A stretch of 64,000 bases of DNA from Phycisphaeraceae bacterium. Lineage in GTDB: Bacteria; Planctomycetota; Phycisphaerae; Phycisphaerales; Phycisphaeraceae. Location: the NCBI GenBank assembly GCA_028277745.1, contig JANQFR010000068.1, positions 110,676 through 174,675 of the forward strand, read 5' to 3'. This document shows positions 1-64,000 of the stretch, piece by piece. The notes beneath the pieces are model-generated. The model saw only the letters and a program-made list of their open reading frames with translations, was not told the origin of the DNA and did not search any database. A program made the position numbers and the translations under genes. The first letter of the stretch is position 1; each line of letters starts with the position of its first letter.

Positions 1-1383
1 CTTCTGCAGGTTCGCCCGCTTGGTCTGTTTGATCAATTCCTCGGCGTTGTCCCCGCCGACCGCCGGCCAATCGCCGGTCTCGATCTTCCCGAGGATCGCG
101 CGGTGGGCGGCGGCGAGCTGCGGGTCTTTCAGCTCTTCCTCGAGCCACGCCGGGGTGATGGTCTCGTCATCATGGTTGCCGTTGGTGCGTAGCAGCTTGT
201 CGCCTTCGCGGCGGACCGTGATCATCTCGCTGACCTCTTCGGGCGTCATCGACACGTAAGCGCCGGGGCTGGGGTCGACCCCCCAGGTGTCCTCGCCTTC
301 CCGCCGATGGATGTTGCGGCCGCTGGGCAGGTAGTAATACGCGTTAGTGATCTTGAGAGCGCCCAGCTCGCTGTCGAGCATCTTCACCTGCTGAACGCTG
401 CCTTTGCCGAACGTCCGGGCGCCGACGAACAGGGCCCGGCCGTTGTCCGACAACGCGCCGGTGAGGATCTCCGACGCCGATGCGCTGGCTTCGTTGGCGA
501 TGATCACGATGGGGATGTCCAGCGCGATCGTGTCATCGGTCGTGGCGTACACCTGCTCGGGCACGTTGCGGCCCTTGATCGACACCACGGTCTTGCCCTC
601 GGGCAGGAACATGTCGGCGATCGCCACCGCGGCGCTCAGCAGCCCGCCGGGGTCGAACCGCACGTCGAGGATGAGCCCCTGGGCCCCCTCGGCGATGAGC
701 TGCTCCACGATCGGCCGAAGCTGCTCCACCGTCGGCTCGCTGAACTGCGTGACGCGGATGTAGCCGATGCGGTTCGCATCGTCCATCATGTAGTCGTAGT
801 CCTGGTTCCTGTCGCGCCGGAAGCCGCGCACGGTCTGGATGTTGATCGTGTCGCGGGTGATGGTGATGTCGGCCTCTTCGCCCGACTCGCGGCGGACCTT
901 GATGGTCACGTCGGTCCCGCGCTCGCCGGTCAGGAGCTTGACCGCGTCGCGCACGTCCATGTCGAGCGTGGACGTGCCGTCGATCTCCAGGATCGTGTCG
1001 CCGGCCATGACCCCCGCGTTCCAGGCGGGCGAGTCCTCGAGCGGGGTGATGATCTTGAGCCGCCCCTCGGCCGTGCTGACCTCGGCGCCGATGCCCGAGA
1101 ACGAGCCCCGCACGTGCCGCTCGAAGCCCTCCAGCTCGTCCTTGGGCAGGTACTGGGTGTACGGGTCGTTGAGCGAATCGATCATCCCGCGGACCGCGGC
1201 CTCGACCATCGCGTCCTGGTCGGGTTCTTCGACGTAGCCGTTGAGGATCTCGTGCCGCACGTCCACCAGCAGGTCCAGGTGCGACCAGACGCTGTTCTGG
1301 CGGGCGAAGGTGTCGGTGAGCAGCAGCAATAACGCGGCCAGAACGACAATCACGACGAGTCGAAACTTAAACATCGGCTTCAT
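1..1383 (-). CDS. C-terminal processing peptidase (S41 family, tail-specific protease), partial: 3' end runs off window start
   Basis: Minus-strand translation from ATG at 1383 gives MKPMFKFRLVVIVVLAALLLL (signal/TM), then a PDZ-like region and the S41 motif IANEASASASEILTGAL...GARTFGKGSVQ. The + strand ORF 307..1332 is its antisense shadow. Confidence 0.8.
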   Translation of the reverse strand, partial: MKPMFKFRLVVIVVLAALLLLLTDTFARQNSVWSHLDLLVDVRHEILNGYVEEPDQDAMVEAAVRGMIDSLNDPYTQYLPKDELEGFERHVRGSFSGIGAEVSTAEGRLKIITPLEDSPAWNAGVMAGDTILEIDGTSTLDMDVRDAVKLLTGERGTDVTIKVRRESGEEADITITRDTINIQTVRGFRRDRNQDYDYMMDDANRIGYIRVTQFSEPTVEQLRPIVEQLIAEGAQGLILDVRFDPGGLLSAAVAIADMFLPEGKTVVSIKGRNVPEQVYATTDDTIALDIPIVIIANEASASASEILTGALSDNGRALFVGARTFGKGSVQQVKMLDSELGALKITNAYYYLPSGRNIHRREGEDTWGVDPSPGAYVSMTPEEVSEMITVRREGDKLLRTNGNHDDETITPAWLEEELKDPQLAAAHRAILGKIETGDWPAVGGDNAEELIKQTKRANLQK

Positions 1384-1488
1384 GAGGTTCTCGAAAAGGC
1401 GGGGGAGGGTCCGGTCCGAGCGACACATCATCATACGCCATCCACGGGCCGATCGTTCGCTTTCCATCCCAGATGCTATGCTCGGGAG

Positions 1489-2853
1489 ATGGCCAAACGG
1501 ACCGTGCAATTCATCTGCCGCTCGTGCGGGGCGGTGCAGGCCCGATGGATGGGCAAATGCCCGGAATGCGGGGCCTGGGACGCCTTGGAGGAGTACGTCG
1601 CCGACAAATCAGCGGCGCTCGACGCGCCCCGCGGCGGGGCGGCGGCCGAGCCGGTCGAGGCGGTCAAACTCCGCGAGATCGACGGCGACGGGGCCGGCCC
1701 CACACGGGTCGCGACCGGCATCGGCGAGTTCGATCGGGTCCTCGGCGGCGGGCTGGTCCCCGGCTCGGCGGTCCTCGTCGGCGGCGATCCGGGCATCGGC
1801 AAGTCCACCCTCCTGCTCCAGGCCGCCCACCGCCTCGCCCACGCCGGCCAACGCGTCCTCTACGTCACCAGCGAGGAGTCCGCCCAGCAGCTGCGGCTCC
1901 GCGCCCAGCGCCTCGCGGAGAACCCGCCCGATGACCTCTACATCCTCGCCGACACCAACCTCGCCCGCATCCTCGAGCAGGCCCGCAAGCTCCAGCCGAC
2001 TGTCTGCGTGATCGACTCGATCCAGATGATCTACAAGGGCGACCTCGCCGCCTCCCCCGGCAGCGTCACCCAGCTCCGGGCGTGCTGCATGGAACTGGTC
2101 TACCACGCCAAGGCCCACGCCGCGGCCATGCTCATGGTCGGCCACGTCACCAAGCAGGGCGCCCTCGCCGGCCCCCGGCTGCTCGAGCACATGGTCGACG
2201 CCGTGCTCTACTTCGAGGGCGACCGCTACCACGCCCACCGCATCGTCCGCGGCATCAAGAACCGGTTCGGCGCCACGCTCGAGGTCGGCCTCTTCGAGAT
2301 GACCGGCGCCGGGCTGCAGGAGGTCGCCGACGGCGCGGGCCTGCTCGCCGCCGAGTACGAAAGCCGCCCCGGCAGCGTGGTCTGCCCGATCCTCAGCGGC
2401 TCCCGCTGCCTCCTGCTCGAAGTCCAGGCCCTGACCGCGACCGGGTTCCTCGGCAGCGTCAAGCGCAAGGTCAGCGGCCTTGACGCGAGCCGGCTGGCGA
2501 TGCTCATCGCCGTGCTCGAGAAGCGGGGCGGGCTCCGCCTGGCCGACCAGGACGTGTTCGCGTCCAGCGTCGGGGGCATGAAGGTCGCCGAGCCCGCCGC
2601 CGACCTGGCCCTCGCCCTCGCGATCGCCGGCGCCCACTACAACCGCTCGGTCGAGCCCGGCGTCGCCGCGGTCGGCGAGATCGGCCTCGGCGGCGAGGTC
2701 CGACGCGCCCAGCAGCTCGACCAGCGCCTCAGCGAAGCCGCCCGCCTCGGCTTCAACCGCGTCATTTGTGCAAACGACCCGGCCAAGCCGCCGAAGAATA
2801 TGCAGTTGATCCAGGTCCGCACCCTCGACCAGGCGCTGCAGGCGATGGGGTGA
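1489..2853 (+). CDS. radA: DNA repair protein RadA/Sms
   Basis: N-terminal C4 zinc finger (CRSCGAVQARWMGKCPECGAW), RecA-like Walker A GDPGIGKSTLLLQ, KNRFG motif and a Lon-protease-like C-terminal domain; 454 aa. Confidence 0.9.
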   Translation: MAKRTVQFICRSCGAVQARWMGKCPECGAWDALEEYVADKSAALDAPRGGAAAEPVEAVKLREIDGDGAGPTRVATGIGEFDRVLGGGLVPGSAVLVGGDPGIGKSTLLLQAAHRLAHAGQRVLYVTSEESAQQLRLRAQRLAENPPDDLYILADTNLARILEQARKLQPTVCVIDSIQMIYKGDLAASPGSVTQLRACCMELVYHAKAHAAAMLMVGHVTKQGALAGPRLLEHMVDAVLYFEGDRYHAHRIVRGIKNRFGATLEVGLFEMTGAGLQEVADGAGLLAAEYESRPGSVVCPILSGSRCLLLEVQALTATGFLGSVKRKVSGLDASRLAMLIAVLEKRGGLRLADQDVFASSVGGMKVAEPAADLALALAIAGAHYNRSVEPGVAAVGEIGLGGEVRRAQQLDQRLSEAARLGFNRVICANDPAKPPKNMQLIQVRTLDQALQAMG

Positions 2854-2856
2854 GGA

Positions 2857-3005
2857 AAAGCAGGAAAGCAGGAAATACAGAAAAGCAGGAAATGCCGAAT
2901 AGCCAGCCATCGCGGGATGTCTCAAGGGCCGACAAACGCCGCCGCATGTCGGCTCGGGCGGTCCTGCTTCTCTTCATTTCCTGCTTTCCTGTTTTCCTGC
3001 TTTTC
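2857..3005. repeat. Imperfect inverted array of AAGCAGG(A)AA octamer repeats (about 4 units on each arm, about 70 bp spacer) spanning radA 3' end and the start of the next gene
   Basis: Left arm aaagcaggaaagcaggaaatacagaaaagcaggaaatg (2857-2894); right arm ttcctgctttcctgttttcctgcttttctgcttttctgc (2967-3005) is its reverse complement. The spacer contains the candidate start codons 2892 and 2949. Confidence 0.6.
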
Positions 3006-4208
3006 TGCTTTTCTGCAGAAGCCCAGCTTCTGCAAGCAGACTGGATCGACGAGAACAACCGGCGCATCGCCGACGCCCGGCAGACGGCCGTCCGGGTGAT
3101 CGTGCTCGATGAGAAGGGCGTCGCCCAGGCCGGCGTCCCCGTGCAGATCCAGCAGATCAGCCGCGACCTGCCCATCGGCTTCACGATCGGCCGCGACGGC
3201 TTCGAGGGCCTCGACCTCGACCAGCCGGTCTGGCGCGTCTTCAACGCCGTGGCGCTCGACCGGGTGACGCGGTGGGCCATCACCCAGCCCACGCCCGACG
3301 TGCGCGAGGACCTCACGCCCGCGATGTGGATCGTCGACGAGGCCCAACGCCGCGGCATGACCGTGCGCTGGGGCGGCATCGTCTCGGCCGACCCCGCCCA
3401 AAACCCCGACTGGCTCCTGGGCCTGACCGACCGCCTGCTCGAACAACTCCTGGACCTGCACGTCGCCGAGGTGCTCGAAGACTTCGGCCCGCGCGTCGGC
3501 CAGTTCGACATCTACACCGACAACCTCAGCCACCGCTTCATCGAGGACCGCCTCGGCCACGCCATGGTGCGCCGGCTGTACGAGCGCTCGAAAGCCATCG
3601 CCCCCCACGCCGCGATGTGCATGCGCTTCAACGACTCGCTCACCGGCCAACGCCTGCCCGCGATGGTCCGGGCCGTCACCGCCATGCGCGAGGACTTCAT
3701 CCCCGCCGACCTGATCGCCATCGAGCAGCGGATCGAGGGCAAGGTTAACCGCACCCCGCTCCGCCGGGCGCTGGAATGGATCGGCCGGCTGGGCATGGGC
3801 GTGGTCCTGGTCGACCTCGAGGTCGGCGGGGGCAGCGATGCGGCCGCCGCGGTCAACCTCGAGACCCTGTTCCGCGTGGTCATGGCCGACCCCAACGTCC
3901 AGGGCGTCTGGATGGGCCCGATACACGCCGGCGACGTGACCGACCCCGCCGCGGCCCTGCTCGACGCCGACGGCAGGCCCACCGCGTTGGGTGAGTTGTT
4001 CGATCGCCTTTTCACCGAGCTGTGGCGGACCGATGAACTGCTCAAGACCGACGAACTGGGCAACGCCCAGACCCCCGTTTTCGCCGGCGCCCATCAGATC
4101 ACCGCACTGCTCCCCGACGGCCGCGCGATCGAGACCACCGTCTGGGTCCCGCGCGACGACGAGGTGCGCGTCATCATCCTCCAGCCCCTCGCGCCCGCTG
4201 CGCGTTGA
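2949..4208 (+). CDS. Secreted putative glycoside hydrolase, distant GH10-like TIM barrel with an N-terminal beta-sandwich module
   Basis: Signal peptide MSARAVLLLFISCFPVFLLFCFSAEA. The N-terminal VRVIVLDEKGVAQAGVPVQIQQ module parallels the GH10-like protein at 10760. Weak GH10-like motifs (FNAVALDRVTRW; VLVDLEV). An alternative start at 2892 would give a long charged N-region. Confidence 0.45.
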   Translation, partial: SARAVLLLFISCFPVFLLFCFSAEAQLLQADWIDENNRRIADARQTAVRVIVLDEKGVAQAGVPVQIQQISRDLPIGFTIGRDGFEGLDLDQPVWRVFNAVALDRVTRWAITQPTPDVREDLTPAMWIVDEAQRRGMTVRWGGIVSADPAQNPDWLLGLTDRLLEQLLDLHVAEVLEDFGPRVGQFDIYTDNLSHRFIEDRLGHAMVRRLYERSKAIAPHAAMCMRFNDSLTGQRLPAMVRAVTAMREDFIPADLIAIEQRIEGKVNRTPLRRALEWIGRLGMGVVLVDLEVGGGSDAAAAVNLETLFRVVMADPNVQGVWMGPIHAGDVTDPAAALLDADGRPTALGELFDRLFTELWRTDELLKTDELGNAQTPVFAGAHQITALLPDGRAIETTVWVPRDDEVRVIILQPLAPAAR

Positions 4209-4217
4209 CGCGCCCCC

Positions 4218-4247
4218 GAAGCCCGGGGATTGTAATCCCCGGGCTTC
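4218..4247 (+). terminator. Perfect 12-bp stem hairpin after the GH10-like gene, with no U-tract
   Basis: gaagcccgggga-ttgtaa-tccccgggcttc, 10 nt after the stop codon. Confidence 0.35.
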
Positions 4248-4384
4248 CGGTAGCGGGTCAGTCTGAAATCACACCATGCCAAATTCACCCCACCGCCATC
4301 GCCTCATCTTTGGCAAGGGTCTGCAGCGCCATCATGATGGTTATCCCCAGCGGCGCTCACTGGAGTTGGCTTTATCGTAAAACC

Positions 4385-4903
4385 ATGGTTATGTCCCATA
4401 CGCAAAAATGCCCCGACGCAGATTTCCGCATCCGTCCGCTCAAGCCGGACGACGAGCCGTTCCTATGGAAGGCTCTTTATCACGCGATCCACGTTCCGAC
4501 CGGCCAAGTCGCTCCACCGCCTGAGATCGTTCATGACGCAGCGCTAGCCCGTTATGTTTCGGCATGGATGTGTCGGACGGGAGACCTCGGCTTCATCGCC
4601 GAGAAATCTCCAGAGCCGGTGGGCGCGGCTTGGCTTCGGCAATGGTCGGATGATCAACGCGGGTTTGGATTCATCGACGAAATGACGCCTGAACTGTCGA
4701 TGTCGGTACTACCGAACCACCGGGGTGAAGGTATCGGAACTCAGCTTCTTCGTCGTCTGTTATCGGCAGCGGACGAACGGTTTGATCGTGTGAGTTTGAG
4801 TGTCGCGGAGACTAATCCAGCCCGGCGGCTGTACGAACGCGAGGGGTTCATATCCGTCGGCCAGGTCCACGATGGTTCGATGACCATGATGCGAAAGCTC
4901 TAA
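4385..4903 (+). CDS. GNAT family N-acetyltransferase
   Basis: Acetyl-CoA binding core HRGEGIGTQLLRRLL...RLYEREGF; start taken at ATG 4385 (MVMSHTQKCP), because the upstream part of the ORF looks non-coding. Confidence 0.75.
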   Translation: MVMSHTQKCPDADFRIRPLKPDDEPFLWKALYHAIHVPTGQVAPPPEIVHDAALARYVSAWMCRTGDLGFIAEKSPEPVGAAWLRQWSDDQRGFGFIDEMTPELSMSVLPNHRGEGIGTQLLRRLLSAADERFDRVSLSVAETNPARRLYEREGFISVGQVHDGSMTMMRKL

Positions 4904-4978
4904 CACAAGATGTGACACAACCAACCGCATGAGAAACGGCAAGATTCCAACTGCCCCACTACCGGGTTTCCGGTCGAT

Positions 4979-5036
4979 GCTTAGCCGGCGGGCTACGCCC
5001 GCCTGGTCCGGGGCCGCGCAGCGACCCGGCTAAGCC
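4979..5036. repeat. Repeat family B: structured palindromic element (GCTTAGCCGG..CGGGCTACGCCCG..CCGGCTAAGC), copy 1
   Basis: Near-identical inverted copy at 20707-20764 and a short copy at 22423-22457; all sit at gene 3' ends. Confidence 0.6.
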
Positions 5037-5041
5037 ACCCC

Positions 5042-5917
5042 CTATCTCTCACCGCCCCGCGCCCGATAGGCGCGGGGCGGCTGGCCCATGACCTGGCGGA
5101 ACTGGCGGATGAACTGGGCCGGCCCGGCGTACCCGAACTGGTCGGCGATGACGTAGACCGGCAGGTCGGTTTGTTCGAGGAGGACCGCGGCCTCCTCCAG
5201 CCGGCGGCGGTTGAGCCAGACGCGCGGGCAGACGCCGAACGTGATCCGGAACCGCCGGCTGAAATAGTCCGGGCTGAGCATTAACACGTCGGCGAGGTCG
5301 GCGGGCGTCAGGTGGCCCGCGCCATCGGCGCGGACGCGATCGAGCAGCCGGGCCTGCTGGGCGCGCGTGAAACCCCTGGTCGACGCGTCGCCGGGCTGCT
5401 CCCACCGCCACAGGTCAATCGTCAGCCCGACCAGCAGCGCCCGCAGGCGGGCCTCGTGATGCGGCCCGCCGAGTTGAACCTCGTCGGCGATCCGGTCGAG
5501 TGTCCGTTTGTGTTCGCCGCATCCGTGATGCACGCGGGCCCGCCCCGTGAAGCACAGGTGACGGCCCGCCCGGATCACGGCGAAGTACACCTCCGCGAAG
5601 CGGAAGTGATCGGTCCAGCGGAGGCTGTGAGGTGTTCCCGGCGGGACCCAGCTGAGCATGCCGGGCTCGAGCACGACGTCCTCCCCCGCCACGGTTCCGA
5701 CGCTGCGTCCTTCCAGGGCCAGGAGGACCCAGTGGGCGTCGGCGCGTCGCCCCAAGCACGACCAGCCGTCGTCGCGCACGCCCGTGCCGACGCAGCGGCG
5801 GTGGACCCGCACCTCCGCCGCCCCGCCCGCCAGCGCCGCCAGCCACGGCTCGTCGCCCACCAGGCGACGGGGCAGGTGGACGTTCGATAGATCTACGTTT
5901 GGCGCATACATTTTCAC
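5042..5917 (-). CDS. AraC family transcriptional regulator (cupin sensor plus C-terminal HTH)
   Basis: C-terminal AraC-type HTH (LADVLMLSPDYFSRRFRITFGVCPRVWLNRRRLEEAAVLLEQTDLPVYVIADQFGYAGPAQFIRQFRQVMG); divergent from the GRE activase gene. Confidence 0.85.
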   Translation of the reverse strand: MKMYAPNVDLSNVHLPRRLVGDEPWLAALAGGAAEVRVHRRCVGTGVRDDGWSCLGRRADAHWVLLALEGRSVGTVAGEDVVLEPGMLSWVPPGTPHSLRWTDHFRFAEVYFAVIRAGRHLCFTGRARVHHGCGEHKRTLDRIADEVQLGGPHHEARLRALLVGLTIDLWRWEQPGDASTRGFTRAQQARLLDRVRADGAGHLTPADLADVLMLSPDYFSRRFRITFGVCPRVWLNRRRLEEAAVLLEQTDLPVYVIADQFGYAGPAQFIRQFRQVMGQPPRAYRARGGER

Positions 5918-6110
5918 TCCTCGCGCGATTGCCCGGATGGCCTTACATAATCATAATATTACCAGATTTTCCGGACGTTTTGGAGTCTTCGCCCGCCGCT
6001 CATGAGGCCGATGACCGGGCCTTGCCCCCACAATTGGCGCAATTTTCCAAACAGGCCATCCCGCGCCCGGCGCGGCCCGCGCACACCGCGACGCCGCGGC
6101 CGATCCTCAC
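5918..6110. promoter_or_regulatory. Divergent intergenic region between araC-like and the GRE-activase operon, with an AT-rich patch
   Basis: Embedded AT-rich segment ggccttacataatcataatattaccagattttccgg in otherwise 70% GC DNA; candidate divergent promoters and AraC operator. Confidence 0.35.
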
Positions 6111-6884
6111 ATGGACACCACCGAAACCAACCTCACGCTCCGGGTTCAGCGCATTCAACGGTTCTGCCTGCACGACGGGCCGGGCATCCGCACCACGGTG
6201 TTCGCGCAGGGCTGCGGCCTGCGGTGCTGGTGGTGTCACAACCCGCAGACGCATCCGCCGCGCGGCGCCGGCTCGCGCGGCTGGCCGATCGGGGCGTTGG
6301 CCGATGAGCTCGAGCGCGACCGCCGGTTCTTCGACCGCAGCGGCGGCGGGGTGACGCTGTGCGGCGGCGAGCCGCTGCTCCAGCCCGACGCGGCGGCGGC
6401 GCTGCTGGCTGAACTGGGCCGGCGGGGCGTTCACCGCACGATCGACACCGCGGGGCACGCGCCCCGCCGCGCGGTTGAGCAGGCGGCGCCGCACGCGGAC
6501 CTGTGGCTCTGGGACATCAAGCACACGGACGCCGACCGGTTCTTCCGGGGGACCGGCGGCGACGTGCGCCGGCCGCTGGACAACCTTCGCTGGCTGCTGC
6601 GGAATTACGCGACGCCGGTGCGGGTCCGCGTGCCGGTGATCGCGGGCTTCAACGACGACCCCGAAGCGATCTCGGGCATCGGCGATCTCCTCGCGTCGTT
6701 GCCGCGCGCGGTGGAGATGGAATTGCTGCGCGGGCACGACACGGGCCGCGACCCCCAGGCCCGCGGCGCCAGGTCGTCGTGCGTCAGCGACGAGCGGTTT
6801 CACCAGGCCGGCCGGTTGCTAGACGCCATGGGCCTGTCCGTTGGCGGCGTCCCCGCCGCCGCGGCGCCGGACAACAGCTCTTGA
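6111..6884 (+). CDS. Glycyl-radical enzyme activating protein (radical SAM, PflA-like short form)
   Basis: CxxxCxxC cluster motif GCGLRCWWCHNP, SAM-binding LCGGEPLLQ, 257 aa, no extra ferredoxin-like insert; overlaps the next ORF. Confidence 0.85.
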   Translation: MDTTETNLTLRVQRIQRFCLHDGPGIRTTVFAQGCGLRCWWCHNPQTHPPRGAGSRGWPIGALADELERDRRFFDRSGGGVTLCGGEPLLQPDAAAALLAELGRRGVHRTIDTAGHAPRRAVEQAAPHADLWLWDIKHTDADRFFRGTGGDVRRPLDNLRWLLRNYATPVRVRVPVIAGFNDDPEAISGIGDLLASLPRAVEMELLRGHDTGRDPQARGARSSCVSDERFHQAGRLLDAMGLSVGGVPAAAAPDNSS

Positions 6885-6903
6885 AAACAAAAGGAACTCG
6901 ACG

Positions 6904-9102
6904 ATGGTCTCGGCTCCGACCGCTCCGGAAATCTCAATGACCCCGATCCTCCAGGCATCGCAGCAGCGCCTGTTCGGCGCCGCCGACGGCGTGTGCCTCG
7001 AACGCGCCCGGCTCGTGACCGAGGCGTGGCGCCGCGGTGAAAACGACCCCACGCCCGTGAAACGCGCCCAGGCGCTCGCCCACGTGCTTCGCCGCATGAC
7101 CCTGGACGCCGACACCAACCCCGTCTTCGCCGGGGCGATGTCCAGCGGTCCGCGCCGGTGGATGCTGATCCCCGAGCACGGCTTCCAGGTCATGGGGCAG
7201 GTCGAAATCGAGCACGATGACCTGCGCGGCTTCCTCGACGACAAAATCCCCGAAGACCTGCGCGCCTTCTGGGCCGGCCGCAGCGGGCCCGGCGGGATGG
7301 GCCACCTCGCGGTGGATCAGGACATCGTGGTCAACCGGGGCCTGCGGTCGGTGATCGACGAACTGGCGGCGTATGACGACGACCGTGACGCCCGGCGCCG
7401 CGGCTATCGCCGGGCGATGCGGATCGCTCTGGAAGCGGTGATCGACTGGTCGCACCGCTGGGCGGACCGGGCCGCGCAGAGGGCCGAGGCCGAGCGTGAC
7501 CCCGCGGCCGCCGCGTATCACCGGCGGGTGGCCGAGGCGTGCCGGCGGGTCCCGGAACACCCGGCCCGCGACCTGTTCGAGGGGCTGCAGGCGATGGCGC
7601 TGGTTCATTCGGCGATCCACCTGGAGGGGCATCACATGTCGGTGTCGGTCGGGCTGCCCGACCGGGCGTTGGCGCGGTTCGCCGACGAGGCCGCCGCCGA
7701 CCCAAACCGCGCGGCCGACCTGTGCGCCGCCTTCGCGCTGAAACTTGCGGAGAACGCTTACACCGGCAAGGGGTCGCTGACGCAGTGCATCACGATCGGC
7801 GGGGCGGACCATCGCGGCGCCGACCAGACCAACGCCGTGACCCACGCGTTCCTTGAGAGCTTCGACCGCGTCGCGGTGTCGGACCCGCATCTTTTTTTGC
7901 GTTGGCATGAGAACCTGGCGCCGGCGGTGAAAGCGAAAGCCGCGGCCATGCTCGCCCGGGGCCGGAGCATGCCGCTGCTGGTAAACGACGAGCCGACCGC
8001 GGGCGGGCTGCTCGACGCCGGCGTCGCGCCGGCCGACGCCTGGGGCTACTGCGTCATCGGGTGCAACGAGTTGGGCGTCCCGGGCCGGCTTTTTGACTCG
8101 GCCGTGCCGATCGGCTGCTCGTTCAACGACCTGTCGCTTCTCAATCAACTGCTGATGGACGATCAGGACGGCGGTTGTCTGGCGAGCATGGAGGCGTTGG
8201 CCGCGGCGTTGGAGGAGCGATACGCCGCCCACCTCGAGCCGTTGCTGCGGCGGCGGCCAGAGACGAAACAGCGCATCGCGGAGACGTTCCCGACGCCGTT
8301 CACCTCCGCGTTGATGATCGACGGCCCCCGCCGCGGGTGCGACCTGATGGCGGGCATGCCCTACGACATCCCCTGCTGCTACACCCGCGGGCTGGCCAAC
8401 GCCGCCAACGCGCTGGCGGCGATCGAGCGCGTCGTGTTCGAGGACCGGGCGATGACGCCGGCGGCGTTGATCGATGCGCTGCGCGACGATCTGGCCGACC
8501 CGGCGGCCGCCGATCGGCTCGCGGCCGCGCCGAAGTGGGGCAATGATGACGACCGTGCCGACCGCTGGGCTTTGACGTTGACGGCGATGCGGGACCGGGC
8601 CCTGGACCGCCTGGCCGCGGCGGGTCTGCCGCGGCCGGTGGTCTGCCACGTGGTGCGGAGCCTGCATCACGTGGACGGCCGGCGGCTCGCCGCCTCGCCC
8701 GACGGCCGCCGCGCCGGCGAGCCCGTGGGCGACAGCCTCGGGGGTGTCTGCGGCACGATGAAGGAAGGGCCCACGGCGACGCTCGCCAGCGTCCTGAAGC
8801 TCGACGCGCGGCGCCAATTCGCCGGGGGCACGAACCTCAATCTGACGCTCCATGCCGGCCAGGCCGACCCGGTGATCCTGAGCGCATTGATCGAGGGTTT
8901 CTTCGACGGCGGCGGCCAGGAACTTCAGGTCGCGGTGCTTCACGCCGACACGCTGCACGCGGCCCGCGCTTGCCCGCAACGCTTCGCCGACCTGGTCGTG
9001 CGCATCGCCGGGCTCAACGCTCGCTTTATCGAGTTGTCGGCGGCAGAACAGGATGAACTCATCCGCCGGGCCGAAGAAGCCGAAGCAGGAGCTCCCGCTT
9101 GA
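6904..9102 (+). CDS. Glycyl radical enzyme, PFL2/eliminase-type (divergent, 733 aa)
   Basis: PFL2-type N-terminus (LERARLVTEAWRRGENDPTPVKRAQALAHVLRRMTLDADTNPVFAG), active-site loop VIGCNELGVPG (Cys-x-Glu), C-terminal glycine radical domain LVVRIAGLNARFIELSAAEQDELIRR; SD aaggaa 8 nt before ATG 6904. Confidence 0.8.
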   Translation: MVSAPTAPEISMTPILQASQQRLFGAADGVCLERARLVTEAWRRGENDPTPVKRAQALAHVLRRMTLDADTNPVFAGAMSSGPRRWMLIPEHGFQVMGQVEIEHDDLRGFLDDKIPEDLRAFWAGRSGPGGMGHLAVDQDIVVNRGLRSVIDELAAYDDDRDARRRGYRRAMRIALEAVIDWSHRWADRAAQRAEAERDPAAAAYHRRVAEACRRVPEHPARDLFEGLQAMALVHSAIHLEGHHMSVSVGLPDRALARFADEAAADPNRAADLCAAFALKLAENAYTGKGSLTQCITIGGADHRGADQTNAVTHAFLESFDRVAVSDPHLFLRWHENLAPAVKAKAAAMLARGRSMPLLVNDEPTAGGLLDAGVAPADAWGYCVIGCNELGVPGRLFDSAVPIGCSFNDLSLLNQLLMDDQDGGCLASMEALAAALEERYAAHLEPLLRRRPETKQRIAETFPTPFTSALMIDGPRRGCDLMAGMPYDIPCCYTRGLANAANALAAIERVVFEDRAMTPAALIDALRDDLADPAAADRLAAAPKWGNDDDRADRWALTLTAMRDRALDRLAAAGLPRPVVCHVVRSLHHVDGRRLAASPDGRRAGEPVGDSLGGVCGTMKEGPTATLASVLKLDARRQFAGGTNLNLTLHAGQADPVILSALIEGFFDGGGQELQVAVLHADTLHAARACPQRFADLVVRIAGLNARFIELSAAEQDELIRRAEEAEAGAPA

Positions 9103-10580
9103 ACACGCTGCTGATCCTGATGGACTCGTTGAACCGCCACTACCTGCCGGCCTACGGCGGGTCGGTGTGCCGCACGCCCAACATGGACCGGCTCGCCGCA
9201 CGCGGCGTGGTGTTCGACAACCACTGGGCCGGATCGCTGCCGTGCATGCCGGCGCGGCGGGACCTGATGACCGGTCGGCTGAGCTTCCTGGAAACCCCCT
9301 GGTCGCCCATCCAGCCGTGGGACCGGACACTCCCGGCTGAGCTGCGCAAGCAACGCCGCGTCGTCAGCCATCTCATCACCGACCACCACCACTACTTCCA
9401 CTCGGGCGGCGAGGCGTATCACACGCAGTTCGATGCGTGGGAGTTCGAGCGCGGGCAGGAGTGGGACCCGTGGCGGCCGCCTCTGGATAACGGCGCCGAC
9501 AAGCCGGCGCACCTCGGGCAGAACGACCGCTGGCCGACCTATTGGTCCAACCGCCGGGCGATGGACGTCCAGAACGACCTCGACCACCCGACGCCGCGCT
9601 GTTTTCAGCGGGCCATCGAATTCCTCGACCGACTCCCCCGCGCAGCGCCCGACTGGTTCCTGCAACTCGAGGTGTTTGACCCTCACGAGCCGTTCGCCTG
9701 CCCGGACGCGTACCTGCGTGAGTTGGGCGACGATTATGCCGGCCCGTTATGCGACTGGCCGAAATACGGACGCGTCACCGAGCCGCCGGAGATCGTGGAG
9801 CACGTGCGCCGGCGTTACGCGGCGTGCGTGCTCATGGCCGATCGCTGGCTGGGGCGGCTGCTCGATCGGCTCGACGACCTGGGCCTCTGGGAGGACACCC
9901 GCGTCATCCTCACCACGGACCACGGGCACCTGCTGGGCGAGGGCGGATGGTGGGGCAAGAACACGATGCGCGACCGGGCCGAGCTGCTGAACATCCCCCT
10001 GGTGGTCGCCGGCGGGGGCGCGCCCCGGGGCGAGCGCCGCGCCGGGCTGACCACCACCATCGACCTGATGCCGACGATCTGCCGCAACCACGGCGCCGAG
10101 CCGCCCGACATCGTCCGCGGCCGCGCCTTGCAGCCCCTGATCGAGAACGATGGGCCGCATCATGACGCGGTCCTCAGCGGTTACTTCGATAAAGACGTGA
10201 ACCTCACCGACGGCCGGTTTCTGTACCACCGGCAGCCCGCCGACGGGGCCGCGGTTTACGAACACACGCTGATGCCTCGCCGGTACAGGGGGTTCGTCAA
10301 GCCGGAGCAACTCGCGTCGGCCGAGTTTGGCTGCTTCCTGCCGCACGCGGGCGACACGCCCCAGATGCGGATCATGCATCGTTCCCGAAGACATGAGCGC
10401 GAGCCCGATGCGCCCTACGCCTCGGACGATCACCCGGTGTTTGACTTGATCGATGATCCTGAGCAACGGCGCCCGGTGAACGACCCGGCGGTGGAAACCC
10501 GCTTGGCGACACAAATGGCGGAACTGCTGGAACGCTGTGGTGCCCCCCCCAGCCAGGCTGACCGGCTGGGTTTCGGTTGA
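9099..10580 (+). CDS. Formylglycine-dependent sulfatase (type I, Cys-type), no signal peptide
   Basis: Sulfatase signature C-x-P-x-R (SLPCMPARRDLMTGR) plus metal-binding N-terminus LLILMDSLN. TTG start at 9099 overlaps the GRE stop (alternative ATG at 9120). Confidence 0.85.
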   Translation: MNTLLILMDSLNRHYLPAYGGSVCRTPNMDRLAARGVVFDNHWAGSLPCMPARRDLMTGRLSFLETPWSPIQPWDRTLPAELRKQRRVVSHLITDHHHYFHSGGEAYHTQFDAWEFERGQEWDPWRPPLDNGADKPAHLGQNDRWPTYWSNRRAMDVQNDLDHPTPRCFQRAIEFLDRLPRAAPDWFLQLEVFDPHEPFACPDAYLRELGDDYAGPLCDWPKYGRVTEPPEIVEHVRRRYAACVLMADRWLGRLLDRLDDLGLWEDTRVILTTDHGHLLGEGGWWGKNTMRDRAELLNIPLVVAGGGAPRGERRAGLTTTIDLMPTICRNHGAEPPDIVRGRALQPLIENDGPHHDAVLSGYFDKDVNLTDGRFLYHRQPADGAAVYEHTLMPRRYRGFVKPEQLASAEFGCFLPHAGDTPQMRIMHRSRRHEREPDAPYASDDHPVFDLIDDPEQRRPVNDPAVETRLATQMAELLERCGAPPSQADRLGFG

Positions 10581-10667
10581 TGAGCGGATTAACCATCGAA
10601 GACAGGGGTATGAGGGAGCGACCGCATGGGAATCGTTGAAAGAAATGGTCCCATCGATTCTGTGATG

Positions 10668-10747
10668 AAGCCGGACCTGAGCGGAGCGAAGGTCCGGATC
10701 GAATGGGTGAAAATCATCCGGACCTTCGCTCCGCTCAGGTCCGGCTT
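10668..10747. repeat. Repeat family A: 80-bp palindromic element (two inverted 33-bp units AAGCCGGACCTGAGCGNAGCGAAGGTCCGGAT), copy 1
   Basis: Perfect inverted arms 10668-10700 and 10715-10747; each unit is itself a hairpin (CCGGACCT...AGGTCCGG). Other copies are at 12169-12202 and 29895-29975. Confidence 0.7.
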
Positions 10748-10759
10748 CTCACGCAAGAC

Positions 10760-12151
10760 ATGAAGGATACTGCTTTCATGAGAACTGGATCAATATCGTT
10801 TGGTTGTCTATGTTGGATCATCATGAGCCTGCTCCCTGCCGCATCGTCGCATAGCGCTGAGATTCAAAAAGCGTATCCGGGCCGGGAAGCCGACGCGGCC
10901 TGGCGCAGTCAGGCCCGGCAACGGATCGCACAGCACCGCCAAGGCGAAATGACCGTGCAGGTTTTCGACGCCAATGGACAGCCCGCGCCCAACGTCCCGG
11001 TCCGTGTCGAACAGACCCGCCACGCCTTCGGCTTCGGGACGGCGGTCGGCTGCTACGCTTTTCAGCGAGCCGATGAGAAGGGCGAGAGCTACCGCCGGCT
11101 CATCAAGGACGTTTTCCGGTTCAACGAGATCGTGTTCGAAAACGACATGAAGCCCACCATATGGCGAGCCTACGCGACCGGCGAAGACCCCAAACGCCGA
11201 TGGGAAAACGTTCAGGCGACGCTGGACCACTTCAATCAACAGCAGATCCCCGTGCGCGGCCACTTCCTGCTGCACGGCATGCTCCGCTACGGCAGCCCGA
11301 GATGGGGGGTGAACGACCTCGCGGATTTCGACCGCGACCCACGCGCCCTCGAGGAGCGGCTCGTCGCCGAAGCCGCCGAGCGGGCCGCGTTCATCGGCGA
11401 TCGGGTGGTGGAATGGGACGCGCTCAACCACGTGGTCGGCTGGGGCAGGGACATCAACTGGATCAATCGCACAGGCGACCCCGCCTACGGCGTGAACATG
11501 CTCAAGGCCATGCGCCGAGCCGTCCCCGAAACGGTTGCGCTTTACCTGAACGAAGGCCACATCCTCTCGAACCGTGGGCGTCGCGCAGATCGTTACTTCG
11601 AGGCGGCCAAGGCGTTGCTCGACGCCGGCGCCCCGCTCGACGGGGTGGGCTTCATGGGCCACTTCGCGGTGCACGAAGAGACCGGCGACGTCGGCCGTCT
11701 GACGCCGCCCGCGATGCAGTACGACATCATCGACCGCTTCGCCGCACTCGGCCTCAAGCTCAAGATCACCGAGCTGGACGTGGACGCCGGCGATGACGAC
11801 CAGCTCCAGGCCGACTTCCTCCGCGACACGATGATCGCGGCGTTCAGCCACCCGGCCATGGAGTCCATCGTGATGTGGGGCTTCTGGGAGGGCAAGCACT
11901 GGCGCAAGCGGGCCGCCCTCGCCCGTCGCGACGGCTCGATGAAGCCCGCCGGCGAGGCCTGGATCGACTTGGTTTACAACCAGTGGTGGACCGATCAGAC
12001 CGTCATGACGGACGACCATGGCATGGTTTTGTTGCCCGCGTTTTATGGGCGGTACAACGTGAGCGCGGTCGTCGACGGCCAGCCCGTCAAGGTGTCGATC
12101 ACCCATACCGCCCAGGAGCCGGCGTCGGCCCAACTCCGCCCGGGGTCGTGA
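10760..12151 (+). CDS. Secreted glycoside hydrolase family 10-like protein (endo-1,4-beta-xylanase fold)
   Basis: Signal peptide, then GH10 motifs FNEIVFENDMKPTIW, RGHFLLHG, LKLKITELDV (nucleophile) and VMWGFWE. The acid/base region reads WDALNH rather than WDVVNE. Start at 10760 or 10778. Confidence 0.75.
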   Translation: MKDTAFMRTGSISFGCLCWIIMSLLPAASSHSAEIQKAYPGREADAAWRSQARQRIAQHRQGEMTVQVFDANGQPAPNVPVRVEQTRHAFGFGTAVGCYAFQRADEKGESYRRLIKDVFRFNEIVFENDMKPTIWRAYATGEDPKRRWENVQATLDHFNQQQIPVRGHFLLHGMLRYGSPRWGVNDLADFDRDPRALEERLVAEAAERAAFIGDRVVEWDALNHVVGWGRDINWINRTGDPAYGVNMLKAMRRAVPETVALYLNEGHILSNRGRRADRYFEAAKALLDAGAPLDGVGFMGHFAVHEETGDVGRLTPPAMQYDIIDRFAALGLKLKITELDVDAGDDDQLQADFLRDTMIAAFSHPAMESIVMWGFWEGKHWRKRAALARRDGSMKPAGEAWIDLVYNQWWTDQTVMTDDHGMVLLPAFYGRYNVSAVVDGQPVKVSITHTAQEPASAQLRPGS

Positions 12152-12168
12152 ACGTTTGGCCCTGGGAT

Positions 12169-12240
12169 CAAGCCGGACCTGAGCGAAGCGAAGGTCCGGA
12201 TAGATTTCACCGACCGGGGCCCGCGTCCGCATGCGGGGCT
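12169..12240. repeat. Half-copy of repeat A plus palindrome D (CCGCATGCGGGGCTTA) between convergent genes
   Basis: caagccggacctgagcgaagcgaaggtccggata (12169-12202), then gtccgcatgcggggctta (12225-12242), which is shared with 51203-51226. Confidence 0.5.
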
Positions 12241-12250
12241 TAGCAGCGGT

Positions 12251-15217
12251 TCAATCCGTTCCGCCCGGTTTGGGCTTGACCACCTCGACCCAGTGCTTCG
12301 CCTTGACGTTCAGGAAATCGTGCAACTGATGGCGGCAGGAGATGCCGCAGGCGATGACGGTCGCGTCGCGCTCGGCCGCTTGGCGCACGGCGGGGAAGAG
12401 GCGGTCTTCGCCGACTTTGCGCGAGACGTCGTAATGTTCGTAGCCGAACGACCCGGCCATGCCGCAGCAGCCGGCGCCGGCTTCTTCGCAATGGGTGTTT
12501 TCCATTTTGGCGAAGGCGTTTTCCATGGATCGCGTGCCGAAGAGGGCTTTCTGGTGGCAGTGGCCGTGCAGGAGGATGTCGGCGTGGTCGGAGGTGAGTT
12601 CGACGCCTTGTTCTTCAAGGAAAACGTCGATCATACGCACCTGGTCGGCCACGCGCTGGCCCATCTTGGCGTCATCCATCAGATCGGGCAGGTCGTCAAT
12701 TAAGGCGGAGGCGCAACTGGGTTCGAGGCAGACAATCGGCAGGTCCTGCTTGGCGTAAACATCGAGGTTCTGCATGGTCTTCGTGCCGTCGCGCTTGGCG
12801 TCCTTGACCAGGCCCTTGGACATGCGGGGGCGTTGGCAGCAGCCGGCGTCGGCGAGGAGGACCTCGTAGCCGCAGCCCTCGAGCAGGTCGACTGCGGCGA
12901 CGCCGACGTGCGGCTCCATGTAGCTGGCGTAGGTGTCGTTGAAGAGCACGACCCTGCCCCGCGGGGCGTCCTGGGGCTTGGTCCTGCCGCGCAGCCGGGC
13001 CTTGAGCGGCCGGGTGGCGAAGGCGGGGATCGGCCGGCGGCGGTCGATGCCGGCGATCTTTTCCATAAAGAAGCCGTACCCCGGCAGCCGGGCCATCGCG
13101 TTGGTCAGATGTGCTAGCGGTCCCGCCAGTCGCCTGGCCTGGATGGGCATCTCGCCCATGAGCTTGTAGCCGAGGGGCACACCGTGCTGGTCGTGGCGCA
13201 TCTGGAGGGTGTCGGACTTGAGCTTGGCCATGTCGACGGCGTTGGGGCACTCGCTCTTGCACGCCTTGCAGGCGAGGCAGAGGGCCATGACGCCGTCCTG
13301 GAGCTCCTGGGAGGCGAGGGCGTCGTCGCCGAGCTGGCCGGACATGGCGAGGCGCAGGGCGTTGGCGCGGCCGCGGGTGGTGGCGGACTCGTCGCGGGTG
13401 GCCATGTAGGACGGGCACATCGTGCCGTCGCCGAGTTTGCGGCAGGCGCCCACACCGTTGCACTGCTCGACCGCCAGCGCGAAACCGCCCTGGTCGCGGT
13501 ATTGATAGTTCGAGGCGACCTCGGCGATCCGCTGGGAATAGCCTTCCTGCTGATAACGGAGATTAGCGGTCATCGCGGGAGCGTCGACGACCTTGCCGGG
13601 GTTCATGAGGTTGTCGGGGTCGAAGATGGCCTTGACCTCACGGAAGGCGTGGTAGAGCGTGTCGCCGAACATGCGGGGGAGGAACTGGCCGCGGAGCTGG
13701 CCGTCGCCGTGCTCGCCGGACCACGAGCCGCCGTATTCCATGACCCAGGTGAACGCCTGTTCGGCGATGGCGGCCATTTTCTCGACGTCCTCGGGCTCGT
13801 GCAGGTCGAGGGAGGGGGCGATATGGATGACGCCGACGGAAGCATGGGCGTACTTGGAGACGCGGATGACGCCCATCGAGGCGCAGAGGTCCATGATCTT
13901 GCCGACGTACTCGGCGAGCTTGTCGGTGGGGACGCAGGCGTCTTCGATGAAGTCGCGTCCCTTGACCTTGCCTTTGACGTTGGTGATCAGGCCGAGGCCG
14001 AGCTTGCGGGTGTTCCAGATGTCGGCCTGGTTCTTCGCGTCGCCGAACACGGGCCAGGCGTAGCCGATCTTTCGGTCCTTCATGTCCCGGGCGAAGGCTT
14101 CGGCCCGGTGTTGGGCTTGGTCGGGGGCGTCGCCCATGAACTCGACGATCTGCACGGCCTTGGGCCAGCCGGCGATGAAGTGGGCCATGTGTTTGGTGGC
14201 GGCGTTGACGCGGGCCTCGTCCATGACGACGTCGTCGAGCAGCTCGACGGTGGACGGGCCGTGGTCGAGCATGGCGTCGACCGCGCTCAGCGCGTCGAGC
14301 AGTTGGTTGAAGTGGACGACGCAGACGGCGGTGGCCTTGGGCAGGGGGACGAGCCGGACCTTGGCTTCGAGGAGGACGCCGAGGGTGCCTTCTGAGCCGA
14401 CGATGAGGTTGGCGAGGTTCCAGGCGCGACGGCCCTGATTGTGTTCGCGTCGGGGGCCGATGGGCCCGGTGTAGCCGGCGCCGTCGACGAACTCGTCGAG
14501 GTTGTAGCCCGAGACGCGGCGCATCACCTTCGGGTAGCGGTCGCGGATCTCGTCCTGATGGCGGAGGATGATGTCTTTGACGCCGCGGTAGATGCGGGCC
14601 TCGGCGGACTCGCCCTGGGCCTTGTGTTGCCACTGCTCGTCGTCGACGGGGCCGCACTCGAGGACCGTGCCGTCGGCGAGGGCGACGCGGCAGGAGATGA
14701 CCTGATCGATGGTTTTGCCGTAGACGATGGAGCGGGTGCCGGAGGTGTTGTTGCCGAGCATGCCGCCGACGGTGGCGCGGTTGCCGGTGGCGGGGTCGGG
14801 GGTGAAGTGCAGGCCCAGGGGCTTGAGCTGCTGATTGATGCGGTCGCGCACGGCGCCGGGCTGGACGCGCATCCATTGCTCGTCTTCGTTGATCTCGACG
14901 ATCTGGTCCATGTACTTGGAGCAGTCGAGGATGAGGCCCGTGCCGAAGGTCTGTCCGGAGAGGGAGGTGGCGCCGCCCCGGGCGGTGATGGGCAGGCGGT
15001 GTTGGTGGGCGACGCGGATGGCGGCGACGCAGTCGGCCTCATCGCGGGGGACGACGACGCAGGTGGGCATGACCTGGTAATGCGAGGCGTCGGTGGCGTG
15101 GATGCCGCGGGAGATCGGGTCGAAGCTGACCTCGCCGCGGACGGCGGCGCGGAGTTGCGATTCAAGGTCGGGGGAGGGCGTCATGCGGGGCGGGGCGTCC
15201 GTAGCAGGCGTGGTCAT
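12251..15217 (-). CDS. FAD-binding oxidase fused to 4Fe-4S and CCG domains (YdiJ/GlcD-GlcF-like 2-hydroxyacid dehydrogenase)
   Basis: PCMH-type FAD domain (ARGGATSLSGQ), two ferredoxin motifs (CNGVGACRK...CPSY; CLACKACKSECP) and two C-terminal CCG cysteine-rich motifs (CCQRP, CCGMAGSFGYE); 988 aa. Confidence 0.8.
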   Translation of the reverse strand: MTTPATDAPPRMTPSPDLESQLRAAVRGEVSFDPISRGIHATDASHYQVMPTCVVVPRDEADCVAAIRVAHQHRLPITARGGATSLSGQTFGTGLILDCSKYMDQIVEINEDEQWMRVQPGAVRDRINQQLKPLGLHFTPDPATGNRATVGGMLGNNTSGTRSIVYGKTIDQVISCRVALADGTVLECGPVDDEQWQHKAQGESAEARIYRGVKDIILRHQDEIRDRYPKVMRRVSGYNLDEFVDGAGYTGPIGPRREHNQGRRAWNLANLIVGSEGTLGVLLEAKVRLVPLPKATAVCVVHFNQLLDALSAVDAMLDHGPSTVELLDDVVMDEARVNAATKHMAHFIAGWPKAVQIVEFMGDAPDQAQHRAEAFARDMKDRKIGYAWPVFGDAKNQADIWNTRKLGLGLITNVKGKVKGRDFIEDACVPTDKLAEYVGKIMDLCASMGVIRVSKYAHASVGVIHIAPSLDLHEPEDVEKMAAIAEQAFTWVMEYGGSWSGEHGDGQLRGQFLPRMFGDTLYHAFREVKAIFDPDNLMNPGKVVDAPAMTANLRYQQEGYSQRIAEVASNYQYRDQGGFALAVEQCNGVGACRKLGDGTMCPSYMATRDESATTRGRANALRLAMSGQLGDDALASQELQDGVMALCLACKACKSECPNAVDMAKLKSDTLQMRHDQHGVPLGYKLMGEMPIQARRLAGPLAHLTNAMARLPGYGFFMEKIAGIDRRRPIPAFATRPLKARLRGRTKPQDAPRGRVVLFNDTYASYMEPHVGVAAVDLLEGCGYEVLLADAGCCQRPRMSKGLVKDAKRDGTKTMQNLDVYAKQDLPIVCLEPSCASALIDDLPDLMDDAKMGQRVADQVRMIDVFLEEQGVELTSDHADILLHGHCHQKALFGTRSMENAFAKMENTHCEEAGAGCCGMAGSFGYEHYDVSRKVGEDRLFPAVRQAAERDATVIACGISCRHQLHDFLNVKAKHWVEVVKPKPGGTD

Positions 15218-15257
15218 AGCCCGGGCATGATAATCGCACCGCCCGTCGCGGACAGGC

Positions 15258-15641
15258 TCAGCGCTGGATGCTCTCGCGGGCGGAGGTGGTGTAGGTGTTC
15301 TGACGGAAGTTATCGAACACCCGGCCGGAGGTCTGGGTCTGGAAGTCGTAGGTGCGGACGAAGGTGGATTCGACGCGCGGGCTTTCGTAGCCGACGGTGA
15401 CGCTGGGCAGGTTGTCGTTGCGGCTGGCGTACCAGGGGGCGGTGTAGATCGGGTTGACGGCGAGGGCGTCGCGCTGGGCGGCGGAATCGAACGCCATGGA
15501 GCGGAAGCCGTGGGGGCCGTCGACCGGCCCGGCGTCGACCGCGGGCGCGGGCGGGGCGGAGCAGGCTTGCATCATGAGCACGAGGCATATGCCCAAGGCG
15601 ATGATCACACTGAGGGGAACCGATCGCATCATGTCGATCAT
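15258..15641 (-). CDS. Hypothetical small lipoprotein
   Basis: Start MIDMMRSVPLSVIIALGICLVLMMQAC (lipobox-like); the upstream part of the long ORF is low-complexity and probably non-coding. Confidence 0.4.
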   Translation of the reverse strand: MIDMMRSVPLSVIIALGICLVLMMQACSAPPAPAVDAGPVDGPHGFRSMAFDSAAQRDALAVNPIYTAPWYASRNDNLPSVTVGYESPRVESTFVRTYDFQTQTSGRVFDNFRQNTYTTSARESIQR

Positions 15642-15867
15642 AGTCGCCAACCCCGTGCCAGAGTTCGCCGAAATCCGGCGTGATGTGTCATAAAGTGATT
15701 TACAGAAGGGCCTTGAGGTTTTTGTGGATGGCCGTCGGGCGCTAGGCGGGCCCGTCGCATGAGGCGGGATGTGGCGTGGGCTCAACACCGCCGTTGACTT
15801 GGCGAGAGCCGGTCGGATAATCCGTGTCTGAAGCGGCGTCCGGGAGCGATCCACTGGGCCTGGCGCC

Positions 15868-16233
15868 GTGAACCGGCGGCTTAACGCTTTGGTGAGACGA
15901 GAGATGCAGCGTCGACCCGCACCCGCTTCGTTCAGACGCAAGACCCTCCTGGCGTTCGAGTTGAGCGGCCTGGCGTTGATGGCGGTGTGCGTTGTGTTCT
16001 TCTTTTCCCCGCCCCCCTGGCCGATCTGGGGCTATGGCCTGGTCCTCGGCGGCTGTTTCGTTGTCTTCCTGCTGGCCTTTCGGTGGTCGGCCCCGCCGTT
16101 CAAGTGCCCCGGGTGCGGCCGTGTTCTCCGACGCGCCAACCGGAAAGGTTTCGACGAGGGCGAGCCGATCCGTTTCGTCTGCAAGGGATGCGATATCGAA
16201 TGGGACACCGGCTTTCACGTTCCCGACGGATGA
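15868..16233 (+). CDS. Hypothetical membrane protein with C-terminal C4 zinc ribbon
   Basis: Two TM helices, then CPGCGRV...CKGCD. Confidence 0.45.
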   Translation: MNRRLNALVRREMQRRPAPASFRRKTLLAFELSGLALMAVCVVFFFSPPPWPIWGYGLVLGGCFVVFLLAFRWSAPPFKCPGCGRVLRRANRKGFDEGEPIRFVCKGCDIEWDTGFHVPDG

Positions 16234-16281
16234 TGGGCAGGGTCGGGGGTCCCTGCGGCTATATTTCATTCAGGGCGTACA

Positions 16282-17097
16282 TCACAACGGGTCGCGGCCG
16301 CCGATGCCCTCGTTGGGGGAGCGTGACTCGCCGGGCGCGGGCGCTTCGGCCTCTTCGGCGGCGGCCTCCTCTGACTCCATCAACTCCTGCCGGTCGCGCG
16401 TCGTGACCTGCGTCGACTCCAGCAGCCGGTCGATCCGCCGACGGACGAGGAAGATCAGCGGCACGTGCGGGATCCGGCGAAGCTCGCTGCGCCCGGTCGC
16501 GGAGTACACGATAAGCGTGCCCGAGCCCGCCAGCAGCAGCTCCAGCAGGTCGGGGTAGGTGCTGCGCACGCGTTTGGCGCCGCGCGCCAGCGAGTCGTCG
16601 GCCCGGCCCCACGAAAAATGCTCGAACTCGTTGTGCGTGATCCGCCACTTGTGCTGCACCCGCGCCCACAACCACATCACCGCGTACGGCGGGAGCAGCA
16701 GCAGGCTCAGCGCCAGGCCGAATGAGCGGTCGTAAGCCACGTCCAACGATGCGAACCCGCGGTAGATGTCGCCGAAGAGCGTGAAGCCCTGCACGTCCGC
16801 CAGCCATCGGCCGATGAAGAACACCGCGACGAAGAAGACCAGCCAGAAGATCGCGTGGTCGCGCTCCAGGTCGATGCCGATGGTCAGCAGCACGACGCCC
16901 ACCACCGCGAGGTAGATCCAGCCCTCCGTCTCGGGGCTCAGCCAGTTCCACGCGTCCACGGGCCAGAGCAGCAGCCCGGCGGCAATGATGGGCCAGATGA
17001 ACAGCAGCTTCGGGTAGGTGCGGAACACCACCTGGCTGGCCTTACGCTGTTTGCGCTGGCGTTTGCGTTCCTCGCGTTTCTGGGACATGCCGTCCAT
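16282..17097 (-). CDS. Hypothetical integral membrane protein
   Basis: Basic N-terminus (KREERKRQRKQRK), three or four hydrophobic helices, acidic C-terminal tail; coding-like composition. Confidence 0.45.
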   Translation of the reverse strand: MDGMSQKREERKRQRKQRKASQVVFRTYPKLLFIWPIIAAGLLLWPVDAWNWLSPETEGWIYLAVVGVVLLTIGIDLERDHAIFWLVFFVAVFFIGRWLADVQGFTLFGDIYRGFASLDVAYDRSFGLALSLLLLPPYAVMWLWARVQHKWRITHNEFEHFSWGRADDSLARGAKRVRSTYPDLLELLLAGSGTLIVYSATGRSELRRIPHVPLIFLVRRRIDRLLESTQVTTRDRQELMESEEAAAEEAEAPAPGESRSPNEGIGGRDPL

Positions 17098-17182
17098 GGT
17101 ACCGCCCCGGCCGTCTCAGGTCTGCGGGGGGCCGCCCCCGGTTTCGCAGGCCTGCCGCGGCGTGCGCGATAGACTGACCGTC

Positions 17183-18049
17183 ATGGCTGCGCAACACACC
17201 AAGCCCCTCCCGCCGGAATGGGGCGACTCGGGGATCGCACCGACGTCCGCACCGTGGCGCCATCGGCTGCACGAGATCCTCTTCGAGGCCGACACGACCG
17301 CCGGCAAAGTGTTCGACTTCGTCCTGCTCGCGGCGATCCTGCTGAGCACCCTCGCCGTGATGCTCGAGACGGTCGAACACCTCGACCGCGATTATCACGC
17401 GCTGTTCCGCTCGGCCGAGTGGGTGTTCACCATCCTGTTCACGGTTGAATACCTGTTGCGGCTGATCTGCGTGCGCAAGCCGTTGCGGTACGCCCGCAGC
17501 TTCTTCGGCATCGTCGACCTGGTCGCGGTGCTGCCGACGTACATCAGCCTGCTCGTGCCCGGGGCCCAGTCGGTGCTGATCGTGCGCACGCTGCGGCTGC
17601 TGCGGATCTTCCGCATCCTCAAACTCGCGCGCATGATCGACGAGGCCGCCGAACTCCGCCGGGCGCTGTGGCGGGCCCGCGGCAAGATCATCGTCTTCGC
17701 CTTCACGGTGGTCACCGTCGTCTCCATCATGGGCGCCGCGATGTATCTCGTCGAGCATTCCTACAACGACGGCTTCCGCAACATCCCCCAGAGCATGTAC
17801 TGGGCCATCATCACCATGACCACCGTCGGTTACGGCGACGTCATCCCCGTCACCACCCTCGGCAAGCTCCTCACCTCGGTGATCATCCTGATCGGCTACG
17901 CGATGATCGTGGTGCCCACCGGCTTCGTATCCGCTGAGTTCGTTCACGCCAAGCAGCACCCGGTCACGACCCAGGCGTGCCCCGAATGCATGAAGTACGG
18001 CCACGACGCCGACGCGACCCACTGCAAGTGGTGCGGCGCGGTCCTGTAG
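17183..18049 (+). CDS. Voltage-gated potassium channel (6TM Kv-type) with C-terminal zinc ribbon
   Basis: S4 voltage sensor LIVRTLRLLRIFRILKLARM, selectivity filter TMTTVGYGD, C-terminal CPECMKYGHDADATHCKWCG. Confidence 0.85.
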   Translation: MAAQHTKPLPPEWGDSGIAPTSAPWRHRLHEILFEADTTAGKVFDFVLLAAILLSTLAVMLETVEHLDRDYHALFRSAEWVFTILFTVEYLLRLICVRKPLRYARSFFGIVDLVAVLPTYISLLVPGAQSVLIVRTLRLLRIFRILKLARMIDEAAELRRALWRARGKIIVFAFTVVTVVSIMGAAMYLVEHSYNDGFRNIPQSMYWAIITMTTVGYGDVIPVTTLGKLLTSVIILIGYAMIVVPTGFVSAEFVHAKQHPVTTQACPECMKYGHDADATHCKWCGAVL

Positions 18050-18129
18050 CGTTGAGCCCCCGGCCCCGCCCGCTCCGCGTTTTTTCGTTGACGGCGGGCG
18101 GGCGTTGGCCGATGATTGGAGTGAGGCGT

Positions 18130-18161
18130 TTCCCGCGGGCATTGCCCGCGGCTTTACCTGC
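18130..18161. repeat. Repeat family C: 19-bp perfect palindrome CCGCGGGCATTGCCCGCGG followed by CTTTAC, copy 1
   Basis: Same motif at 42804-42834 and 25006-25036 (a C variant), all on the + orientation. Confidence 0.5.
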
Positions 18162-18177
18162 AATGACGGGGAAAACC

Positions 18178-18924
18178 ATGCGAAGCCGGGCGTTTTCACT
18201 GGTCGAACTGCTGACCGCGATCGGTATCGTCGCGCTGCTGATCGGCCTGGTGCTGCCCACGCTGGCCCGGACTCGCGACAAGGGGCGGTCGACGGTGTGC
18301 CTGAGCAACATCCGTTCGTGCGGGCAGGTGTCGCTGATGTTCGCCGCGGACCACGACGGGTGGCTGTCGGTCGGGTCGTCGCAGCCCGGGTTCGACACGC
18401 TGATCAACCCCGACGCGGCGCCGAAGACGTGGGTTGAGCACTTGGCGCCTTACTGGGACGAGCAGGAAGGCGCGCTGATCTGCCCGTCGGATAAGAGCCC
18501 GCATTTCGAGACGCCCGAGCCGGTGACGGGTCGGTTGCGCGACAGCAGCTACGTGGTCAACGGGATGCTGTGGTACGGCGATCGGTGGCGGCCCAGAAGC
18601 GACGGCGGGATCGACCTGCACCTCGCATCGGTGAAGCGTCCGACGTACGTGGTCCTGCTCGGCGAACGGATCGGCGGCACGCCTCTGGCGGTGATCGACC
18701 TGATCGTGGTCGAGCAACCGGGGCATGAAGACGGCCAGGAAGGGCTGGGCATTGATGATGAGCCGCAGATCAGCATCGACCTTCACGGCGACGGATCGAA
18801 CTACGCGTTTCTCGATGGGCACGCGGCCCTGCATCCGTGGGAGCAGTTGATGAAGCGTGACCGGGTTCCGAACAACGGCCGGGTTTGGGAGATCAACCGC
18901 TTGAACCCGCTTTTCGGGCGTTGA
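18178..18924 (+). CDS. DUF1559 family protein with prepilin-type N-terminal cleavage/methylation domain
   Basis: MRSRAFSLVELLTAIGIVALLIGLVLPTLA prepilin motif, the family that is expanded in Planctomycetota; alternative start at 18163. Confidence 0.8.
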   Translation: MRSRAFSLVELLTAIGIVALLIGLVLPTLARTRDKGRSTVCLSNIRSCGQVSLMFAADHDGWLSVGSSQPGFDTLINPDAAPKTWVEHLAPYWDEQEGALICPSDKSPHFETPEPVTGRLRDSSYVVNGMLWYGDRWRPRSDGGIDLHLASVKRPTYVVLLGERIGGTPLAVIDLIVVEQPGHEDGQEGLGIDDEPQISIDLHGDGSNYAFLDGHAALHPWEQLMKRDRVPNNGRVWEINRLNPLFGR

Positions 18925-18933
18925 GGACCAGAC

Positions 18934-19929
18934 GTGACCCGCCAGGCTTGTGAACGTTGCGGCGAATCGATCGAGCCCCCGCCGGACCCGCCGGCGGGCA
19001 AGTTTCGTTGCCCCCTCTGCCACGCGGTCAACCTGGTCCCGGTCGAGCAAACGGCGTCTGTCGGATTGCGGTTGGCCGAGTCCGCGCAAGACGCGCCGCC
19101 GCAGGCGGAGACGGGCGGGACGGCCTTGCTGACGTTTGACGCCGCCGCCGCCGACGACGAAGCGGCCGACCCCGTCGACCCGGCTACGCTCGACTGGGCG
19201 TTGGGGCCGCTGGATGAGACGTCCGCTCAAACGCCGGCGGACCCGGTGGTTTTGAGGGTCAAGACGCCGCTATGGGGCGGGGCCCGCCTCGCGATTGGCC
19301 TGGGTGTCGCGGCGGCGGTCGGCCTGGGCGTGATCTGGGCGGGGCTGGCGTATCTGACGGGATGGCCCTTGGGCGTCATGGCGGTGGTGATCGGCGCCGT
19401 CACGGCCTGGACGGCGTCGAGTCTTATGGATCGGCGGAATCAGGCCGTCGGGCTGCTGGCGGTGGGGCTGACCGTGCTGGCGTGCTTCAGCGGCAAGGCG
19501 CTGATCGCGGCGGCGGCCCGGCCGGCGCTGTCGCAGCACATGTCGACGGCTGACCCCGACCTCATCCGCGCGGCGGTGGGGCGGCAGATGATCGCGAACC
19601 GTGCGTTCGACCCGGCGCTCCAGGAGGCGTTGGACCACCTGGCCGAGACCGGCAACCGCACGCTCGACAAGCCCCCGGGGTCGCTCAATCGGCGGATCGA
19701 GGCCCAGGTCCAGGCCCGGGTCGAGCAGATGCCGCCCGCCCAACGCCGGGCCGCCGTTGCCCAACTGCTCCGTGACGAGCCCGGCTTGGCCCGGCTGCAC
19801 CCCGCGATGCCGGTCTTTTCCATCTGGGACATCGGCTGGCTGGCGCTGGCGTTGGCGCTGGCGTACCGCCTCGCCGCCGGGCCCCGGCCGGTGCGGAAGC
19901 CGAGCCTCGTCTTGACCGATCCGGAGTGA
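18934..19929 (+). CDS. Hypothetical membrane protein with N-terminal zinc ribbon
   Basis: GTG start; CERCGES...CPLCHAVN, then an acidic linker and several TM helices. Confidence 0.45.
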   Translation: MTRQACERCGESIEPPPDPPAGKFRCPLCHAVNLVPVEQTASVGLRLAESAQDAPPQAETGGTALLTFDAAAADDEAADPVDPATLDWALGPLDETSAQTPADPVVLRVKTPLWGGARLAIGLGVAAAVGLGVIWAGLAYLTGWPLGVMAVVIGAVTAWTASSLMDRRNQAVGLLAVGLTVLACFSGKALIAAAARPALSQHMSTADPDLIRAAVGRQMIANRAFDPALQEALDHLAETGNRTLDKPPGSLNRRIEAQVQARVEQMPPAQRRAAVAQLLRDEPGLARLHPAMPVFSIWDIGWLALALALAYRLAAGPRPVRKPSLVLTDPE

Positions 19930-20053
19930 TCCGGCACAATACGCGGCTCGAATCGCAGGCCGAGCGTCGGCCTGAACTTCGTTGGACCCGCGGAGCCGTA
20001 GCCACGGCCGAGCCCCAAGAGGCGCCCCCCGGAAACGGCGGGCGGAACGCGTT

Positions 20054-20656
20054 ATGGCCAACTACACCGGCCCCAAGGTCAAGCTCTCCCGCCGCGTCGG
20101 CGTTCCCATCGCCGACCTGCCCAAGCACACCACCAAGCGTCAGCTCAACCCCCCCGGCATGCACGGCTTCCGCGGCCGGCGCCTCCGCGACTACGGCGTC
20201 CGCCTCAACGAGAAGCAGAAGCTCCGTTACCACTACAACGTCCTCGAAAAGCAGTTCCGCCTCTACATGGCCAAGGCCGGCCGCACCAAGGGCAACACCG
20301 GCGAGGTCCTGCTCCGCCTGCTCGAGCAGCGCCTCGACAACGTCATCCGCCGCCTGGGCTGGGCCCGCTCCATCTGGGCCGCCCGCCAGCTCGTCAGCCA
20401 CGGCCACATCCTCGTCAACGGCAGGAAGGTCGACGTCGCGTCCTACCAGATCAGCGTCGGCGACGAGGTCACGATCAAGAAGGACAACGCCAAGAAGGTC
20501 ATCCGGGAGAACATGGAGTCCCTGCCCGGCCACGAGGTCCCCGGCTGGCTTACGTTCGACCCCTCGACCCTGACCGCCAAGGTCGTCGCCACCCCCACCA
20601 GCGACCAGGTGCCGTTCGACGTGAACCTGAACCTGATCATCGAGTTCTACCGCTAG
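20054..20656 (+). CDS. rpsD: 30S ribosomal protein S4
   Basis: MANYTGPKVKLSRRVGVP...S4 domain HGHILVNGRKVDVASYQISVGDEVTI; 200 aa. Confidence 0.9.
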   Translation: MANYTGPKVKLSRRVGVPIADLPKHTTKRQLNPPGMHGFRGRRLRDYGVRLNEKQKLRYHYNVLEKQFRLYMAKAGRTKGNTGEVLLRLLEQRLDNVIRRLGWARSIWAARQLVSHGHILVNGRKVDVASYQISVGDEVTIKKDNAKKVIRENMESLPGHEVPGWLTFDPSTLTAKVVATPTSDQVPFDVNLNLIIEFYR

Positions 20657-20706
20657 AGCGAGTCCGCTTGATACGCACCGCCTCCCGCTTATAGAGCGAC
20701 GGGGTT

Positions 20707-20764
20707 GGCTTAGCCGGGCCGCTACGCGGCCCTGGACCAGGCGGGCGTAGCCCGCCGGCTAAGG
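20707..20764. repeat. Repeat family B, copy 2 (inverted relative to copy 1)
   Basis: ggcttagccgggccgctacgcggccctggaccaggcgggcgtagcccgccggctaagg is the reverse complement of the 4979-5036 element with 3 mismatches. Confidence 0.6.
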
Positions 20765-20787
20765 CGATAAAACGATCGACTGAACGA

Positions 20788-20820
20788 AGCCCAGGGATTC
20801 CCATCCCTGGGCTTTTGTTG
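20788..20820 (+). terminator. Rho-independent terminator after rpsD
   Basis: Perfect 11-bp stem agcccagggat / atccctgggct with a tccc loop, followed by tttgttg. Confidence 0.7.
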
Positions 20821-20903
20821 TGTTTGATGGAAACTTCTTGCCACGCCCCCTCCCGCACGTATGATGGCTCAGCCGAATCAGGTCCGAGCGGAAAGGGTAA
20901 CTC

Positions 20904-22412
20904 ATGCGTGTCCTGCTGGTGCATCCGAGCCCGCTGCTGTACTCCGAGGTCTACCTCCGGCTGGAGCCGCTGGGCATGGAATGCGTGGGCGCCGCGCTGC
21001 TCGCGGCCGGCCATGACGTGCGGCTGATCGACCTGCAGGTCTTCAAACGCCCGGACCTGGAGCGGGAGCTGGCTCGGTTCCGGCCCCAGGCCGTGGGCTT
21101 CTCTGTCAACTACCTCGCCAATGTGCCCGAGGTGATCGACCTGGCTAAGCTCATCAAGCAGCGGCTGCCCGGCGCGTTCGTGTTCTGCGGCGGGCACAGC
21201 ATCTCGTTCATCACCGAAGAGGTGATCGCCCACGGCGACGGCGCGATCGACGCGATCGTCACCGGCGAGGGCGAGACCACCACGCCGATGATGCTGGAGC
21301 AGGCGCCGGACGTCGACGGGCTGCCCGGCGTCGCCACCGCCCGCGGCAAGGGGCCGCGCCCCACGCTGCAGACCGACATCAACGCCATCCGCCCCGCCCG
21401 CCACCTGACCCGGCGGCGGCGGCGGTACTTCATCGGCGAACTCGACCCCTGCGCCTCGATCGAGTTTTCCCGCGGCTGCCCGTGGGACTGCTCGTTCTGC
21501 TCCGCGTGGACCTTCTACGGCCGCAGCTACCGCCTGGCCGACCCCGCCGTCATTGGCGACGAGCTGCAGGCGATCCGCGAGCCCAACTGCTTCATCGTCG
21601 ACGACGTCGCGTTCGTCCACCCCGAACACGGCATGGCCATCGCCGACGAGATCGAGAAACGCGGCATCAAAAAACGCTACTACCTCGAAACGCGCTGCGA
21701 CGTCTTGATCCGCAATCGCGAGGTCTTCGCCCGCTGGGCGAAGCTCGGGCTGTGCTACATGTTCCTCGGCCTCGAGTCGCTCGACGCCGACCAGCTCAAG
21801 CTCTTCCGCAAGCGGGTGACGCCGAACCAGAACTTCGAGGCCCTCGAGATCGCGCGCGAGCTGGGGATCGAGGTGGCGATCAACCTCATCACCGACCCGT
21901 CGTGGGACGAGGAGAAGTTCACGGCGGCCCGCGAGTGGGCGACCCGGGTGCCCGAGATCGTCCACCTGACCGTCGCCACGCCGTACCCCGGCACCGAGCT
22001 GTTCCACACCGACCGCCGCCGGCTGACGACCGACGATTACCGCCTGTTCGACATCCAGCACGCGGTGACGCCCACGAAGCTGCCGCTGCGCGAGTTCTAC
22101 GCGCAGCTGGTCGAGACCCAGTCGATCATCAACCGCAAGTTCATGGGCTGGAAGACGGCGGTCGACGTCTCGCGGATCCTGGCCGGGCAACTGGCCCGCG
22201 GCCAGACCAACTTCCTGCGGATGTTGTTCAAGTTCGCTTCGGTCTACAACGTCGACCGCTTCCACGGCGACCACGACAAGCCGGTCGTCTACGGCATGCG
22301 CAAGCCCGAGGACTATCCCGTCAAGCCCACCCCCGATGACCTGATGGTTCACGTGAAGGTGTCGACCGGGAAACGCCGCGAGTCGGCCGAAGTGGCGTCG
22401 TCGTCGGTGTGA
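20904..22412 (+). CDS. B12-binding domain radical SAM protein (class B, HpnJ-like)
   Basis: N-terminal cobalamin-binding Rossmann-like domain, radical SAM CxxxCxxC (GCPWDCSFC), 502 aa. Confidence 0.8.
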   Translation: MRVLLVHPSPLLYSEVYLRLEPLGMECVGAALLAAGHDVRLIDLQVFKRPDLERELARFRPQAVGFSVNYLANVPEVIDLAKLIKQRLPGAFVFCGGHSISFITEEVIAHGDGAIDAIVTGEGETTTPMMLEQAPDVDGLPGVATARGKGPRPTLQTDINAIRPARHLTRRRRRYFIGELDPCASIEFSRGCPWDCSFCSAWTFYGRSYRLADPAVIGDELQAIREPNCFIVDDVAFVHPEHGMAIADEIEKRGIKKRYYLETRCDVLIRNREVFARWAKLGLCYMFLGLESLDADQLKLFRKRVTPNQNFEALEIARELGIEVAINLITDPSWDEEKFTAAREWATRVPEIVHLTVATPYPGTELFHTDRRRLTTDDYRLFDIQHAVTPTKLPLREFYAQLVETQSIINRKFMGWKTAVDVSRILAGQLARGQTNFLRMLFKFASVYNVDRFHGDHDKPVVYGMRKPEDYPVKPTPDDLMVHVKVSTGKRRESAEVASSSV

Positions 22413-22422
22413 ATCCCTTCAG

Positions 22423-22457
22423 ATAGCCGGCGGGCTACGCCCGCCTGGGCCGGCTAT
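22423..22457. repeat. Repeat family B, short copy 3
   Basis: atagccggcgggctacgcccgcctgggccggctat; overlaps the stop codon of the DUF72 gene. Confidence 0.45.
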
Positions 22458-23302
22458 TAAAACAGGCTGCCTTGCGCCGCCTCACCCGATGGCGTGGGCA
22501 GCCCCAGCAGCTTGTGCATCCGCCGGCACGTCGCCGGGGCGTGTCCCGCGTAGCTGTTGCCGAAGTACCCGTAAAGGTCCGGCGTCGGCCCGCTCTGCCC
22601 CATGAGCGGCTGGAGTTGATCGGCCCACCATCGCAGGCGCGGGGTCGGGTCGACTTTTTCCTGCGCCCGCGTGCCGAACTGGCCGTGGTTGCCCACCCAC
22701 CGGATATACAGGAAATCGCTCGTCACGATCACCGGCCGGGGGCGGTGCGCCGCGCCGCCCTGAAGCGTATCCGCGGGCGAGACCCCGGCGACCTCGGGCG
22801 TCGGCTGGTCTGATCCGACCCACGCGATGCGGCGCTCCCGCAGCAGGTCGGCGGTGGCGTCCGACCACCACGACGGGTGCCGCAGCTCCACCGCGAAGCG
22901 GATGTCCGCGGGCAGCCGCCGCAGGAAACGCCCCAACTCGTCCCGACGCTCAGCCCGGAACCGCGGGGGGAACTGCATCAGCACCACGCCGAGCCGGTCG
23001 CCCAGCTCACGCACCGTCTTGAGAAACAGGCGCATCACGTCGCCCACCGCCACCGTCCCCAGCGGGCCCTCGTGCGTGACCGCACGCGGGGTCTTGACGC
23101 TGAACGTGAACCCCTCGGGGACCGACTCGGCCCACCGACGCACCCGCTCGGCCGGAGGCACCGCATGGAACGTCGTGTCCAGTTCCAGCGACGAGAAATG
23201 CTGCGCATACCACCCAAGCCGGCGCGTCGGCTTCAGGCCCCGCGGGTAGAAGACCCCCGACCAGTCGTCATAGACAAAGCCGATCGTGCCGAGACGATGC
23301 AT
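22457..23302 (-). CDS. DUF72 (YecE-like) family protein
   Basis: N-terminus MHRLGTIGFVYDDWSGVFYPRGLKPTRRLGWYAQHFSSLELDTTFHAVP is typical of DUF72; 281 aa. Confidence 0.8.
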   Translation of the reverse strand: MHRLGTIGFVYDDWSGVFYPRGLKPTRRLGWYAQHFSSLELDTTFHAVPPAERVRRWAESVPEGFTFSVKTPRAVTHEGPLGTVAVGDVMRLFLKTVRELGDRLGVVLMQFPPRFRAERRDELGRFLRRLPADIRFAVELRHPSWWSDATADLLRERRIAWVGSDQPTPEVAGVSPADTLQGGAAHRPRPVIVTSDFLYIRWVGNHGQFGTRAQEKVDPTPRLRWWADQLQPLMGQSGPTPDLYGYFGNSYAGHAPATCRRMHKLLGLPTPSGEAAQGSLF

Positions 23303-23325
23303 CCATTAAGTGTAGACGCGGCGCC

Positions 23326-24864
23326 TCAGCGTCGCCGCACCAGGAGCGTGACGGTCAGGACGCCTAGAGCCGCGGCCGTGCCCGGCTCGGGGATGAACGA
23401 GGCGAAGGTCAGGCCGACGCGGTTGTCGGTCTCGTCGTAAATAATGAAGTCGAACAGGCCCGGCAGGATCGTCAGATCGCCGACGCCGGTGGGGTCGATC
23501 GCGCCGTCGACAAAGGCGGAGGCGAGCAGCGTGTTGACGCCGAGCACGGCGGGGAGGGTGTAGCTGTCGACGCCGTTGTCGATGCTGATATCGGCGATCG
23601 CAAACGGGACCCCCTCGAACGTGAGCGGCCGCTCGACGCGCACGCCGTTTTCATCGATGAAATAGGTGGGCAGGGTCAACTCATCGAGGATCACGCCGAT
23701 GAGCGTGCTGCCCGACTCGTCGCCGACGCCGGCGACCTGGAGCTCGAAAGTTTCGACCGCGGAGCCGTCGTCGGCGGTGACGCCGGTGACCGCGCCCTGG
23801 GCGTCGCGCTGGATCGCGAAGCCGATCTGGTCGAGGACGTCGGGGTTGATGACGCTGATGGACCCGCCGGTGTCGAAGAGGGCGGAGACCTCGATGGTCA
23901 GGCCGGCAAAGCCGAGGGTGATGCCCGGGGCGCTGTCGCTGGCGTCGCCGATGGTCTCGTTGACCAGGTCGGGTAGCCCGCCGCCGACCATGGGGTTGTG
24001 GGCGATGGTGGGGGGCGTGCCGTTGGTGGTGGTGGTGAGGGGGCCGAAGTCGGCGAAGTCGAGGTCCATGACCAGGTCGACCTCGTCCCAGTCGGGCACG
24101 CCCGGCTCATCGGTGCTGTCGGGGTTCCAGGCCGGGCCGGTCCCGTGGTTGTAGAGGCGGTTGACCAACACCGGCAGGGCGTCGGGGTCGGAGGTGTCGC
24201 CGAGCGCGAACGCGTTGAGGCCGCGGGCGTCGATCACCATGGTCCGCCCCTCCAGCAGGGGCATGCCGAAGACGTTGAACTCGGAGTACGCCGCGAGGAA
24301 GGCGTCGAAGTCGGTGAGATCGCCCGACAGATCGGCGGCGTCGACCGCCGCTTGGATATTGCTGGACTGGAGCGAGTAGTTGGCGATGTCGTTGTTGCTG
24401 CCCGAAGGCGTGGCGGGCGCGATCGCGAAGTTGAGCGGCGTGGAGATGTCGAAGGTCTCCGTCCCGCCGATGCCCACGTCGGTGAACGTCGCGCCCAATT
24501 GCTTGGGGATCAAAAAGTTCGCCGCGGTGAACGGGCCGAGGGTCACAACGCTGGCGCCGGTGTCGGTGAAGCCCTCGATGGTGAACGGCCCCGAGCCGAG
24601 CAGGCCGCCAAAGTCGAACGCCCCGTCGAAGATCGGGTCGCTGAACAGGTCGTCAAAGAAATCGCCCAGATCGAATAGGCTCTCCTGCGGGTCGGTCATC
24701 CCCGGCAGGAAGACGGCCACCTGGACCTGGGGCAGGTCGAGAGCCGCGTTGCCGATGCTGAAGCTCTCTCCCGGCAACCGCTCCACCACCAACCCGCTTT
24801 GCGCCGAAGCGACGGCAGCCCCGAAAACCATCACGACCCCCGCGAACAAACCGCGAACACACAT
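23326..24864 (-). CDS. Secreted PEP-CTERM sorting domain protein
   Basis: Signal peptide MCVRGLFAGVVMVFGAAVASAQS; C-terminal FIPEPGTAAALGVLTVTLLVRRR (PEP motif, TM helix, basic tail). Confidence 0.65.
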   Translation of the reverse strand: MCVRGLFAGVVMVFGAAVASAQSGLVVERLPGESFSIGNAALDLPQVQVAVFLPGMTDPQESLFDLGDFFDDLFSDPIFDGAFDFGGLLGSGPFTIEGFTDTGASVVTLGPFTAANFLIPKQLGATFTDVGIGGTETFDISTPLNFAIAPATPSGSNNDIANYSLQSSNIQAAVDAADLSGDLTDFDAFLAAYSEFNVFGMPLLEGRTMVIDARGLNAFALGDTSDPDALPVLVNRLYNHGTGPAWNPDSTDEPGVPDWDEVDLVMDLDFADFGPLTTTTNGTPPTIAHNPMVGGGLPDLVNETIGDASDSAPGITLGFAGLTIEVSALFDTGGSISVINPDVLDQIGFAIQRDAQGAVTGVTADDGSAVETFELQVAGVGDESGSTLIGVILDELTLPTYFIDENGVRVERPLTFEGVPFAIADISIDNGVDSYTLPAVLGVNTLLASAFVDGAIDPTGVGDLTILPGLFDFIIYDETDNRVGLTFASFIPEPGTAAALGVLTVTLLVRRR

Positions 24865-25005
24865 AACCGGGGCTCCTCGCGAAACGAATGGACACGATGC
24901 CGATCCGCCCGGCTCAGATAGTTTACCCCGTTCGGCTTGCGATACGAAGCTTTTTGAACGGTAAAGTCGTGTTTGTGCGCGCGGGGAAACCCTCGCGGTT
25001 GTCCA

Positions 25006-25036
25006 ACCGCGGGCCTTGCCCGCGGCTTTCCATCCG
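25006..25036. repeat. Repeat family C, copy 3 (CCGCGGGCCTTGCCCGCGGCTTTCC)
   Basis: Lies between the hpf stop and the PEP-CTERM gene start. Confidence 0.45.
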
Positions 25037-25042
25037 TATGAA

Positions 25043-25342
25043 TCAGCGGCCGAGGCTTCGGCTGACGGCCCGGCCGAGTTTATCGGCGGTCTGCGTGATG
25101 GTCGCGTACAGGTCTTTGCCGGTGTTGTCCACGGTCAGCGGCTTCTTGCCCGCGATCCGGGCCTCCATGACGCAGCGCTTGTCGGATTCGCCGACCCGGC
25201 CCTGCTTGTCATCCCGCAGATGCACCTCGACCCGGGTCACCGCGTCGCGCACATGCCGGAGGGCGTGCTCCGCCCGGGTCACCGCGTGTTCCTTGAGGGT
25301 TTCGCTGTGATCGACATCGCCAAAGTTGACCAGGACCTGCAT
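25043..25342 (-). CDS. hpf: Ribosome hibernation promoting factor (short HPF/RaiA family)
   Basis: MQVLVNFGDV...DLYATITQTADKLGRAVSR matches the HPF C-terminal signature; start at ATG 25342. Confidence 0.8.
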   Translation of the reverse strand: MQVLVNFGDVDHSETLKEHAVTRAEHALRHVRDAVTRVEVHLRDDKQGRVGESDKRCVMEARIAGKKPLTVDNTGKDLYATITQTADKLGRAVSRSLGR

Positions 25343-25435
25343 AGGCGGGCTCCTTCGTATGGGTGAACAAGCAGGATACATACGCCGCGTCGGCGCCGAG
25401 GGTTCTGTCTCAGCCGGTTAGTGTAACCGTGTCAT

Positions 25436-26368
25436 TCACGCCCGGCCCGCCAGCGCGCCGACCCCGCCCGCGATCCCGACGATCGATTGCGTGAGCCGGT
25501 CATAGTCCAGCGTGTCGGGCGTGTCGCTGCCCTGGTGGTAATGCGGGTTCCGATAAAAGCTCGTGTCGGTGACCATCAGCGCCTTGAAACCCTCGTCCCA
25601 GAACGGGCCGTGGTCCGAGAGGCGGATGTCGTGGATCGCCTCGGGCAGCGGCACGGCGATCAGCGGCAGCCGGGTCGCGCGCTTGAACCCCCGGCGGAAC
25701 GTGTACAGCACGCCCGTCGAGCGCGGGTTGCCGACGACGCTGAGAAAGTCCCCCGCCGACCGCAGCATCTTCATCGCCAGCCGCGGCAACTGGACGGGAT
25801 AACGCTGGCTGCCCGGCGTCGGGTCGAAGTAGCCGATCATCTCGAGGCAGACCATCGCGGCGACGTGTTCGCCTTGCTCCCGGCATCGGCGCGCGTGGAC
25901 CTGGCTGCCCATCGTGTCGGTGTAGAAATGCGGCGGCTCCTCGTTGGCGAACGTGATGAACCGGATCGTCCGCTTGAACCGGCGTGGCGTCAGTAGACGC
26001 GAGGCCTCGAGCAGCCCGGCGACCGCCGAGGCGTTGTCGTCGGCGCCGGGGGTCTCGGGCACGGTGTCGTAATGCGCGCCGAGGATGACGATCTCGTCCG
26101 CCCGCGAGGTCCCGGGGTGTTCGACGATGAGGTTGACCGCAGGCCCCTGTTCGGTCGGGTAGGTTTCACGGATCACCTCAACCCGCATCTCACGCCACTG
26201 CCGCTCGACATAAGCGGCTGCCGCCTCGATCGAACTTGGCCGCCCCGCGTGGCGTGAACCGATCAAACCCGCCAGCGTGTCGACGTGACTCGCAGCCGCG
26301 TCGCGGATACGCCGTTCGTCGTCGCTGAGCGCGGGGGGTTTTGAGCCGGAACGACCGAAAGGGATCAT
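25436..26368 (-). CDS. M28 family metallopeptidase
   Basis: Zinc-ligand signature ILGAHYDTVPETPGADDNASAVAG and FANEEPPHF. Confidence 0.8.
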   Translation of the reverse strand: MIPFGRSGSKPPALSDDERRIRDAAASHVDTLAGLIGSRHAGRPSSIEAAAAYVERQWREMRVEVIRETYPTEQGPAVNLIVEHPGTSRADEIVILGAHYDTVPETPGADDNASAVAGLLEASRLLTPRRFKRTIRFITFANEEPPHFYTDTMGSQVHARRCREQGEHVAAMVCLEMIGYFDPTPGSQRYPVQLPRLAMKMLRSAGDFLSVVGNPRSTGVLYTFRRGFKRATRLPLIAVPLPEAIHDIRLSDHGPFWDEGFKALMVTDTSFYRNPHYHQGSDTPDTLDYDRLTQSIVGIAGGVGALAGRA

Positions 26369-26469
26369 TCAAGGATCATAACGAAACGCCGCCCATTCGA
26401 TTCCCCCGACGCTTCACCTGCACCGGGCGGGATGATAGATTGACGGCAAAGCAAAGATCGGACCGCCTC

Positions 26470-27369
26470 ATGCATGACGTTGTGATCATAGGGGGAAGCC
26501 ACGCGGGGCTCTCCGCCGCTCTGGTTCTCGGGCGGGCGGGCAGACGCGTTCTCGTGATCGACGGCGGCTCGCCCCGCAGCGTGCGGTCCGCTTCGGTCCA
26601 CGCGTTCCACACCCGCGATGGCGAACACAGCACCGTCGAGCTGCTCCAGATCGCGCGGGACCAGTTGGCCATGTACCCGAACGTCACACTGGAGCGGGGC
26701 GAGGTTGGTCGCGCCACGCAAGCCGACGGCGGCTTCTGCGTCGCGACCCGTGAACGCGAGCAGCTCGGCCGCATGCTCGTGCTGGCGACCGGCGTCCGGG
26801 ATGTGCTGCCCCCGATCGTCGGCCTCGATGCGTTGTGGGGCACGCTCGCGATCCGTTGCCCGTACTGCGACGCGTGGGAGCTGCGCGACCATCCCCTGGC
26901 CGTGATCGGCAATGACGAGCAGACCCTCCGCCACCTGCGCTTCGTGCGCCTCTGGTCGGAGCGTCTCACCCTGTACACGAACGGCCGCGCACTGCCGGCC
27001 GACGCCGCGGACCAACTCGCGGTGATGGGCGTCCGCGTCGTGGAGGCGCCCATCACCGAGATGGTCACCGCCGAGGGGATGGCGGAGATTGCTGCTGGCG
27101 ATCAGCGTTCGGCTTACCGGGGCGTCTTCCTCTGGCCGGTGATCGAGTTTCAGAATTCACTTGCTCAACAGCTCGGCTGCGCCGTACAGGCCTGCGGCGC
27201 CGTCGTGGTCGACCCCACGCGCCAGACCACGACCCAAGGGGTTTATGCCGTCGGCGATCTGGTTGAACCGGAAATGCATATGGTGGCGCTGGCGGCGTCA
27301 ACCGGGTTGCAGGCCGCATTCGCGATCAATACCGCGTTGTTTGAGCAGGACGACGCGAACACTCCGTGA
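26470..27369 (+). CDS. FAD/NAD(P)-binding oxidoreductase (pyridine nucleotide-disulfide oxidoreductase/TrxR-like)
   Basis: Dinucleotide-binding GxGxxG (VVIIGGSHAGLSAA), a second Rossmann-like segment, CPYCD redox motif; start at ATG 26470. Confidence 0.7.
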   Translation: MHDVVIIGGSHAGLSAALVLGRAGRRVLVIDGGSPRSVRSASVHAFHTRDGEHSTVELLQIARDQLAMYPNVTLERGEVGRATQADGGFCVATREREQLGRMLVLATGVRDVLPPIVGLDALWGTLAIRCPYCDAWELRDHPLAVIGNDEQTLRHLRFVRLWSERLTLYTNGRALPADAADQLAVMGVRVVEAPITEMVTAEGMAEIAAGDQRSAYRGVFLWPVIEFQNSLAQQLGCAVQACGAVVVDPTRQTTTQGVYAVGDLVEPEMHMVALAASTGLQAAFAINTALFEQDDANTP

Positions 27370-27412
27370 CCGCAATGGGCCGGCTGCGCCGACAACTGAT
27401 AGACTCCCCGCC

Positions 27413-28225
27413 ATGCCCGCCCGCACGCCGGTCAAGACCCTGGACGCGCAGCGATATGCGCAAACCTTCGCCGCCTTCGTCGCACGTTCGTACGAATACC
27501 CGGCCATGACCGATCGGCTGGTCGGGTTCGCCGACCAACTGCCCGAGGGGTTCGCGTGCCTCGACATCGGGGCCGGCACGGGCAAGGTCATCCGCGACTG
27601 GCTTGCGTGCGGCGGCCGGCGGCCCGAGCGCTACGCCGCCGTCGAGCCCAACCCCGCCCACGCCGCCGAGCTGCATGAGGCCGTTGCGTCGCTCGGGATT
27701 GACGCACGCGTCGACGAGGCGCCGTTCGATGCCGCATACCCGATCCCCGGCCGATTCGACCTCGTGCTGTTTTCCCACTCGCTCTATTGGCTGGCGGATC
27801 CCGTCGGCTGCGTGCGTCACGCCTGCGACGCGCTGACCCCCGCCGGCCGCGTCGTCGCCTTCCTCCAGGGCCCGTTCGGCATCCACCCGCTCTACCGCCT
27901 GTTCAACCCCCGCTTCGACCGCGACCACCCCCCCGGCCCCCACCACGGCTTCTCCAGCGCCGAACTCGTCGTTGGCCTCCGTGACGCCGGCCTCCGACCC
28001 GCTGTCCATTTCGACCCCACCCCCCTCGACCTCACCGGCCTGTTCGACCCCGGCCAGGAACGCCAACGCGACGAGTACCTGTCCTTCTGCCTCCAGATCG
28101 AGTTCGCCCAGCTGCCCGAGCCCCTCAAGTCCGACGTCGTCGCCTACCTCCACGCCGCCTGCGTCCAAGACAACGGCCGCCTGCTGTGGTACGAGCCTAA
28201 CGCCACGGTGGTGGTGGAGCGGTGA
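27413..28225 (+). CDS. Class I SAM-dependent methyltransferase
   Basis: Motif I LDIGAGTGK, motif post-I AVEPN, motif II/III DLVLFSHSLYWL; start at ATG 27413. Confidence 0.7.
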   Translation: MPARTPVKTLDAQRYAQTFAAFVARSYEYPAMTDRLVGFADQLPEGFACLDIGAGTGKVIRDWLACGGRRPERYAAVEPNPAHAAELHEAVASLGIDARVDEAPFDAAYPIPGRFDLVLFSHSLYWLADPVGCVRHACDALTPAGRVVAFLQGPFGIHPLYRLFNPRFDRDHPPGPHHGFSSAELVVGLRDAGLRPAVHFDPTPLDLTGLFDPGQERQRDEYLSFCLQIEFAQLPEPLKSDVVAYLHAACVQDNGRLLWYEPNATVVVER

Positions 28226-28261
28226 TGGGAATCGCTCCCCGGACGCCTGCCGCCTCACGTC

Positions 28262-28948
28262 ATGATGTTTAGGGATTGGCCGAAGGGTATACTCAACCGC
28301 ATGGAGTCGCCGGGTCCTCAAGCCAATGAAAGTCAGCGCCGCCCCAGGCCTCGCCCGGTTTACGGCTGGTGCGCGGTTGCGGCGTCGATGATCGCTTTGT
28401 TGGCCTTGGTGGTTGGGCCCTGGCTGGTGGATTGGCTGACCCCTCCCCCTCCCCCGCCGTCCCAGGTGACCCGGCATCTTTCCTTGAAGGATCTGGCTTC
28501 AAGCCTGATCGACAAGGTGCGCAACCAGGGAGAAGCGGCGGAAGATCCGGAGTCTCCGCTTGACGCCGAAGAACCGGACCCCGTATCGATCGACCTCGAC
28601 GTGAACGACCAGAGCAGCGGCCAGTGGGTGCGCTTCTCTTTCTCAACGGGGCCAACGCCAAGCATGACGGTCATCACGCCCCCGAAGCCGGCCTGGCTCG
28701 TCGCCCTGGAAAAGGCCCTGGTCGGGATGATCCTCGGTGGCGGGACGCTCGCATGGGCGTTGGGGGTGGTGTCGCAATTCCGTGGCGAGTTCTGGGTCTA
28801 CGGCGCGGCCGCCCAGTTCACCGGAACACTGACGGTGACGCTTTTCCTGCTCGCGATGTTCATCGCCGCGTTGATGATGCTGGTTGTGCTGATCGTTGTC
28901 GCGGCGGTGATCGCCTTGTTGTTAGGCGTGGACCTGCCTTCCATCTGA
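28262..28948 (+). CDS. Hypothetical membrane protein
   Basis: N-terminal TM helix, polyproline stretch (PPPPPPS), acidic region and three C-terminal TM helices; start uncertain. Confidence 0.4.
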   Translation: MMFRDWPKGILNRMESPGPQANESQRRPRPRPVYGWCAVAASMIALLALVVGPWLVDWLTPPPPPPSQVTRHLSLKDLASSLIDKVRNQGEAAEDPESPLDAEEPDPVSIDLDVNDQSSGQWVRFSFSTGPTPSMTVITPPKPAWLVALEKALVGMILGGGTLAWALGVVSQFRGEFWVYGAAAQFTGTLTVTLFLLAMFIAALMMLVVLIVVAAVIALLLGVDLPSI

Positions 28949-28968
28949 ATCCGGCAACACCCCCCGCC

Positions 28969-29481
28969 TTAAAGACGGAGCCGCATCACCGCTTCGCCGT
29001 CCTCGTATTCGCCCGTGAGTTCAAACCCGTTTTTTTCGTAGAACCCTTGCGGGCCGCCCTCAGCCTGGACCACACTGGTCAGCAACTCGGTCGCGCCCGG
29101 CCGGGTCCTGACGTGCTCGATCAACAGCGCCAGCGCCCGCTGGCCATAACCCATCCCCTGATAGCGGGCGTCGATCATAAAACGCCATAAATAGTACTCC
29201 GGCGGTTCCGGCTGGTCCGCCAGCATCACGAAGCCGACCGGCGTCTCGTCGGCGTACACCGCCCGGAACCACGCGTGCTCCGAGAAATAGGCCTGCGCGA
29301 TGGACACCGCGTTCGGCGCCACGAACTTTGTCTGCTCGTCACGGACCGACAGCCCGCAGATCGTGCGCACGCTGTCCCCGGTCACCTCACGGAGCGCCAC
29401 TTCATCACGGCCGGATGGCGTCGCCTGGGACTCTGTCATCGATCTCCTCAAATCTCGGGTTGCCCCGTGTTGTTCCATCAA
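28969..29481 (-). CDS. GNAT family N-acetyltransferase
   Basis: YQGMGYGQRALALLIEHV...GFYEKNGF acetyl-CoA binding motifs; the start may be at the internal Met (MTESQ). Confidence 0.7.
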   Translation of the reverse strand: MMEQHGATRDLRRSMTESQATPSGRDEVALREVTGDSVRTICGLSVRDEQTKFVAPNAVSIAQAYFSEHAWFRAVYADETPVGFVMLADQPEPPEYYLWRFMIDARYQGMGYGQRALALLIEHVRTRPGATELLTSVVQAEGGPQGFYEKNGFELTGEYEDGEAVMRLRL

Positions 29482-29831
29482 CCGTCATCGGCGGTGGCGC
29501 CGTCTTCATTGGGGGCGATGCGCTCGAAGGTTTCAAAGATCGATGGGTCGTCATCCCAGGCATGGAGTTGGCCGTCGGCCTGCCGCAGCCACAGCGCCGT
29601 GGGGTCGGCCTCGGCTCCGCTCAACACCCGCCAGACCTCCCCCGCGGCATAGACCTTTCCCGTCGGATTCCCGTCTTCATCCAACCTCGGCAGGTCATTC
29701 CTGAGGCGGACCAGGTCTCCCGCACGAAGCCCGCATGAATACTGCTGAATGTTGAATTCGGTGACCGGCACGTAGCGATCTCCGCCCGATTCATCGCCGA
29801 TGCGAAGGATGTACTCGCGCTCCTCGCTCAT
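29478..29831 (-). CDS. Hypothetical protein, 4-nt overlap (ATGA) with the downstream GNAT gene
   Basis: 117 aa with coding-like composition, translationally coupled. Confidence 0.45.
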   Translation of the reverse strand: MSEEREYILRIGDESGGDRYVPVTEFNIQQYSCGLRAGDLVRLRNDLPRLDEDGNPTGKVYAAGEVWRVLSGAEADPTALWLRQADGQLHAWDDDPSIFETFERIAPNEDGATADDG

Positions 29832-29894
29832 GATCGTGAGTCTACCTGACGCCGATGGATCAAGAAAGTATGTTACGAACGCCTGCGACTCGTG

Positions 29895-29975
29895 AAAGCC
29901 GGACCTGAGCGCAGCGAAGGTCCGGATGAGTTGTTTCGACCGTATCCGGACCTTCGCTGCGCTCAGGTCCGGCTT
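29895..29975. repeat. Repeat family A, copy 3 (full palindromic element)
   Basis: aaagccggacctgagcgcagcgaaggtccggat (29895-29927) and its inverted partner atccggaccttcgctgcgctcaggtccggctt (29944-29975). Confidence 0.7.
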
Positions 29976-30022
29976 GATTCAAACAGATAGCCTTGATGTA
30001 TTGAGAAGCAAGCCTGACGGAA

Positions 30023-30114
30023 TGGCTTGACATCATACGATCGAAAAACCCAGCACGCAGGGCGTTTGCGCTGCGCTTGTTCTTTGACAATCTGATATCT
30101 GTGCTTAACCGGCC
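30023..30114. repeat. Repeat family E: about 90-bp direct repeat, copy 1 (left boundary of a low-GC segment)
   Basis: ggcttgacatcatacgatcgaaaaacc...gtttgcgctgcgcttgttctttgacaatctgatatctgtgcttaaccggcc; about 85% identical to 32500-32592; contains two TTGACA hexamers. Confidence 0.6.
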
Positions 30115-30461
30115 GGGCCGCGGAGTGTCGCGGGCAGTTCAAACCAGCCGTCACGACCCGGCTCAAACGGCAGCACCTGTTCAACGGCGTCGATATTGAT
30201 CGGCCCATAGATGTGCGGAAAGAGCTGTTCGCCGCCTTCAAGATTTTCGTAACGGATCTCGGAATCCACTTTCTCGCTGTCGATGCACAACAGCACCAAT
30301 CCGGTTTGCCCCTTGAAAAGGAAGTTGGCGATCGAGATCACCTGGTCGGGTTTCGAGCAATGCAGGAAACCGTCCGAGTGAAGGCTCGGAGCCCGATACC
30401 GGCCTGAGGCCTGCGACGCTTCCCAGGCTTCGCGTGAGGTGATGTGCAGGATGGTGCTCAT
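30105..30461 (-). CDS. DUF952 domain protein
   Basis: LHCSKPDQV...QLFPHIYGPINID is characteristic of DUF952; about 56% GC against a 68% background. Confidence 0.7.
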   Translation of the reverse strand: MSTILHITSREAWEASQASGRYRAPSLHSDGFLHCSKPDQVISIANFLFKGQTGLVLLCIDSEKVDSEIRYENLEGGEQLFPHIYGPINIDAVEQVLPFEPGRDGWFELPATLRGPAG

Positions 30462-30652
30462 GGCTGGATCACGTCAATGGGGCTCAGGCGTCGCGATGCA
30501 CGGCGTCGGGGCGTCTGTCCCGGCTCGGACCAGCCCGCCGGGCTGACCATCCGCGCCCGGCCGTTCGAGATGTTGCCGCAGATGATCCGCTGTGAGCATG
30601 AACGCGAATTCTACTGAAAATAAAACCACAAGATTGGGCAGCCCACCAGAGA

Positions 30653-31114
30653 GTGGATGGCGGCACGATACAGGTGGTTGACCCGGATGGCGTTACAACC
30701 AGCACCGGCGCTGTCAAAACGACTGATACCCAAAACAGCACATTGGTGACGCAGCGGGTGAGTTGGCAGTTAACATATCAAGATCAAAATCTGCCCTGGC
30801 GCGGCACCATCAAGGAAGAGATCACCGAATTGTCTATCAGCCAAAATGTGGATGACCCCAAGGGCGATACAATCGGCGCCGCTTTTACGGACGGCGTGTC
30901 TTGGGAGACAGACCCAGATGGGTCGTTTGATGAAACTCACGTTTCAAATTTTCCCGACCCTCTCCCAAATGCAAATAAGTATCACTCTGTAGGCAATCAC
31001 CAAAAGTTTAAGAACATGGAGGATGGGGGCAACGGGTTCGGCGCCACCTTCGAAACATATCACTGGGTGGATGATGCGGGCGCCGGCGGCGCTGACCATA
31101 AAAAGAAGGAGTGA
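30653..31114 (+). CDS. Hypothetical protein (low-GC islet), weak GTG start
   Basis: 153-aa ORF at about 50% GC, Asp/Thr-rich, AT-rich upstream region; coupled (GTGA overlap) to the next ORF. Confidence 0.35.
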   Translation: MDGGTIQVVDPDGVTTSTGAVKTTDTQNSTLVTQRVSWQLTYQDQNLPWRGTIKEEITELSISQNVDDPKGDTIGAAFTDGVSWETDPDGSFDETHVSNFPDPLPNANKYHSVGNHQKFKNMEDGGNGFGATFETYHWVDDAGAGGADHKKKE

Positions 31115-32262
31115 CCGACGTGCCGGCGCCTATCGGTCGATGGCGAATCGTGTTGGGGGTCTTGGTGATCCCCGCGTTTGTCTTTACGGCGTATTATGGG
31201 TTTTCATGGGTCACGCACAAAGAGCGGACCCAAGCCAATCCGTCCCATCCTGCTCCTGCTGGCTCCATGTCAATTGATAGAGAGCCGCGGTCCGGTCCGG
31301 CGGATCCAAGACAGGAACATACGGGGCGGCGCCCGACGCCAAGCTCGGTCACGGCATCTGATTTGGCCGAGGCCAGGCGCGACGAGGCGCCAAAGAAGGA
31401 TCCGTCAGATTTAGAGCGGCTGCCAGAATCATGGTCTTGGAATTTACTGGGCCCGTCTGGGGAAGTGCTTGAGGCGGATACCTGGGAAGAGGCGTTCGCG
31501 GCTATCGATCATTTTGCTTCGAGCGAAGAAGCGACCCAACTTGAGGTGCTTAGAAAATATCAGAGCCTTCTTGATCGCGGGGACCTGCCCCGGGAAGTTG
31601 AAGCCAATGTGCGTCTGCGCATGGGTGCTCATCTTATAGCGCAATACAACGCAGCCAAGGGCGAAGAATCCCGTGATGAAGAGGCCATCCGTTGGTATCG
31701 CGATCTGTTGACACGGTTCAACGGCTGGGAAAATCACTCATCCGTCATGCGCGCAAGGATCCACCTGGGCAATCTATACGACCGTAACAACACCGGAGGT
31801 CCCGCGGCTTCGAAGTCGTTATACCAACGTGTGCTGGATGTTCCTGCCGAAGAGATCGTTTTTGATCATCCAGAGAAACAGCGGTTTAATGTCAATCATA
31901 TCGAAGCCGCTAAAGCGCCGCGGGCCGGGCGGGCGGCCGCTTTTTTGAGCCCGGAACAATCCGAGTTTTGGGATCAGCGTGATCAGGAGCATCAAAGGGA
32001 TCTCTGGGGGCAGCGCATGTATGAGATTGACTGGATCCGCCAAGGCGCGGCTAAATCATTAGCTTATCTTTATATCGAACCTGGGTTAGGGTTCGTCACG
32101 CGTGAGCGTTTGCAGGGGCTTAAAGACTCGCGCCCCGATGACCCTGTGTTTCAGCAAGCCGTCCAGAAGGTGTACGATTGGTACGACGAAGTTAATTCCA
32201 AGCGTCAGACACCCAACTGGGACAGCCTTGAAGAAGATCGGGTCATTGCCACCTTTCAATAA
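31111..32262 (+). CDS. Hypothetical membrane-anchored protein (low-GC islet)
   Basis: N-terminal TM helix (IVLGVLVIPAFVFTAYYGFSWV), then a 340-aa helical soluble domain; GTG start overlapping the upstream stop. Confidence 0.5.
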   Translation: MTDVPAPIGRWRIVLGVLVIPAFVFTAYYGFSWVTHKERTQANPSHPAPAGSMSIDREPRSGPADPRQEHTGRRPTPSSVTASDLAEARRDEAPKKDPSDLERLPESWSWNLLGPSGEVLEADTWEEAFAAIDHFASSEEATQLEVLRKYQSLLDRGDLPREVEANVRLRMGAHLIAQYNAAKGEESRDEEAIRWYRDLLTRFNGWENHSSVMRARIHLGNLYDRNNTGGPAASKSLYQRVLDVPAEEIVFDHPEKQRFNVNHIEAAKAPRAGRAAAFLSPEQSEFWDQRDQEHQRDLWGQRMYEIDWIRQGAAKSLAYLYIEPGLGFVTRERLQGLKDSRPDDPVFQQAVQKVYDWYDEVNSKRQTPNWDSLEEDRVIATFQ

Positions 32263-32499
32263 TGTGCGGTCACCAAGGCCCCTTGCAGAGATCGGCAAGA
32301 CGATCGTCTTGTGACGCTGCTCAGCTGTCCCGTTGAACTGCTTCAGGCGAGAACGCGGGCAGGCAGACCGCTACGTACTCGGCGCCGCCGGGTCGAGCGT
32401 CTACGCCGACTCGGCCCGGCCAGCCCATTGTCCTCCGCCGCCGCCGTTCCTGGTCAACCGACATTCGGGGCTCGCTGCTGTACCCGACGGGAGGCAAGT

Positions 32500-32592
32500 G
32501 GGCTTGACATAATGCAATCAAAAACCTAACATATAGGAGGTTTGCGTTACGCTTGTTCTTTGACAATCCGATATCTGTTGTAAAGCCGGCCG
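32500..32592. repeat. Repeat family E, copy 2 (right boundary of the low-GC segment)
   Basis: ggcttgacataatgcaatcaaaaacctaacatataggaggtttgcgttacgcttgttctttgacaatccgatatctgttgtaaagccggcc; TTGACA-17nt-TAACAT promoter-like spacing and an AGGAGG motif. Confidence 0.6.
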
Positions 32593-32890
32593 CGGGGCGA
32601 GCAACGGGCCGGTAAGGACGGGAATCCGGGGGCCGAGAATCCGGGGTCCGGCGATCCGGGGGTCGGATCGGCGGTTTCCGCGCCTTCCGGCTTCCCGCTC
32701 CCTCCGGCCGGTCCCGTTTGACGCCGCGATTGGCGGGCCGGTCTTGACGGCCTGTGGAGACGGAGCCGGGCGCCCCGCGGTTGATCTTCGCCGGCCTGGG
32801 CGGTTGTGTGATCGCCCGTCGTCCGCGCCGCAGCCGTTCATTCCGCCAAGACCTGACGCGTAGTGAGGCCCACCCCCTTCCGGGGTCGGG

Positions 32891-33982
32891 TCACCGCACG
32901 ATCCGCGCCCCGCCGCCGCCGGCGACGTGTTCCAGCTCCTTGAGCGTGATCTGGCTGGTGTCGCCTCGGGTGGTCTGGAGCAGCGCGCCGTGGGCGGTGC
33001 CCAGGTTGACGGCGGTCTGGGGGTCCTGGCCGGTGAGAAAGGCGTAGGCGAACCCGGAGGCGAACCCGTCGCCGCCGCCGACGCGGTCTTCGAGGATCAG
33101 GCGTTCGAAGTCGGGGCCCTTGTAGAACGTGTCGGTCTCGGACCAGTAGAGGATGGCCGACCAGTTGTTCTCGCTGGCGCTGAGGACCTCGCGGAGGGTG
33201 GTGCCGATGACCTTGAGGTTGGGGTAGTCCTTGGCGACCTGGCGGACCATGTTTTTGTAATGCTCGATGGGCAGTTCTTTGAGGTTTTCGTCGGTCCCTT
33301 CGATCTCGTAGCCGAGGACCTTCTGGAAGTCCTCTTCGTTGCCGATGAGGCAGTCGATGTAAGGGACCAGGGGCTTGGTGGTGGCGATGGCCTCCTGGGA
33401 GGACCAGAGCTTGGAGCGGAAGTTGAGGTCGTAGGAGACGACGGTCCCGGCCTCGTGGGCGGCCTTGAGGGCCTCGGCGGCGACCTGGCGGGTGGTTTCG
33501 GAGAGGCAGGTGAAGATCCCGCCGGAGTGGAGCCATCGGACGCCGCGTTTGTCGAAGAGCAGGTCCCAGTCGACGTCGCCGGGCTTCATTTTGGAGGTGG
33601 CGGAGTGGCCGCGGTCGTAGAGGGTGACGGCGGCGCGGGGCCCGACGCCGACCTCGGTGAAGTTGAGGCCCATGCGGGCCTCGCGGCCGACGCCGTCGTA
33701 GGGCAGGGTGACGACGTGCTGGGTGTCCATGCCGCCGGAGTGGGCGTGGTTGAGCACGAGCCGGCCGACGGGGTTGTCGACGACGCCGCCGACCCAGCCG
33801 GTGTTGAGGCCCAGGCGGGAGAGGGCGTAGGCGACGTTGTACTCGCCGCCGCCGACGTGGACTTCGAGCTGGTGGGCGAACTCGACCCGGCCGTGGCCGG
33901 GGGGCGAGAGCCGGATCATGCATTCGCCGAGGGAGACGAGGTCGAGTTCACACTCACTGTGGTCAAGCAGGTTGAGCGCCAT
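32891..33982 (-). CDS. PfkB family sugar kinase (2-dehydro-3-deoxygluconokinase-like)
   Basis: Ribokinase-fold motifs GGGEYNVAYALSRLG near the N-terminus and the anion-hole/ATP motif DRVGGGDGFASGFAYAF near the C-terminus; start at ATG 33982. Confidence 0.8.
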   Translation of the reverse strand: MALNLLDHSECELDLVSLGECMIRLSPPGHGRVEFAHQLEVHVGGGEYNVAYALSRLGLNTGWVGGVVDNPVGRLVLNHAHSGGMDTQHVVTLPYDGVGREARMGLNFTEVGVGPRAAVTLYDRGHSATSKMKPGDVDWDLLFDKRGVRWLHSGGIFTCLSETTRQVAAEALKAAHEAGTVVSYDLNFRSKLWSSQEAIATTKPLVPYIDCLIGNEEDFQKVLGYEIEGTDENLKELPIEHYKNMVRQVAKDYPNLKVIGTTLREVLSASENNWSAILYWSETDTFYKGPDFERLILEDRVGGGDGFASGFAYAFLTGQDPQTAVNLGTAHGALLQTTRGDTSQITLKELEHVAGGGGARIVR

Positions 33983-34110
33983 GACGATGCGGGTCCTTTG
34001 CAATCAAGAGATCGAACGGGCCGAACATCTTAGCGAAAACGCCGCCGCGGCGGCGCGCCGAAACGGACGCCGGTACTGTCGGATGTGGTCAACCGCGTTG
34101 TGGGGCGGGG

Positions 34111-34551
34111 TCAATGAGCGTGATCGTGCCCGTGGTGATCATGTCCGTGATGGTCGTGGCCGTCGCCGGCGGCCAGGTCCATCTCGGTGTCGGCGGGCAG
34201 CTTCGCGATCCGGGTCACCTCGATGCCGGGCCGGGGCTTCCACCACACCGCGAAGGTGAACGCGACGGGGTCGCCGACCTTCAGCCCTTCGAGCGACACG
34301 CCTTTTCCGACCCCCATCCCCATGGTGTGGCTGAGCATCGGCTCGACCGAGCCGTCCGCCGCCTTGAACTGAGGCACCGCCTCATGAAGGATTCTCAGCT
34401 CGCTTTTGGGGTCGCCGGCCACGGGCAGGGCTTTGATGACGCCGCGGGTCTCGTAGCTCGCCGACGGTTCGCCGCGGGGCGGTGGGGCGGTCTCGGAACA
34501 GGCGGCCAAGGCGAGCAGCGTGAGGGCGGCGAAAAGGGCGACGGCTTTCAT
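34111..34551 (-). CDS. CusF-like periplasmic copper-binding lipoprotein with His-rich tail
   Basis: Lipobox LALAAC; CusF-like core LRILHEAVPQFKAADGSVEPMLSHTMGMGVGKGVSLEGLKVGDPVAFTF; C-terminal GDGHDHHGHDHHGHDHAH. Confidence 0.6.
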   Translation of the reverse strand: MKAVALFAALTLLALAACSETAPPPRGEPSASYETRGVIKALPVAGDPKSELRILHEAVPQFKAADGSVEPMLSHTMGMGVGKGVSLEGLKVGDPVAFTFAVWWKPRPGIEVTRIAKLPADTEMDLAAGDGHDHHGHDHHGHDHAH

Positions 34552-34585
34552 GAAGCAACTCCGGGGTAAGGTGAAGACGGTCAGT

Positions 34586-35317
34586 TTACGCGTAGATCAT
34601 CTGCCGTGTCTTGCCGCCGTCGGCGATGAAGTTCTGGCCGGTGATGAAGCCGGCCTCGTCAGAACAGAGAAACGCGGCGAGGGCGGCGATGTCTTCGGGC
34701 CGGCCCACGCGGCCGACCGCGTGCTGGGCGTGGTCCCGGTCGGTGAGTTGGGCCGGGTCCTGCCGGGTGTTGATCCAGCCGGGGCTGATGCAGTTGACGC
34801 GGACGTCGGGGCCGAGGCTGATCGCCAGGGCGTGGGTGAGGCCGATGAGCCCGGCCTTGGAGGCGCTGTAGGCCTCGGTGTGGGGCTCGCTCATCAGGGC
34901 GCGGGTCGAGGCGATGTTGACCACGCGTCCGCCGCCGGGCGCGGCGCGGAGCATCGGCTCGGCGGCCTGGACGGTCAGCAGGGCCGACCGCAGGTTAACC
35001 GCCAAAACGCGGTCCCATTCCTCGACGGTCAGCCGGTCCGGGGGCTTGCCGCGCCCGATGCCGGTGTTATTCACCACGATGTCCAGCCGCCCGAAGGCCT
35101 GCTGGGCCCGCTGAACGGCCTCCCGCACGTCCGCCGGCTCGCCCACGTCCGCCGGGACCGCCAGCGCGGCCGAGCCCAGGGCGGAGGCGGCCTCGTTCGC
35201 CGCCGCCTCATCGATCTCCACGATCGCGACGCGGCAGCCCCGCTGGGCCAACGTCGCGGCGATCGCCCGCCCGATGCCGCGCCCCGCGCCGGTGATCAAC
35301 GCCGCTCGTCCCTGCAT
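34586..35317 (-). CDS. SDR family oxidoreductase
   Basis: TGAGRGIGRAIA cofactor motif, NNTG, catalytic S...YSASKAG; 243 aa. Confidence 0.85.
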   Translation of the reverse strand: MQGRAALITGAGRGIGRAIAATLAQRGCRVAIVEIDEAAANEAASALGSAALAVPADVGEPADVREAVQRAQQAFGRLDIVVNNTGIGRGKPPDRLTVEEWDRVLAVNLRSALLTVQAAEPMLRAAPGGGRVVNIASTRALMSEPHTEAYSASKAGLIGLTHALAISLGPDVRVNCISPGWINTRQDPAQLTDRDHAQHAVGRVGRPEDIAALAAFLCSDEAGFITGQNFIADGGKTRQMIYA

Positions 35318-35466
35318 GTTTGGCTCCTGTTTTCAAACGTGATGAACGCGGGGTCGACCCCGCCGCGGAACAGACGCAATCGGGCCGATCTTGTGACGGT
35401 TTTTAGACCCGCGGGCCTCCAGGCATCGTATCCTGTATGAATCAAACCGTACTGAGGAGCCTGACC

Positions 35467-36933
35467 ATGATCCAGCCTCGCCTCATCGTCATGACGCTTC
35501 TGTTGATCGGCCTGGGTTGGCCGGCGGCCGCCGACGAGCTGCGGCTGAAAGACGGCCGCGTGTTCCAGGGGGTGGTCGCCGAAGACGCCGACAACCCCGA
35601 GGCCCCGGTGACCATCGACGCGATGGTCAGCGGGATCCGCGCCACCCTCGCGTTTCCGCGCGACCAGGTGGACCAGATCGCGCGAGACCCGGTGCCGGAG
35701 GGCTTCTTCGACGCCCCCGAAGCGATCTCGCTGCCGCCCGAAGCCATGTTGAGCGGCGACCCGTACATGGTGATCCCGATCGAGGGCAACATCGGCCGGG
35801 AGGTCGATCCGCTGGCGGTCAGGGCGGCGCTGGACCACGCGGTCCAGCGGGGCATCGGTCACGTGGTGTTCACAGTCAACAGCAACGGCGGCGACCCGGA
35901 GGCGACGCGCGAGCTGGCCCGGGTGCTGGAGGATTATGACGACGCGCTGCAATACCACGCCATCGTCACCAAGGCCGAGGGGCTGGCGCTGACGCTGCCG
36001 GTGTGGGCGGACACGCTGCACATGATCCCCGGCTCGACGCTGGGCGGGCTGAACCTGGACGACCTGGACCTCCCGAACATCGACGCCGGCGTGGTCGCCG
36101 CCCGCGCCGCGGCGGTGGCGCAGTCCAAGGGACGCGACGGCTACCCGGTCATGGCCATGATCCTCCCCGAAGAGCGGATCGCCGCGTGGGAGGATGACGA
36201 CGGGACGATGGTCGTCACCGACGGCGTGCCTGAGGACGTGCCGGCCGACCGGGTCGTGTTCGAGGACCTCCCCAACACCCGCCTGGTCCTGTCGGCGAAA
36301 GACGCGGCCGCCATCGGCTTCGCCGAGCCCTTTTCCGGGTCGCCTCAGGACTTGGGCCGGGCGTTGGGCCTCAGCGATTGGAACGCGGCCTCCGATTACG
36401 GCAACCAGGTGATGCAACGCGCCGCCCACCTCAGCGAGCAGCAGGAGCGCCGCGAAGAGGCCCTCGCCATCAAGCGCGAGAACGACATCGCCAACAACCT
36501 CCGCCGGCACGACGAGCTGATCAGCTACGTGCTGTCCAACATACGTGAGTACGAGCAGGTCCGCCCCAGCGAAGGGCAGTACGCCACCTACATCACACGC
36601 GACCGCTTCCGCAATAACCGCACGGGGCGCTACCGCTACGTCATCGCCCGCGACACCAACCGGTTCACCAAGGATTCCCGCAACGAGTGGCGGTACCGCA
36701 CCGACCGCGCGATCAACGCGCTGCAGCGCGTCCGCAGAGGGCTGTCCAGCCTGAACCGGCTCGACACCCAGGCCAGGACGCTGGGGATCGTGCGCGACAC
36801 CAACACGCTGCTCAGCGAAGCCCTGACCGACGCGGAAGGCCGAGCGGTGCGGGTGACGGTCAACCAGCTTTCAAGCTGGGCTCAGCGTGAGATCAACTCG
36901 CTGCGGGCGGGGCGCAATCGGACGGGGAATTGA
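35467..36933 (+). CDS. Secreted hypothetical protein with NfeD/ClpP-like (crotonase-fold) N-terminal domain
   Basis: SD gaggag 8 nt before ATG 35467; signal peptide MIQPRLIVMTLLLIGLGWPAAA; MVIPIEGNIGREVDPLAVRAALDHAVQRGIGHVVFTVNSNGGDP resembles the NfeD/S49 ClpP-class domain; Arg-rich C-terminal half. Confidence 0.45.
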   Translation: MIQPRLIVMTLLLIGLGWPAAADELRLKDGRVFQGVVAEDADNPEAPVTIDAMVSGIRATLAFPRDQVDQIARDPVPEGFFDAPEAISLPPEAMLSGDPYMVIPIEGNIGREVDPLAVRAALDHAVQRGIGHVVFTVNSNGGDPEATRELARVLEDYDDALQYHAIVTKAEGLALTLPVWADTLHMIPGSTLGGLNLDDLDLPNIDAGVVAARAAAVAQSKGRDGYPVMAMILPEERIAAWEDDDGTMVVTDGVPEDVPADRVVFEDLPNTRLVLSAKDAAAIGFAEPFSGSPQDLGRALGLSDWNAASDYGNQVMQRAAHLSEQQERREEALAIKRENDIANNLRRHDELISYVLSNIREYEQVRPSEGQYATYITRDRFRNNRTGRYRYVIARDTNRFTKDSRNEWRYRTDRAINALQRVRRGLSSLNRLDTQARTLGIVRDTNTLLSEALTDAEGRAVRVTVNQLSSWAQREINSLRAGRNRTGN

Positions 36934-37204
36934 GCCCGGGTTCGAGAGCGTCATTCATTACGACTGGCAGTACCCGCGCCTTCTCAGGTAGGCCGGCGGG
37001 TCGCTCGCCGACCTCGAACCGCACGTGATCGAACCGGCCGACTCGCCGCGGCTTAGGGCCGCGAGGATTTTCGCCATCCGTGACCTCCAGCAACAGGAAA
37101 GCCACATCAAGACACACTGCCGTAAAATGCGCCAGCAACTCTGATATAGAAGTGAGATACGCCGTGGAGGCACGTCAATTGACAAGGTTTTTGCAAGGTA
37201 AAAC

Positions 37205-38338
37205 ATGATTTTATGTGTCTTTATCATTATCACAATGGCTGCGGTAAGTGACGTGTCGAATCCAAATAAAGAAGTGGCTCAAACTATGTTAGTTGTCGCA
37301 AAGGCATGGCAGGCAAACCAGAATCATCTCCAGACATGGACAGGCGATGTTGATCTTTCGCATTCTCTTAGTGATCAAGGCGGGGCAATTGTTGATAACA
37401 AAGGAAAAATTGATTTTGCTTATGATTCCATGACGAGGAATTATTACTCCAAATGGAATCGGGGGGAGGCAAAAGATCAGGCGACTTTCAGATATGCTGA
37501 AATGCGCAAGGATGGAAAATTTTTTACTTATTCAGATTTAAGCGGGAGCAGGGTGTTAACGATTGATGTGGAAAAGCAAAGTAACTTTAATCGACACGAT
37601 CGGCGTTTTGTGCCCCAGGAATTGTTTTCTCCAAATGGATTAGATGTCTACGGATTATTTACGAAGCTATCGACGCAACCTGATGTAGAGCAATTTTCAT
37701 CAGTGGAAAAGATCGGTGAGATTGTAACCGTGACGATCGAGGATGATGACGTTCTAAACATATATGAGTTTGACGTCGGGAAAGGAAATTTGATTTCGTA
37801 TAGAGGTATTTCAAAGGACAAAAGTGCCGATGAAAAATGGACATGGGAATATACGAATATTTCGGGTGTTTGGGTGCCAACGAAGATCATTCACTCGGTC
37901 ACTGCTGCAGGTTCGAGTGGGCCGGTAAAAATTGATCGAGTCACCACGATAGTCAAGCAGACAGTGAATCAGCCGCTGCCTCCGGATGCGTTTGCAATTG
38001 ATCATTTGGGCGTTAAGGCTGGCGACTTCGTTAAGGATCATATATTGAACTTTGTGTACGAATACTCGGGAGAGGATGCGATTGCGAAGGTCACAGACAT
38101 GCCGGAAGATCCATCATATTTTGTGGCGGACGCAGAGATGCCTGTTGACATAGAGGCAAATTCTGATCTTTCTGAGCCGTCGCCTTCTGTTAGATCTAAC
38201 GAGAGAACCGCAAATAGCAATGGTGAATATCGCTACGCTGTAGCAGGTGCGGTAAGCGTATTAGTTGTGATGCTTATTATCTTCGCCTTGCGGTTTTATC
38301 GAAGCCGTAGCGGATGGCCAAAGAATCCTAAGATATGA
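37205..38338 (+). CDS. Hypothetical membrane-anchored protein encoded in a 42% GC islet
   Basis: N-terminal anchor MILCVFIIITMAAV, C-terminal TM AVAGAVSVLVVMLIIFAL; codon usage is AT-rich (Lys/Asn/Ile-rich), unlike any neighbour. Confidence 0.55.
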   Translation: MILCVFIIITMAAVSDVSNPNKEVAQTMLVVAKAWQANQNHLQTWTGDVDLSHSLSDQGGAIVDNKGKIDFAYDSMTRNYYSKWNRGEAKDQATFRYAEMRKDGKFFTYSDLSGSRVLTIDVEKQSNFNRHDRRFVPQELFSPNGLDVYGLFTKLSTQPDVEQFSSVEKIGEIVTVTIEDDDVLNIYEFDVGKGNLISYRGISKDKSADEKWTWEYTNISGVWVPTKIIHSVTAAGSSGPVKIDRVTTIVKQTVNQPLPPDAFAIDHLGVKAGDFVKDHILNFVYEYSGEDAIAKVTDMPEDPSYFVADAEMPVDIEANSDLSEPSPSVRSNERTANSNGEYRYAVAGAVSVLVVMLIIFALRFYRSRSGWPKNPKI

Positions 38339-38426
38339 TTGCCAAAGTCATAATCATATCTGTAGCTGGTGTTGGCGTGGTCGCTGCCTTGACTTGCGGC
38401 GGGTGAGCGCGGGGCAGGCCCCGCGG

Positions 38427-39539
38427 CTATATGGGGGCTTTTTCATCGCGAGGATGGCGGTGCTCGTGGCGTAGCTGCCCGCAAGCGGCGGCGATGTCGC
38501 GGCCGCGGCTGGCGCGGATGTGGATGTTGACGCCCCGGCTTCGGAGGATCGCCTGGAAACGATGAACGTCATCGTCCTCCGGCCTCTCGAAAGGCAGCCC
38601 GTTGACTTCGTTGTACCGGATCAGGTTGACGTTGCTGCGCAGGCGTCGGGCGACGCCGGCGAGCTCGTGGGCGTGGCCGGGCTGATCGTTGACCCCGGCC
38701 AGGAGGATGTACTCCAGGGTGACCTCGCGGCCGGTGCGGTCGAAGTAGAACCGGCCGGCGTCCACGAGTTGCTCGATGGTGACGAACTCCGCCCAAGGGA
38801 TGATCCGACGGCGGATCTCATCGTTGGGCGCGTGCAGCGAGACGGCGAGGGTGATGGGCAGGTCGAGTTCGGCGAGGCGCCGGACCTGGGCGGGCAGGCC
38901 GACGGTGCTGAGGGTAATGCGTCGGGCGGCGATCGCCGGGCCCCAGTCGGCGTTGAGGATGCGGATCGCGCGGGTCACGTTCTCGTAGTTCGACAGCGGT
39001 TCGCCCATGCCCATGAAGACCACGTTGCTGATCCGTTCGACCCCGGGGAGACGGGCGAGCTGCCAGACCTGCTGCACGATCTGGCCGGCGGTCAGGTTGC
39101 CGTCCAGTCCCCCCAGGCCCGACGCGCAGAATCTGCACCCGACGGGGCAGCCGACCTGGCTGGAGATGCACGCGGTGCGGCGGCCGGGGGCGGGGATCAT
39201 GACGCATTCGGTCTGCGACGCGGTGTCGCCCAACACGGGCAGGGCGGCGCCGGCGTTCGACGGGCCGCCCGCCTCGAGCGACCAGTCGATCAGGAGTTTC
39301 TGAACGCCGTCGGTCGCCTCCTGGCGTTGGATCACGCCCCCGTCAACGAAGGTGAGCCGGTCGCGGAGGGTGTCGCGGTCGCGCCTGGAGAGGTTGGTCA
39401 TGGCCGCGGGGTCGGCGACGCCGTGGCGGTAGACCCATTCGAGGACCTGGTCGGCGCGGAAGCGGGGCATGCCCCAGGACGCGACGAGGTCGCGCAGGGC
39501 CCCGGGCGTGAGTTCGAACAGGTGCGGCCGGTCCGTCAT
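38427..39539 (-). CDS. rlmN: 23S rRNA (adenine2503-C2)-methyltransferase RlmN (radical SAM)
   Basis: ACISSQVGCPVGCRFCASG cluster motif and an RlmN-type N-terminus; start at ATG 39539 (MTDRPHLFELTP). The upstream in-frame extension looks non-coding. Confidence 0.85.
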   Translation of the reverse strand: MTDRPHLFELTPGALRDLVASWGMPRFRADQVLEWVYRHGVADPAAMTNLSRRDRDTLRDRLTFVDGGVIQRQEATDGVQKLLIDWSLEAGGPSNAGAALPVLGDTASQTECVMIPAPGRRTACISSQVGCPVGCRFCASGLGGLDGNLTAGQIVQQVWQLARLPGVERISNVVFMGMGEPLSNYENVTRAIRILNADWGPAIAARRITLSTVGLPAQVRRLAELDLPITLAVSLHAPNDEIRRRIIPWAEFVTIEQLVDAGRFYFDRTGREVTLEYILLAGVNDQPGHAHELAGVARRLRSNVNLIRYNEVNGLPFERPEDDDVHRFQAILRSRGVNIHIRASRGRDIAAACGQLRHEHRHPRDEKAPI

Positions 39540-39572
39540 GAAACCCCGTATTGTATCGCTATGATTTAAGCC

Positions 39573-39974
39573 ATGGTGACCGACAGGGACCGGCGCATCT
39601 TTGACGCGATATTGGATCAGGAGGTCGACGCGCTGCCGGACGATGTTTACGGCTGGCTCGACGAGGTGCCGCTGATTGTGGAGGACGAGCCCTCGGCGGC
39701 GGTGCTCGAAGCGATGGGGATGGAGGCGGACGACGAGGAGCTGTGCGGCCTGCACTGGGGCACGCCGCTGACCGACCGCTCGGTCGAGGGCGGGCAGGCG
39801 TCCCTGCCGGACCGGATGATGCTGTTCCGCGGGCCGATCATCCGTCTGGCGCGAGAATCCTATCGGGGCGGTCGGGCGGAGCTTCGGCGGCAGATCCGGA
39901 TCACGCTGCTGCACGAGATCGGGCACCATTTCGGGCTGGACGAAGACGACCTCGACGCCTTGGGTTACGGTTGA
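39573..39974 (+). CDS. Metallopeptidase family protein (zincin-like, HExxH)
   Basis: LLHEIGHHFGLDEDDLDALG, a small acidic protein of the DUF1025-type family. Confidence 0.65.
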   Translation: MVTDRDRRIFDAILDQEVDALPDDVYGWLDEVPLIVEDEPSAAVLEAMGMEADDEELCGLHWGTPLTDRSVEGGQASLPDRMMLFRGPIIRLARESYRGGRAELRRQIRITLLHEIGHHFGLDEDDLDALGYG

Positions 39975-40060
39975 TCGAGGGGATCGGCCAAGCTAACTTG
40001 ACCGTCCGGAAACCTCCTGCCCGCGTCCGGCCGCGCCGCCGCTGACTCCCCGAACCGCTC

Positions 40061-41713
40061 ATGCTGAAGCTCGCCACCCTCTTGGAAAACCCCGGAGAAC
40101 CCCCGTCCGACTCGCAGTACCGCGACCCCGCCGTGCTCAAGGAATTGGGTTACACCGGCCTGGTCGTTTACGAAACCACGGCGTTGTCGGGCGTGGAGAG
40201 CCCGGACCTGTTGGGCGACGGCGAGATGAGGCGGTGGGTGTCGAATCATTTCGACCACGTGGGGCAGACGATCGAAGCGGCGGACCGGGCGGGGCTGTCG
40301 GTCTATGTGTTCTACGACGTTCCTGTGTTGCCGCGCGATGTGGTGGACCGCAACGTGGCGGGGCTGACCTGCAAGCACCGTCCGTCGACGCTGTGTCCGG
40401 CGAGCGAGGCGATGCTGGAGTTGTCGGCGCGGGCGCTGGACGCCCAGTTGAGGCGGTGGCCGGATGTGGCGGGGATCGCGCTTCGGTTTGGCGACACGGA
40501 CGCGGGGCGGTTGCCGTACCTGGTGGGGAACGATCTGTATTCGCCGCACTGCCCGCGTTGCAGTCAGTTCGGCCGGGCGGACCGGATCGTCGCGCTGCTG
40601 GAGCGGTTTTATGACCTGGTGGTGCGGCAACACGGCAAGCGGCTGATCGTGCGGGCCTGGAACGTCCGGCCCGGCGGGCTGCACGACTCGGTGGACCTGG
40701 CGCAGCGCGTCATCGATCGCATGCCCGGCGACGAGGCCGACGACCGGCTGATGCTGTCGTTCAAATTCACGCACACCGATTTCTGGCGCTATCAGCAATG
40801 GAACCCGTGCAGCCTGCTGTGCACCGAACGGCCGGTGATCTACGAGTTGCAGTGCCAGCGGGAGTTTGAAGGCAAGGGTGGGATCCCCAACTGGCAGGCC
40901 CCGTTGTGGCGTGACGGTTATCCCGAGACCTCGCACGAGTCGCGGGTGAACGGGCTGGCCGAGGCGAGCAAGGCGGTGAACCTTGCGGGGCTCTGGGCGT
41001 GGGTGCGTGGCGGGGGCTGGGGCGGTCCGTTTGTGAGCAACGAGGCGTGGATCGACGCCAACGTGTACGCCGTGCCGCGGCTGGCGGACGATCCGGAGAG
41101 CGAGTCGGGCGAACTGGGGCGCGAATGGATCAGACGGCGGCTGGGCGTGGAGGACGAAGATGCGGCCTCGCAGTTGCTCGATATCCTCGCGCACTCGCCC
41201 GAGATGATCCGCCACGCGTTTTACATCGGCCCGGCGGCCCGGGCGAAGGGCGATCCCTGGCACCCCAGCGCCGACTGGGTGCAGGACGACGTGCTGGACG
41301 CCAACGCGGCGTGGCGGATGATCCAGCGGCTCCCGGATGACCAGCTGGACGCCGTGGTCGCCGAGAAGCAGGCCGCCGCCGCCCAGATCGCCGCCGACCG
41401 CGCCCACCTCCAGCAACTCGTCGGCGACCGCAACCACCCCAAGCTGGAGCGTCTGCTTAACACGCTGCTGTACACCGAATCGTTCTTCGAGGCCCTGCGC
41501 GACCTGCTCGCGGGCCTCGTCGCCTATCGTCGCTACCAGAAAAGCAAGAACGCCGGCGCCGCCGACATCGTTCGGCAGAAGCTGTTCGCCGCCCAGGCTC
41601 ATTGGAATCATCACACTCAACGTTTCAGCGCCCTGCCCGGCGCCGCCACCGCTTTCCGCGAGCGCGGCTTCTGGGACCTGACGCAACGCATCCTCGCCGA
41701 GGTCGGCGGCTGA
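40061..41713 (+). CDS. Hypothetical protein (possible carbohydrate-active TIM-barrel enzyme)
   Basis: 550-aa ORF with balanced coding composition; the overlapping 704-aa minus-strand ORF is an Arg/Pro/Val-rich shadow. Confidence 0.5.
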   Translation: MLKLATLLENPGEPPSDSQYRDPAVLKELGYTGLVVYETTALSGVESPDLLGDGEMRRWVSNHFDHVGQTIEAADRAGLSVYVFYDVPVLPRDVVDRNVAGLTCKHRPSTLCPASEAMLELSARALDAQLRRWPDVAGIALRFGDTDAGRLPYLVGNDLYSPHCPRCSQFGRADRIVALLERFYDLVVRQHGKRLIVRAWNVRPGGLHDSVDLAQRVIDRMPGDEADDRLMLSFKFTHTDFWRYQQWNPCSLLCTERPVIYELQCQREFEGKGGIPNWQAPLWRDGYPETSHESRVNGLAEASKAVNLAGLWAWVRGGGWGGPFVSNEAWIDANVYAVPRLADDPESESGELGREWIRRRLGVEDEDAASQLLDILAHSPEMIRHAFYIGPAARAKGDPWHPSADWVQDDVLDANAAWRMIQRLPDDQLDAVVAEKQAAAAQIAADRAHLQQLVGDRNHPKLERLLNTLLYTESFFEALRDLLAGLVAYRRYQKSKNAGAADIVRQKLFAAQAHWNHHTQRFSALPGAATAFRERGFWDLTQRILAEVGG

Positions 41714-41735
41714 CCCGACCGCAGGAGATTCGATC

Positions 41736-42779
41736 ATGGCCATGCGCACGCTCCGTGTTCTGGTGTGTCTGTTGCCCGCCTTGTGCGCGGCCGCCGACGA
41801 CAAGCCCAACGTCCACGTCCTGGCGACCGGCGGCACGATCGCCGGGGTGGCGGCGTCGGACGTCGATAAGGCGTACCAGCCCGCGAAACTGACGGTCCAG
41901 ACCCTGCTCGCGTCCGTGCCGCCGCTGGCCGGTATCGCCGAGATCGACGGCGAGCAGGTGGCGCAGATCGCCAGCCAGGACATGGATGATGCGATCTGGC
42001 TCAAGCTCGGTCGGCGTGTGAATGAGCTCCTTGTCGATCCGGATGTCGACGGCATTGTCATCACGCACGGCACCGACACCGTGGAGGAGACGGCTTATTT
42101 CCTCGAACTCATCTCCAAGAGTGATAAGCCGGTGGTCCTCACCGGCGCCATGCGTCCGGCGACGTCGCTGAGCGCTGATGGGCCGCTTAACCTCTACAAC
42201 GCGGTCGCCCTTGCCGCCCATCCCGACGCCGCCGGCCGAGGCGTGCTGGTCGTGGCGGATGACGCGGTCCACTTCGCCCGCGATGTCACCAAAGCCAACA
42301 CGACGCGGGTCGACGCGTTCATGTCGCCCAACAGCGGCCCGATCGGCGAGATCTACTACGGCAAGCCGCGGTTTTACCGCGTCCCGAGCCGGGCCGGCGA
42401 CGGCTTCGACCTCGCCGGGCTCGAGGCCTTGCCGCGGGTCGACATCGTTTACGCCCACACCAATATGGACGGCCGGCTCATCGACGCGGCGGCGGAGATC
42501 GGCGCCGAGGGCCTCGTCATCGCGGGCACGGGCAACGGCAACATGTCGCAGGCCGCGTTGGCGGCCGTCAAACGCGCCATTGACAAGGGCGTCGTCGTGG
42601 TGCGCAGCAACCGGACCGGATCGGGCGAGACCACCCGCAACCACGAGATCAACGACGACAAGCTTGGAACCGTGGCGGCCGACAACCTGAATCCCCAGAA
42701 GGCCCGCGTCCTGCTGAAGCTGGCCTTGACGCGGACCCACGAGCCGCGCGAGTTGCAGGAGATTTTTTACCGTTACTGA
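41736..42779 (+). CDS. ansB: L-asparaginase, type II (periplasmic)
   Basis: Signal peptide; active-site signatures LATGGTIAG and IVITHGTDTVEETAYFL. Confidence 0.9.
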   Translation: MAMRTLRVLVCLLPALCAAADDKPNVHVLATGGTIAGVAASDVDKAYQPAKLTVQTLLASVPPLAGIAEIDGEQVAQIASQDMDDAIWLKLGRRVNELLVDPDVDGIVITHGTDTVEETAYFLELISKSDKPVVLTGAMRPATSLSADGPLNLYNAVALAAHPDAAGRGVLVVADDAVHFARDVTKANTTRVDAFMSPNSGPIGEIYYGKPRFYRVPSRAGDGFDLAGLEALPRVDIVYAHTNMDGRLIDAAAEIGAEGLVIAGTGNGNMSQAALAAVKRAIDKGVVVVRSNRTGSGETTRNHEINDDKLGTVAADNLNPQKARVLLKLALTRTHEPRELQEIFYRY

Positions 42780-42803
42780 TCGCGGTCATCCGTCGGCTTG
42801 AAG

Positions 42804-42834
42804 ACCGCGGGCATTGCCCGCGGCTTTACTCTGC
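42804..42834. repeat. Repeat family C, copy 2 between the convergent ansB and amrS genes
   Basis: gaccgcgggcattgcccgcggctttactctgc. Confidence 0.5.
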
Positions 42835-42855
42835 GGGGCCGGCGCTAAACGACAA

Positions 42856-43965
42856 TCACCCCACCAGGACCGGCAGCCGCCGTCGCCCCCACTGGCCCGC
42901 CTCGCGTTCGAAGACGCCCGGCAGCGTCCGACCGCACTTCGGGCAGCCGCCGCGTTCGAGCGCAAAGCGGCCGATCGCGTAGCGGTTGCGTTCGATGAGC
43001 AACTCGCCGCACGCGGCGCAGCGCGTGCTTTCACGCCCGGGGTCGTAAACATTGCCGACGTAAACGTGATGCAGCCCAGCGTCGATCGCGATGTCGCGCG
43101 CATCGACCAGCGTTCGATGGGGCGTGGGAGGATGGTCCAGCATCTTGTAGTCGGGGTGGAAAGCCGTGAAGTGAAGCGGGACATCCGGGCCCAGGTGCTC
43201 GACGATCCAATCGCACATGCGGCGCGTTTCATCAGGGTCGTCGTTTTCGCCGGGGATGACGAGGGTGGTGATTTCAAACCAGACCGGGGTTTCACGTTTC
43301 AGGTAGACCAGCGTGTCGAGCACCGGCTGAAGCGAGGTCTGGGTCAGCTTGCGATAGAAGGCTTGGTTAAACGCCTTGAGGTCCACATTGGCGGCGTCCA
43401 TGTGCGCAAAAAATTCGCGGCGGGGCTCGGGGTCGATATAGCCCGCGGTCACCGCGACGGTCCGGACGCCGTGCTCCCGGGCGGTCCGGGCGATGTCGAT
43501 CGCGTACTCGGCCCATATCACCGGGTCGTTGTACGTAAACGCGATCGAGCGGCAGCCGTGTTCCAACGCCGCCCGCACAATGGCCTGGGGCGACGCCTCC
43601 CCGGCGAGCGTGTCCATCTGCCGTGACTTGGAGATGTCGTGGTTCTGGCAGAACTTGCAGCCGAGATTGCAGCCCGCGGTCCCCAGCGAAAGCACGGCCG
43701 TGCCGGGCAGGAAATGATTGAGCGGTTTCTTCTCGATCGGGTCGATGCAGAACCCGGAACTGCGCCCATACGTAGTAAGGATCAGACGCCCATCGACGTT
43801 GGCCCGCACGAAGCAGAAGCCGCGCGAACCGTCGGGGATGCGGCAATGCCTCGGGCACAACGTGCAGACCACTTTCCCGGTTTGCGGGTCGCGATGCCAC
43901 CAGCGGGTGGTGTCGGTCACGGTGGGCCTCCGCGTTTGGGTTGCTCGGCTGCCTTTATTTTCCAT
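42856..43965 (-). CDS. amrS: AmmeMemoRadiSam system radical SAM enzyme
   Basis: TTRWW...CTLCPRHCRIPDGSRGFCFVR N-terminal module and radical SAM GCNLGCKFCQN; 369 aa. No AMMECR1 or Memo partner genes nearby. Confidence 0.85.
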   Translation of the reverse strand: MENKGSRATQTRRPTVTDTTRWWHRDPQTGKVVCTLCPRHCRIPDGSRGFCFVRANVDGRLILTTYGRSSGFCIDPIEKKPLNHFLPGTAVLSLGTAGCNLGCKFCQNHDISKSRQMDTLAGEASPQAIVRAALEHGCRSIAFTYNDPVIWAEYAIDIARTAREHGVRTVAVTAGYIDPEPRREFFAHMDAANVDLKAFNQAFYRKLTQTSLQPVLDTLVYLKRETPVWFEITTLVIPGENDDPDETRRMCDWIVEHLGPDVPLHFTAFHPDYKMLDHPPTPHRTLVDARDIAIDAGLHHVYVGNVYDPGRESTRCAACGELLIERNRYAIGRFALERGGCPKCGRTLPGVFEREAGQWGRRRLPVLVG

Positions 43966-44025
43966 TCATCCGGCCGATGATCCAAGGACAAGTTCTGGCA
44001 TCCTGAAAACAAAGAGAGAATCGAC

Positions 44026-44271
44026 ATGAAAAAAGTCACCACCGCTCGCGACATCAACGGACACGACATGAAAAAGGGCGACATGGTCACGACCCTCCAC
44101 GGCGAGATGACCGGACGGGTCTGCGACCTGGCGATGGAGGACGGCATGGAGTTCGTACAGCTTCGGCCGATCTATCAGCCCTACGGCATCGGCGTGTGGC
44201 ACTCGGCGGATCGCGTGATCTTCGCCGCGGCCGGCCGGAAGCGGACCCGGTCCCAAACCACTGATAATTGA
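44026..44271 (+). CDS. Small hypothetical protein (81 aa)
   Basis: SD aagagaga upstream; followed by a strong intrinsic terminator. Confidence 0.4.
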   Translation: MKKVTTARDINGHDMKKGDMVTTLHGEMTGRVCDLAMEDGMEFVQLRPIYQPYGIGVWHSADRVIFAAAGRKRTRSQTTDN

Positions 44272-44338
44272 GCCGCCGGGCCCGCCAGCCCCTCCCTGGC
44301 CCCGCAATCATGAAAAACCGCCTATTTCGACCATTTGG

Positions 44339-44375
44339 CCTGCCGATCTTGAGAAAGATCGGCAGGTTTTTTTGC
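44339..44375 (+). terminator. Rho-independent terminator
   Basis: cctgccgatct-tgagaa-agatcggcagg followed by ttttttt. Confidence 0.75.
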
Positions 44376-44499
44376 CTATTTTCTCCCGTGAGGTAAAATA
44401 CCCCGCTTCAGGGGAGCCTCCTGAGGGCTCCCTGCCTTGGCGAAAACGGACGTCAAGGCCGTCGTTCGGGAGGGCGACGAAATAGGGATTAAGAGGGAA

Positions 44500-45135
44500 A
44501 TGAGACGACTTTCGAAGCTTCAACCCCGCCGTGCGCCAGCGTGGAAGCTGGCCGCAGCCGCCTGTTTCGCCGTAGCGGGCCTCGTCGCGGCCGTCGTGCT
44601 GTACGCCTCGCTGCGGGACGCCACGGGGCCCGCGGCCGTTGCGTCGTCCGCCCAACTCATGGCGGTAGACCCGCTCGAGCCCCGCGGAGACGACAGCCTC
44701 CCCCCGCCGGGCCGGTTGATCCGCTTCCTCGAAACGCCCGCCGCTTTGGCGCCGGCCACGACGCCTGCCGCCGCCGATCGGGATGTCCCGACGTTTGACG
44801 GGCGGCCGATCCGCCCCGTTCGGCAGATGCAGATGCTCGTGACCGCCTACAGCCCGGACGAGCGATCGTGCGGGATCTTCGCCGACGGGGTGACCGCCTC
44901 GGGCTACAGCGTCTGGACCAACGGGATGAAGCTGGTCGCGGCCGACACCCGGATCCTTCCGTTCGGCACCATTGTCTCGATCCCCGGCTACAACGGCGGC
45001 CGTCCGGTCCAAGTCCTCGACCGCGGGGGCAAGATCAAGGGCCATCGCCTGGACGTTCTCTATCCGACCCACGAGATCGCCTTGCAGTTCGGGGCGCAAC
45101 GGCTCGGGGTGACGGTGTGGGAATACGCCGACTGA
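44500..45135 (+). CDS. 3D domain-containing (MltA-like cell-wall-binding) membrane-anchored protein
   Basis: SD agaggga before ATG 44500; TM anchor; 3D-domain residues in LVTAYSPDERSCG...ADG...VAAD...LPFGT...IPGYNGG...VLDRGGKIKGHRLD. Confidence 0.7.
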   Translation: MRRLSKLQPRRAPAWKLAAAACFAVAGLVAAVVLYASLRDATGPAAVASSAQLMAVDPLEPRGDDSLPPPGRLIRFLETPAALAPATTPAAADRDVPTFDGRPIRPVRQMQMLVTAYSPDERSCGIFADGVTASGYSVWTNGMKLVAADTRILPFGTIVSIPGYNGGRPVQVLDRGGKIKGHRLDVLYPTHEIALQFGAQRLGVTVWEYAD

Positions 45136-45222
45136 CCCGGACAGACGCGGCAACTGAAACTTCCAAAGCCCGCCCGATTGGGCGGGTTTTTGTTTGAGGG
45201 AAGGCCGGGGCGTGTCCGCCGT

Positions 45223-45846
45223 TTACGTGGGCGGAGCCACATGCTCCAGCAGGTCGTCGAGAACGTCTTCGAGGTCGCCTTCGAGGACGTCGAGGCGGCC
45301 GGCGATGGCGAGGGTGGCCAGGCCGTGGAGGCCGATCCAGTAGCGGCCGGCCACCGTGCGCGTCAGGCGGTCGAGCTGCGGGGGTTGATGGCCATGGGCC
45401 GCCAGGCGCTCGCGGACCTTGTCAAGCAACGGCTGGAAGCCGCCGTGGAGCAGGTCGTGGTCTTCCGCGGGCATCGGGGTGTCGAACATCAGGCGGTAGA
45501 GATTGGGGTTTTCGAGGGCGAACGAGATGTAAGACACGGCGCCGCCGCGCCAGGAGTGGCAATCCTCAAGGGTGGAATGGGACTGACAATTGCTCTGGAG
45601 CATTTCAAACCCGCGTCGGGTCATGGAGCGTCGGAGCTCGTGCTGGCCATCGAAATAGGTGTAGAGGGTCATGGCGCCGACGTTGAGGCGGCCGGCGACG
45701 CCGCGGATGGTGACGGCGTCAGGCCCGTCCTCGTGGAGCAGGGCGAGGGCCGCGTCGACAATCAGCTCTCGCCGTTGCTCGTGATCGGCGTCTTTCCAGG
45801 CCGGCCGCTCGCCGGGGGTCATGGGATCAGCCGAGGTCTGGGTCAT
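45223..45846 (-). CDS. TetR/AcrR family transcriptional regulator
   Basis: N-terminal HTH VTIRGVAGRLNVGAMTLYTYF; divergent from the MFP-RND genes. Confidence 0.85.
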   Translation of the reverse strand: MTQTSADPMTPGERPAWKDADHEQRRELIVDAALALLHEDGPDAVTIRGVAGRLNVGAMTLYTYFDGQHELRRSMTRRGFEMLQSNCQSHSTLEDCHSWRGGAVSYISFALENPNLYRLMFDTPMPAEDHDLLHGGFQPLLDKVRERLAAHGHQPPQLDRLTRTVAGRYWIGLHGLATLAIAGRLDVLEGDLEDVLDDLLEHVAPPT

Positions 45847-45987
45847 GAGATCGAGAGGACCGAAATTCCTTGGGGGTCAAGTTGAATTATACCCGAAACT
45901 CTCGTACACTGTACCGAGTGTATCGTACAGCGTACGGTTCGTAAAGCGTTTTTTTGGGGTTAACGGGGGTCCGTTTACGCAGGGAAG

Positions 45988-47193
45988 GTGCGTTTCGTGT
46001 CTGAAACGAAGAGTCATTCGGGCGTGATGGCCGGGGCCGTCGTCGCGGCATTGGTGGTCGGGTTGTTGGCTGGAGCAGCTGCGGTCTGGTTCCTGGCCGG
46101 TGGAGGCGGGCCCCCGATGGCCGGCCCCGCGGGTGGGCCGCCGGACGGGATGCAGGGGCCGCCGCCGGCGCTGGTGCGTCTGGGTCAGGTCGAGATGCAG
46201 GAGCTGCAGCACCGGGTGCCGATCGTCGGCCGGCTGCGCGAACTGCAACGGTCGACCGTCGCGGCGGAGGTCGAGGGCAAGATCGTCAAACTGCCCGTCG
46301 AAGAGGGCGACCCGGTGGAGGGCGGCAAGACCGTGCTCGCGGAGATCGAAGAGACCTGGACCCAACTCGCGTTGAAGGCCGCCACGGCGGACGTGGCCTC
46401 GGCGAAGGCGACGCTGGACCAGTCGCTGCTCGACCTGACGCAGCTGGAACACTTGGCCGGCGTCAGCAGCGCCAAGCCGAAGGAGGTGGCCGACGCCCGC
46501 GCCCTGGCCGATTCGAATCAAGCCCGATACGACGCCGCGGTGGCCGCGCTGGAGCGTGTCGAGGAAGAGGTGGAGCGTCTGACCATCCTCGCGCCATTCA
46601 CGGGCGTGGTGACGGAGAAGTACGCCGAGGTCGGCGAATGGGTTGAACGCGGGACCGATGTGATCCAGCTGATCTCCTCGGGCCAGATCGATGCGCTGAT
46701 CGATGTGCCCGAGGCCCTGGTTAACAACCTCGATCTGGGAGACGTCGTCGCGGTGCGGATCGATCCGCTGGGCGTCGAGCGTGAAGGGGAGGTGGTGTCC
46801 ATCACGCCGTTGGGGATGAGCTCGGCCCGGACGTTCCCGGTGAAGGTGCGGATGGCGAATGAGGACGGCGTGCTGAAGGCGGGGATGAGCGTGACCGCCG
46901 AGGCGCCGGTGGGCGAGGTGTCGCATTGTCTGACGGTGCCGCGGGACGCGGTGTTGCAGACGGCAACGGGCCAGCAGGTCTGGGTGGCGTTGTCGGGCGA
47001 GGGCCCGATGCCGGCGGCCGTTCCGGTGCCGGTCAAGGTGCTGTTCGGCGCCGGTGATCGGTACGTGGTTCAACCGATCGGCGAGGCGCCGATGTTCGAG
47101 GGGGTGGGCGTGGTGATCGAGGGGGCTGAGCGTTTGTTCCCGGGGCGGCCGTTGCAGGACGCGGATGCCGGGCCGCGGGCGGCGGCGGAGTAG
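45988..47193 (+). CDS. Efflux RND transporter periplasmic adaptor subunit
   Basis: Lipoyl/barrel-sandwich hybrid motifs (VEGKIVKLPVEEGDPVEGGKTVLAEIE), coiled-coil hairpin, beta-barrel and MP domains; GTG start. Confidence 0.85.
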   Translation: MRFVSETKSHSGVMAGAVVAALVVGLLAGAAAVWFLAGGGGPPMAGPAGGPPDGMQGPPPALVRLGQVEMQELQHRVPIVGRLRELQRSTVAAEVEGKIVKLPVEEGDPVEGGKTVLAEIEETWTQLALKAATADVASAKATLDQSLLDLTQLEHLAGVSSAKPKEVADARALADSNQARYDAAVAALERVEEEVERLTILAPFTGVVTEKYAEVGEWVERGTDVIQLISSGQIDALIDVPEALVNNLDLGDVVAVRIDPLGVEREGEVVSITPLGMSSARTFPVKVRMANEDGVLKAGMSVTAEAPVGEVSHCLTVPRDAVLQTATGQQVWVALSGEGPMPAAVPVPVKVLFGAGDRYVVQPIGEAPMFEGVGVVIEGAERLFPGRPLQDADAGPRAAAE

Positions 47194-47200
47194 TTTGACG

Positions 47201-50200
47201 ATGGACCTCATTCGTTTCTCAATCAACAACCCGGTCAAAGTGGCGGTCGGCGTGCTGCTGGTGATCCTGTTTGGGCTCATCTCGGTCTATACGATCCCCA
47301 TTCAACTCGTGCCCGATGTCGACGAGCCGATCATCACGGTGCAGACCGAGTGGACCGGCCGCAGCCCGCAGGAGATCGAGAAGGACATCATCGAAGAGCA
47401 GGAGGACAAGCTCAAGAGCTTGGCCAACCTGAAGAAGATGGTGGCCACCGCGTCGCAGGGGCAGGCCAATATCGAGCTGGAGTTCTACATCGGCACGGAT
47501 ATCAGCCGGGCCCTCCAGGAGGTGAGCGACAAGCTGCGCGAGGTGCCGGATTATCCCGACGACGTGGACGAGCCGGTGATCGAAGCGGCGGACGGGGCGA
47601 GCGAGAACGCGATCGCGTGGGTGATCCTGGATTCGACCGATCCGGACTACGACATCCAGAGCCTGTACGACTTTGCCGACAAGCGGATCAAGCCGCGCCT
47701 GGAGCGGGTTTCGGGGTTGAGCGAGGTCAACGTCTACGGCGGGCGTGAGCGTGAGGTGCATGTCCGTCTCGATCCGGGCAAGGTCGCCCATCGCGGCATC
47801 ACGTTCAATGAGTTGGCCAACGCCTTGTCGAACGACAACACCAACGTCTCGGCCGGCGACCTGGTGGATGGCCGGCTGGATGTTCGGATCCGCACCGTCG
47901 GTCAGTATGACGCCTTGGACCAGATCGCCAACACCGTCGTCCGCCACGACGACGGCGACGGCCCGATCCGCGTCAAGGACCTGGGCGACGTCGTGCTGAC
48001 GCTCGAGAAACGCCGCAGTTTTGTACGCGCCAACGGCAAGCCCGCCCTGGCGATCAACGCGATCCGAGAGACCGGCGCCAACGTTATCACCGCGATGGAG
48101 GGGTTTAAAGAAGGTATCGCGGACATCAATCAGAACATCCTGCCCTACTATGAAAATGACCGGTACGGGCTGCGGATGCGCCAGGTTTACGACGAAACGG
48201 TCTACATCTACGACGCCATCAGCCTGGTGCAGACCAACCTCTGGATCGGCGGCGTGCTCGCGGTCTGTGTCTTGTTGCTGTTTCTCCGCAGCATCCGGCC
48301 GACCGTCATTGTCGCGCTGGCGATCCCGGTGTCCGTGGTCGGCACGTTTGTGGTGATGACCGCCGCGGGCCGCAATGTCAATGTCATCAGCCTGGCGGGG
48401 ATGGCGTTCGCGGTGGGGATGGTGGTGGACAACGCGATCGTGGTGATCGAGAACATCGACCGTCACCTCAAGCACGGCAAGACGCCACGCGAGGCCGCGT
48501 ACGCGGCGACCAAGGAGGTCTGGGGCGCCATCCTGGCGTCGACCCTGACCACGATCGCGGTGTTCGTGCCGGTGCTCACGATTGAGGAAGAAGCCGGCCA
48601 GCTCTTCTTCGACATCAGTCTCGCCATCTGTGCGGCTGTGACCCTGTCGCTGATCGTTTCGGTGTCCGTTATCCCGTCGGCGTCGGCCCGGTGGCTGCGC
48701 CAACCGGTGGCGGCCCCGTCACAACTCCGCAAACAACTGGTCGGGCTCTTCGGATTGATCCCGCTGTTTAAAGCGTTTGGCCAGGGTTACGCCAACCTGA
48801 TTCACCGCCTCACCGCGCCGACGGCGTTGCGCTTCATGAGCCGCCTGGCCATCGTGGCGGTCTTCACGATCGTCTCCCTGGGCTTGTCTTATTCGCTGAT
48901 GCCGCCCGCGTCGTACCTGCCGGCCGGGAACCAGAACCTCATCTTCGGCATCATGCTGACGCCGCCGGCCTACAACATCGAACAGGCCCAGTTTATCGGT
49001 GAGCGGATCGAGCATGGCGTCCGTCCCTACTGGGAGGTCGATACGATTGAAGAGGCCACCGCGCTGGGACCCGTCGTCAACTTCTTCACCGGCGAAACGT
49101 ACCCACGTGTCCCGGCCATCAAAAATTACTTCTACGTCAGCTTTGACGGCACGATTTTCATGGGGGCCCAATCCATCGACGACGAGCTGGTCAAGCCTCT
49201 GGCTCCGATCCTCTCCAACAGCATGATGGCGATCCCCGGCTCGTTCGGCTTCGCGATGCAACGCTCGATTTTCGGGCGGGGCCTCTCGGGCACCAACGGG
49301 ATCGATATCGAGATCACGGGGAGCGATCTTGACCGTGTCCGCGGCGCCGCCGAGGTCCTTTACATGGCGCTGACCGGAACCTACGGCTTCATGAACGTTC
49401 AGCCGGACCCGCTCAATTTCAACCTCTCGGGCCCAGAGCTTCAGTTCAAGATCGATCAGGTGAAAGCCAAGGACATGGGCATCGACACCGCGGCGATCGG
49501 CGCCGGGATCCGTGCGCTGGTCGACGGGCTCGTGATCGGGGATTACCGACTCGAAGGTGAAAACATCGACCTGTTGCTGACGCGTCACCCCGAATACAAC
49601 CTGTCCGTGGACGAGCTGAGGAGCGTGCCGGTCACGGTTTTCGAGCCGGGTGGCGCCCGGGGAGTGGTTCCGATCAGTGAGATCGGCACTTTCGTTGAAA
49701 CCACGGCCCCTCAGCAGATCAAGCGGATCGAGCTGCTACGCGCGATCTCTTTCACCGTCACCCCGCCGGGCAGCGTGCCGTTGGAAGCGGCTCAGGACGA
49801 CATCATGCAGACGGTCGCCGGGCTCCGGGAGGCCGGCGCGATCCCGCCCGATGTCGCCGTTGCCCCTGCGGGCACCGCCGATAAGCTCCGCGACGTTCGC
49901 CGGGCGCTGCTCGGCCACTGGACCGGCTTCAACCTGGAGTCGATCTTCAGCCTGATCACCAGCCGGTTTTTCCTCGCGCTGTTGATCACGTTCCTGCTCA
50001 TGGCGGCGCTGTTTGAGAGCTTCATCTACCCGCTCGTGATCATGTTCACCGTGCCGCTGGCGACCGTGGGCGGGTTCCTCGGGCTCGCCCTGATGCACGC
50101 CTACGACCCGACCCAGCAGCTGGACACGCTGACCATGCTGGGCTTCGTGATCCTTGTCGGCATCGTCGTCAATAACGCGATTCTCATCGTTCACCAGGCG

Positions 50201-50542
50201 CTCAACTTTATGCGCGGCGTGAGCGAGTCAGAAGACATGACCGTCACCGCGATGCAGCCGCGCGAGGCGATCGCCGAGTCGGTCCGCACCCGAATCCGCC
50301 CGATTTTCATGACCACCTGCACCAGCGTCTTCGGCATGCTGCCGCTCGTTCTGATGCCCGGCGCGGGCAGCGAACTCTACAAGGGGCTCGGCAGCGTGGT
50401 GGTGGGCGGGCTCATCGTCTCGACGCTTTTTACACTTGTCGTCGTCCCCCTGCTGTTCAGCGTGGTGCTCGACATCAAGGCCTGGCTCTTCGGGGCTCTG
50501 GGGTGGCGGATGCCCGAGGCCCGCGCTACGGCCGGGATCTGA
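47201..50542 (+). CDS. Efflux RND transporter permease subunit (AcrB/HAE family)
   Basis: 1113 aa, 12-TM architecture with large periplasmic loops, a conserved TM4 region (AGMAFAVGMVVDNAIVVIENI) and its duplicated partner (LGFVILVGIVVNNAILIV). Confidence 0.9.
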   Translation: MDLIRFSINNPVKVAVGVLLVILFGLISVYTIPIQLVPDVDEPIITVQTEWTGRSPQEIEKDIIEEQEDKLKSLANLKKMVATASQGQANIELEFYIGTDISRALQEVSDKLREVPDYPDDVDEPVIEAADGASENAIAWVILDSTDPDYDIQSLYDFADKRIKPRLERVSGLSEVNVYGGREREVHVRLDPGKVAHRGITFNELANALSNDNTNVSAGDLVDGRLDVRIRTVGQYDALDQIANTVVRHDDGDGPIRVKDLGDVVLTLEKRRSFVRANGKPALAINAIRETGANVITAMEGFKEGIADINQNILPYYENDRYGLRMRQVYDETVYIYDAISLVQTNLWIGGVLAVCVLLLFLRSIRPTVIVALAIPVSVVGTFVVMTAAGRNVNVISLAGMAFAVGMVVDNAIVVIENIDRHLKHGKTPREAAYAATKEVWGAILASTLTTIAVFVPVLTIEEEAGQLFFDISLAICAAVTLSLIVSVSVIPSASARWLRQPVAAPSQLRKQLVGLFGLIPLFKAFGQGYANLIHRLTAPTALRFMSRLAIVAVFTIVSLGLSYSLMPPASYLPAGNQNLIFGIMLTPPAYNIEQAQFIGERIEHGVRPYWEVDTIEEATALGPVVNFFTGETYPRVPAIKNYFYVSFDGTIFMGAQSIDDELVKPLAPILSNSMMAIPGSFGFAMQRSIFGRGLSGTNGIDIEITGSDLDRVRGAAEVLYMALTGTYGFMNVQPDPLNFNLSGPELQFKIDQVKAKDMGIDTAAIGAGIRALVDGLVIGDYRLEGENIDLLLTRHPEYNLSVDELRSVPVTVFEPGGARGVVPISEIGTFVETTAPQQIKRIELLRAISFTVTPPGSVPLEAAQDDIMQTVAGLREAGAIPPDVAVAPAGTADKLRDVRRALLGHWTGFNLESIFSLITSRFFLALLITFLLMAALFESFIYPLVIMFTVPLATVGGFLGLALMHAYDPTQQLDTLTMLGFVILVGIVVNNAILIVHQALNFMRGVSESEDMTVTAMQPREAIAESVRTRIRPIFMTTCTSVFGMLPLVLMPGAGSELYKGLGSVVVGGLIVSTLFTLVVVPLLFSVVLDIKAWLFGALGWRMPEARATAGI

Positions 50543-50735
50543 TGCTGCGCGGACTCGTCGGTCGGGATAGCGTGTCTGGGCCGGAGATGAACCGCGTCCT
50601 GTAGATTTTGATCGCCGGAATGAAATGTGGCCGATACGGGTTGTATCATTAGAATATGAGCCGGCCGGTGTCGATTTGACCCGAAAGAAAGTGGCGTCAA
50701 TAATCGTTTCGGCCTAGCGACGGGAGGTATCGGCC

Positions 50736-51164
50736 ATGACATACCACGACAACGCCACCGCCTCGCTTCAAGACGCCCCCGAGGCGGACAAGACGTATTT
50801 CACCCTTGAACACGCCAACCGCGCTTTGCCTTACGTTCGGCGCATTGTGGATGACATTATGGCCGTCTATCGCGACGTCGTTGCCCTGCGCCGTCGGATG
50901 GAAACCGATGAGTCGGATGGGAGCGGCGTCGAGCGGCAATACCAAGAAGCGATCGATCGATTGGGCGAACTGGTCGATGAGGTTCAGGCCGTCGGCGTCG
51001 AGCTCAAAGATTTTGAACGCGGATTGGTCGATTTCCCCGCGCTGGCGGATGACCGGGAGGTCATGCTTTGCTGGCGAGCTGGGGAAGAGCACGTGAGCCA
51101 CTGGCACGAGGTCGACGCCGGGTACGCCGGCCGTCAACCGACTGACTCGCTTGGGCGGGCGTAA
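50736..51164 (+). CDS. Conserved hypothetical protein (DUF2203-like)
   Basis: SD gggagg before the ATG; 142-aa acidic protein; FTLEHANRALPYVRRIV...LKDFERGLVDFP resembles DUF2203. Confidence 0.45.
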   Translation: MTYHDNATASLQDAPEADKTYFTLEHANRALPYVRRIVDDIMAVYRDVVALRRRMETDESDGSGVERQYQEAIDRLGELVDEVQAVGVELKDFERGLVDFPALADDREVMLCWRAGEEHVSHWHEVDAGYAGRQPTDSLGRA

Positions 51165-51202
51165 TCCGCATCACAAGAAAACACAGCCGTCGAGAGTACC
51201 GG

Positions 51203-51226
51203 AGCCCCGCATGCGGGGCTTAGGGG
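51203..51226. terminator. Palindrome D (CCCCGCATGCGGGG + CTTAGGGG) between convergent genes; candidate bidirectional terminator
   Basis: 14-bp perfect palindrome; the 16-mer ccgcatgcggggctta is shared with 12225-12242. Confidence 0.45.
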
Positions 51227-51272
51227 TATTGAGTGGGTCGTATAAACTGCTCAACCCCCCGCAGGAAGTTCT

Positions 51273-53117
51273 CTACTGATGCGGTGTTGATTCGAGTTCC
51301 CGCAGTTCACGGCGCCACGCTTCGCGCTGCGCTTCGTCGATGCCGGGCTCCGGCAATAGAGACCGTCTGGTGCAGTTCACCAGGGCCTGAAGCGTCTGAT
51401 ATCGCCGTGCGGCGCCGATGTCTGCGGGCAGCAGGTCGTCGACGATCGTTTTGAGTTCATCTTCCCGCAAAGGTCTGTTTTTGATGGTTGATGCGGCTCG
51501 CAGCCGCGAACGCAACGCGGCGTATCCCGCAGCGGAATATCCTTCTGTCATCACACCGATCCGTTCCACCGCCTCGGGGCTCAACGTGTCGGTGGATTGA
51601 CCGATCGCCCATTTCACAAACTCGAGCCGATCCTCGCCTTCCGGGTCCAACACCGGGATGATCAGGTCGCCGACACGTCCCGGGCGGCGGATATCGGGGC
51701 TCAGCCGCTCGATGCGTGCGGTCATCAGCAGCCAGACCACCTTCCCCCGTAGTTTCGGGTCGCTCATCATCTGCTGCACCTTGCCGGTCAGCCGTCGTTC
51801 CGTCGCGTGGGCGTCCGGCCCAACCCCGCCGAACTGCGTGTCCGCCTCGTCGACAAACAGGATCACTTTGTCGAGCGCTTCAAGCATGCGTCGTAGTCGT
51901 TCAAAGATGACATCGGTCTGGCCGAAATACTGGCTGCGGATGTTTTTCAGCACCAGCACGGGCAGTCCGAGCGATCCGGCGACGGCTTCGAAGATGAACG
52001 TTTTCCCGGCGCCGATCGGCCCCGCGACGGCGGCGCCCGGCAACGCGGATTCATCTTCCGCTTTGACCCGTGGAATGAATTCGTCTTGGAGAAAGCGTTT
52101 CAGCCCGCTGTAGCCCACGACATCCTGCAACGTGTGTGCCGGTTTCTTGAACTCCACCACACCGGGCCCGACCTGGGACGTGATGAAAGTCTCGACATGC
52201 TCGATGGCGGCGTCGGCCGTGACCGCTTTGTTTGTATGCGCCGCCTCCATCAGCACCTGGCGTAACGCATGGATCGATAGGCCCGCGGTGGATTTGGCGA
52301 GTTCTTCGATACTGCATGAAAGCGATGGTTGGGGGCGTTGATGACGCAGGAACCAGTCGACGTAATGCCGGCGGGTCGCCGCATCAGGCGATGGCGCTTC
52401 CACGGTTAACACCTGCGGCAGCCGCGTAATCCGAGGATGCACCTGGCTCTCGGATTCGGCCAGAAGCACCACGCTGTCTTCGCCGTTGCAGAAAGCCGGA
52501 TCGCTGAACCAGTCCTGCATCACCGACACCCGGTGGCGGTCCGCTACCGGCAGCCGCGTGATCTCTCCGTCTCCCGCGGGGACGAGCATGTCGGCCGCTT
52601 CGATAAAAATCATCAGCCGAAAGCGTTTGGCGCTGCGGGAGCAGAGCGTCACCTGACGAAGAAACTCCAGCGCGACCGTGGGCCGGCCGATCGCGTCACG
52701 CAACGACTCATCGAAGCTGTTCTCGGCCTCGGCTTTCCGGCTCGCCGCGGCTTGATCGCTTAAGCCTCTCAGGACCAGGGTGTCAAGTTCTACGCCCGTT
52801 TTCCAAGCCACCCAGGCATGACGGACCTTTTGGGCGTCTCCGTCGTCAATAAACCGTATGGGGCCATTGAGTTCATAGACAATCCGGACAAGGTTGTCGA
52901 CGTTGCAGCGGGCGATCAAATAGTGCAGCAAGGGCTGATAGGAGCCGTCAAAGGGATCGGCCCCGCCGTCGTCATCTTCGAGTTGTGAGGTCCGGTTGGG
53001 CGTGTAGAAGAGGTCGTGCACGTCGCCGGCAACAAGCAGACTCCTTGATTGGCCGCTGTTGAATACGCGGGCCAATCGTCTGAAGAAAGCGTAGCTTGGG
53101 GCCGGGGGAGTGCTCAT
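51273..53117 (-). CDS. Classic-clade AAA ATPase with a 330-aa unknown N-terminal domain
   Basis: Walker A GPIGAGKT, Walker B ILFVDEAD, second region of homology LLMTARIERLSPDIRRPGRVGDLIIPVLDPE; start 3 nt after the PspA-like stop. Confidence 0.8.
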   Translation of the reverse strand: MSTPPAPSYAFFRRLARVFNSGQSRSLLVAGDVHDLFYTPNRTSQLEDDDGGADPFDGSYQPLLHYLIARCNVDNLVRIVYELNGPIRFIDDGDAQKVRHAWVAWKTGVELDTLVLRGLSDQAAASRKAEAENSFDESLRDAIGRPTVALEFLRQVTLCSRSAKRFRLMIFIEAADMLVPAGDGEITRLPVADRHRVSVMQDWFSDPAFCNGEDSVVLLAESESQVHPRITRLPQVLTVEAPSPDAATRRHYVDWFLRHQRPQPSLSCSIEELAKSTAGLSIHALRQVLMEAAHTNKAVTADAAIEHVETFITSQVGPGVVEFKKPAHTLQDVVGYSGLKRFLQDEFIPRVKAEDESALPGAAVAGPIGAGKTFIFEAVAGSLGLPVLVLKNIRSQYFGQTDVIFERLRRMLEALDKVILFVDEADTQFGGVGPDAHATERRLTGKVQQMMSDPKLRGKVVWLLMTARIERLSPDIRRPGRVGDLIIPVLDPEGEDRLEFVKWAIGQSTDTLSPEAVERIGVMTEGYSAAGYAALRSRLRAASTIKNRPLREDELKTIVDDLLPADIGAARRYQTLQALVNCTRRSLLPEPGIDEAQREAWRRELRELESTPHQ

Positions 53118-53120
53118 GCA

Positions 53121-53945
53121 TCATTCCGGCAGTTTCGCGCCGCCCCCATCAGGGGAATCGCCGTTTTCTCGATCCGATTCCCCCGCCAGTCCTATCAACC
53201 GATCAAACTCATCGTTCGCGAGGCTCTTCTGTGCGTAGTCCAGGAACTCCGCTTCCTGCGCCTTGGTGTCAGAGCCGGCCAGTTCTTTGCTGACGCGCGC
53301 CTTGGCCTTCATCTCATCACGCAATTGGCGCATATCCGCCAATTCGCGGGATGTACGGTCCTGGCTGATGCCCGCCAACATGTCGTTGATCTCTTGCTCC
53401 TCCTTGGCGGTGATCATCTCCGCGACCGCGGTCGCCTGTTCTTCTCGCAATGTCTCAATGTCCTGAAGCATCTGCTGGAGTTGAATCTTGTGGCCCTTGA
53501 TGGATTCGTCCATCTCGGTGACTTCCTGCTCAAGTTCTACGATTCGATTGCCTTTCTCTTCGATCTTGGCGGTGAATCCATTGAAAGCCACCAGGCATTT
53601 CTGGTAATCTTCATTGGATTTGATCGTCTCCATGCCAACCCCCGACGTCTTGAGTTCGCCAATGACGGTCCGGGCTTTCGCCGCCGCCCCTTCTTTCAAT
53701 TGTTCGAGCCGGTTGACTTCATCGGTCTCCGCCTTGATTTTGCCCATCTTGTTTTCGTGTTGAACGATGAGCCTGGCGATGGCGTCTTTGAATTGCTGGA
53801 TGCTCTTGCGTTTTTCCTCAATAACGTTGTCGTAGGTTGCGTTGACGACGTGCGGGTTTGTGCTGAGCGTACGTCTGGCGGCGTCGATCCGGCCGGTGAC
53901 CATGTAGCCGAGAGCTCTGAAATATCGACTTACAGCTTTAAACAT
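53121..53945 (-). CDS. PspA/IM30 family protein (ESCRT-III superfamily, phage-shock/Vipp1-like)
   Basis: PspA-like N-terminal amphipathic segment MFKAVSRYFRALGYMVTGRIDAARRTLSTNP, then about 230 aa of heptad-repeat coiled coil with an acidic tail; start at ATG 53945. Confidence 0.6.
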   Translation of the reverse strand: MFKAVSRYFRALGYMVTGRIDAARRTLSTNPHVVNATYDNVIEEKRKSIQQFKDAIARLIVQHENKMGKIKAETDEVNRLEQLKEGAAAKARTVIGELKTSGVGMETIKSNEDYQKCLVAFNGFTAKIEEKGNRIVELEQEVTEMDESIKGHKIQLQQMLQDIETLREEQATAVAEMITAKEEQEINDMLAGISQDRTSRELADMRQLRDEMKAKARVSKELAGSDTKAQEAEFLDYAQKSLANDEFDRLIGLAGESDRENGDSPDGGGAKLPE

Positions 53946-53989
53946 GTTGGGCTCCTTTACCGTGATCCTAAATCCCCGAGCCGGATTTG

Positions 53990-56900
53990 TCACTCTTCGG
54001 GCGATCGGCTTCGTTCAAGCTTGGCGATCATCGTGTCATACTTGGTGACCATATCCTGGAGAGTTGCGCCAAGCTGTTTGAGCTGCCCGTCTTGATCAGC
54101 GGTGATCCGTGTCAGGGGTTCAAGCCAGCCTTTCATGAGGTTGAACTGTTCTTTCATGACATAAAGAAATGTTGACGGCACTTTATTGACGACCCGGATC
54201 TCATGCGGCGGGCTTTCTTGACCGGATTTGGGCGGTGGGACGGGGCGGCTTGCCGCCGCGGCGCGGATCGCATCGATTGTTTCTTCATCGAGTTTCGCCT
54301 CGACCACGCGTGAGGCGTCAATCGCTTCCCCGATCGATGCGAGGGCGGTGTTGAGCCTTGTGACCTGTTCCATGAGCGGAACGAGTTCTGTCTGATCTTT
54401 AGCGGATAGTCCTGTGCTGATCGCCTGATGGATCTCGTCAAGCCCCTCGTTGAACGACGCAAGTTGTACAAGCACTTGCGCCGTTCGGTCGTCGCCGTCG
54501 ATCCCGGCCAAATGGTTGTTTCGGCGAAATGTCTTTTTGATTTCTTCCCATCGGCCTTGTTCCTGATCGTTGATGATGCCGATCAATTCCTTGAATTTGA
54601 GGAGGTTCGCCTCCGCGCCGGTGGTCAGCGTTTGGGCGTCTTGTTCGTAGCTGGACAGGATCAGGGTCTGGAGCTCATCATCGTTCATGACGGACGATAC
54701 TTTCTCAGCAATCCGATTCATATTGCGATACGAACCCTGTAACCCAAAAGCCGGTTCAGTTCGATATTTGGTTTCCATGCCCGCCGAACGAATGTATTCC
54801 TGATTAACCGCCAGAATTACGTCACGCACACGCATGAGCTTGCGCATCACACCGACCATTTCATTGATTTCGTCAGATGAATAATTGCCTTCAAAATCGA
54901 TGTCATCGCGAGAGTTTGTTTCGGCGATTTTGATGATGCTATAGACGTCTTCCTGACTTCGGCTGGCGAGTTGGTTCAATGCAGGGTTGCTGGTCAGCGC
55001 ATTTTCCAAGTAGCTCATCACAAATGCGTCACGGTGGTCGCCGATGATATCGCCGAGGTTGTAGGTGTCGGCCCGATTGGCAAGCATATCGGGGATGTGA
55101 AATTTCTCTCCGGATTCGGTGTATGGGTTGCCCGCCATGACGACGGCGACTTTGCGGCCGCGGAAATCATACGTTCTCGGCCTGCCTTTATAGACCCCTT
55201 CGATCTTCCGTTGCGCATCGCAGAGGCTGATGAATTTCTGAAGAAATTCACTGCTGCAATGCTGGATGTCATCAACGTAGATCATAACGTTGTCGCCCAT
55301 CTCGAAAGCTAGATTGAGTTTGTTTAACTCATCCCGGGCGGCGGCATTGGAGGCTTCCTGAGGGTCGAGCGATGTCACGGAGTGTCCGATCGCGGGGCCG
55401 TTGATTTTCATGAAAATCACCCCCAGTCGATTGGCGATGTACTCCATGAGCGTGGTTTTTCCATACCCCGGCGGCGAGATGAGCAGCAGCATGCCCATCC
55501 GGTCGGTGCGGGTGTTTTCGCCTGCAGAACCCATCTGTTTGGCGAGGTTGTCGCCGATGAGCGGGAGAAAAACCTTGTCGATCAGCTTGTTTCGGACAAA
55601 CGAGGTCAGCACGCGAGGCTTGAACTCGTCGAGCCTCATCTCCTCACGAGCCTGCTCGGCGAGCATGCGTTTCCTGTGGGTGTATTGTTCAAAAGCCGGC
55701 GCCTGTAGCGTTACAAACCGATCAAGTCGATTTGTGAACTCGTTGTAATTTAATTCCAAAACACCGTCGATAATGCGTTGGTGTGAACCGGTCAGATTCT
55801 CAATGGTTCGGGCGACGCTGGCCTGTACAATGCGGGAATGATCGAACGGTTTATCGAGGAGCATGAGCGCGGCTTCACTGAGATAGCCTTCATGCTTGGA
55901 CGGATCGATTTCATTGGTTTCAAGAAAAGCACGGAGCCAATCACAAGCAAGTAAAAACTGCGTAACCGGTTGATCAGCGACGTTATCAAGTGAACGTTGG
56001 AACTTCTGAACGGCGCGGAATGTTTTTAGCCGACCCAGGAACGCATCGTACAGCGCGGCGGCTTCCGGACTGGCGACGAAACGGTTGTTTCCTGTTGTCA
56101 ATTCATGAAACAGATAGACCCCAGCGTCTTTGGTTTTTGCAGGATTAAACAGTTGGTGAGTGTCATTGAAAGCGGTGATATCATGGCGGATATCGTCGAT
56201 GTAACGGCCTTGTTCGTCATTCTCAGGAAAATAACCTGAGATCGCGCCGTAGCCGCATAGCCTCAACGTCATCAAGCGCTTGTCATCGTCTTCAGGACGG
56301 GTCCGCCAATAGAGGCCGGCCATGGCTCGTGATTCACTGGGGTACCGCAGCAGGCCGATACTTCCGTCTAACTCCATTAAGGCTTTGAGAATTTTGGAGC
56401 TGTCGTGGTCGTGAACGCCTTTAATATACCCTTCACTGTAGCGCGAACTCATGAACTTCTGAGTGTGCGCAAGCAGTGCGTTGTCATCAAGATCCGCCAA
56501 ATGGACAGCGTTGCTGTCGATTGACATCAGGTAGGCGAGATATTCGCTTCGATAGACATCAGGATTCTCAGATACGATCTCTTGTGTCCAGATGCTGTGA
56601 TCAGAGTTGAGCGCCTCATCTTCGATGGGCTCGAAGAACCGTGTCCCGCTGATGTGAAGATTCATTCTGTCATCACGGAGCACCATCGTGAGGTCCACCG
56701 CTTGCGTATTAACGCTAAATACATGTTTGCCGAAGCGGATGGTGTTAGGTCCATCGACCATCAACTCCTGACGGTCTTTGAGTTGCCGTACGGCATCCTC
56801 CCGGATGGTTTTGATCTGCGAGTGAATATCATCGACTTTGACGGTGTCTTCAAGATCGGAGAGCTCATCAATAAGGTCCCGGAGTTTTTCAACCATCAAG

Positions 56901-59296
56901 TCTGACGCGAAATAGGAATTGATGGCATTGACCGTATCCAGGCCGTCGACCCGGCTTTTAATGCCGCGTAAAATCCTGTCTGCGGCGGCGGCTAACGCGG
57001 TAGATCGTTTGTTGCGCTTTTCGGTGATCTGTAGTTTACGGTTTTCGAAAGCGTTGTAGATCTCATCACGTTTTTCGGTTAACTGCAGCACGAAGTCATC
57101 AAACTCCGCGAATCGTCCTTCGACCTCTTCGATCTGAACCATCATCTTGGTCAGGTATTGGTCTGTTTTTTCCGCGGTGTCGCAGAGGTCAAGGTAATTG
57201 ATGACGGATTGATTGAGCAGTTTGAGTTGGCTGTTGAACTCGGCGATGCCCTCAGAGCGGCCGAGGTCTTGGTTTTTGTTGCGGAGGCGGCTGCGCGCGG
57301 CATTCAACTCGCTGAAAATGATCGAGACGGAGTCGAGGATCGCAGTGCGCTGCGTAGCGTCATCGATTTTGAGATTGCTGACGATGTCAATCAGCATCTC
57401 CAGTTCGTTCGATGTCGAAGTAATCTGAGTATCGAGCTCGCTTGCGTCCGCCGCTTTCGTAAGGCTGTCGATCCTGTCCGCCTGTTGCTTAACCGCGTGC
57501 TCATAAGGCGACAGCGCGTCGGGCTGCAGCAGGAAATCTACGGTTCTACGACTCAAGCTTTCCGTCTGATCCTGAACGGAAACCTCCAGAGCATTGACCT
57601 GGGTTTCGTCTATGTAACGCAAGTCACGTAAACTGATAATCTTTCCCCGAATTTCACGGAGTGATGCCAGCGACTCCACAAAGGAATGAATGCTCTCGTA
57701 AATCCGGCTTGCATTGCGATTTATTAATTCGCTGGCGGCGGCTGACGTTTCTTTGAGGTGCGCCTCTGTCGCACGCCGGACGCGCGTGACTTTTTCAAAC
57801 TCCCCCACCGCAGCCAGGCCGGCGTCCTTGATCTGGGTGAGTGTTTCCGCCAGATTGAAACACTCGGAGTGTCCGAGCCAGAAAAAAGAATCCAGCAGGT
57901 CGCTGGTCGCTTTTACAATGTCAACATACAGATCGGCATAGCGTTCTTCGCGTCGGATCAGATTGAGTATGCCGACGCATTCCGCCATACCGCGGACGAT
58001 CTCTTTGTTTCCGATTTTAGATAGATAGGTATCAGACTGTTTTTCTGGGACATAATTCGGGCCGACGTAAGGCGTTTGCCAGATCTGGATGGCGTGGTGT
58101 TTCTGTGGCTCTTCACCGGCTTTGAAGAAGATCAATTCGCCATTGGAAAAGAAACTGTAGCCATTGCAAAGGGTTGGCGTGTCGATCTGCTGCTCGATCA
58201 GGTTGTAGGAAAGCAGCACGTAGACGCCATGCGTCCGGTTATAGAAAACATACAGAAAATCTTCGCCGTTCGGCGCCGCGATGCGGCGCTCAAACACCAT
58301 AGATTCGGTCAGGTCCTGAAGAGTCGGGAAGGTTTGAGTGCGTCCGTCAGCAAGGTAATAGCCATCAGCGAAGATCAGGCCCTGGTCGTCGGGAAGCAGG
58401 ATGCATGCGTGTTCGATAGCATCTAATCGAACGACATTCTGAAGTTTTTCATTAAAGATGAAATAACGATAGTTTGATTCCTGGTAAGGCCTGATGCGTA
58501 GCAGGATAAGATGGCCATGCGCGATGTATGTAATGTCCGCGTCATCTAAGGTCTGATCCGGATCATCGACGGGCTCGGCATAGATCCCGGCGCCGGCGGC
58601 GGTGTTGTTTTCAACCTTGATCGTTAGATCGCCGCCTACGGTTTCGACGAAAACACGGTCCTGGATCGATGCATGGGGATGTTGACCGGTGACGAAATCA
58701 TCACGGGTGACGCGGACCCAATCGAGTTCGTGCTGATCGGGGTAGCGGACTTCGTGGTCAGATCGGTTGTCGATGTAGGTTAGGCGGCCATCTTTTGATA
58801 ACCACTTGAAAGCCTTAAAGTCATCGGGGTGATTGCCGACATGAAATTTCATGTAGATATGCGGCCCGCTGCGGAAGAATTTAGCGAAGGCCGTATTTTT
58901 ATAGAATCGGTAAAGGTCGCGAAAATCTTTTTTGAACCGTTCGTCACCGATGAGTTCGAGGGGCTCTTCATGGAAGGTTGAGCCGTCGAACCGGTAAACG
59001 GAAAAGACATCGGCGAGTTCGATCTCGGTGCGGAGCCCGAACTGGACGTTATATCCAAAGAGGAACCGGTCGCCGATCGGGACCATATCCCGGGGGACGC
59101 AGTTGTTGCTGGTGGTGACGCGTTCCGCACCGACCAGCTTGGTTTCGATCGATCCGAAGACGCTCATACGCGCTTCGTTAAGCTGATCGAGTCGAGACCT
59201 CAGTTCGCGGCCATGATCGGCGAGCCGTTTCTGGATGATCTCATAAGCGCCCTGTTCAAGCTGGGCTTCGGGTTGTTTTGCAGCTTGGTCTGGCAT
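53990..59296 (-). CDS. Giant (1768 aa) uncharacterized protein: N-terminal beta-rich domain, long central coiled coil, MoxR/AAA_5-like P-loop ATPase domain and helical C-terminal region
   Basis: Single uninterrupted ORF at about 51% GC; Walker A LLISPPGYGKTTL, Walker B-like VMIYVDDIQH, AAA_5-like RGRKVAVVMAGNPYTE; coiled-coil segment about residues 520-900. Confidence 0.75.
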   Translation of the reverse strand: MPDQAAKQPEAQLEQGAYEIIQKRLADHGRELRSRLDQLNEARMSVFGSIETKLVGAERVTTSNNCVPRDMVPIGDRFLFGYNVQFGLRTEIELADVFSVYRFDGSTFHEEPLELIGDERFKKDFRDLYRFYKNTAFAKFFRSGPHIYMKFHVGNHPDDFKAFKWLSKDGRLTYIDNRSDHEVRYPDQHELDWVRVTRDDFVTGQHPHASIQDRVFVETVGGDLTIKVENNTAAGAGIYAEPVDDPDQTLDDADITYIAHGHLILLRIRPYQESNYRYFIFNEKLQNVVRLDAIEHACILLPDDQGLIFADGYYLADGRTQTFPTLQDLTESMVFERRIAAPNGEDFLYVFYNRTHGVYVLLSYNLIEQQIDTPTLCNGYSFFSNGELIFFKAGEEPQKHHAIQIWQTPYVGPNYVPEKQSDTYLSKIGNKEIVRGMAECVGILNLIRREERYADLYVDIVKATSDLLDSFFWLGHSECFNLAETLTQIKDAGLAAVGEFEKVTRVRRATEAHLKETSAAASELINRNASRIYESIHSFVESLASLREIRGKIISLRDLRYIDETQVNALEVSVQDQTESLSRRTVDFLLQPDALSPYEHAVKQQADRIDSLTKAADASELDTQITSTSNELEMLIDIVSNLKIDDATQRTAILDSVSIIFSELNAARSRLRNKNQDLGRSEGIAEFNSQLKLLNQSVINYLDLCDTAEKTDQYLTKMMVQIEEVEGRFAEFDDFVLQLTEKRDEIYNAFENRKLQITEKRNKRSTALAAAADRILRGIKSRVDGLDTVNAINSYFASDLMVEKLRDLIDELSDLEDTVKVDDIHSQIKTIREDAVRQLKDRQELMVDGPNTIRFGKHVFSVNTQAVDLTMVLRDDRMNLHISGTRFFEPIEDEALNSDHSIWTQEIVSENPDVYRSEYLAYLMSIDSNAVHLADLDDNALLAHTQKFMSSRYSEGYIKGVHDHDSSKILKALMELDGSIGLLRYPSESRAMAGLYWRTRPEDDDKRLMTLRLCGYGAISGYFPENDEQGRYIDDIRHDITAFNDTHQLFNPAKTKDAGVYLFHELTTGNNRFVASPEAAALYDAFLGRLKTFRAVQKFQRSLDNVADQPVTQFLLACDWLRAFLETNEIDPSKHEGYLSEAALMLLDKPFDHSRIVQASVARTIENLTGSHQRIIDGVLELNYNEFTNRLDRFVTLQAPAFEQYTHRKRMLAEQAREEMRLDEFKPRVLTSFVRNKLIDKVFLPLIGDNLAKQMGSAGENTRTDRMGMLLLISPPGYGKTTLMEYIANRLGVIFMKINGPAIGHSVTSLDPQEASNAAARDELNKLNLAFEMGDNVMIYVDDIQHCSSEFLQKFISLCDAQRKIEGVYKGRPRTYDFRGRKVAVVMAGNPYTESGEKFHIPDMLANRADTYNLGDIIGDHRDAFVMSYLENALTSNPALNQLASRSQEDVYSIIKIAETNSRDDIDFEGNYSSDEINEMVGVMRKLMRVRDVILAVNQEYIRSAGMETKYRTEPAFGLQGSYRNMNRIAEKVSSVMNDDELQTLILSSYEQDAQTLTTGAEANLLKFKELIGIINDQEQGRWEEIKKTFRRNNHLAGIDGDDRTAQVLVQLASFNEGLDEIHQAISTGLSAKDQTELVPLMEQVTRLNTALASIGEAIDASRVVEAKLDEETIDAIRAAAASRPVPPPKSGQESPPHEIRVVNKVPSTFLYVMKEQFNLMKGWLEPLTRITADQDGQLKQLGATLQDMVTKYDTMIAKLERSRSPEE

Positions 59297-59339
59297 GCAA
59301 ATCTAGTATGAAAAAAACTGGTTCTGGTCCGGGAATAAA

Positions 59340-61442
59340 TCACTTGGCGCCGTCGAGAAGGCCGAGTTTGCCGACCTTCTTGTCCGCCAGGCCAGCGGAT
59401 TTGGCGGCGCCGAGCAGGTTCTGCAATTCGGATTTAAGCATGTCGTCGCTGGAAAGACTGATCATCCGCGTGACCAGCGCCGCGACGGTCAGGTTCTTGG
59501 CGTCTTCCGCGTCGATGCCGAACTGCCCGACGAACTGTCGGACCTTACGCTGGAAGTACTCGGGCGAACCATTGAAGAAAGTCGACTTGATGTCGGAGAG
59601 CACCTCGGAGTTGCCGACCATGCGGTCGACTTGTTTGCCGGAGGTGATGGAGTTGATGATGCGGTCGAAGAACTGGCCGTCGCCGCCGACGATATCGATG
59701 TTCGCCTGCTTGAGGGCCTCGGCCAGCACCGCGGCCTGCTCGGCCGCGATCTTCGCCTTGATCTCGATCTCCGCCAGCTCCACCGCTTTTTCTTTGTCGA
59801 GATGGAGCTTGAACTCTTCGTGCTCCTTGCCCACGCCGTCGAGCTTCTTCATGGCTTCGGCCTTGGCGGCGACGCCCTCGGCCTCGGCGGAGTAGTGCTG
59901 GTTCAACGCGCCCGCTTCGGCTTCGCCCCTCTTGGCGATCACATCGGCCTCGGCTTCGCCCTTCCTGGCGGTGACTTCCGCCTCGGCCGTGCCGTAGTTG
60001 CGCACGGCGCCGGCCTTGGCGTCCATCACTTCCGCCTCGGCCAAACCGGAGGCGGCGGTTTCGGCCTGGACCGCCTCGGCGAGCTTCATCTTGCCCAGGG
60101 CTTCCTTCTCCGCGGCCTGGCGCTGAGCCTCGGCCTCGATGAGGACCTCGTCGGCCTGGAACTTGGCGGCGGTCTTGCCCGCCTCGGCCGCCTTGACCTC
60201 CTTGATCAACGCTTCCTCGGCCAACGCCTCGGCGGCGGTGACCTGCACACCCTTTGCACGCGTCGCGGCCGCCAGCTCTTCGGTATCCTTGATGCGCTCC
60301 TGCTCCTCCACCACCGCCCGCTCGACGATGACGCGTTCGCGGATCACGTCCTGGATCTTCTTGCGCTCCACCTCGAGGGCTTTTTCCTTCTCGATCCGGG
60401 CCAGTTCGACCACGCGTTCGCGCTCGGTGGCTTCGAGATCACGTTCGCGCTGGACCCGCTCCTGCTCCACCGCGTGAGTGCGTAGCTTGGACTGTTCGGC
60501 CACAATAACCTGGCGGAGCTTGTTCTCTTCCTGGACACCCAGCTCTTCTTCGGTGGAGATGCGGGCGCGCTCTGATTTAAGTTTTTCCTCTTCGCGAGCT
60601 TTGTCAGCTTGGGCCTGCTCACGTACGGTGATCTCGGCGATCTCGCGCTTCTGCCGCTGCTCGGCTTCGGCCTGCTGTTTCTCCAATTCAAGAATCGCTT
60701 CACGGGCCTCGACGTCCTGCTTGGTGATCGTCTTCTCTTTTTCGCGATTGATGTCGTTGGCGAAGACCTGTTCCCTGGCGGTCAGGTCGGTGATCTTCTT
60801 GATGCCCTCGGCGTCGAGGATGTTGCTGGGGTCAAGCTTGGTGACGTCAGTCTGTTCGAGGTAATCGATGGCGGCGTCGTCCAGGACGTAACCGTTCAGG
60901 TCGGTGCCAAGATGGGCGAGGATTTCCTCTTTAAACTTTTCCCGTTCGGTGTATAGATCGGTGAAGTCAAATTTTTTACCAACGGTTTTGAGGGCTTCGG
61001 AGAACTTGGCGTCAAAGAGTTCGATCAGAGCAGCTTGATCGGATGCTCGCTTGCAACCAATGGACTGAGCGACTTGGAGGACATCTTTCGCCGAATTATT
61101 GACCCGGACAAAGAATGCAACTTTGATATCAGCACGAACATTATCTTTGCAGATCAATCCTTCAGATCCATGTCGATAAATTTCAATCCGTTTGACAGAG
61201 ATGTCCATGATCTCTTCACGGTGGAAAACGGGCCAGACTAAAGTGCCGCTGAAACTAACTTTTACTCCCGAACTGCCCCGCAAAGTGACCCCGGTTCTGA
61301 CCAGCGCCGTTCCCTGCTCAACTTTCCGGAAGCATTTCACAAAAGTAATGACAAAGACAAAAATGATCAGAAGGCCAAACAGGGCGGCTAACGCCCCCAG
61401 GATGCCTAGACTGTTAAGCAATGCGAGTGACGGCATGTACAT
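59340..61442 (-). CDS. Flotillin family protein (SPFH/band-7 domain plus extended Ala/Glu-rich coiled coil, YqiK-like)
   Basis: N-terminal TM helix, SPFH domain, about 350 aa of EA-repeat coiled coil (flotillin domain), C-terminal oligomerization region; 700 aa. Confidence 0.85.
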   Translation of the reverse strand: MYMPSLALLNSLGILGALAALFGLLIIFVFVITFVKCFRKVEQGTALVRTGVTLRGSSGVKVSFSGTLVWPVFHREEIMDISVKRIEIYRHGSEGLICKDNVRADIKVAFFVRVNNSAKDVLQVAQSIGCKRASDQAALIELFDAKFSEALKTVGKKFDFTDLYTEREKFKEEILAHLGTDLNGYVLDDAAIDYLEQTDVTKLDPSNILDAEGIKKITDLTAREQVFANDINREKEKTITKQDVEAREAILELEKQQAEAEQRQKREIAEITVREQAQADKAREEEKLKSERARISTEEELGVQEENKLRQVIVAEQSKLRTHAVEQERVQRERDLEATERERVVELARIEKEKALEVERKKIQDVIRERVIVERAVVEEQERIKDTEELAAATRAKGVQVTAAEALAEEALIKEVKAAEAGKTAAKFQADEVLIEAEAQRQAAEKEALGKMKLAEAVQAETAASGLAEAEVMDAKAGAVRNYGTAEAEVTARKGEAEADVIAKRGEAEAGALNQHYSAEAEGVAAKAEAMKKLDGVGKEHEEFKLHLDKEKAVELAEIEIKAKIAAEQAAVLAEALKQANIDIVGGDGQFFDRIINSITSGKQVDRMVGNSEVLSDIKSTFFNGSPEYFQRKVRQFVGQFGIDAEDAKNLTVAALVTRMISLSSDDMLKSELQNLLGAAKSAGLADKKVGKLGLLDGAK

Positions 61443-61460
61443 TGAAATAACCTCCGGGTT

Positions 61461-62120
61461 TCAAAAACCCCTGATGTAATAGACGTTCCGCGTATCGTCC
61501 TCGGATACGATGACGGCTTCGTCGCCTTTTTTTAAGGTTGATTTGGAATCGCTGGTCCGAGCGTTGAGCAGCAGCGGGGCGCCGTCGGTGTCGACTTCGA
61601 CCTGACCGCGGCGATGGTCGACCGTCAGAGAAACCACGCGGCACCGAGAGCCCACGATATGGATCATTGCCTCGGCTTCTTCCTGGTCCTTGATCTTCTT
61701 GTACAAGATCTTGGCCGGATGCGTGAGGATTTTGGTCACAAAAACAGCTCCGACGATCATGAGCGGCAGGGCGATGAGTTGCGTTAGCACCGCGAGGCTG
61801 CCCGCGATCAGGTAAGTCCCGACGCTGATCGTCCACAGCGTCAGGACAAACACGCTCAGTAGGATCGTCACCGGCACGTAGCCGATGTTGAGGAACCGCA
61901 TCATCGAAACCCCGACCGACGCGTCGCCGATCGACGCGTCGATATCGACGTCGGCGTCTACATCCACGTCCACGTCGGTGTCCACGTCAAAATCGAAGTC
62001 GAGGGACTCGAGGTCGAGGGCGCCGAGGATGACGAACAGCCAATAGATCACGCACAGGCCGAGGATGACGGTCAGCGTCAGGTTGACGGGTGCAAGGCAG
62101 GCTTCGATGAACTCGGTCAT
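61461..62120 (-). CDS. YqiJ/NfeD-like membrane protein with C-terminal OB-fold
   Basis: Two to three TM helices, an acidic DxD repeat loop (DFDFDVDTDVDVDVDADVDID), C-terminal beta-barrel-like VGSRCRVVSLTVDHRRGQVEVDTDGAPLLLNARTSDSKSTLKKGDEAVIVSEDDTRNVYYI; ATG at 62120, with a possible GTG at 62144. Confidence 0.6.
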   Translation of the reverse strand: MTEFIEACLAPVNLTLTVILGLCVIYWLFVILGALDLESLDFDFDVDTDVDVDVDADVDIDASIGDASVGVSMMRFLNIGYVPVTILLSVFVLTLWTISVGTYLIAGSLAVLTQLIALPLMIVGAVFVTKILTHPAKILYKKIKDQEEAEAMIHIVGSRCRVVSLTVDHRRGQVEVDTDGAPLLLNARTSDSKSTLKKGDEAVIVSEDDTRNVYYIRGF

Positions 62121-62257
62121 GGCGTTTGGCCCCCGATGGGTCACGCCAAGGATAGCGGCTTCCGAGGTGGCGTGGGTGGGAATCGGGCCCGGCCTTTCAA
62201 CGAAATTGGGACACCGAACAATCTGGTAACAGTCGGGGGAGTCGGTAGACTGTGGCG

Positions 62258-63973
62258 ATGCTGAGCGAACTGCACATCTCCAATCTCGCGGTGATCGAAG
62301 ACGTGAAGATCGAATTGGCCGGGGGGCTGAATGTGTTCACGGGGCAGACCGGAGCGGGCAAGAGCCTGGTGCTGGGGGCGTTCGAGGTCCTGCTGGGGCT
62401 GCGCAGTGCGGGCGACATGCTCCGGCCGGGCGCGGAGGAGGGGCGGGTGTCGGGGATGTTTGAGGTCGTGGGCGAGCGGAACGTCGTGGCGTTGAGCGCG
62501 ATCGCCGACCAGTCGGTGCAGCCGGGCGAACCGCTGCTGGTGACGCGGAAGCTGTTCGCGTCGGGCCGGTCGAGCTTCTCGATCAACGGCCAGCCGGCCA
62601 CGTCGGGCATGGTCAAGCGGCTGGGGCAGGCGCTGGTGGACATCCATGGCCAGCACGACCACCAGTACCTCCTGCGGCCGTCCAACCAGCTGGAGATCCT
62701 CGACGACTTTGCGGGCTGCTCCGAACCGCGGCGAGCGTTCGCCCAGGCGCATCACGACCTGCGCGAACGCCGGGAGCGTCGGGAGACGCTGATGGCGTCA
62801 CGGACGCTGCGGACCCAGCAGTTGGATTTGTACGTCTTTCAGGCCGAGGAGATCGATTCGGCGGGCCTGACGGAGGGTGAGTTCGCCGAGTTGCAGGCCC
62901 GGCACGCGGTCCTGTCGAATGTGACGAAAATCCAGGCCCAGGCGAGCGGGGTGCAGGCGGCGTTATACGAGACGGAAGGCTCGGTCGTGGCCCGGCTTGA
63001 GATGATGACGCATGTCCTGCAGGGCCTGACCGAGTTGGATGAGACGCTGAGCCCGCTTGCCGAGCAGGTGCGCGGGGCGACGCTCGGGCTCCAGGAAGCC
63101 GCGTTTGAGCTGACGCGCTATCTCGACCGGCTCGAGGCGGATCCGGGCGAGCTGGCGGAGGTGGAAGACCGGCTGAACCTGTTGAACCGCCTCGTGCAGA
63201 AATACGGCGACGCCACGCCCGGCGAAGACCCCGTCGCTTCCGTGCTGGCCTACCGCGAACAGATCGGCGCCGAGATCGCGTCGTTGCGCGAGCAGGATCA
63301 CGACCTGTCCCAGATCGACCGGGAGATCGCCGAGCTCGAAGCGCGCCTGGCGGAGATCGGCACGTCGCTGACCACGGCCCGGGCCAAGGCGGCGAAAAAG
63401 CTCAAGCCGTTGGTTGAGGCGCAGCTCCAGGAGCTGGGGATGGCGGACGCCAAGTTCACGTTTGACATCCAGCCCAGCGAAGACCCCGGCGCCTCGGGGA
63501 TGGACACGGTCGAAATCGTCGTCCAGACCAACCCGGGCCAGGCGTTCCGGCCCCTGCGTCAGATCGCCAGCGGCGGCGAGCTGTCGCGGGTGATGCTCGC
63601 GATCAAGTCGATCCTGGCGGGCCCCGACCGGATCAGCGTGCTGGTGTTCGACGAGGTCGACGCCAACATCGGGGGCCGACTGGGCAGCGTCATCGGCCGG
63701 AAGCTGAGGGAGCTGGCGTGTGCGCCGCGGACGGGCGGGCGCCAGGTGTTGTGTATCACGCACCTGCCGCAGATCGCGGCGTTCGGGGACCGTCACCTGC
63801 GGATCACCAAGCGGGTGGTCGGCCGGGGCGGGCGGAAGCAGGCCCGGACCGAGGTGACGCGGCTGGAAGGCAAAGCCCGGATCGAAGAATTGGCGGAGAT
63901 GATGGCGGGCAAGCAGGTCACCGGCGTCAGCCGCAAGCAGGCGGAGGAGCTGATCGCCGCGGCGACGGCTTGA
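62258..63973 (+). CDS. recN: DNA repair protein RecN
   Basis: MLSELHISNLAVIEDV...FTGQTGAGKSL Walker A, long coiled coil, C-terminal signature ASGGELSRVMLAIK and Walker B VLVFDEVDANIGG. Confidence 0.9.
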   Translation: MLSELHISNLAVIEDVKIELAGGLNVFTGQTGAGKSLVLGAFEVLLGLRSAGDMLRPGAEEGRVSGMFEVVGERNVVALSAIADQSVQPGEPLLVTRKLFASGRSSFSINGQPATSGMVKRLGQALVDIHGQHDHQYLLRPSNQLEILDDFAGCSEPRRAFAQAHHDLRERRERRETLMASRTLRTQQLDLYVFQAEEIDSAGLTEGEFAELQARHAVLSNVTKIQAQASGVQAALYETEGSVVARLEMMTHVLQGLTELDETLSPLAEQVRGATLGLQEAAFELTRYLDRLEADPGELAEVEDRLNLLNRLVQKYGDATPGEDPVASVLAYREQIGAEIASLREQDHDLSQIDREIAELEARLAEIGTSLTTARAKAAKKLKPLVEAQLQELGMADAKFTFDIQPSEDPGASGMDTVEIVVQTNPGQAFRPLRQIASGGELSRVMLAIKSILAGPDRISVLVFDEVDANIGGRLGSVIGRKLRELACAPRTGGRQVLCITHLPQIAAFGDRHLRITKRVVGRGGRKQARTEVTRLEGKARIEELAEMMAGKQVTGVSRKQAEELIAAATA

Positions 63974-64000
63974 CGATGGGAAAGGTTGGGTGCTGATGCT

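Follow-up and report, generated by a model that had tools for sequence, protein, structure and literature searches.

The window analysed here, a 64-kb stretch of Phycisphaeraceae DNA, contains a genuine three-gene operon, which encodes on the + strand a GRE-activating radical SAM enzyme (257 aa, 6111..6884), a glycyl radical enzyme (GRE; 732 aa, 78.9 kDa, 6904..9102) and a leaderless, intracellular sulfatase of the Cys (formylglycine) type (493 aa, 9099..10580). Divergent from the operon, on the − strand, lies a 291-aa AraC-family regulator (5042..5917), for which Pfam profiles returned HTH_18 (PF12833, 1.2e-19) together with HTH_AraC, AraC_binding_2 and Cupin_2, and which thus combines the C-terminal double HTH and the N-terminal ligand-binding cupin of the AraC/XylS family. 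Orthologues with 43–51% identity are likewise divergently placed at the loci of relatives (L004 and L032/L081), which bears out the divergent regulator of the earlier note, and this conserved position suggests that the regulator may control the operon. The intergenic region between them (5918..6110) holds a single sigma-70-like site (TTGCCC-17-CATAAT, 5929-5957, + strand), which is weak evidence for a promoter given the 0.5 sites expected from shuffles. At the other end, a perfect, REP-like inverted repeat with 33-nt arms and a 16-nt loop (10667..10748; RNA fold −106.7 kcal/mol, z = −9.8), related copies of which occur at 12173 and 29899/29946, probably bounds the operon on its 3′ side. It is followed by a GH10-like secreted hydrolase on the + strand (10760..12151, alternative start 10703; PF00331, 5.8e-30) with a signal peptide after ATG 10760, while a paralogue (2766-4208; 23% identical, E 5e-14), also with a signal peptide, flanks the cluster on the opposite side. 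Because the 33-nt palindrome parts the downstream copy from the sulfatase, we treat the GH10-like genes as neighbours with no demonstrated operon membership; both of the hydrolases that had been described as flanking the cluster are present, but they are exported proteins, and their genes form separate transcription units. Scanning the window with Rfam and for tRNAs gave no matches to RNA genes, no BMC shell-domain families were found among the scanned window genes, and the 64 kb contain no PTS or aldolase genes.

The GRE matches PF02901 (1e-77) and PF01228 (1.8e-11), i.e., a PFL-like barrel and a C-terminal glycyl radical domain. Its start is the ATG at 6904 and not position 6901 as first noted, and most homologues start where Met12 lies (ATG 6937), a start that would shorten the product to ~721 aa; that the protein is short stands in either case. 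An AlphaFold (AF2) model has a complete barrel with a pLDDT of 92, and Foldseek aligned this model to glycerol dehydratase, propanediol dehydratase and CutC with a TM of 0.86. The Cys loop G386-C387-N388-E389 (8059..8070, + strand) aligns to C433/E435 of glycerol dehydratase and would supply the thiyl-radical Cys and the general-base Glu, with Cys387 and Glu389 kept in 120/120 homologues and Asn388 in 119. The glycyl radical loop R700-I-A-G703-L704 (9001..9015, + strand) aligns to RVAGY in glycerol dehydratase and propanediol dehydratase; Gly703 and Arg700 are likewise invariant in all 120, and the residue after the glycine is Phe in 85, Leu in 35 and Tyr in none. Compared with the published GRE fingerprint RVxG[FWY]x6-8[FL]x4Qx2[IV]x2R (PMC13450708), the window sequence (R-I-A-G-L-NARFIE-L-SAAE-Q-DE-L-IR-R) agrees at the Gly, both Arg, the Gln and the [FL] position, and departs with Leu at [FWY], Ile at V and Leu at [IV]. 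The earlier note had called RIAGL exceptional on the ground that nearly all GREs have G-Y; this was overstated, as G-F is frequent in unrelated GREs, and since Phe is a normal variant the deviation of the loop is smaller than claimed, while the Leu itself does lie outside the fingerprint.

Two readings of the protein can be set aside at this point. A pseudo-GRE or a truncated protein, as its shortness relative to most GREs and the Leu in place of an aromatic residue after the radical Gly might hint, is next to impossible: the radical Gly, Cys387, Glu389 and His134 are invariant across 120 homologues, the cognate radical-SAM activase is encoded by the adjoining gene (6111-6884), and the confidently modelled barrel is complete. 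The length gap to GREs of 780–850 aa consists of internal and N-terminal loop deletions, other GREs of ~720–750 aa exist, and the relatives are uniformly ~718–730 aa long across phyla. We therefore reject pseudo-enzyme or truncation on residue conservation, the model and clade length. Equally rejected, and highly improbable, is a pyruvate or 2-ketoacid formate-lyase, as implied by the public names of homologues (“pyruvate formate lyase family protein”, “formate C-acetyltransferase”) and by the Pfam PFL-like domain matches. Only PFL and TdcE carry a Cys-Cys pair on the Cys loop (PMC13450708), whereas the window GRE has one Cys there, with Glu two positions on; it scores 50.5 bits with TIGR01255 against a cut-off of 994 and is 19% identical to E. 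coli PflB. The CxE loop is kept in all characterised GRE 1,2-eliminases and isomerases, where the Glu is hydrogen-bonded to the substrate OH (PMC13450708), and C387-N-E389 places the window GRE with them, in agreement with the first reading of GCNE. The enzyme thus looks like a functional GRE of the CxE (eliminase/isomerase) type.

Within the GREs, it belongs to a clade that is both widespread and unstudied. More than 120 homologues were found at 50–69% identity, the clade comprises at least 120 clusters at 90% identity, and its hosts are exclusively uncultured Phycisphaerae, Lentisphaerota, Kiritimatiellota, Armatimonadota, Anaerolineae and Poribacteria. In a search of 1.84 billion representatives the scores of homologues fall sharply, from ~520 to 355 bits, and the phylogenetic placement that had been proposed as a check recovers a discrete, monophyletic clade (NJ tree). 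Its scores lie below every NCBIfam equivalog cut-off. The best NCBIfam match of the window GRE, TIGR01774 (PFL2/glycerol dehydratase), reaches 285.6 bits against a cut-off of 678.2, and the models for CutC, HypD, HpsG, HpfG, PflD, indoleacetate decarboxylase and HPA decarboxylase give 99–221 bits against cut-offs of 1000–1150. Identity is 22–27% to every characterised GRE and 22–26% to those in the PDB. Clade members share the G-C-N-E loop, a CHVVRSLHH strand, G-[F/L] at the radical glycine and an activase without a ferredoxin domain; CHVVRSLHH is also common to a sister family. A full-text literature search retrieved no paper on this clade or on any GRE-sulfatase system, and in a 2026 GRE review the word “sulfatase” is absent and “sulfate” occurs only for sulfate-reducing strains in the reference list (PMC13450708). 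The earlier statement that the GRE subfamily and its substrate are unassigned accordingly holds for NCBIfam and the PDB and for the literature that could be searched.

The closest characterised systems by sequence and fold are glycerol dehydratase of C. butyricum (PDB 1R8W/1R9D) and propanediol dehydratase (5I2A, 9RCO), which are the best PDB matches (206 and 203 bits, both with the TM given above) and share with the window GRE the CxE loop and radical-SAM activation. Alignment at ~25% identity, on which all active-site assignments rest, maps His164, Ser282, Cys433/Glu435 and Asp447 of glycerol dehydratase to predicted equivalents at His134, Ser246, Cys387/Glu389 and Asp398; His134 is present in 120/120 homologues, and Asp or Glu at 398 in 106. 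However, the window GRE is only 24–26% identical to these dehydratases and ~55–110 aa shorter, has Asn for Val in G-C-x-E, Thr293 for Tyr339 and CHVVRSLHH for the Tyr640 strand, and differs further in its ferredoxin-less activase and the lack of a BMC context. YbiW/PflD, the 1,5-anhydroglucitol- and 1,5-anhydromannitol-6-phosphate C-O-cleaving GRE isomerases, are likewise CxE enzymes; their substrates are sugar derivatives and their products pass to an aldolase (PMC13450708). The His of their GxGH motif is kept in the window GRE, and their logic is resembled by loci of the sister family, which encode a ROK kinase and a DeoC aldolase. In contrast, they are 27% identical to the window GRE (PRK09983 203 bits, cut-off 1109), carry GCIE/GCVE where it has GCNE, fall in different regions of the tree, and have no counterpart to their PTS and aldolase genes in the window. 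A third comparison is with the isethionate/DHPS sulfite-lyases IslA, IseG and HpsG, CxE eliminases of anionic sulfur substrates in which two Arg and one Gln anchor the sulfonate, one of the Arg possibly on the strand of Arg585 (PMC13450708). Here identity is 22–24%, HpsG scores 206 and HpfG 221 bits against a cut-off of 1000, and the bonds cleaved are sulfonate C-S bonds, not sulfate esters. The strand in question, C581-H-V-V-R585-S-L-H-H589 (8644..8670, + strand), has its C, H, R, S, L and H invariant in 119–120 of 120 homologues. By ungapped extrapolation it would be the barrel strand on which glycerol dehydratase bears Tyr640 and HpsG/IslA their sulfonate-anchoring Arg, with Arg585 four residues from the position of HpsG Arg672 on the equivalent strand, a mapping that covers this one Arg of the anchor.

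The activase lies 5′ of the GRE, as had been observed, and this gene order is kept in relatives. It passes TIGR02494 (201 bits, cut-off 174), although as two stretches that skip model positions ~41–107, and it has CX3CX2C at residues 35–42 and a radical-SAM domain only, without the ferredoxin-like auxiliary-cluster domain. The CxxCxxCxxxC motif is found in 0/11 activases of the GRE clade compared with 8/8 in the sister family. In its domain content and size the enzyme resembles the PFL-activating enzyme PflA (radical-SAM only, no auxiliary clusters, ~250 aa). Unlike PflA, which is partnered with PFL, it serves a CxE GRE, and in sequence it is nearer to the ferredoxin-bearing activases (TIGR02494, 201 bits) than to PflA (TIGR02493, 145 bits, cut-off 232); therefore the ferredoxin domain looks secondarily lost. 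An activase without this domain is relevant to the question of what purpose auxiliary clusters serve in enzymes that activate GREs.

The third gene encodes a protein with the fold (PF00884, 6.7e-34) and the C/S-x-P-x-R motif of S1 formylglycine-dependent sulfatases, with CMPAR (CxPxR) at residues 49–53 and TTDHG at 272. Its TTG start at 9099 overlaps the GRE stop (TTGA), is the earliest possible start in the ORF, aligns exactly to Met1 of homologues (MNTILLLIDSLNRH...), and is preceded by a Shine-Dalgarno AGGAG within the 3′ end of the GRE gene (9087..9091, + strand; 7-nt spacer). A signal peptide is excluded, as the TTG start leaves no room for one. These features uphold what had been read from the start and the overlap, and they support a predicted cytoplasmic sulfatase that is translationally coupled to the GRE. 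CMPAR is present in 114/120 homologues of the sulfatase, at 0-based offset 48 (residue 49) in 94 and within one residue in most others; because the motif sits near residue 49 in most members, these are leaderless. Like the phosphonate monoester hydrolases/cytoplasmic sulfatases of the alkaline-phosphatase superfamily (4UPL, 2W8S, 2VQR) and choline sulfatase, the protein is leaderless and has CxPxR, but its best PDB matches reach only 91 (4UPL), 84 (2W8S) and 81 (2VQR) bits, and it falls below the cut-offs for PehA (117 bits, cut-off 900) and choline sulfatase (106, cut-off 433). It belongs to its own large family of ~490-aa “MDSLNRH...CMPAR” proteins, the nearest of which (55–57% identity) sit in multi-sulfatase/ABC-transporter loci without a GRE, and a GRE-specific subfamily of sulfatases was therefore rejected. 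No anaerobic sulfatase-maturating enzyme (anSME) or FGE is encoded in the 64-kb window, whose other radical-SAM genes are HpnR, RlmN and AmmeMemoRadiSam.

In order to assess how widely GREs of this clade pair with sulfatases, as the synteny check suggested earlier would have it, we compared gene neighbourhoods, in which ORFs were called heuristically (length, GC3), so that shadow ORFs diluted the counts and some activases were missed. With this reservation, sulfatase was the commonest Pfam family beside clade GREs, in 11/109 cases at ±1 and 5/95 at ±2, and was likewise the top neighbour family of the sister family (12/80). Sulfatase density was 0.74 per 10 kb within 1.5 kb of the GRE and 0.18 per 10 kb beyond, a roughly fourfold enrichment (p = 0.0015) in a test that counts related loci as independent, where some seven Anaerolineae/Chloroflexia loci are probably one or two events. 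These data give statistical support to a functional link between the clade and sulfatases. The pairing is no clade-wide trait, however, and as such was rejected: a sulfatase is nearby in only ~20–25% of clade loci, and the closest relatives (63–69% identity) carry genes for a PhyH dioxygenase, the activase and the GRE but none for a sulfatase. Furthermore, several adjacent sulfatases elsewhere are TAT-exported and hence do not share the compartment of the GRE, and chance adjacency is raised because these lineages are sulfatase-rich.

It is therefore possible, though on balance unlikely, that the adjacency is incidental, the sulfatase being one further sulfated-glycan gene that landed beside a GRE acting independently as an eliminase of some common diol or polyol of the fermentation type, such as 1,2-propanediol from fucose/rhamnose, glycerol, or an anhydro- or deoxy-sugar. 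The ~75% of loci without a nearby sulfatase would fit this, as would the GRE-free setting of the sulfatase’s nearest homologues, the retained catalytic set of glycerol dehydratase, the recurrence of Zn-ADH genes nearby and a GH95 fucosidase directly upstream at one locus. The stop/start overlap with its internal Shine-Dalgarno, however, indicates selected co-expression, sulfatases are concentrated beside the GRE as its most frequent neighbour family, and different phyla have recruited different types (at least four beside clade GREs, across several phyla). A diol dehydratase is also at odds with the altered pocket (Tyr339 to Thr293, the Tyr640 strand to CHVVRSLHH) and with the top 25 neighbour families among 284 neighbouring genes, which include no BMC shell genes.

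Our preferred reading, to which we give about even credence, is of an AraC-regulated operon whose GRE, a CxE eliminase/isomerase, cleaves a C-O bond in a hydroxy compound that derives from carbohydrate and has been desulfated. In keeping with this, other clade loci carry carbohydrate genes, namely GH95, GH32, GH4, GH43/BNR, CE15, GguC/AraD1, Zn-ADH and sugar ABC transporters. The role of the operon is probably the anaerobic breakdown of a sugar-derived compound; the earlier scheme, in which a desulfated sugar is dehydrated, put this too strongly. The analysis shows which genes are present, their coupling, the fold, the conserved catalytic residues, the distinctness of the clade and the enrichment of sulfatases beside it; from these we infer the type of reaction, the sequence of steps and the class of substrate. 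Judging by the conserved residues, the activase would place a radical on Gly703, from where it would move to Cys387, and the resulting thiyl radical would take H from the carbinol carbon of the substrate. Glu389 would deprotonate the substrate hydroxyl to give a ketyl radical, upon which the vicinal C-O substituent (OH or OR) would depart with acid help from His134 and Asp398, and the product radical would recover H from Cys387. Such chemistry would be that of a 1,2-eliminase/isomerase, as in the B12-independent glycerol/propanediol dehydratases and YbiW/PflD. The substrate would most likely be a small hydroxy compound of carbohydrate origin, which may be anionic in view of Arg585, His582 and His588, all invariant, and in this genome the sulfatase would free it from an imported sulfate ester.

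The same mechanism could in principle act on the sulfate ester directly, the ketyl radical expelling an adjacent C-O-SO3 sulfate to leave a deoxy-keto product while the hydrolytic sulfatase serves other positions. To our knowledge, no such radical sulfate-ester eliminase exists, and the GRE eliminases listed in the review cleave only C-O, C-N and C-S (sulfonate) bonds (PMC13450708). We find this very doubtful, even though Arg585, His582 and His588 may share the strand of the sulfonate-anchoring Arg of HpsG/IslA (PMC13450708), clade and sister family are both sulfatase-associated, TauE/SafE exporters occur at two loci, and sulfate should, by our own inference, leave very readily in the known ketyl mechanism. 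The acid pair on which poor leaving groups like OH depend, His134-Asp398, is conserved, a sulfur-related context is absent at most loci, and the strand alignment is extrapolated.

GREs carry out otherwise hard reactions under anoxia, and the assignments of CutC, HypD, IslA and YbiW/PflD each opened a new pathway. In the most far-reaching case, which we consider distinctly unlikely, the GCNE clade would, together with its sister family, constitute a functionally new class of GREs dedicated to anaerobic sulfated-glycan catabolism in uncultured PVC, Chloroflexota and Armatimonadota, either by direct, radical and non-hydrolytic elimination of sulfate from a vicinal hydroxy sulfate ester or by C-O cleavage once the sugar has been desulfated, on the model of YbiW/PflD in “radical glycolysis”, and with a third kind of radical-SAM-only activase. 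The compact operon of activase, GRE and coupled sulfatase could be expressed as it stands in order to identify the substrate. The clade is confined to uncultured phyla that degrade polysaccharides and come from sediments and other places without oxygen, and its recurrent pairing with sulfatases may point to an unrecognised anaerobic step in the turnover of sulfated organic matter.

The region at 5042–10580 carries four genes with strong family matches in profile searches of the window, as the earlier note had claimed: an AraC-family regulator (5042–5917, minus strand), separated by a divergent intergenic region of 193 bp from a 257-aa GRE-activating radical SAM enzyme (6111–6884, plus strand; TIGR02494, 201 bits, cut-off 174), which is followed on the same strand by a glycyl radical enzyme (GRE) with a PFL-like domain and a glycyl radical domain, and by a 493-aa sulfatase (9099–10580, plus strand). 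The GRE start, previously placed at 6901, is ATG 6904, giving a protein of 732 aa and 78.9 kDa from which residues are numbered here; most homologues start at the equivalent of Met12 (ATG 6937). The overlap of the sulfatase TTG start with the GRE stop was borne out, with two bases common to both (TTGA). Since this TTG is the earliest possible start in its ORF, is preceded by AGGAG with a spacer of 7 nt, and aligns exactly with Met1 of homologues, the sulfatase is leaderless and very probably coupled in translation to the GRE.

A perfect, REP-like palindrome 3′ of the sulfatase (10667–10748; 33-nt arms around a 16-nt loop; RNA fold −106.7 kcal/mol, z = −9.8) is probably the operon end. Copies occur elsewhere in the window at 12173–12199 and 29899–29972, and copies bracket the GH10-like gene. 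Two GH10-like hydrolases do flank the cluster, as first described; however, they are separate transcription units, and both have signal peptides. For the downstream one (10760–12151), the mechanical ORF start, ATG 10703, falls inside the hairpin loop, which makes ATG 10760 (MKDTAF..., with a signal peptide) the likelier start. Its distant paralogue on the other side is a 480-aa ORF (2766–4208; 23% identity, E 5e-14) with zero matches in Pfam and NCBIfam searches, where a signal peptide comes after an internal Met, putting the true start probably near 2946. Convergent with the downstream GH10-like gene is a 988-aa FAD/Fe-S oxidase with a fused GlpC-like domain (12251–15217, minus strand), resembling YdiJ (D-2-hydroxyglutarate dehydrogenase model, 559 bits, cut-off 1350). 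The window further encodes an HpnR hopanoid C-3 methylase (20904–22412; 786 bits, cut-off 650) and, at 42856–43965, the radical SAM enzyme AmmeMemoRadiSam (588 bits), neither of which is a sulfatase maturase, as well as a 1768-aa ORF (53990–59296, minus strand) lying in a stretch whose third-position GC is below that of the rest of the window.

By sequence and predicted fold, the GRE appears intact. Gly703, Arg700, Cys387, Glu389, His134, Ser246 and Asp253 show no variation among the 120 family members aligned, and all but one of these keep Asn388 (119/120). A pseudo-GRE without the radical Gly or the Cys, one of two refuting outcomes named in the earlier note, is thus ruled out, and the chance that the GRE is a pseudo-enzyme is negligible. 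The protein is shorter by 50–100 residues than YbiW, PflD and glycerol dehydratase, and further GREs of 720–750 aa are known among the 1.84 billion representatives scanned. A truncated fragment, the other refuting outcome, is ruled out by the AlphaFold2 model (33 homologues; mean pLDDT 92, pTM 0.93), which superposes on solved GREs with a TM of 0.86 over ~800 columns, and by the confinement of the deletions to loops, mostly in the N-terminal third. The RIAGL motif, which the earlier note had singled out, does fall outside the published fingerprint RVxG[FWY] (PMC13450708), but it is less odd than claimed: the residue after the radical Gly is Phe in 85/120 family members, Leu in 35/120 and Tyr in none, and RVAGF and RVSGF are common in unrelated GRE representatives. 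The Leu variants, the window GRE included, form a Phycisphaerae-type subclade in the neighbor-joining (NJ) tree, and Leu here is a conservative, lineage-specific change.

A word-indexed search through 5.8 billion proteins yielded >120 clusters with 49–69% identity to the GRE, nearly all of 705–767 aa. When 1.84 billion representatives at 50% identity were scanned exhaustively with HMMER, full-length representatives scoring above 500 bits numbered about eleven, the next standing at 355 bits (34% identity). All matches in GTDB species genomes were MAGs, from Phycisphaerae/Planctomycetota, Lentisphaerae/Victivallales, Kiritimatiellota, Armatimonadota, Anaerolineae/Chloroflexia, Poribacteria, Hydrogenedentota, Sumerlaeota and Brocadiia. 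In an NJ tree of 135 GREs (computed without support values) the family is monophyletic and has a sister family of ~750–800 aa (27–31% identity; 13 fetched database loci, L067–L075 and L077–L080), with which it has GCNE, CHVVRS and RVAGF in common; both are separate from the large GCVE/GCIE group, to which YbiW and PflD belong. The discrete clade lies outside all NCBIfam equivalog cut-offs: the top match, TIGR01774, reached 286 bits (cut-off 678), and HpfG, HpsG, PflD, CutC, HypD and the decarboxylases only 99–221 bits (cut-offs 1000–1150). PDB sequence and fold searches placed the GRE about equidistant (22–26% identity) from all characterised types matched, i.e., glycerol dehydratase, propanediol dehydratase, CutC, PflD/YbiW, HypD, IslA/IseG/HpsG and benzylsuccinate synthase. 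That this protein, for all its PFL-like domain, is a true pyruvate formate-lyase is very improbable. A 2026 review from the Drennan group counts six C–O, one C–N and three C–S eliminases plus three isomerases (PMC13450708); our literature search found no description of either GCNE family.

The activases differ between the two families. That of the window aligns with the model for ferredoxin-type activases as two segments, leaving out the auxiliary-cluster insert, and the CxxCxxCxxxC motif is found in 0/11 family activases but in two copies each in 8/8 of the sister family, where the activase lies downstream rather than upstream of the GRE. Radical-SAM-only activases are limited to PFL-AE and class III RNR-AE in the review (PMC13450708), and the family activase appears, from its motifs, to be one more example that arose independently.

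The Cys loop of the GRE reads C387-N-E389. Such a CxE loop is kept by every characterised 1,2-eliminase/isomerase, the Glu hydrogen-bonding the substrate hydroxyl (PMC13450708). When glycerol dehydratase was mapped onto the GRE by HMMER alignment, His164, which is proposed to protonate the leaving hydroxyl, corresponded to His134 and Ser282 to Ser246 (both 120/120), and Asp447 to Asp398 (acidic in 106/120). That the acid pair His134–Asp398 is kept speaks for a leaving group that is poor, OH or OR, and points to dehydratase or ether-cleaving chemistry. Unlike in the diol dehydratases, Tyr339 is replaced by Thr293, inside a conserved S-K-T-Q, and the Tyr640 strand by the invariant C581-H-V-V-R585-S-L-H-H589. 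By ungapped extrapolation this strand matches the one with the sulfonate-anchoring Arg in HpsG/IslA; Cys581, Val583 and Arg585 would all lie on a common face, which suggests an anionic or strongly polar substrate. A sulfate ester from which the GRE itself eliminates sulfate by radical chemistry would be one such anionic substrate; set beside an acid pair suited to a poor leaving group, this reading is unlikely.

The sulfatase association of the clade is recurrent but non-universal. In addition to the coupled start in the window, sulfatase is the commonest Pfam family beside the GRE (11/109 immediate and 5/95 second neighbours; 64 loci) and the commonest neighbour family in the sister family (12/80). 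Within the same loci, sulfatase genes are ~4x denser <1.5 kb from the GRE than at 1.5–7.5 kb (12 in 161 kb vs 8 in 450 kb; binomial p = 0.0015, with related loci not independent). At least four types of sulfatase occur adjacent to the GRE: leaderless MDSLNRH/CMP[AC]R proteins (Anaerolineae, Chloroflexia, Planctomycetaceae, Phycisphaeraceae and the window), two more leaderless types, and TAT-exported ones, some with a HEAT-repeat fusion. This diversity implies that sulfatases would have been recruited independently several times. Other observations count against the link: a sulfatase was absent from the fetched flank in about three quarters of the loci, the host phyla are sulfatase-rich, and, in place of a sulfatase, a PhyH dioxygenase accompanies AraC, activase and GRE in the closest relatives (identity 69%, 63% and 63%). 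Moreover, the closest homologues of the window sulfatase (55–57% identity) lie in multi-sulfatase and ABC-transporter loci, where no GRE was found. The adjacency may therefore be incidental and the GRE substrate a generic diol or polyol, a possibility that these loci favour and the enrichment speaks against, and that we consider doubtful.

The other neighbours that recur have links to carbohydrates: glycoside hydrolases (GH95, GH32, GH4, GH43/BNR), a melibiase-like protein, CE15 glucuronoyl esterase, a GguC/AraD1-family protein, URO-D/MtaA-like proteins, Zn-ADHs and sugar ABC transporters. No BMC shell genes were seen among the GRE neighbours. The URO-D-fold protein, distantly MtaA/CmuA-like (42–46 bits), accounts for 8/204 genes neighbouring family GREs (L051 13932–15026; L083 16554–17627; L094 17117–18193; L045 6733–7818) and in Anaerolineae often accompanies CE15 and GguC/AraD1-family proteins. 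Two distant loci have, beside the GRE, an 810–840-aa fusion of a BPD_transp_1 ABC-permease domain with NHL/SGL beta-propeller repeats (L093 11309–13831; L094 2583–5015), adjoining an SBP and a VWA protein. In the closest relatives, a gene for a PhyH-family Fe(II)/2-oxoglutarate dioxygenase lies directly upstream of the activase (L081 8353–9249; L001 5957–6826; L004 1762–2622; L063 5072–5950), so that an O2-dependent enzyme and an O2-sensitive GRE apparently occupy one operon; a PDB search found no close characterised homologue (best EvdO2, 47 bits). Sister-family neighbours comprise ROK kinase, Gfo/Idh/MocA, xylose-isomerase-like TIM barrel, DeoC aldolase and GntR/UTRA proteins (e.g., L072 2517–13553 and L070 8001–14244). 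This set recalls the logic of the ‘radical glycolysis’ of YbiW/PflD plus aldolase (PMC13450708) and, together with the sulfatases, looks like an analogous, uncharacterised pathway for sulfated sugars.

The reading that we prefer, and to which we give about an even chance, is that of an operon controlled by the AraC regulator, in which the CxE-type GRE would cleave a C–O bond of a small carbohydrate-derived hydroxy compound that, in the window’s genome, the co-translated cytoplasmic sulfatase would provide from a sulfate ester. More speculatively, the sulfatase and the PhyH hydroxylase of close relatives may both make the free hydroxyl that a ketyl-radical mechanism requires. The original observation was confirmed with minor corrections, and its interpretation in part only. 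The operon is a good target for enzyme discovery, though not a categorically new system; its GRE belongs to an unstudied clade set apart by features of its active site and activases.

Follow-up and report, generated by a model that had tools for sequence, protein, structure and literature searches.

Intergenic hairpin doublets of a Phycisphaeraceae bacterium are best read as members of a planctomycete REP family accompanied by RAYT-like genes in other genomes

Three short palindromic elements lie in the DNA of the window, the 64-kb stretch of a Phycisphaeraceae bacterium analyzed here (G+C 64%; GC3 of real genes ~0.85). They raise the question of what kind of element they are and by which agent they were copied, for which an earlier note on this DNA had proposed REP/BIME-like, MITE-like and terminator-like readings. 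We find that they are best read as two REPIN- or BIME-like inverted tail-to-tail doublets and one singlet of a Phycisphaerae/Planctomycetota REP family. We put at roughly 85% the probability that the window units belong to such a family and that a cognate Y1 HUH enzyme, presumed by analogy with characterized systems to be encoded elsewhere in the genome, was the agent of their spread.

The repeated unit is 32 nt long, reads AAG-CCGGACCT-GAGCGNAGCGA-AGGTCCGG-AT and is present in five copies at three extragenic sites of the window. A search for the pattern AAGCCGGACCTGAGCGNAGCGAAGGTCCGGAT that tolerated up to three mismatches returned five matches, all with zero mismatches, and none of 100 dinucleotide-preserving shuffles contained any match, even at three mismatches. 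A covariance model (CM) of the unit, built from 26 family members, retrieved only these five units (52.9-54 bits; next best 12.6 bits), with no degenerate further copies in the 64-kb window.

Doublet 1 consists of a left arm on the plus strand at 10668-10699 (an exact match with N = G; CM 54 bits, E = 2.9e-12), a 16-nt spacer, CGAATGGGTGAAAATC, at 10700-10715, and a right arm on the minus strand at 10716-10747 (N = G; CM 53.2 bits) that is 100% complementary to the left one. The single unit lies on the plus strand at 12170-12201 and is an exact match with N = A (CM 54 bits). Doublet 2 repeats the arrangement of doublet 1, with a left arm on the plus strand at 29896-29927 (exact match, N = C; CM 52.9 bits), a 16-nt spacer, GAGTTGTTTCGACCGT, at 29928-29943 that is unrelated to the spacer of doublet 1, and a 100% complementary right arm on the minus strand at 29944-29975 (N = C; CM 54 bits). 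Both doublets are tail-to-tail, the 3' (AT) ends of their units pointing inward 16 nt apart, and a repeat finder reported their arms as 100% complementary over 32-33 nt (33 in doublet 1).

The earlier note had thus placed the repeats correctly to within 1 nt, as judged from the exact pattern matches. Its 33-bp unit applies to doublet 1, the unit being 32 nt elsewhere, and its perfect 80-bp palindromes need rewording: the arms are indeed perfectly complementary, but the elements are perfect-armed hairpins and not full palindromes, since the 16-nt spacers are non-palindromic and unrelated. The unrelated spacers also show that the two window doublets are not recent copies of each other. The single unit is more closely tied to doublet 1: positions 10706-10747 match 12170-12211 in inverted orientation over 42 nt at 90%, so that the single unit and 10 further nt correspond approximately to the minus arm and spacer of doublet 1. 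The single unit accordingly has a 3' flank similar to the reverse complement of this spacer (shuffle p ~0.005), other spacer similarities being marginal. With these 10 nt beyond the unit in common, the single unit looks like half of a doublet-1-type doublet.

From 5' to 3' the unit is laid out as AAG, CCGGACCT, GA, GC, GNA, GC, GA, AGGTCCGG and AT, and it folds into an unpaired 5' AAG tag, an 8-bp CCGGACCT/AGGTCCGG stem, a tandem G.A/A.G mismatch and a 2-bp GC stem closed by a GNA triloop. Folded as single-stranded DNA, the doublets reach -47 to -50 kcal/mol, versus ~-14 kcal/mol in shuffles (z = -12 to -14), and the single unit reaches -10.7 kcal/mol (z = -2.5 versus shuffles). This fold, together with the covarying stem described below, agrees with the earlier proposal that each unit can fold on itself. 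The sole variable base among the five window units is the middle N of the triloop, which is G in both arms of doublet 1, C in both arms of doublet 2 and A in the single unit. The d(GCGNAGC) sequence is a classic, unusually stable DNA mini-hairpin, and its structure predicts that the middle triloop base is neutral; good stacking is also a property of tandem G.A/A.G pairs.

Each of the three sites is intergenic, as the earlier note had stated. Doublet 1 begins 88 nt past the stop codon of a sulfatase gene (9099-10580) and ends 76 nt ahead of a co-directional GH10 xylanase gene, whose start at 10823 is set by an identical 442-aa database protein (P0121). The single unit follows the GH10 stop codon (12151) by 19 nt, on the sense strand, and on its other side a convergent gene for a FAD-oxidase/4Fe-4S protein (12251-15217) ends 50 nt away. 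Doublet 2 is framed by a minus-strand DUF952 gene (30105-30461) and a minus-strand unnamed 117-aa ORF (29478-29831).

The position of the single unit just downstream of GH10, the position of doublet 1 between two co-directional genes and the very high stability of the hairpins are features that would fit an RNA element, namely a terminator, a 3' mRNA stabilizer or a cis-regulatory or small RNA that serves the adjacent carbohydrate genes and is repeated for its function. The REPs of Escherichia coli are generally known to stabilize upstream mRNA (summarized in PMC3733652). We nevertheless consider an origin as RNA element quite improbable. No T-run is found 3' of any unit and a terminator scan calls none of the five, so that the terminator suggested by the earlier note is not supported; nor is a known RNA family, as the whole window yields no Rfam family at gathering thresholds and, at E-value thresholds, only generic long-hairpin miRNA-precursor models that all fall under their gathering scores. 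The genes next to the units are moreover unrelated in other genomes. A secondary, exapted role would be compatible with the data, and the units may have putative side effects on transcripts, for instance by protecting the GH10 or sulfatase mRNA with a 3' hairpin. The window contains no tRNA. A hammerhead ribozyme (CUGA...GAA) was also considered and rejected, the CUGANGA core being incomplete and no hammerhead appearing among the Rfam matches, and attC and CRISPR readings were rejected on anatomy.

To follow the family beyond the window, we scanned one genome per GTDB species for exact copies of a 23-nt core, GGACCTGAGCGNAGCGAAGGTCC. The core occurs in 43 GTDB stretches, mostly from metagenome-assembled genomes (MAGs) of Phycisphaerae/Planctomycetota. 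Incomplete related MAGs carry 4-9 exact-core matches each, far fewer than the over 100 copies of classical REPs, and the window alone has five units in 64 kb. The core was also detected in Niastella soli (Bacteroidota), where its presence could reflect either transfer or convergence. In a metagenome collection, the full 32-mer has no exact copy and the 23-nt core occurs in 12 stretches, two of which contain RAYT homologues. Units are mostly extragenic in relatives as well: no coding-like ORF runs across 48 of the 51 units in planctomycete loci. The genes that flank them differ among genomes, and the tie of the units to carbohydrate genes therefore appears incidental.

The family divides into two subfamilies, AAG-...-GGAT(C), which is identical to the window unit, and GACG-...-GGGT, which is found in Tepidisphaera-like genomes. 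Conservation ends at the AAG and AT(c) borders, and the tags go with the unit type: 25 of the 29 AT-type units have AAG, and nine of the 14 GT-type units have GACG. The GTAG and CGTC 5' tags of classical REPs (PMC3733652) are absent from the units, whose AAG or GACG tag belongs to neither of the two published superfamilies.

We next consider how the stem varies. A search that allowed five substitutions and did not require pairing recovered stem variants whose differences are mainly compensatory, including CCGGGCCT/AGGCCCGG, CCGGAGGT/ACCTCCGG and CCGAGTCT/AGGCTCGG (stem segments GGGCCT/AGGCCC, GGAGGT/ACCTCC and GAGTCT/AGGCTC), and in which the apical GAGCGNAGCGA is almost always unchanged. In a set of 26 distinct units, 95.8% of cells pair, seven of ten pairs show double changes, none of 500 shuffles reaches the observed value and the covariation signal collapses when the pairing partners are slid. 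Because part of the 26-unit set was selected for pairing, we take the pairing-free search as the unbiased result.

Stems that change by compensatory pairs around a fixed loop point to a folded single strand rather than to a duplex operator. We therefore think it extremely unlikely that the palindromes are duplex sites bound by a regulator or nucleoid protein, for instance as operators of a carbohydrate-utilization regulon. The adjacency of the palindrome to the sulfatase and GH10 genes would fit such sites, but doublet 2 adjoins the DUF952 gene and the unnamed ORF, and the unit is found beside unrelated genes in other genomes.

Units occur in relatives as singles, tail-to-tail doublets and head-to-head doublets, with doublet spacers of 13-17 nt in the genomes recovered by the core scan and of 13-20 nt when loci L014, L024, L029, L044, L052 and L053 are taken together. 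This variety bears on whether the elements might be MITEs, as the earlier note had also suggested, in which the arms would be the terminal inverted repeats of a deleted DDE-type insertion sequence (IS) mobilized in trans by its transposase. Two perfect 32-33-nt inverted arms around a short intergenic spacer have the outline of a MITE. However, neither doublet is bordered by a target-site duplication (GTGATG...CTCACG and CGTGAA...GATTCA), solitary arms are found both in the window and in most related loci, every arm forms a hairpin of its own with a covarying stem, and head-to-head and tail-to-tail doublets both occur, with unrelated spacers. The only recurrent neighbor gene, moreover, encodes a Y1 HUH protein and not a DDE transposase. 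We accordingly give hardly any credence to a MITE origin.

By our own tally, eight of nine AAG-type doublets have the same triloop N on both arms, versus ~0.4 expected per doublet from base frequencies, and in L029 a stem variant is also common to both arms. Since the arms carry the same N, and in L029 the same stem variant, we interpret them as co-derived, as in the REPIN model. The near-constant triloop match would suggest that doublets are copied or homogenized as units.

The recurrent neighbor is a gene of ~175 codons. In seven loci from other genomes and metagenomes, units or their diverged relatives, the latter detected with the covariance model, adjoin this ~175-aa protein gene, on both sides in six loci and on one side in the seventh. 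The usual order is (-)(+) - gene - (-). In L024, a MAG that carries the very unit of the window, four units within 700 bp form two head-to-head doublets that bracket a 173-aa ORF, the stop codon of which overlaps the next unit. In Planctomycetales ZRK34 (L044), AAGCCGCGGGCTGAGGCGCAGCCGAAGCCCCGGAT and its relatives lie on both sides of a homologue, as do AAGCCGCTTCTGAGCGCAGCGAAGATGCGGAT and enlarged-loop units in a JGI metagenome (L045), diverged units in two Logan contigs (L052 and L053) and GACG-type units in a second JGI locus (L058, metagenome). In L062, also a JGI metagenome, one GACG-type unit stands beside a fragmented homologue. In a member of the Tepidisphaeraceae (L047), a further homologue has on its flanks copies of a composite palindrome of larger size, within which GA-GGGC-GCA-GCCC-GA occurs.

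These loci support the proposal of the earlier note that the elements are REP/BIME-like and possible targets of a RAYT, as the repeats are dispersed in Phycisphaerae/Planctomycetota and a Y1 HUH gene lies beside units in the seven loci. The position of units around this gene and their near-exact identity across loci argue for copying, rather than for independent selection of an RNA function. The gene itself adjoins an AP_endonuc_2 gene in L024, L052 and L053, and a Gfo/Idh/MocA gene was confirmed on its other side in L024 and L052. It is inverted relative to these two neighbors in L024. The same neighbors together with the inversion suggest that the RAYT-like gene is a vertically inherited resident and not a hopping IS.

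A hidden Markov model of the protein alignment (A1) detected no RAYT homologue in the 64-kb window or in the other 42 GTDB loci. The gene is seen bracketed by units in relatives only, and a cognate RAYT of the window organism is presumed. The A1 model replaced a regular expression for the canonical RAYT tyrosine motif, Y..NP, which had no match in any ORF of the window or of the 43 loci and was too narrow, since the clade has YILxH.

The protein flanked by units is a divergent RAYT-like clade. The L024 protein (P0001) matches Pfam Y1_Tnp (PF01797) at 15.8 bits (E = 0.015; curated cut-off 23) and NCBIfam REP_Tyr_transpos (NF047646) at 27.3 bits (E = 2.8e-6; curated cut-off 80). At E <= 0.01, Y1_Tnp is found in 22 and REP_Tyr_transpos in 25 of 36 homologues, and no other family recurs. 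Planctomycetota account for most of the close homologues, which number at least 204; JGI names a dozen of them RayT, and PF01797 is present in some. A full-library profile search recovered 1637, 621 and 155 clusters (50% identity) at E <= 1e-3, 1e-10 and 1e-30, respectively.

The residues expected of the HUH/Tyr chemistry are conserved: H98 and H100 (HxH) and Y157 are invariant in all 36 aligned homologues and align with the HMH and YI of the E. coli RAYT (PDB 4er8). Also invariant in the 36 homologues is an N-terminal segment, W..W..GDxRGFR...HSSGDY..PP..EH, of which GDxRGFR...HSSGDY..PP..EH is placed between strand 1 and helix A. When the profile was compared with PDB sequences, the top five were Y1 HUH transposases, led by 4er8. 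An AF2 model (pLDDT 84.8) agrees with this assignment, the top 22 Foldseek matches in the PDB all being Y1 transposases, among them ISDra2, ISHp608, IS200 TnpA and 4er8 (E = 1.8e-4).

Dispersed extragenic hairpins that occur as singles and doublets, and whose variants track the Y1 HUH gene they bracket, make up the arrangement of a REP/REPIN-RAYT system, or REPtron (as defined in PMC2817692, PMC3733652, PMC6006769 and PMC8266576). Like the E. coli REPs with YafM/RayT (4er8) and the REPINs of Pseudomonas fluorescens, the units are ~32-nt extragenic hairpins; they resemble classical REPs and REPINs in forming singles and inverted doublets of both orientations with short spacers, and REPtrons in that repeats bracket a single Y1 HUH gene and repeat subfamilies differ along with the RAYT homologue. 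GTAG-3 (E. coli-type) REPs have an outer stem broken by non-complementary dinucleotides and a small GC-closed apical loop, and the units share with them a stem interrupted by mismatched dinucleotides before a GC-closed apex (PMC3733652). They differ from classical REPs in that conservation is far higher in the apical GA/GC-GNA-GC/GA module than in the stem. The ~175-aa protein likewise departs from RAYTs in its conserved segment between strand 1 and helix A, in having YIL.H where these have YIHxNP, and in not reaching the cut-offs of Pfam and NCBIfam. We therefore file the window elements as REP-type despite the absence of the GTAG/CGTC tags, and the protein as a divergent RAYT-like clade.

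A published anatomy of this design is that of the 'atypical' REPs of planctomycete RAYTs of subclass 2.6, in which stem, GA and 2 bp on either side enclose a loop, as in GTGGCACGCTCTGAGGTCCTCCGAAGGGCGTGGT (PMC6006769, Table S1). The same table lists the Planctopirus limnophila REP, GTGG-CACGCTCT-GA-GG-TCCT-CC-GA-AGGGCGTG-GT, and that of Rubinisphaera brasiliensis, ...ATC-GC-G[A/C]A-GC-AGG..., which contains a GCGNAGC mini-hairpin whose middle base varies (PMC6006769, Table S1). Common to these REPs and the units described here are a stem of 8-9 bp, an internal loop that is either GA/GA or 3 nt long, a GC stem of 2 bp and a small loop, but the subclass 2.6 repeats differ in sequence and have GTGG or GTGC as 5' tag. 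Their RAYTs carry NH[LIV]H and YIH[QN]NP, both of which are missing from the present family (PMC6006769). Neither the REP table of Quentin et al. 2018 (PMC6006769) nor the searchable literature contains the exact unit sequence; in the latter, a full-text match of the loop sequence returned unrelated primers only.

A relationship is possible between the RAYT-like clade and the 'class 3' TnpA_Y1 proteins described by Quentin et al. 2018 (PMC6006769), which occur in Planctomycetes, Acidobacteria and Proteobacteria with a median length of 178 aa. Class 3 genes have on their flanks atypical hairpins with a CnGA foot, for example CCGAGCCGCGACCGTAAGGGAGCGGA, of which the genome contains repeated copies (PMC6006769). 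The two groups are alike in length, in extended N-terminal conservation, in a W[TA] motif (here GRIWA) and in their planctomycete hosts. Compared by published description only, class 3 differs in having NHVH and YV[VI][AENY]EQ where the present proteins have xHAH and YILxH, and the CnGA foot of its hairpins differs from the AAG or GACG tag of our units.

In structural comparison, the flanked protein is matched best by proteins of the IS200/IS605 family (ISHp608 and ISDra2), which uses single-stranded DNA (ssDNA) hairpin recognition and HUH/Tyr chemistry. In contrast to these IS, the hairpins here are dispersed without the gene and the gene occupies the same chromosomal place in three genomes, which is REPtron-like. 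No TnpB partner was seen with the RAYT-like gene.

By analogy with the characterized systems of E. coli, Stenotrophomonas and Marinomonas, the folded single-stranded unit would be acted upon by its cognate Y1 HUH endonuclease, a single-copy RAYT/TnpA_REP-like protein that is probably encoded elsewhere in the window's genome. Such an enzyme would bind the folded single strand and cut and rejoin ssDNA beside the hairpin, and this activity may both spread and maintain the repeats, so that the units are, or were, presumably mobile. The window copies would then be non-autonomous passengers in intergenic DNA.

It is possible, although we hold it to be doubtful, that the flanked proteins form a distinct, uncharacterized REP-associated Y1 HUH clade that recognizes its REPs mainly via the apical module and not via a GTAG-type tag. 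The module in this proposal comprises the tandem G.A pairs and the GCGNAGC mini-hairpin; the clade comprises ~620 clusters (50% identity, E <= 1e-10). If true, apical-module recognition would constitute a third strategy beside the two described for TnpA_REP. The core found in Niastella soli and the matching triloop bases of doublet arms would both be in keeping with this proposal. The conserved apical GA/GCGNAGC/GA above a freely covarying stem provides a testable hypothesis on the part of the hairpin that is read by the enzyme.

Reading the window elements as a REP family would add this family and a divergent RAYT-like clade to the Phycisphaerae, in which REP systems have barely been described, and would explain the three intergenic palindromes as repeats, whether selfish or domesticated, and not as elements that regulate the sulfatase and GH10 genes. 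The closest relatives of the GH10 protein are 57% identical and their genes are not syntenic. For annotation, we caution that REP units break short-read assemblies. A 1.5-kb Logan unitig with the same GH10 gene corresponds to window positions 10731-12196, and independent assemblies, this unitig included, rule out an artefact as the source of the repeats. Both ends of the unitig lie inside REP units, which we attribute to multi-copy repeats breaking de Bruijn assembly.

The surroundings of the RAYT-like gene, a Y1 HUH transposase-type gene of about 175 aa bracketed by units of the main REP-type repeat, recur between genomes. An AP_endonuc_2 gene adjoins it in three different genomes (L024 1568-3837, from a MAG with units identical to those of the window; L052 196-2941; and L053 788-2211), and a Gfo/Idh/MocA gene on its opposite side was confirmed for L024 and L052. 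The RAYT-like gene of L024 is inverted relative to both neighbours, as if it had flipped between its flanking inverted repeats. At another such locus, L058, both RAYT-flanking units have a truncated 5' half-unit, ACGCCGGACCTGAGC..., immediately upstream (4962-4986 and about 5644-5668), and these half-units may be traces that cleavage and rejoining have left. The simple 32-nt units are replaced in L047 (Tepidisphaeraceae) by two direct copies (1800-1935 and 2565-2700) of a larger composite palindrome, ~110-130 nt long, which flank the RAYT homologue.

The GH10 gene is also covered by a short-read unitig from an independent assembly (Logan unitig SRR20820739_317270, L049), which corresponds to window positions 10731-12196; it begins within doublet 1, in the right arm, and ends within the single unit. 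On either side of the GH10 gene, the REP-type repeat interrupts the assembly graph.

At least 15 copies of the 23-nt core of the window unit, GGACCTGAGCGNAGCGAAGGTCC, are present in the Bacteroidota isolate Niastella soli (L007 5660-5859, L012, L026, L027, L033-L036 and L038). The copies carry a TTAAC tag and precede runs of the heptad GTCTGCC, and some lie in 59-nt tandem arrays; a Y1 gene was not found in these loci. The core common to Niastella soli and the window family could reflect either transfer or convergence. One core copy each was detected in nine stretches from unrelated taxa (L001, L005, L021, L042, L054, L055, L060, L063 and L064), namely Coriobacteriia, Nocardioides, Lachnospiraceae and the haloarchaeon Salinibaculum. 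These single copies are more than chance would give, the estimate being ~0.07 matches in the collection searched, with 22 bases fixed. A T-run follows the copy in Salinibaculum and a terminator the one in Lachnospiraceae, and the copy in L063 adjoins a tRNA gene.

A repeat search of the window detected a second palindromic family, unrelated to the 32-nt unit, with long copies at 4979-5042 (+ strand) and 20701-20763 (- strand) and a partial copy at 22424-22453 (+ strand). Over 63 nt, the two long copies show 94% complementarity to each other. The element consists of two inner hairpins, GGCGGGC-TAC-GCCCGCC and GGGCCGCG-C/T-AGCGRCCC, within an outer stem CTTAGCCGG...CCGGCTAAG, and the second inner hairpin bears a GCGNAGC-type apex, as does the main REP unit. 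It may represent a further REP family carried by the window's genome.

Two copies of a 59-nt direct repeat (30044-30102 and 32520-32578), 83% identical and with TTGACA inside, delimit a region that may be a foreign islet. The genes between them (30653-32262) are without Pfam match and have a GC3 of ~0.58, versus ~0.85 elsewhere in the window. A weak REP-like hairpin, AAAGCCGGCC...GGCCGGTAAG (32583-32614), abuts the second copy.

The window also holds three copies (18133-18157, 25007-25031 and 42805-42829; 92-100% identical) of a short hairpin, CCGCGGGC-MTT-GCCCGCGG followed by CTTTMC, which looks terminator-like. A patch rich in AT and purine lies at 2855-3005, the rest of the window around it being 64% G+C; it is made of repeats of the AGCAGGAAA type, has an inverted copy ~70 nt away and folds, with DNA parameters, into a hairpin of ~150 nt at -49.8 kcal/mol.

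Follow-up and report, generated by a model that had tools for sequence, protein, structure and literature searches.

Imperfect direct repeats around a 2.4-kb segment of low GC content in a Phycisphaeraceae genome: a possible footprint of DNA insertion

Two directly repeated copies of an intergenic element, R1 and R2 (together R), bracket a 2.4-kb block of three genes in the 64-kb stretch of Phycisphaeraceae DNA analyzed here, referred to below as the window. The bracket resembles the kind of scar or local duplication that an insertion of DNA ordinarily leaves, and does not suggest a novel mobile element or a novel RNA gene. A first-pass annotation made from the sequence alone had proposed duplicated promoters, small RNA elements, or the footprint of an insertion or recombination event, and of these three options the footprint is the best fit. 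With a probability of about 0.4, we tentatively propose that R1 and R2 are junction copies, attL/attR-like, of an intergenic element that was already present when foreign DNA recombined into it. That they are instead a duplicated regulatory element has almost the same probability. The features on which the argument rests are listed in Table 1.

R is the longest non-coding direct repeat of the window, and its copies lie 2.48 kb apart. Alignment of the two copies, a check proposed with the first-pass annotation, gave 14 differences in 79 aligned columns (82.3% identity), one 1-nt indel among them, and a BLAST E-value of 1e-16. The annotation was right that there are two copies in the same orientation, both on the plus strand, and slightly generous in putting them at about 90 bp and 85% identity. 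Core patterns of R had 2 matches in the window, where 0.00–0.03 were expected. The DNA outside R1 and R2 is dissimilar between the copies on both sides, and R is therefore sharply bounded; a longer degenerate duplication was rejected because alignments of the flanks scored lower than shuffles. R1 begins directly past the DUF952 stop codon (30105–30107, minus strand), which it adjoins without duplicating coding sequence, and a DUF952 pseudogene beside R2 was sought by tblastn with no match. R2 is an AT-rich patch in non-coding DNA of 67–74% GC between the convergent genes orf383 and kinase. A contig of the Logan assembly (L077) is 100% identical across 29947–33713 and reproduces both junctions independently, showing that the repeat arrangement is not an assembly artefact.

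The differences between R1 and R2 are unevenly distributed, with 13 in the 40 middle columns and 1 in the 39 outer columns (Fisher p = 0.0007). Among the compositional substitutions from R1 to R2, 10 of 12 change GC to AT. The longest run of perfect identity is 19 nt, and the perfect identity on offer is 19+9 nt. The second TTGACA of R1 lies in its near-identical block, which also contains an imperfect 6-6-6 palindrome, read from the sequence as GCTTGT-TCTTTG-ACAATC. Judged from the alignment, this uneven divergence appears to be the pattern of a shared core with heterologous arms.

Table 1. Positions of the repeat copies, their inner features, the enclosed genes and the flanking features (window coordinates)
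Feature	Position	Strand	Remarks
orf117, hypothetical protein, left flank	29478..29831	-	overlaps GNAT acetyltransferase gene (28969-29481)
Palindromic repeat A	29896..29975	.	perfect 32-nt arms, 16-nt loop; 48 nt left of R1
R1 (repeat copy 1)	30024..30102, reaching ~30107	+	79 nt, 49% GC
Hairpin in variable middle of R1	30051..30073	.	A-run upstream, T-rich run downstream
Near-identical block of R1, CGCTTGTTCTTTGACAATCTGATATCTGT	30074..30102	+	1 mismatch vs 32550-32578
DUF952 gene	30105..30461	-	118 aa, Pfam E = 3e-31
orf153	30653..31114	+	predicted 8-strand beta-sandwich, rare uncharacterised family
orf383	31111..32262	+	predicted N-terminal membrane helix, disordered linker, TPR-like alpha-solenoid
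Non-coding spacer within bracket beside R2	32263..32500	.	238 nt, 67% GC, no codon-position signal
R2 (repeat copy 2)	32501..32578, reaching ~32583	+	78 nt, 38.5% GC
Sigma-70-type promoter match TTGACA-17-TAACAT	32504..32532	+	R2 only, 10/12 consensus positions
Near-identical block of R2	32550..32578	+	pattern search, alignment
15-nt tandem unit x2.7 (GAATCCGGGGGCCGA)	32622..32662	.	74% GC spacer between R2 and kinase
PfkB-family sugar kinase, right flank	32891..33982	-	GC3 0.93

The bracketed segment has a GC content of 56.3%, compared with 67.0% to its left, 68.6% to its right and a window mean of 64%. The description of the copies as flanking a low-GC segment is thus correct as to composition; the boundaries, however, differ, and the repeat bracket does not coincide with the compositional island (30653–32262). 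The spacer beside R2 is host-like in composition. The clearly foreign part is orf153–orf383, with GC3 values of 0.59 and 0.58, and DUF952 is intermediate at 0.71; the kinase and most genes (0.85–0.95) are higher. GC3 is also somewhat lowered to the left of R1, in orf117 (0.75) and the GNAT gene (0.80).

The gene content of the segment is as first described, namely a DUF952 gene, identified here by Pfam, and two coupled hypothetical genes, one of them membrane-anchored. The coupled genes abut or overlap at 31111–31114, and the N-terminal hydrophobic helix of orf383 is common to its homologues; the real start of orf383 is likely to be the GTG at 31120, 8 nt past an AAGGAG. The DUF952 family has been placed in the ADP-ribosyltransferase fold (PMC8120803). 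The nearest homologues of this DUF952 protein come from mixed phyla and are just 66–68% identical, while the adjoining kinase has relatives at 86–87% identity. Only 11 homologues of orf153 were found among 1.8 billion cluster representatives. Neither orf153 nor orf383 had a match in Pfam, PHROGs, NCBIfam or PADLOC that would indicate a function, Foldseek against the PDB gave generic beta-sandwich and weak TPR matches only, and no viral relatives of orf383 were found. The orf153–orf383 pair, a conserved and very rare two-gene module, recurs in unrelated contexts of other genomes, an AT-rich contig among them, and moves between genomes that are only distantly related. No repeats comparable to R flank the pair elsewhere, for example around the orf383 homologue in locus L075. 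The first-pass annotation had held that the same genes without repeats in related genomes, together with a uniform GC profile, would speak against its interpretation; the pair does occur there without the repeats, and the GC profile is not uniform.

Palindromic repeat A does lie just outside the left boundary, as had been noted. It is a multi-copy element with 3 copies in the window, the others at 10668–10747 and 12170–12201, and a related arm was found in another Phycisphaerae genome. On the right, relatives of the PfkB-family kinase are annotated as 2-dehydro-3-deoxygluconokinase, and this gene assigns the organism to Phycisphaerae. The nearest related loci, which encode the 86–87% identical kinases, show no synteny, and the neighbours of the kinase differ in all four related genomes (five loci: L007, L008, L080/L081, L082). 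The locus is in a region of poor synteny. Elsewhere in the window, an islet of 41% GC at 37.2–38.3 kb has no similar repeat bracketing around it.

Several observations favor R1 and R2 as junction copies. The copies are in direct orientation, are sharply bounded, have unrelated flanks and are the sole two in 64 kb, and their divergence is strongly uneven and, from R1 to R2, skewed from GC to AT. The cargo has atypical GC3, the orf153–orf383 pair is found in varied contexts, the DUF952 homologues are distant, synteny is poor and both junctions are present in an independent assembly. In addition, R1 faces the host flank and the variable arm of R2 faces the cargo. We infer the crossover event, the source of each arm and the order of arrival as follows. 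One AT-rich intergenic element of ~80 bp would have pre-existed, and foreign DNA would have recombined into it by a single crossover, either by the homologous recombination machinery of the host acting on a short patch of homology or by a recombinase provided in trans. The outer blocks, chiefly the 29-nt CGCTTGTTCTTTGACAATCYGATATCTGT, would mark the site of exchange or homogenisation, or else functional constraint, and the 40-nt middle would differ in that it pairs a recipient-type arm with a donor-type or decayed one. R1 may be the recipient-type arm, GC-richer and retaining a hairpin able to terminate DUF952 transcription. R2 would then be the AT-shifted arm, in which TAACAT and AGGAGG might have arisen incidentally from the shift. 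The cargo is probably nested, with an older DUF952 insertion that has partly ameliorated and a later arrival of orf153–orf383. The islet, which has no recombinase, is probably fixed by now.

Other observations weigh against junction copies. The statement that no integrase or transposase is present was borne out: no recombinase or transposase was detected in the three segment genes with Pfam, PHROGs, NCBIfam and PADLOC, and Pfam found no recombinase, transposase or intI-like domain in 15 further ORFs between 20.9 and 39.9 kb (a set without the two shorter ORFs 36958–37233 and 27326–28477). There is no tRNA target either, since the window contains 0 tRNA or tmRNA genes according to ARAGORN and none according to Rfam, and integration into a tRNA, a tmRNA or another conserved gene end was not seen. 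The island and the bracket are mismatched, and orf153–orf383 is found elsewhere without comparable flanking repeats. Moreover, 19 nt of perfect identity is short for a RecA-type exchange, and selection on a functional element would explain the uneven conservation equally well.

Among known arrangements, the locus shares two features with integrase-mediated, att-flanked islands, namely direct repeats around an accessory segment and an atypical composition of the enclosed DNA. A close parallel is with genomic islets or islands bounded by imperfect direct repeats, the attL/attR of integrated elements, some of them degenerate and no longer in possession of an integrase. In these, likewise, repeats of tens of bp bound an atypical accessory block, and an identical repeat core is accompanied by one-sided diverged homology in a poorly syntenic region. 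The R bracket differs from such islets in having no integrase and no tRNA or tmRNA target, in the mismatch between bracket and compositional boundaries, in the small size of the block (just 2.4 kb) and in a cargo without known function. Campbell-type integration by a single crossover in a short patch would similarly leave exactly two direct copies and hybrid junctions with no element-encoded recombinase. However, R1 and R2 have just 19+9 nt of perfect identity to offer for such a crossover, their overall identity is 82% and there is no known donor molecule.

The main competitor of junction copies, nearly as likely and likewise tentative, gives R a function as a cis-regulatory or small-RNA element present in two neighbouring intergenic regions, the low-GC genes between them being a coincidence. 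On this view R might be an operator-bearing promoter, a module that serves as bidirectional terminator or 3'-UTR, or a site at which a protein binds the repeated TTGACA(A/T)TC. Its conservation is patchy in a manner that would suit function, with both TTGACA blocks almost invariant and a middle that drifts. Each copy carries two TTGACA hexamers, as first reported, and R1 and R2 together hold 4 of the 6 intergenic TTGACA hexamers of the whole window. The position of the copies is also suggestive, as both are downstream of minus-strand genes (R1 at the DUF952 stop, R2 312 nt past the kinase stop) and, if orf153–orf383 is subtracted, they fall in consecutive gaps of a row of genes that all point the same way. 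No homologous element was found downstream of the kinase in four related genomes (five loci), nor in the genome, metagenome and viral scans described below.

The reported TTGACA-17-TAACAT and AGGAGG of the second copy were both confirmed, in that copy only, with AGGAGG downstream of the promoter match. A duplicated promoter is supported in part, by the 10/12 sigma-70 match in R2 and not by R1, which has no -10 element. The R2 match faces a convergent gene at its 3' end, no ORF or terminator was found downstream of it, and the AGGAGG has no usable start codon. Sigma-70-type sites in the region number 2, with 1.3 expected. The proposal of a small RNA element is not supported: Rfam 15 gave no match in the window at gathering score and none overlapping R even at E<=10, and no stable structure is kept between the copies. 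Small ORFs within R (MSKNKR... on the minus strand, MFFDN... on the plus strand) are not conserved between the copies beyond what DNA identity imposes and were discarded.

A terminator function is a possibility for R1. Its hairpin, with an A-run and a T-rich run, was flagged as terminator-like on both strands and lies ~30 nt past the DUF952 stop; terminator-like sites in the region number 7, where 3.7±2.2 were expected. R1 resembles a bidirectional intrinsic terminator in having, directly after a stop codon, a GC hairpin set between an A-run and a T-rich run, and R2 does so in lying between convergent genes. In R, however, conservation is lowest in the hairpin, and the conserved blocks are outside it. 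The R2 counterpart was not flagged and is essentially lost, having been degraded through C>T and G>A changes. The hairpin energy is -13.5 kcal/mol in R1 and -4.4 kcal/mol in R2, neither better than shuffles; folding z-scores against shuffles were -0.15 to -2.06 over 101 nt, with -0.15 and +0.07 for R2. Two stem pairs identified by hand (30051/30073 and 30053/30071) change compensatorily between R1 and R2, a comparison of two sequences only, and a conserved terminator hairpin was rejected because these hand-drawn pairs have no support from the folding energies.

Less probable still is that R is a short repeat dispersed throughout the genome (REP, MITE or Correia-like), akin to palindrome A, two copies of which happen to be in a recombination-prone variable region. 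The genome is indeed rich in short intergenic repeats, as the three copies of palindrome A in the window illustrate, and R2, a sharply bounded patch of 38% GC within its GC-rich non-coding surroundings, has the appearance of an inserted element. Short intergenic repeats containing promoters or terminators include the Correia elements of Neisseria and the enterobacterial REP/BIME and ERIC sequences. Compared by listed features only, with the class named from general knowledge, R is similar to these in being short, AT-rich, sharply bounded and located at gene ends, and in containing promoter-like hexamers and a hairpin, and a true palindromic repeat family adjoins R in this genome. R differs in not being palindromic, in lacking both terminal inverted repeats and a duplicated target site, and in occurring as only two copies in 64 kb, 2.5 kb apart, with no family detected in any of the collections searched. 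The absence of inverted termini and of duplicated flanks and the count of two copies in the window also speak against a MITE or IS-derived element.

The search for further copies, also proposed with the first-pass annotation, was run in the window, in related loci and in sequence collections, and only the two copies were found. Patterns with up to 3 mismatches and a two-copy nhmmer profile detected no others in the 64-kb window and none in 9 related loci. The R core (18–19 nt) was scanned against contigs of 185,579 representative genomes, of the JGI metagenomes and of viruses, with 6, 66 and 0 hits, all of which proved unrelated upon extension, so that R has no relatives there; because the source genome is not among the searched DNA collections, missing matches are uninformative on the copy number of R in that genome. 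BLAST of R against plasmids and phages gave no match.

There is a slim chance that R is something newer, either the recombination site of an integrase-less Phycisphaerae cassette system, using a host or trans-acting recombinase and a ~30-bp core to move DUF952 or orf153–orf383 modules, or a new planctomycete non-coding regulatory element with the 29-nt block as its binding or seed sequence. A dedicated site-specific system of known type, with integron attC sites around a cassette or dif-like Xer sites around an integrase-less IMEX/pdif module, is hardly credible: an integrase-less module does lie between directly repeated sites, the conserved block does contain the imperfect palindrome GCTTGT-N6-ACAATC and the R1 end GCTTAAC (30101–30107) does fit RYYYAAC, but that sole RYYYAAC stands at the wrong end, lacks a GTTRRRY partner within 140 nt (no such pair exists in either orientation) and is replaced by TGTAAAG in R2, no single-strand hairpin is kept between R1 and R2, the scan of ORFs from 20.9 to 39.9 kb gave no intI-like gene, three genes in mixed orientation lie between a single pair of sites, and the palindrome is 6-6-6 only, its arms matching at 6/11 positions when lengthened to the 11 nt of an 11-6-11 dif site. 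The attC version is largely refuted by where these motifs lie.

If R1 and R2 are the footprint of an insertion, the locus would be another small islet that a Phycisphaerae genome has acquired horizontally where synteny is poor, which would aid annotation of the genome and add nothing new on mechanism. Two modest by-products of the analysis are the orf153–orf383 pair, as a rare conserved module of a beta-sandwich protein and a membrane-anchored TPR-like protein, and the unevenly conserved 29-nt block, as a candidate site for protein binding or crossover.

Two direct copies (R1 and R2) of the non-coding element R, which is about 80 bp long, bracket a segment holding a DUF952 gene and the genes orf153 and orf383. 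Alignment of the copies gave 82.3% identity across 79 columns, 14 of which differ (one 1-nt indel included), with a BLAST E value of 1e-16, and the bracketing pair described in the first-pass annotation is real and was correctly described. The core patterns of R gave two matches against 0.00-0.03 expected, and no other non-coding direct repeat in the window is as long as R. No third copy, diverged ones included, was found in the 64 kb. The DNA flanking R1 is unrelated to that flanking R2, with local alignment scores below the shuffle means. Logan assembly contig L077 (run SRR20820739) was 100% identical across 29947-33713, covering both copies and every junction; an assembly artefact therefore does not account for the arrangement. 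Chance or artefact as the origin of the pair was excluded.

Coordinates and composition of the features discussed (window positions, strand in brackets)
Feature	Position	GC	GC3
Short inverted pair	2854-2893; 2970-3013
Palindrome A, full copy, intergenic	10668-10747
Palindrome A, single arm, intergenic	12170-12201
Palindrome A, full copy, intergenic	29896-29975
R1	30024-30102 (+)	49%
DUF952 gene	30105-30461 (-)		0.71
orf153-orf383 block	30653-32262 (+)	54.8%
orf153	(+)		0.59
orf383	(+)		0.58
R2	32501-32578 (+)	38.5%
15-nt tandem unit, 2.7 times	32622-32662
PfkB sugar kinase	32891-33982 (-)		0.93
GNAT	(-)		0.80
orf117	(-)		0.75
Most window genes			0.85-0.95
Low-GC islet	37205-38338 (+)	41-45%
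9-kb block	53000-62000	51-55%
ORFs of 9-kb block	53121-53993; 53990-59296; 59340-61442; 61461-62144 (-)

The bracketed segment has a GC content of 56.3%, its left and right flanks having 67.0% and 68.6%, so that its annotated low-GC character stood, but the limits of the low-GC DNA did not coincide with the repeats. Leftward, the compositional anomaly fades gradually and continues beyond R1. Rightward, the orf383 stop codon marks its abrupt end, and the 238 nt from there to R2 are 67% GC, without coding signal. The copies enclose the low-GC DNA only approximately, not exactly. GC3 is lowest in orf153 and orf383, and therefore the clearly foreign DNA is that pair. Elsewhere in the window, a second, much stronger low-GC islet within 68% GC DNA holds one ORF of 377 aa that carries a hydrophobic segment at its C terminus, and a TTGACA hexamer lies immediately upstream at 37179. 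This ORF had no Pfam or PADLOC match and no similarity to orf383, and no long direct repeats were found flanking the islet. A 9-kb block, containing a 1768-aa ORF with a GC3 of 0.62 and neighbours of depressed GC3 (0.62-0.79), probably represents a larger horizontal acquisition.

The DUF952 gene gave a solid Pfam match (E = 3e-31), in agreement with its annotation. The family has been assigned to the ADP-ribosyltransferase/Tpt1-like fold (PMC8120803). Its closest homologues, from mixed phyla, are 66-68% identical compared with 86-87% for relatives of the adjacent kinase, suggesting that DUF952 is itself accessory in the present genome. The orf153 and orf383 genes abut at 31111-31114, and GTG 31120 is the likely orf383 start because AAGGAG sits 8 nt upstream. 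The AlphaFold model of orf153 is an 8-strand β-sandwich (pLDDT 79) for which no significant PDB neighbour was found. That of orf383 (pLDDT 64) combines an N-terminal membrane helix with a disordered linker and a TPR-like α-solenoid, and matched TPR proteins in the PDB weakly (E about 0.02-0.1). The annotated pair of coupled hypothetical genes, one of them membrane-anchored, was borne out. Searches of the enclosed genes against PHROGs, NCBIfam and PADLOC returned nothing meaningful; the flanking orf117 had a single weak NCBIfam match, far under the cutoff. Consistent with the annotated lack of an integrase, a scan of the three enclosed genes and another 15 ORFs in the interval 20.9-39.9 kb found no recombinase domain. 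The window contains no tRNA or tmRNA.

Among 5.8 billion clusters, orf383 had one detectable homologue, P0122 (35-36% identity overall), and orf153 had 11 among 1.8 billion cluster representatives; no Pfam domains were found in P0122 or in the scanned orf153 homologues. The last ~60 residues of orf383 are ~90% identical to P0122, the remaining protein being much more divergent, and the conserved C-terminal stretch reads PGLG.VTRERLQ.LKD.RPDDPVF..AVQ.VYDWYD.VNS.RQTPNWDSLEED. On the AT-rich contig L079 (46% GC; 212-2382) an orf153 homologue (42% identity) has an orf383 homologue (E = 2e-36) immediately after it. On L075 and L076, a 46-aa ORF resembling the orf153 C terminus precedes an orf383 homologue (L075 4681-5919) whose neighbours are an MFS transporter and a ferredoxin gene. 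The pair is a real, conserved and extremely rare two-gene module occurring in both high-GC and AT-rich genomes, with no DNA-level similarity detected. Neither R-like sequence nor comparable flanking repeats were found at the L079 and L075/L076 loci. Of the two observations that the first-pass annotation held would count against it, occurrence of the genes without the repeats was found and a uniform GC profile was not.

R is conserved in patches. Its outer blocks, 10 nt at the start (GGCTTGACAT) and 29 nt at the end (CGCTTGTTCTTTGACAATCYGATATCTGT), show one difference in 39 columns compared with 13 in 40 in the middle (Fisher p = 0.0007, with boundaries picked post hoc). From R1 to R2, ten substitutions run from G/C to A/T and two in reverse; all 11 G/C positions in the 29-nt block are kept, for which P is about 3e-4 given this bias. 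A GC hairpin in the middle of R1 (-13.5 and -14.2 kcal/mol on the + and - strands) has an A-run on one side and a T-rich run on the other. A consensus scan flagged it as terminator-like on both strands, and on the - strand the DUF952 stop codon precedes it by about 30 nt. The R2 equivalent reaches only -4.4 to -4.9 kcal/mol.

The proposal that R encodes an sRNA was not supported. No Rfam family matched, even at E<=10, and none of four 101-nt folds showed a convincing excess over shuffles (best, R1 on the - strand, z = -2.06; R2, z = -0.15 and +0.07). Two compensatory stem pairs were found by hand (C-G to T-A; G-C to A-T); they are weak evidence of structure, coming from two sequences and a stem picked post hoc, with unsupportive energies. 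Conservation of small ORFs across R did not exceed that of the shared DNA. Four of the six intergenic TTGACA sites in the window lie within R. The annotated TTGACA-17-TAACAT and AGGAGG are present, in R2 only, and consist of exactly those positions shifted to A/T. The predicted promoter faces a 312-nt spacer of 74% GC and, beyond it, the kinase gene, which is convergent and would be entered from its 3' end. The spacer lacks a codon signal, its structure does not exceed that of shuffles (z = -0.15), and no start codon lies at usable distance from the AGGAGG. A 15-nt unit, GAATCCGGGGGCCGA, is repeated in tandem between R2 and the kinase stop.

Beyond a 100% match of the kinase on an NCBI contig, its closest relatives, 82-87% identical, are named Phycisphaeraceae, Phycisphaerales or Planctomycetota; the window belongs to a chromosome of the Phycisphaerae (Planctomycetota). 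The KDG-kinase-like gene is highly conserved (85-87% protein identity) in four related genomes (five loci: L007, L008, L080/L081 and L082), where its neighbours are entirely different in each, and gene order is thus highly fluid at such taxonomic depth; no R-like DNA was found at these loci. The comparison shows that synteny around this locus is very low. In L080 a hairpin plus T7, a textbook intrinsic terminator, lies downstream of the kinase-like gene; in the window only a GC hairpin without a T-run does.

Palindrome A, a separate repeat with perfect or near-perfect 32-nt arms (AAGCCGGACCTGAGCG.AGCGAAGGTCCGGAT) and a 16-nt loop, has a full copy left of the segment, as annotated. One arm matches L008 5668-5698, from a different 5.5-Mb Phycisphaerae genome, at 93.5%, so the family extends across genera. 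L077 ends within this repeat, as expected of a multi-copy element. The short sequence present twice in inverted orientation matches a C/T-rich intergenic stretch of L075 (1540-1584), the contig carrying an orf383 homologue, at 86-92%, and may be a second repeat family common to Phycisphaerae-like genomes.

The best-supported account, to which we give a probability of roughly 0.4, treats the R pair as the footprint of a recombination event. Foreign DNA would have integrated by a single exchange, with an AT-rich intergenic element already present between the kinase and orf117 as the crossover patch, and would have left hybrid, attL/attR-like copies. The near-invariant outer blocks would be the shared core. 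In the variable middle, one arm would be recipient-type (GC-richer, with an intact hairpin that now acts at the 3' end of DUF952), the other donor-type or decaying and AT-shifted. The graded GC3 values suggest nested arrivals, DUF952 being older and the orf153-orf383 pair more recent, an order that would explain the time for divergence to 82%. The crossover is one that we infer; the lack of a recombinase, the 238 host-like nucleotides inside the bracket and an identity tract of only 19 nt argue against it.

The chief rival, somewhat less probable, holds R to be a functional cis-element (a protein-binding site, promoter or terminator module) in two successive intergenic regions of the co-directional string kinase, DUF952, orf117 and GNAT. 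The patchy conservation fits it equally well, and the orf153-orf383 pair would have been inserted between the copies coincidentally. Membership of a dispersed repeat family is less probable still. The 18-19-nt R cores gave 6 matches in genome_contigs, 66 in metagenome_contigs and none in viral_contigs, all failing on extension, and BLAST against plasmid and phage sequences returned nothing. R1 and R2 themselves were not recovered and therefore the source genome is absent from these collections, so the core matches say nothing of its R copy number beyond the window. A dedicated site-specific system (attC, Xer) is very unlikely; the sole RYYYAAC is at the wrong end, partnerless and not conserved in R2, which excludes an integron attC. 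R has neither terminal inverted repeats nor a target duplication.

The footprint and cis-element readings are compatible, as a conserved functional element could have been the crossover site. Mobility machinery is absent and nothing indicates a novel RNA or a novel class of mobile element; the locus is a small horizontally acquired gene block of an ordinary kind, in a variable region and flanked by a short imperfect direct repeat.
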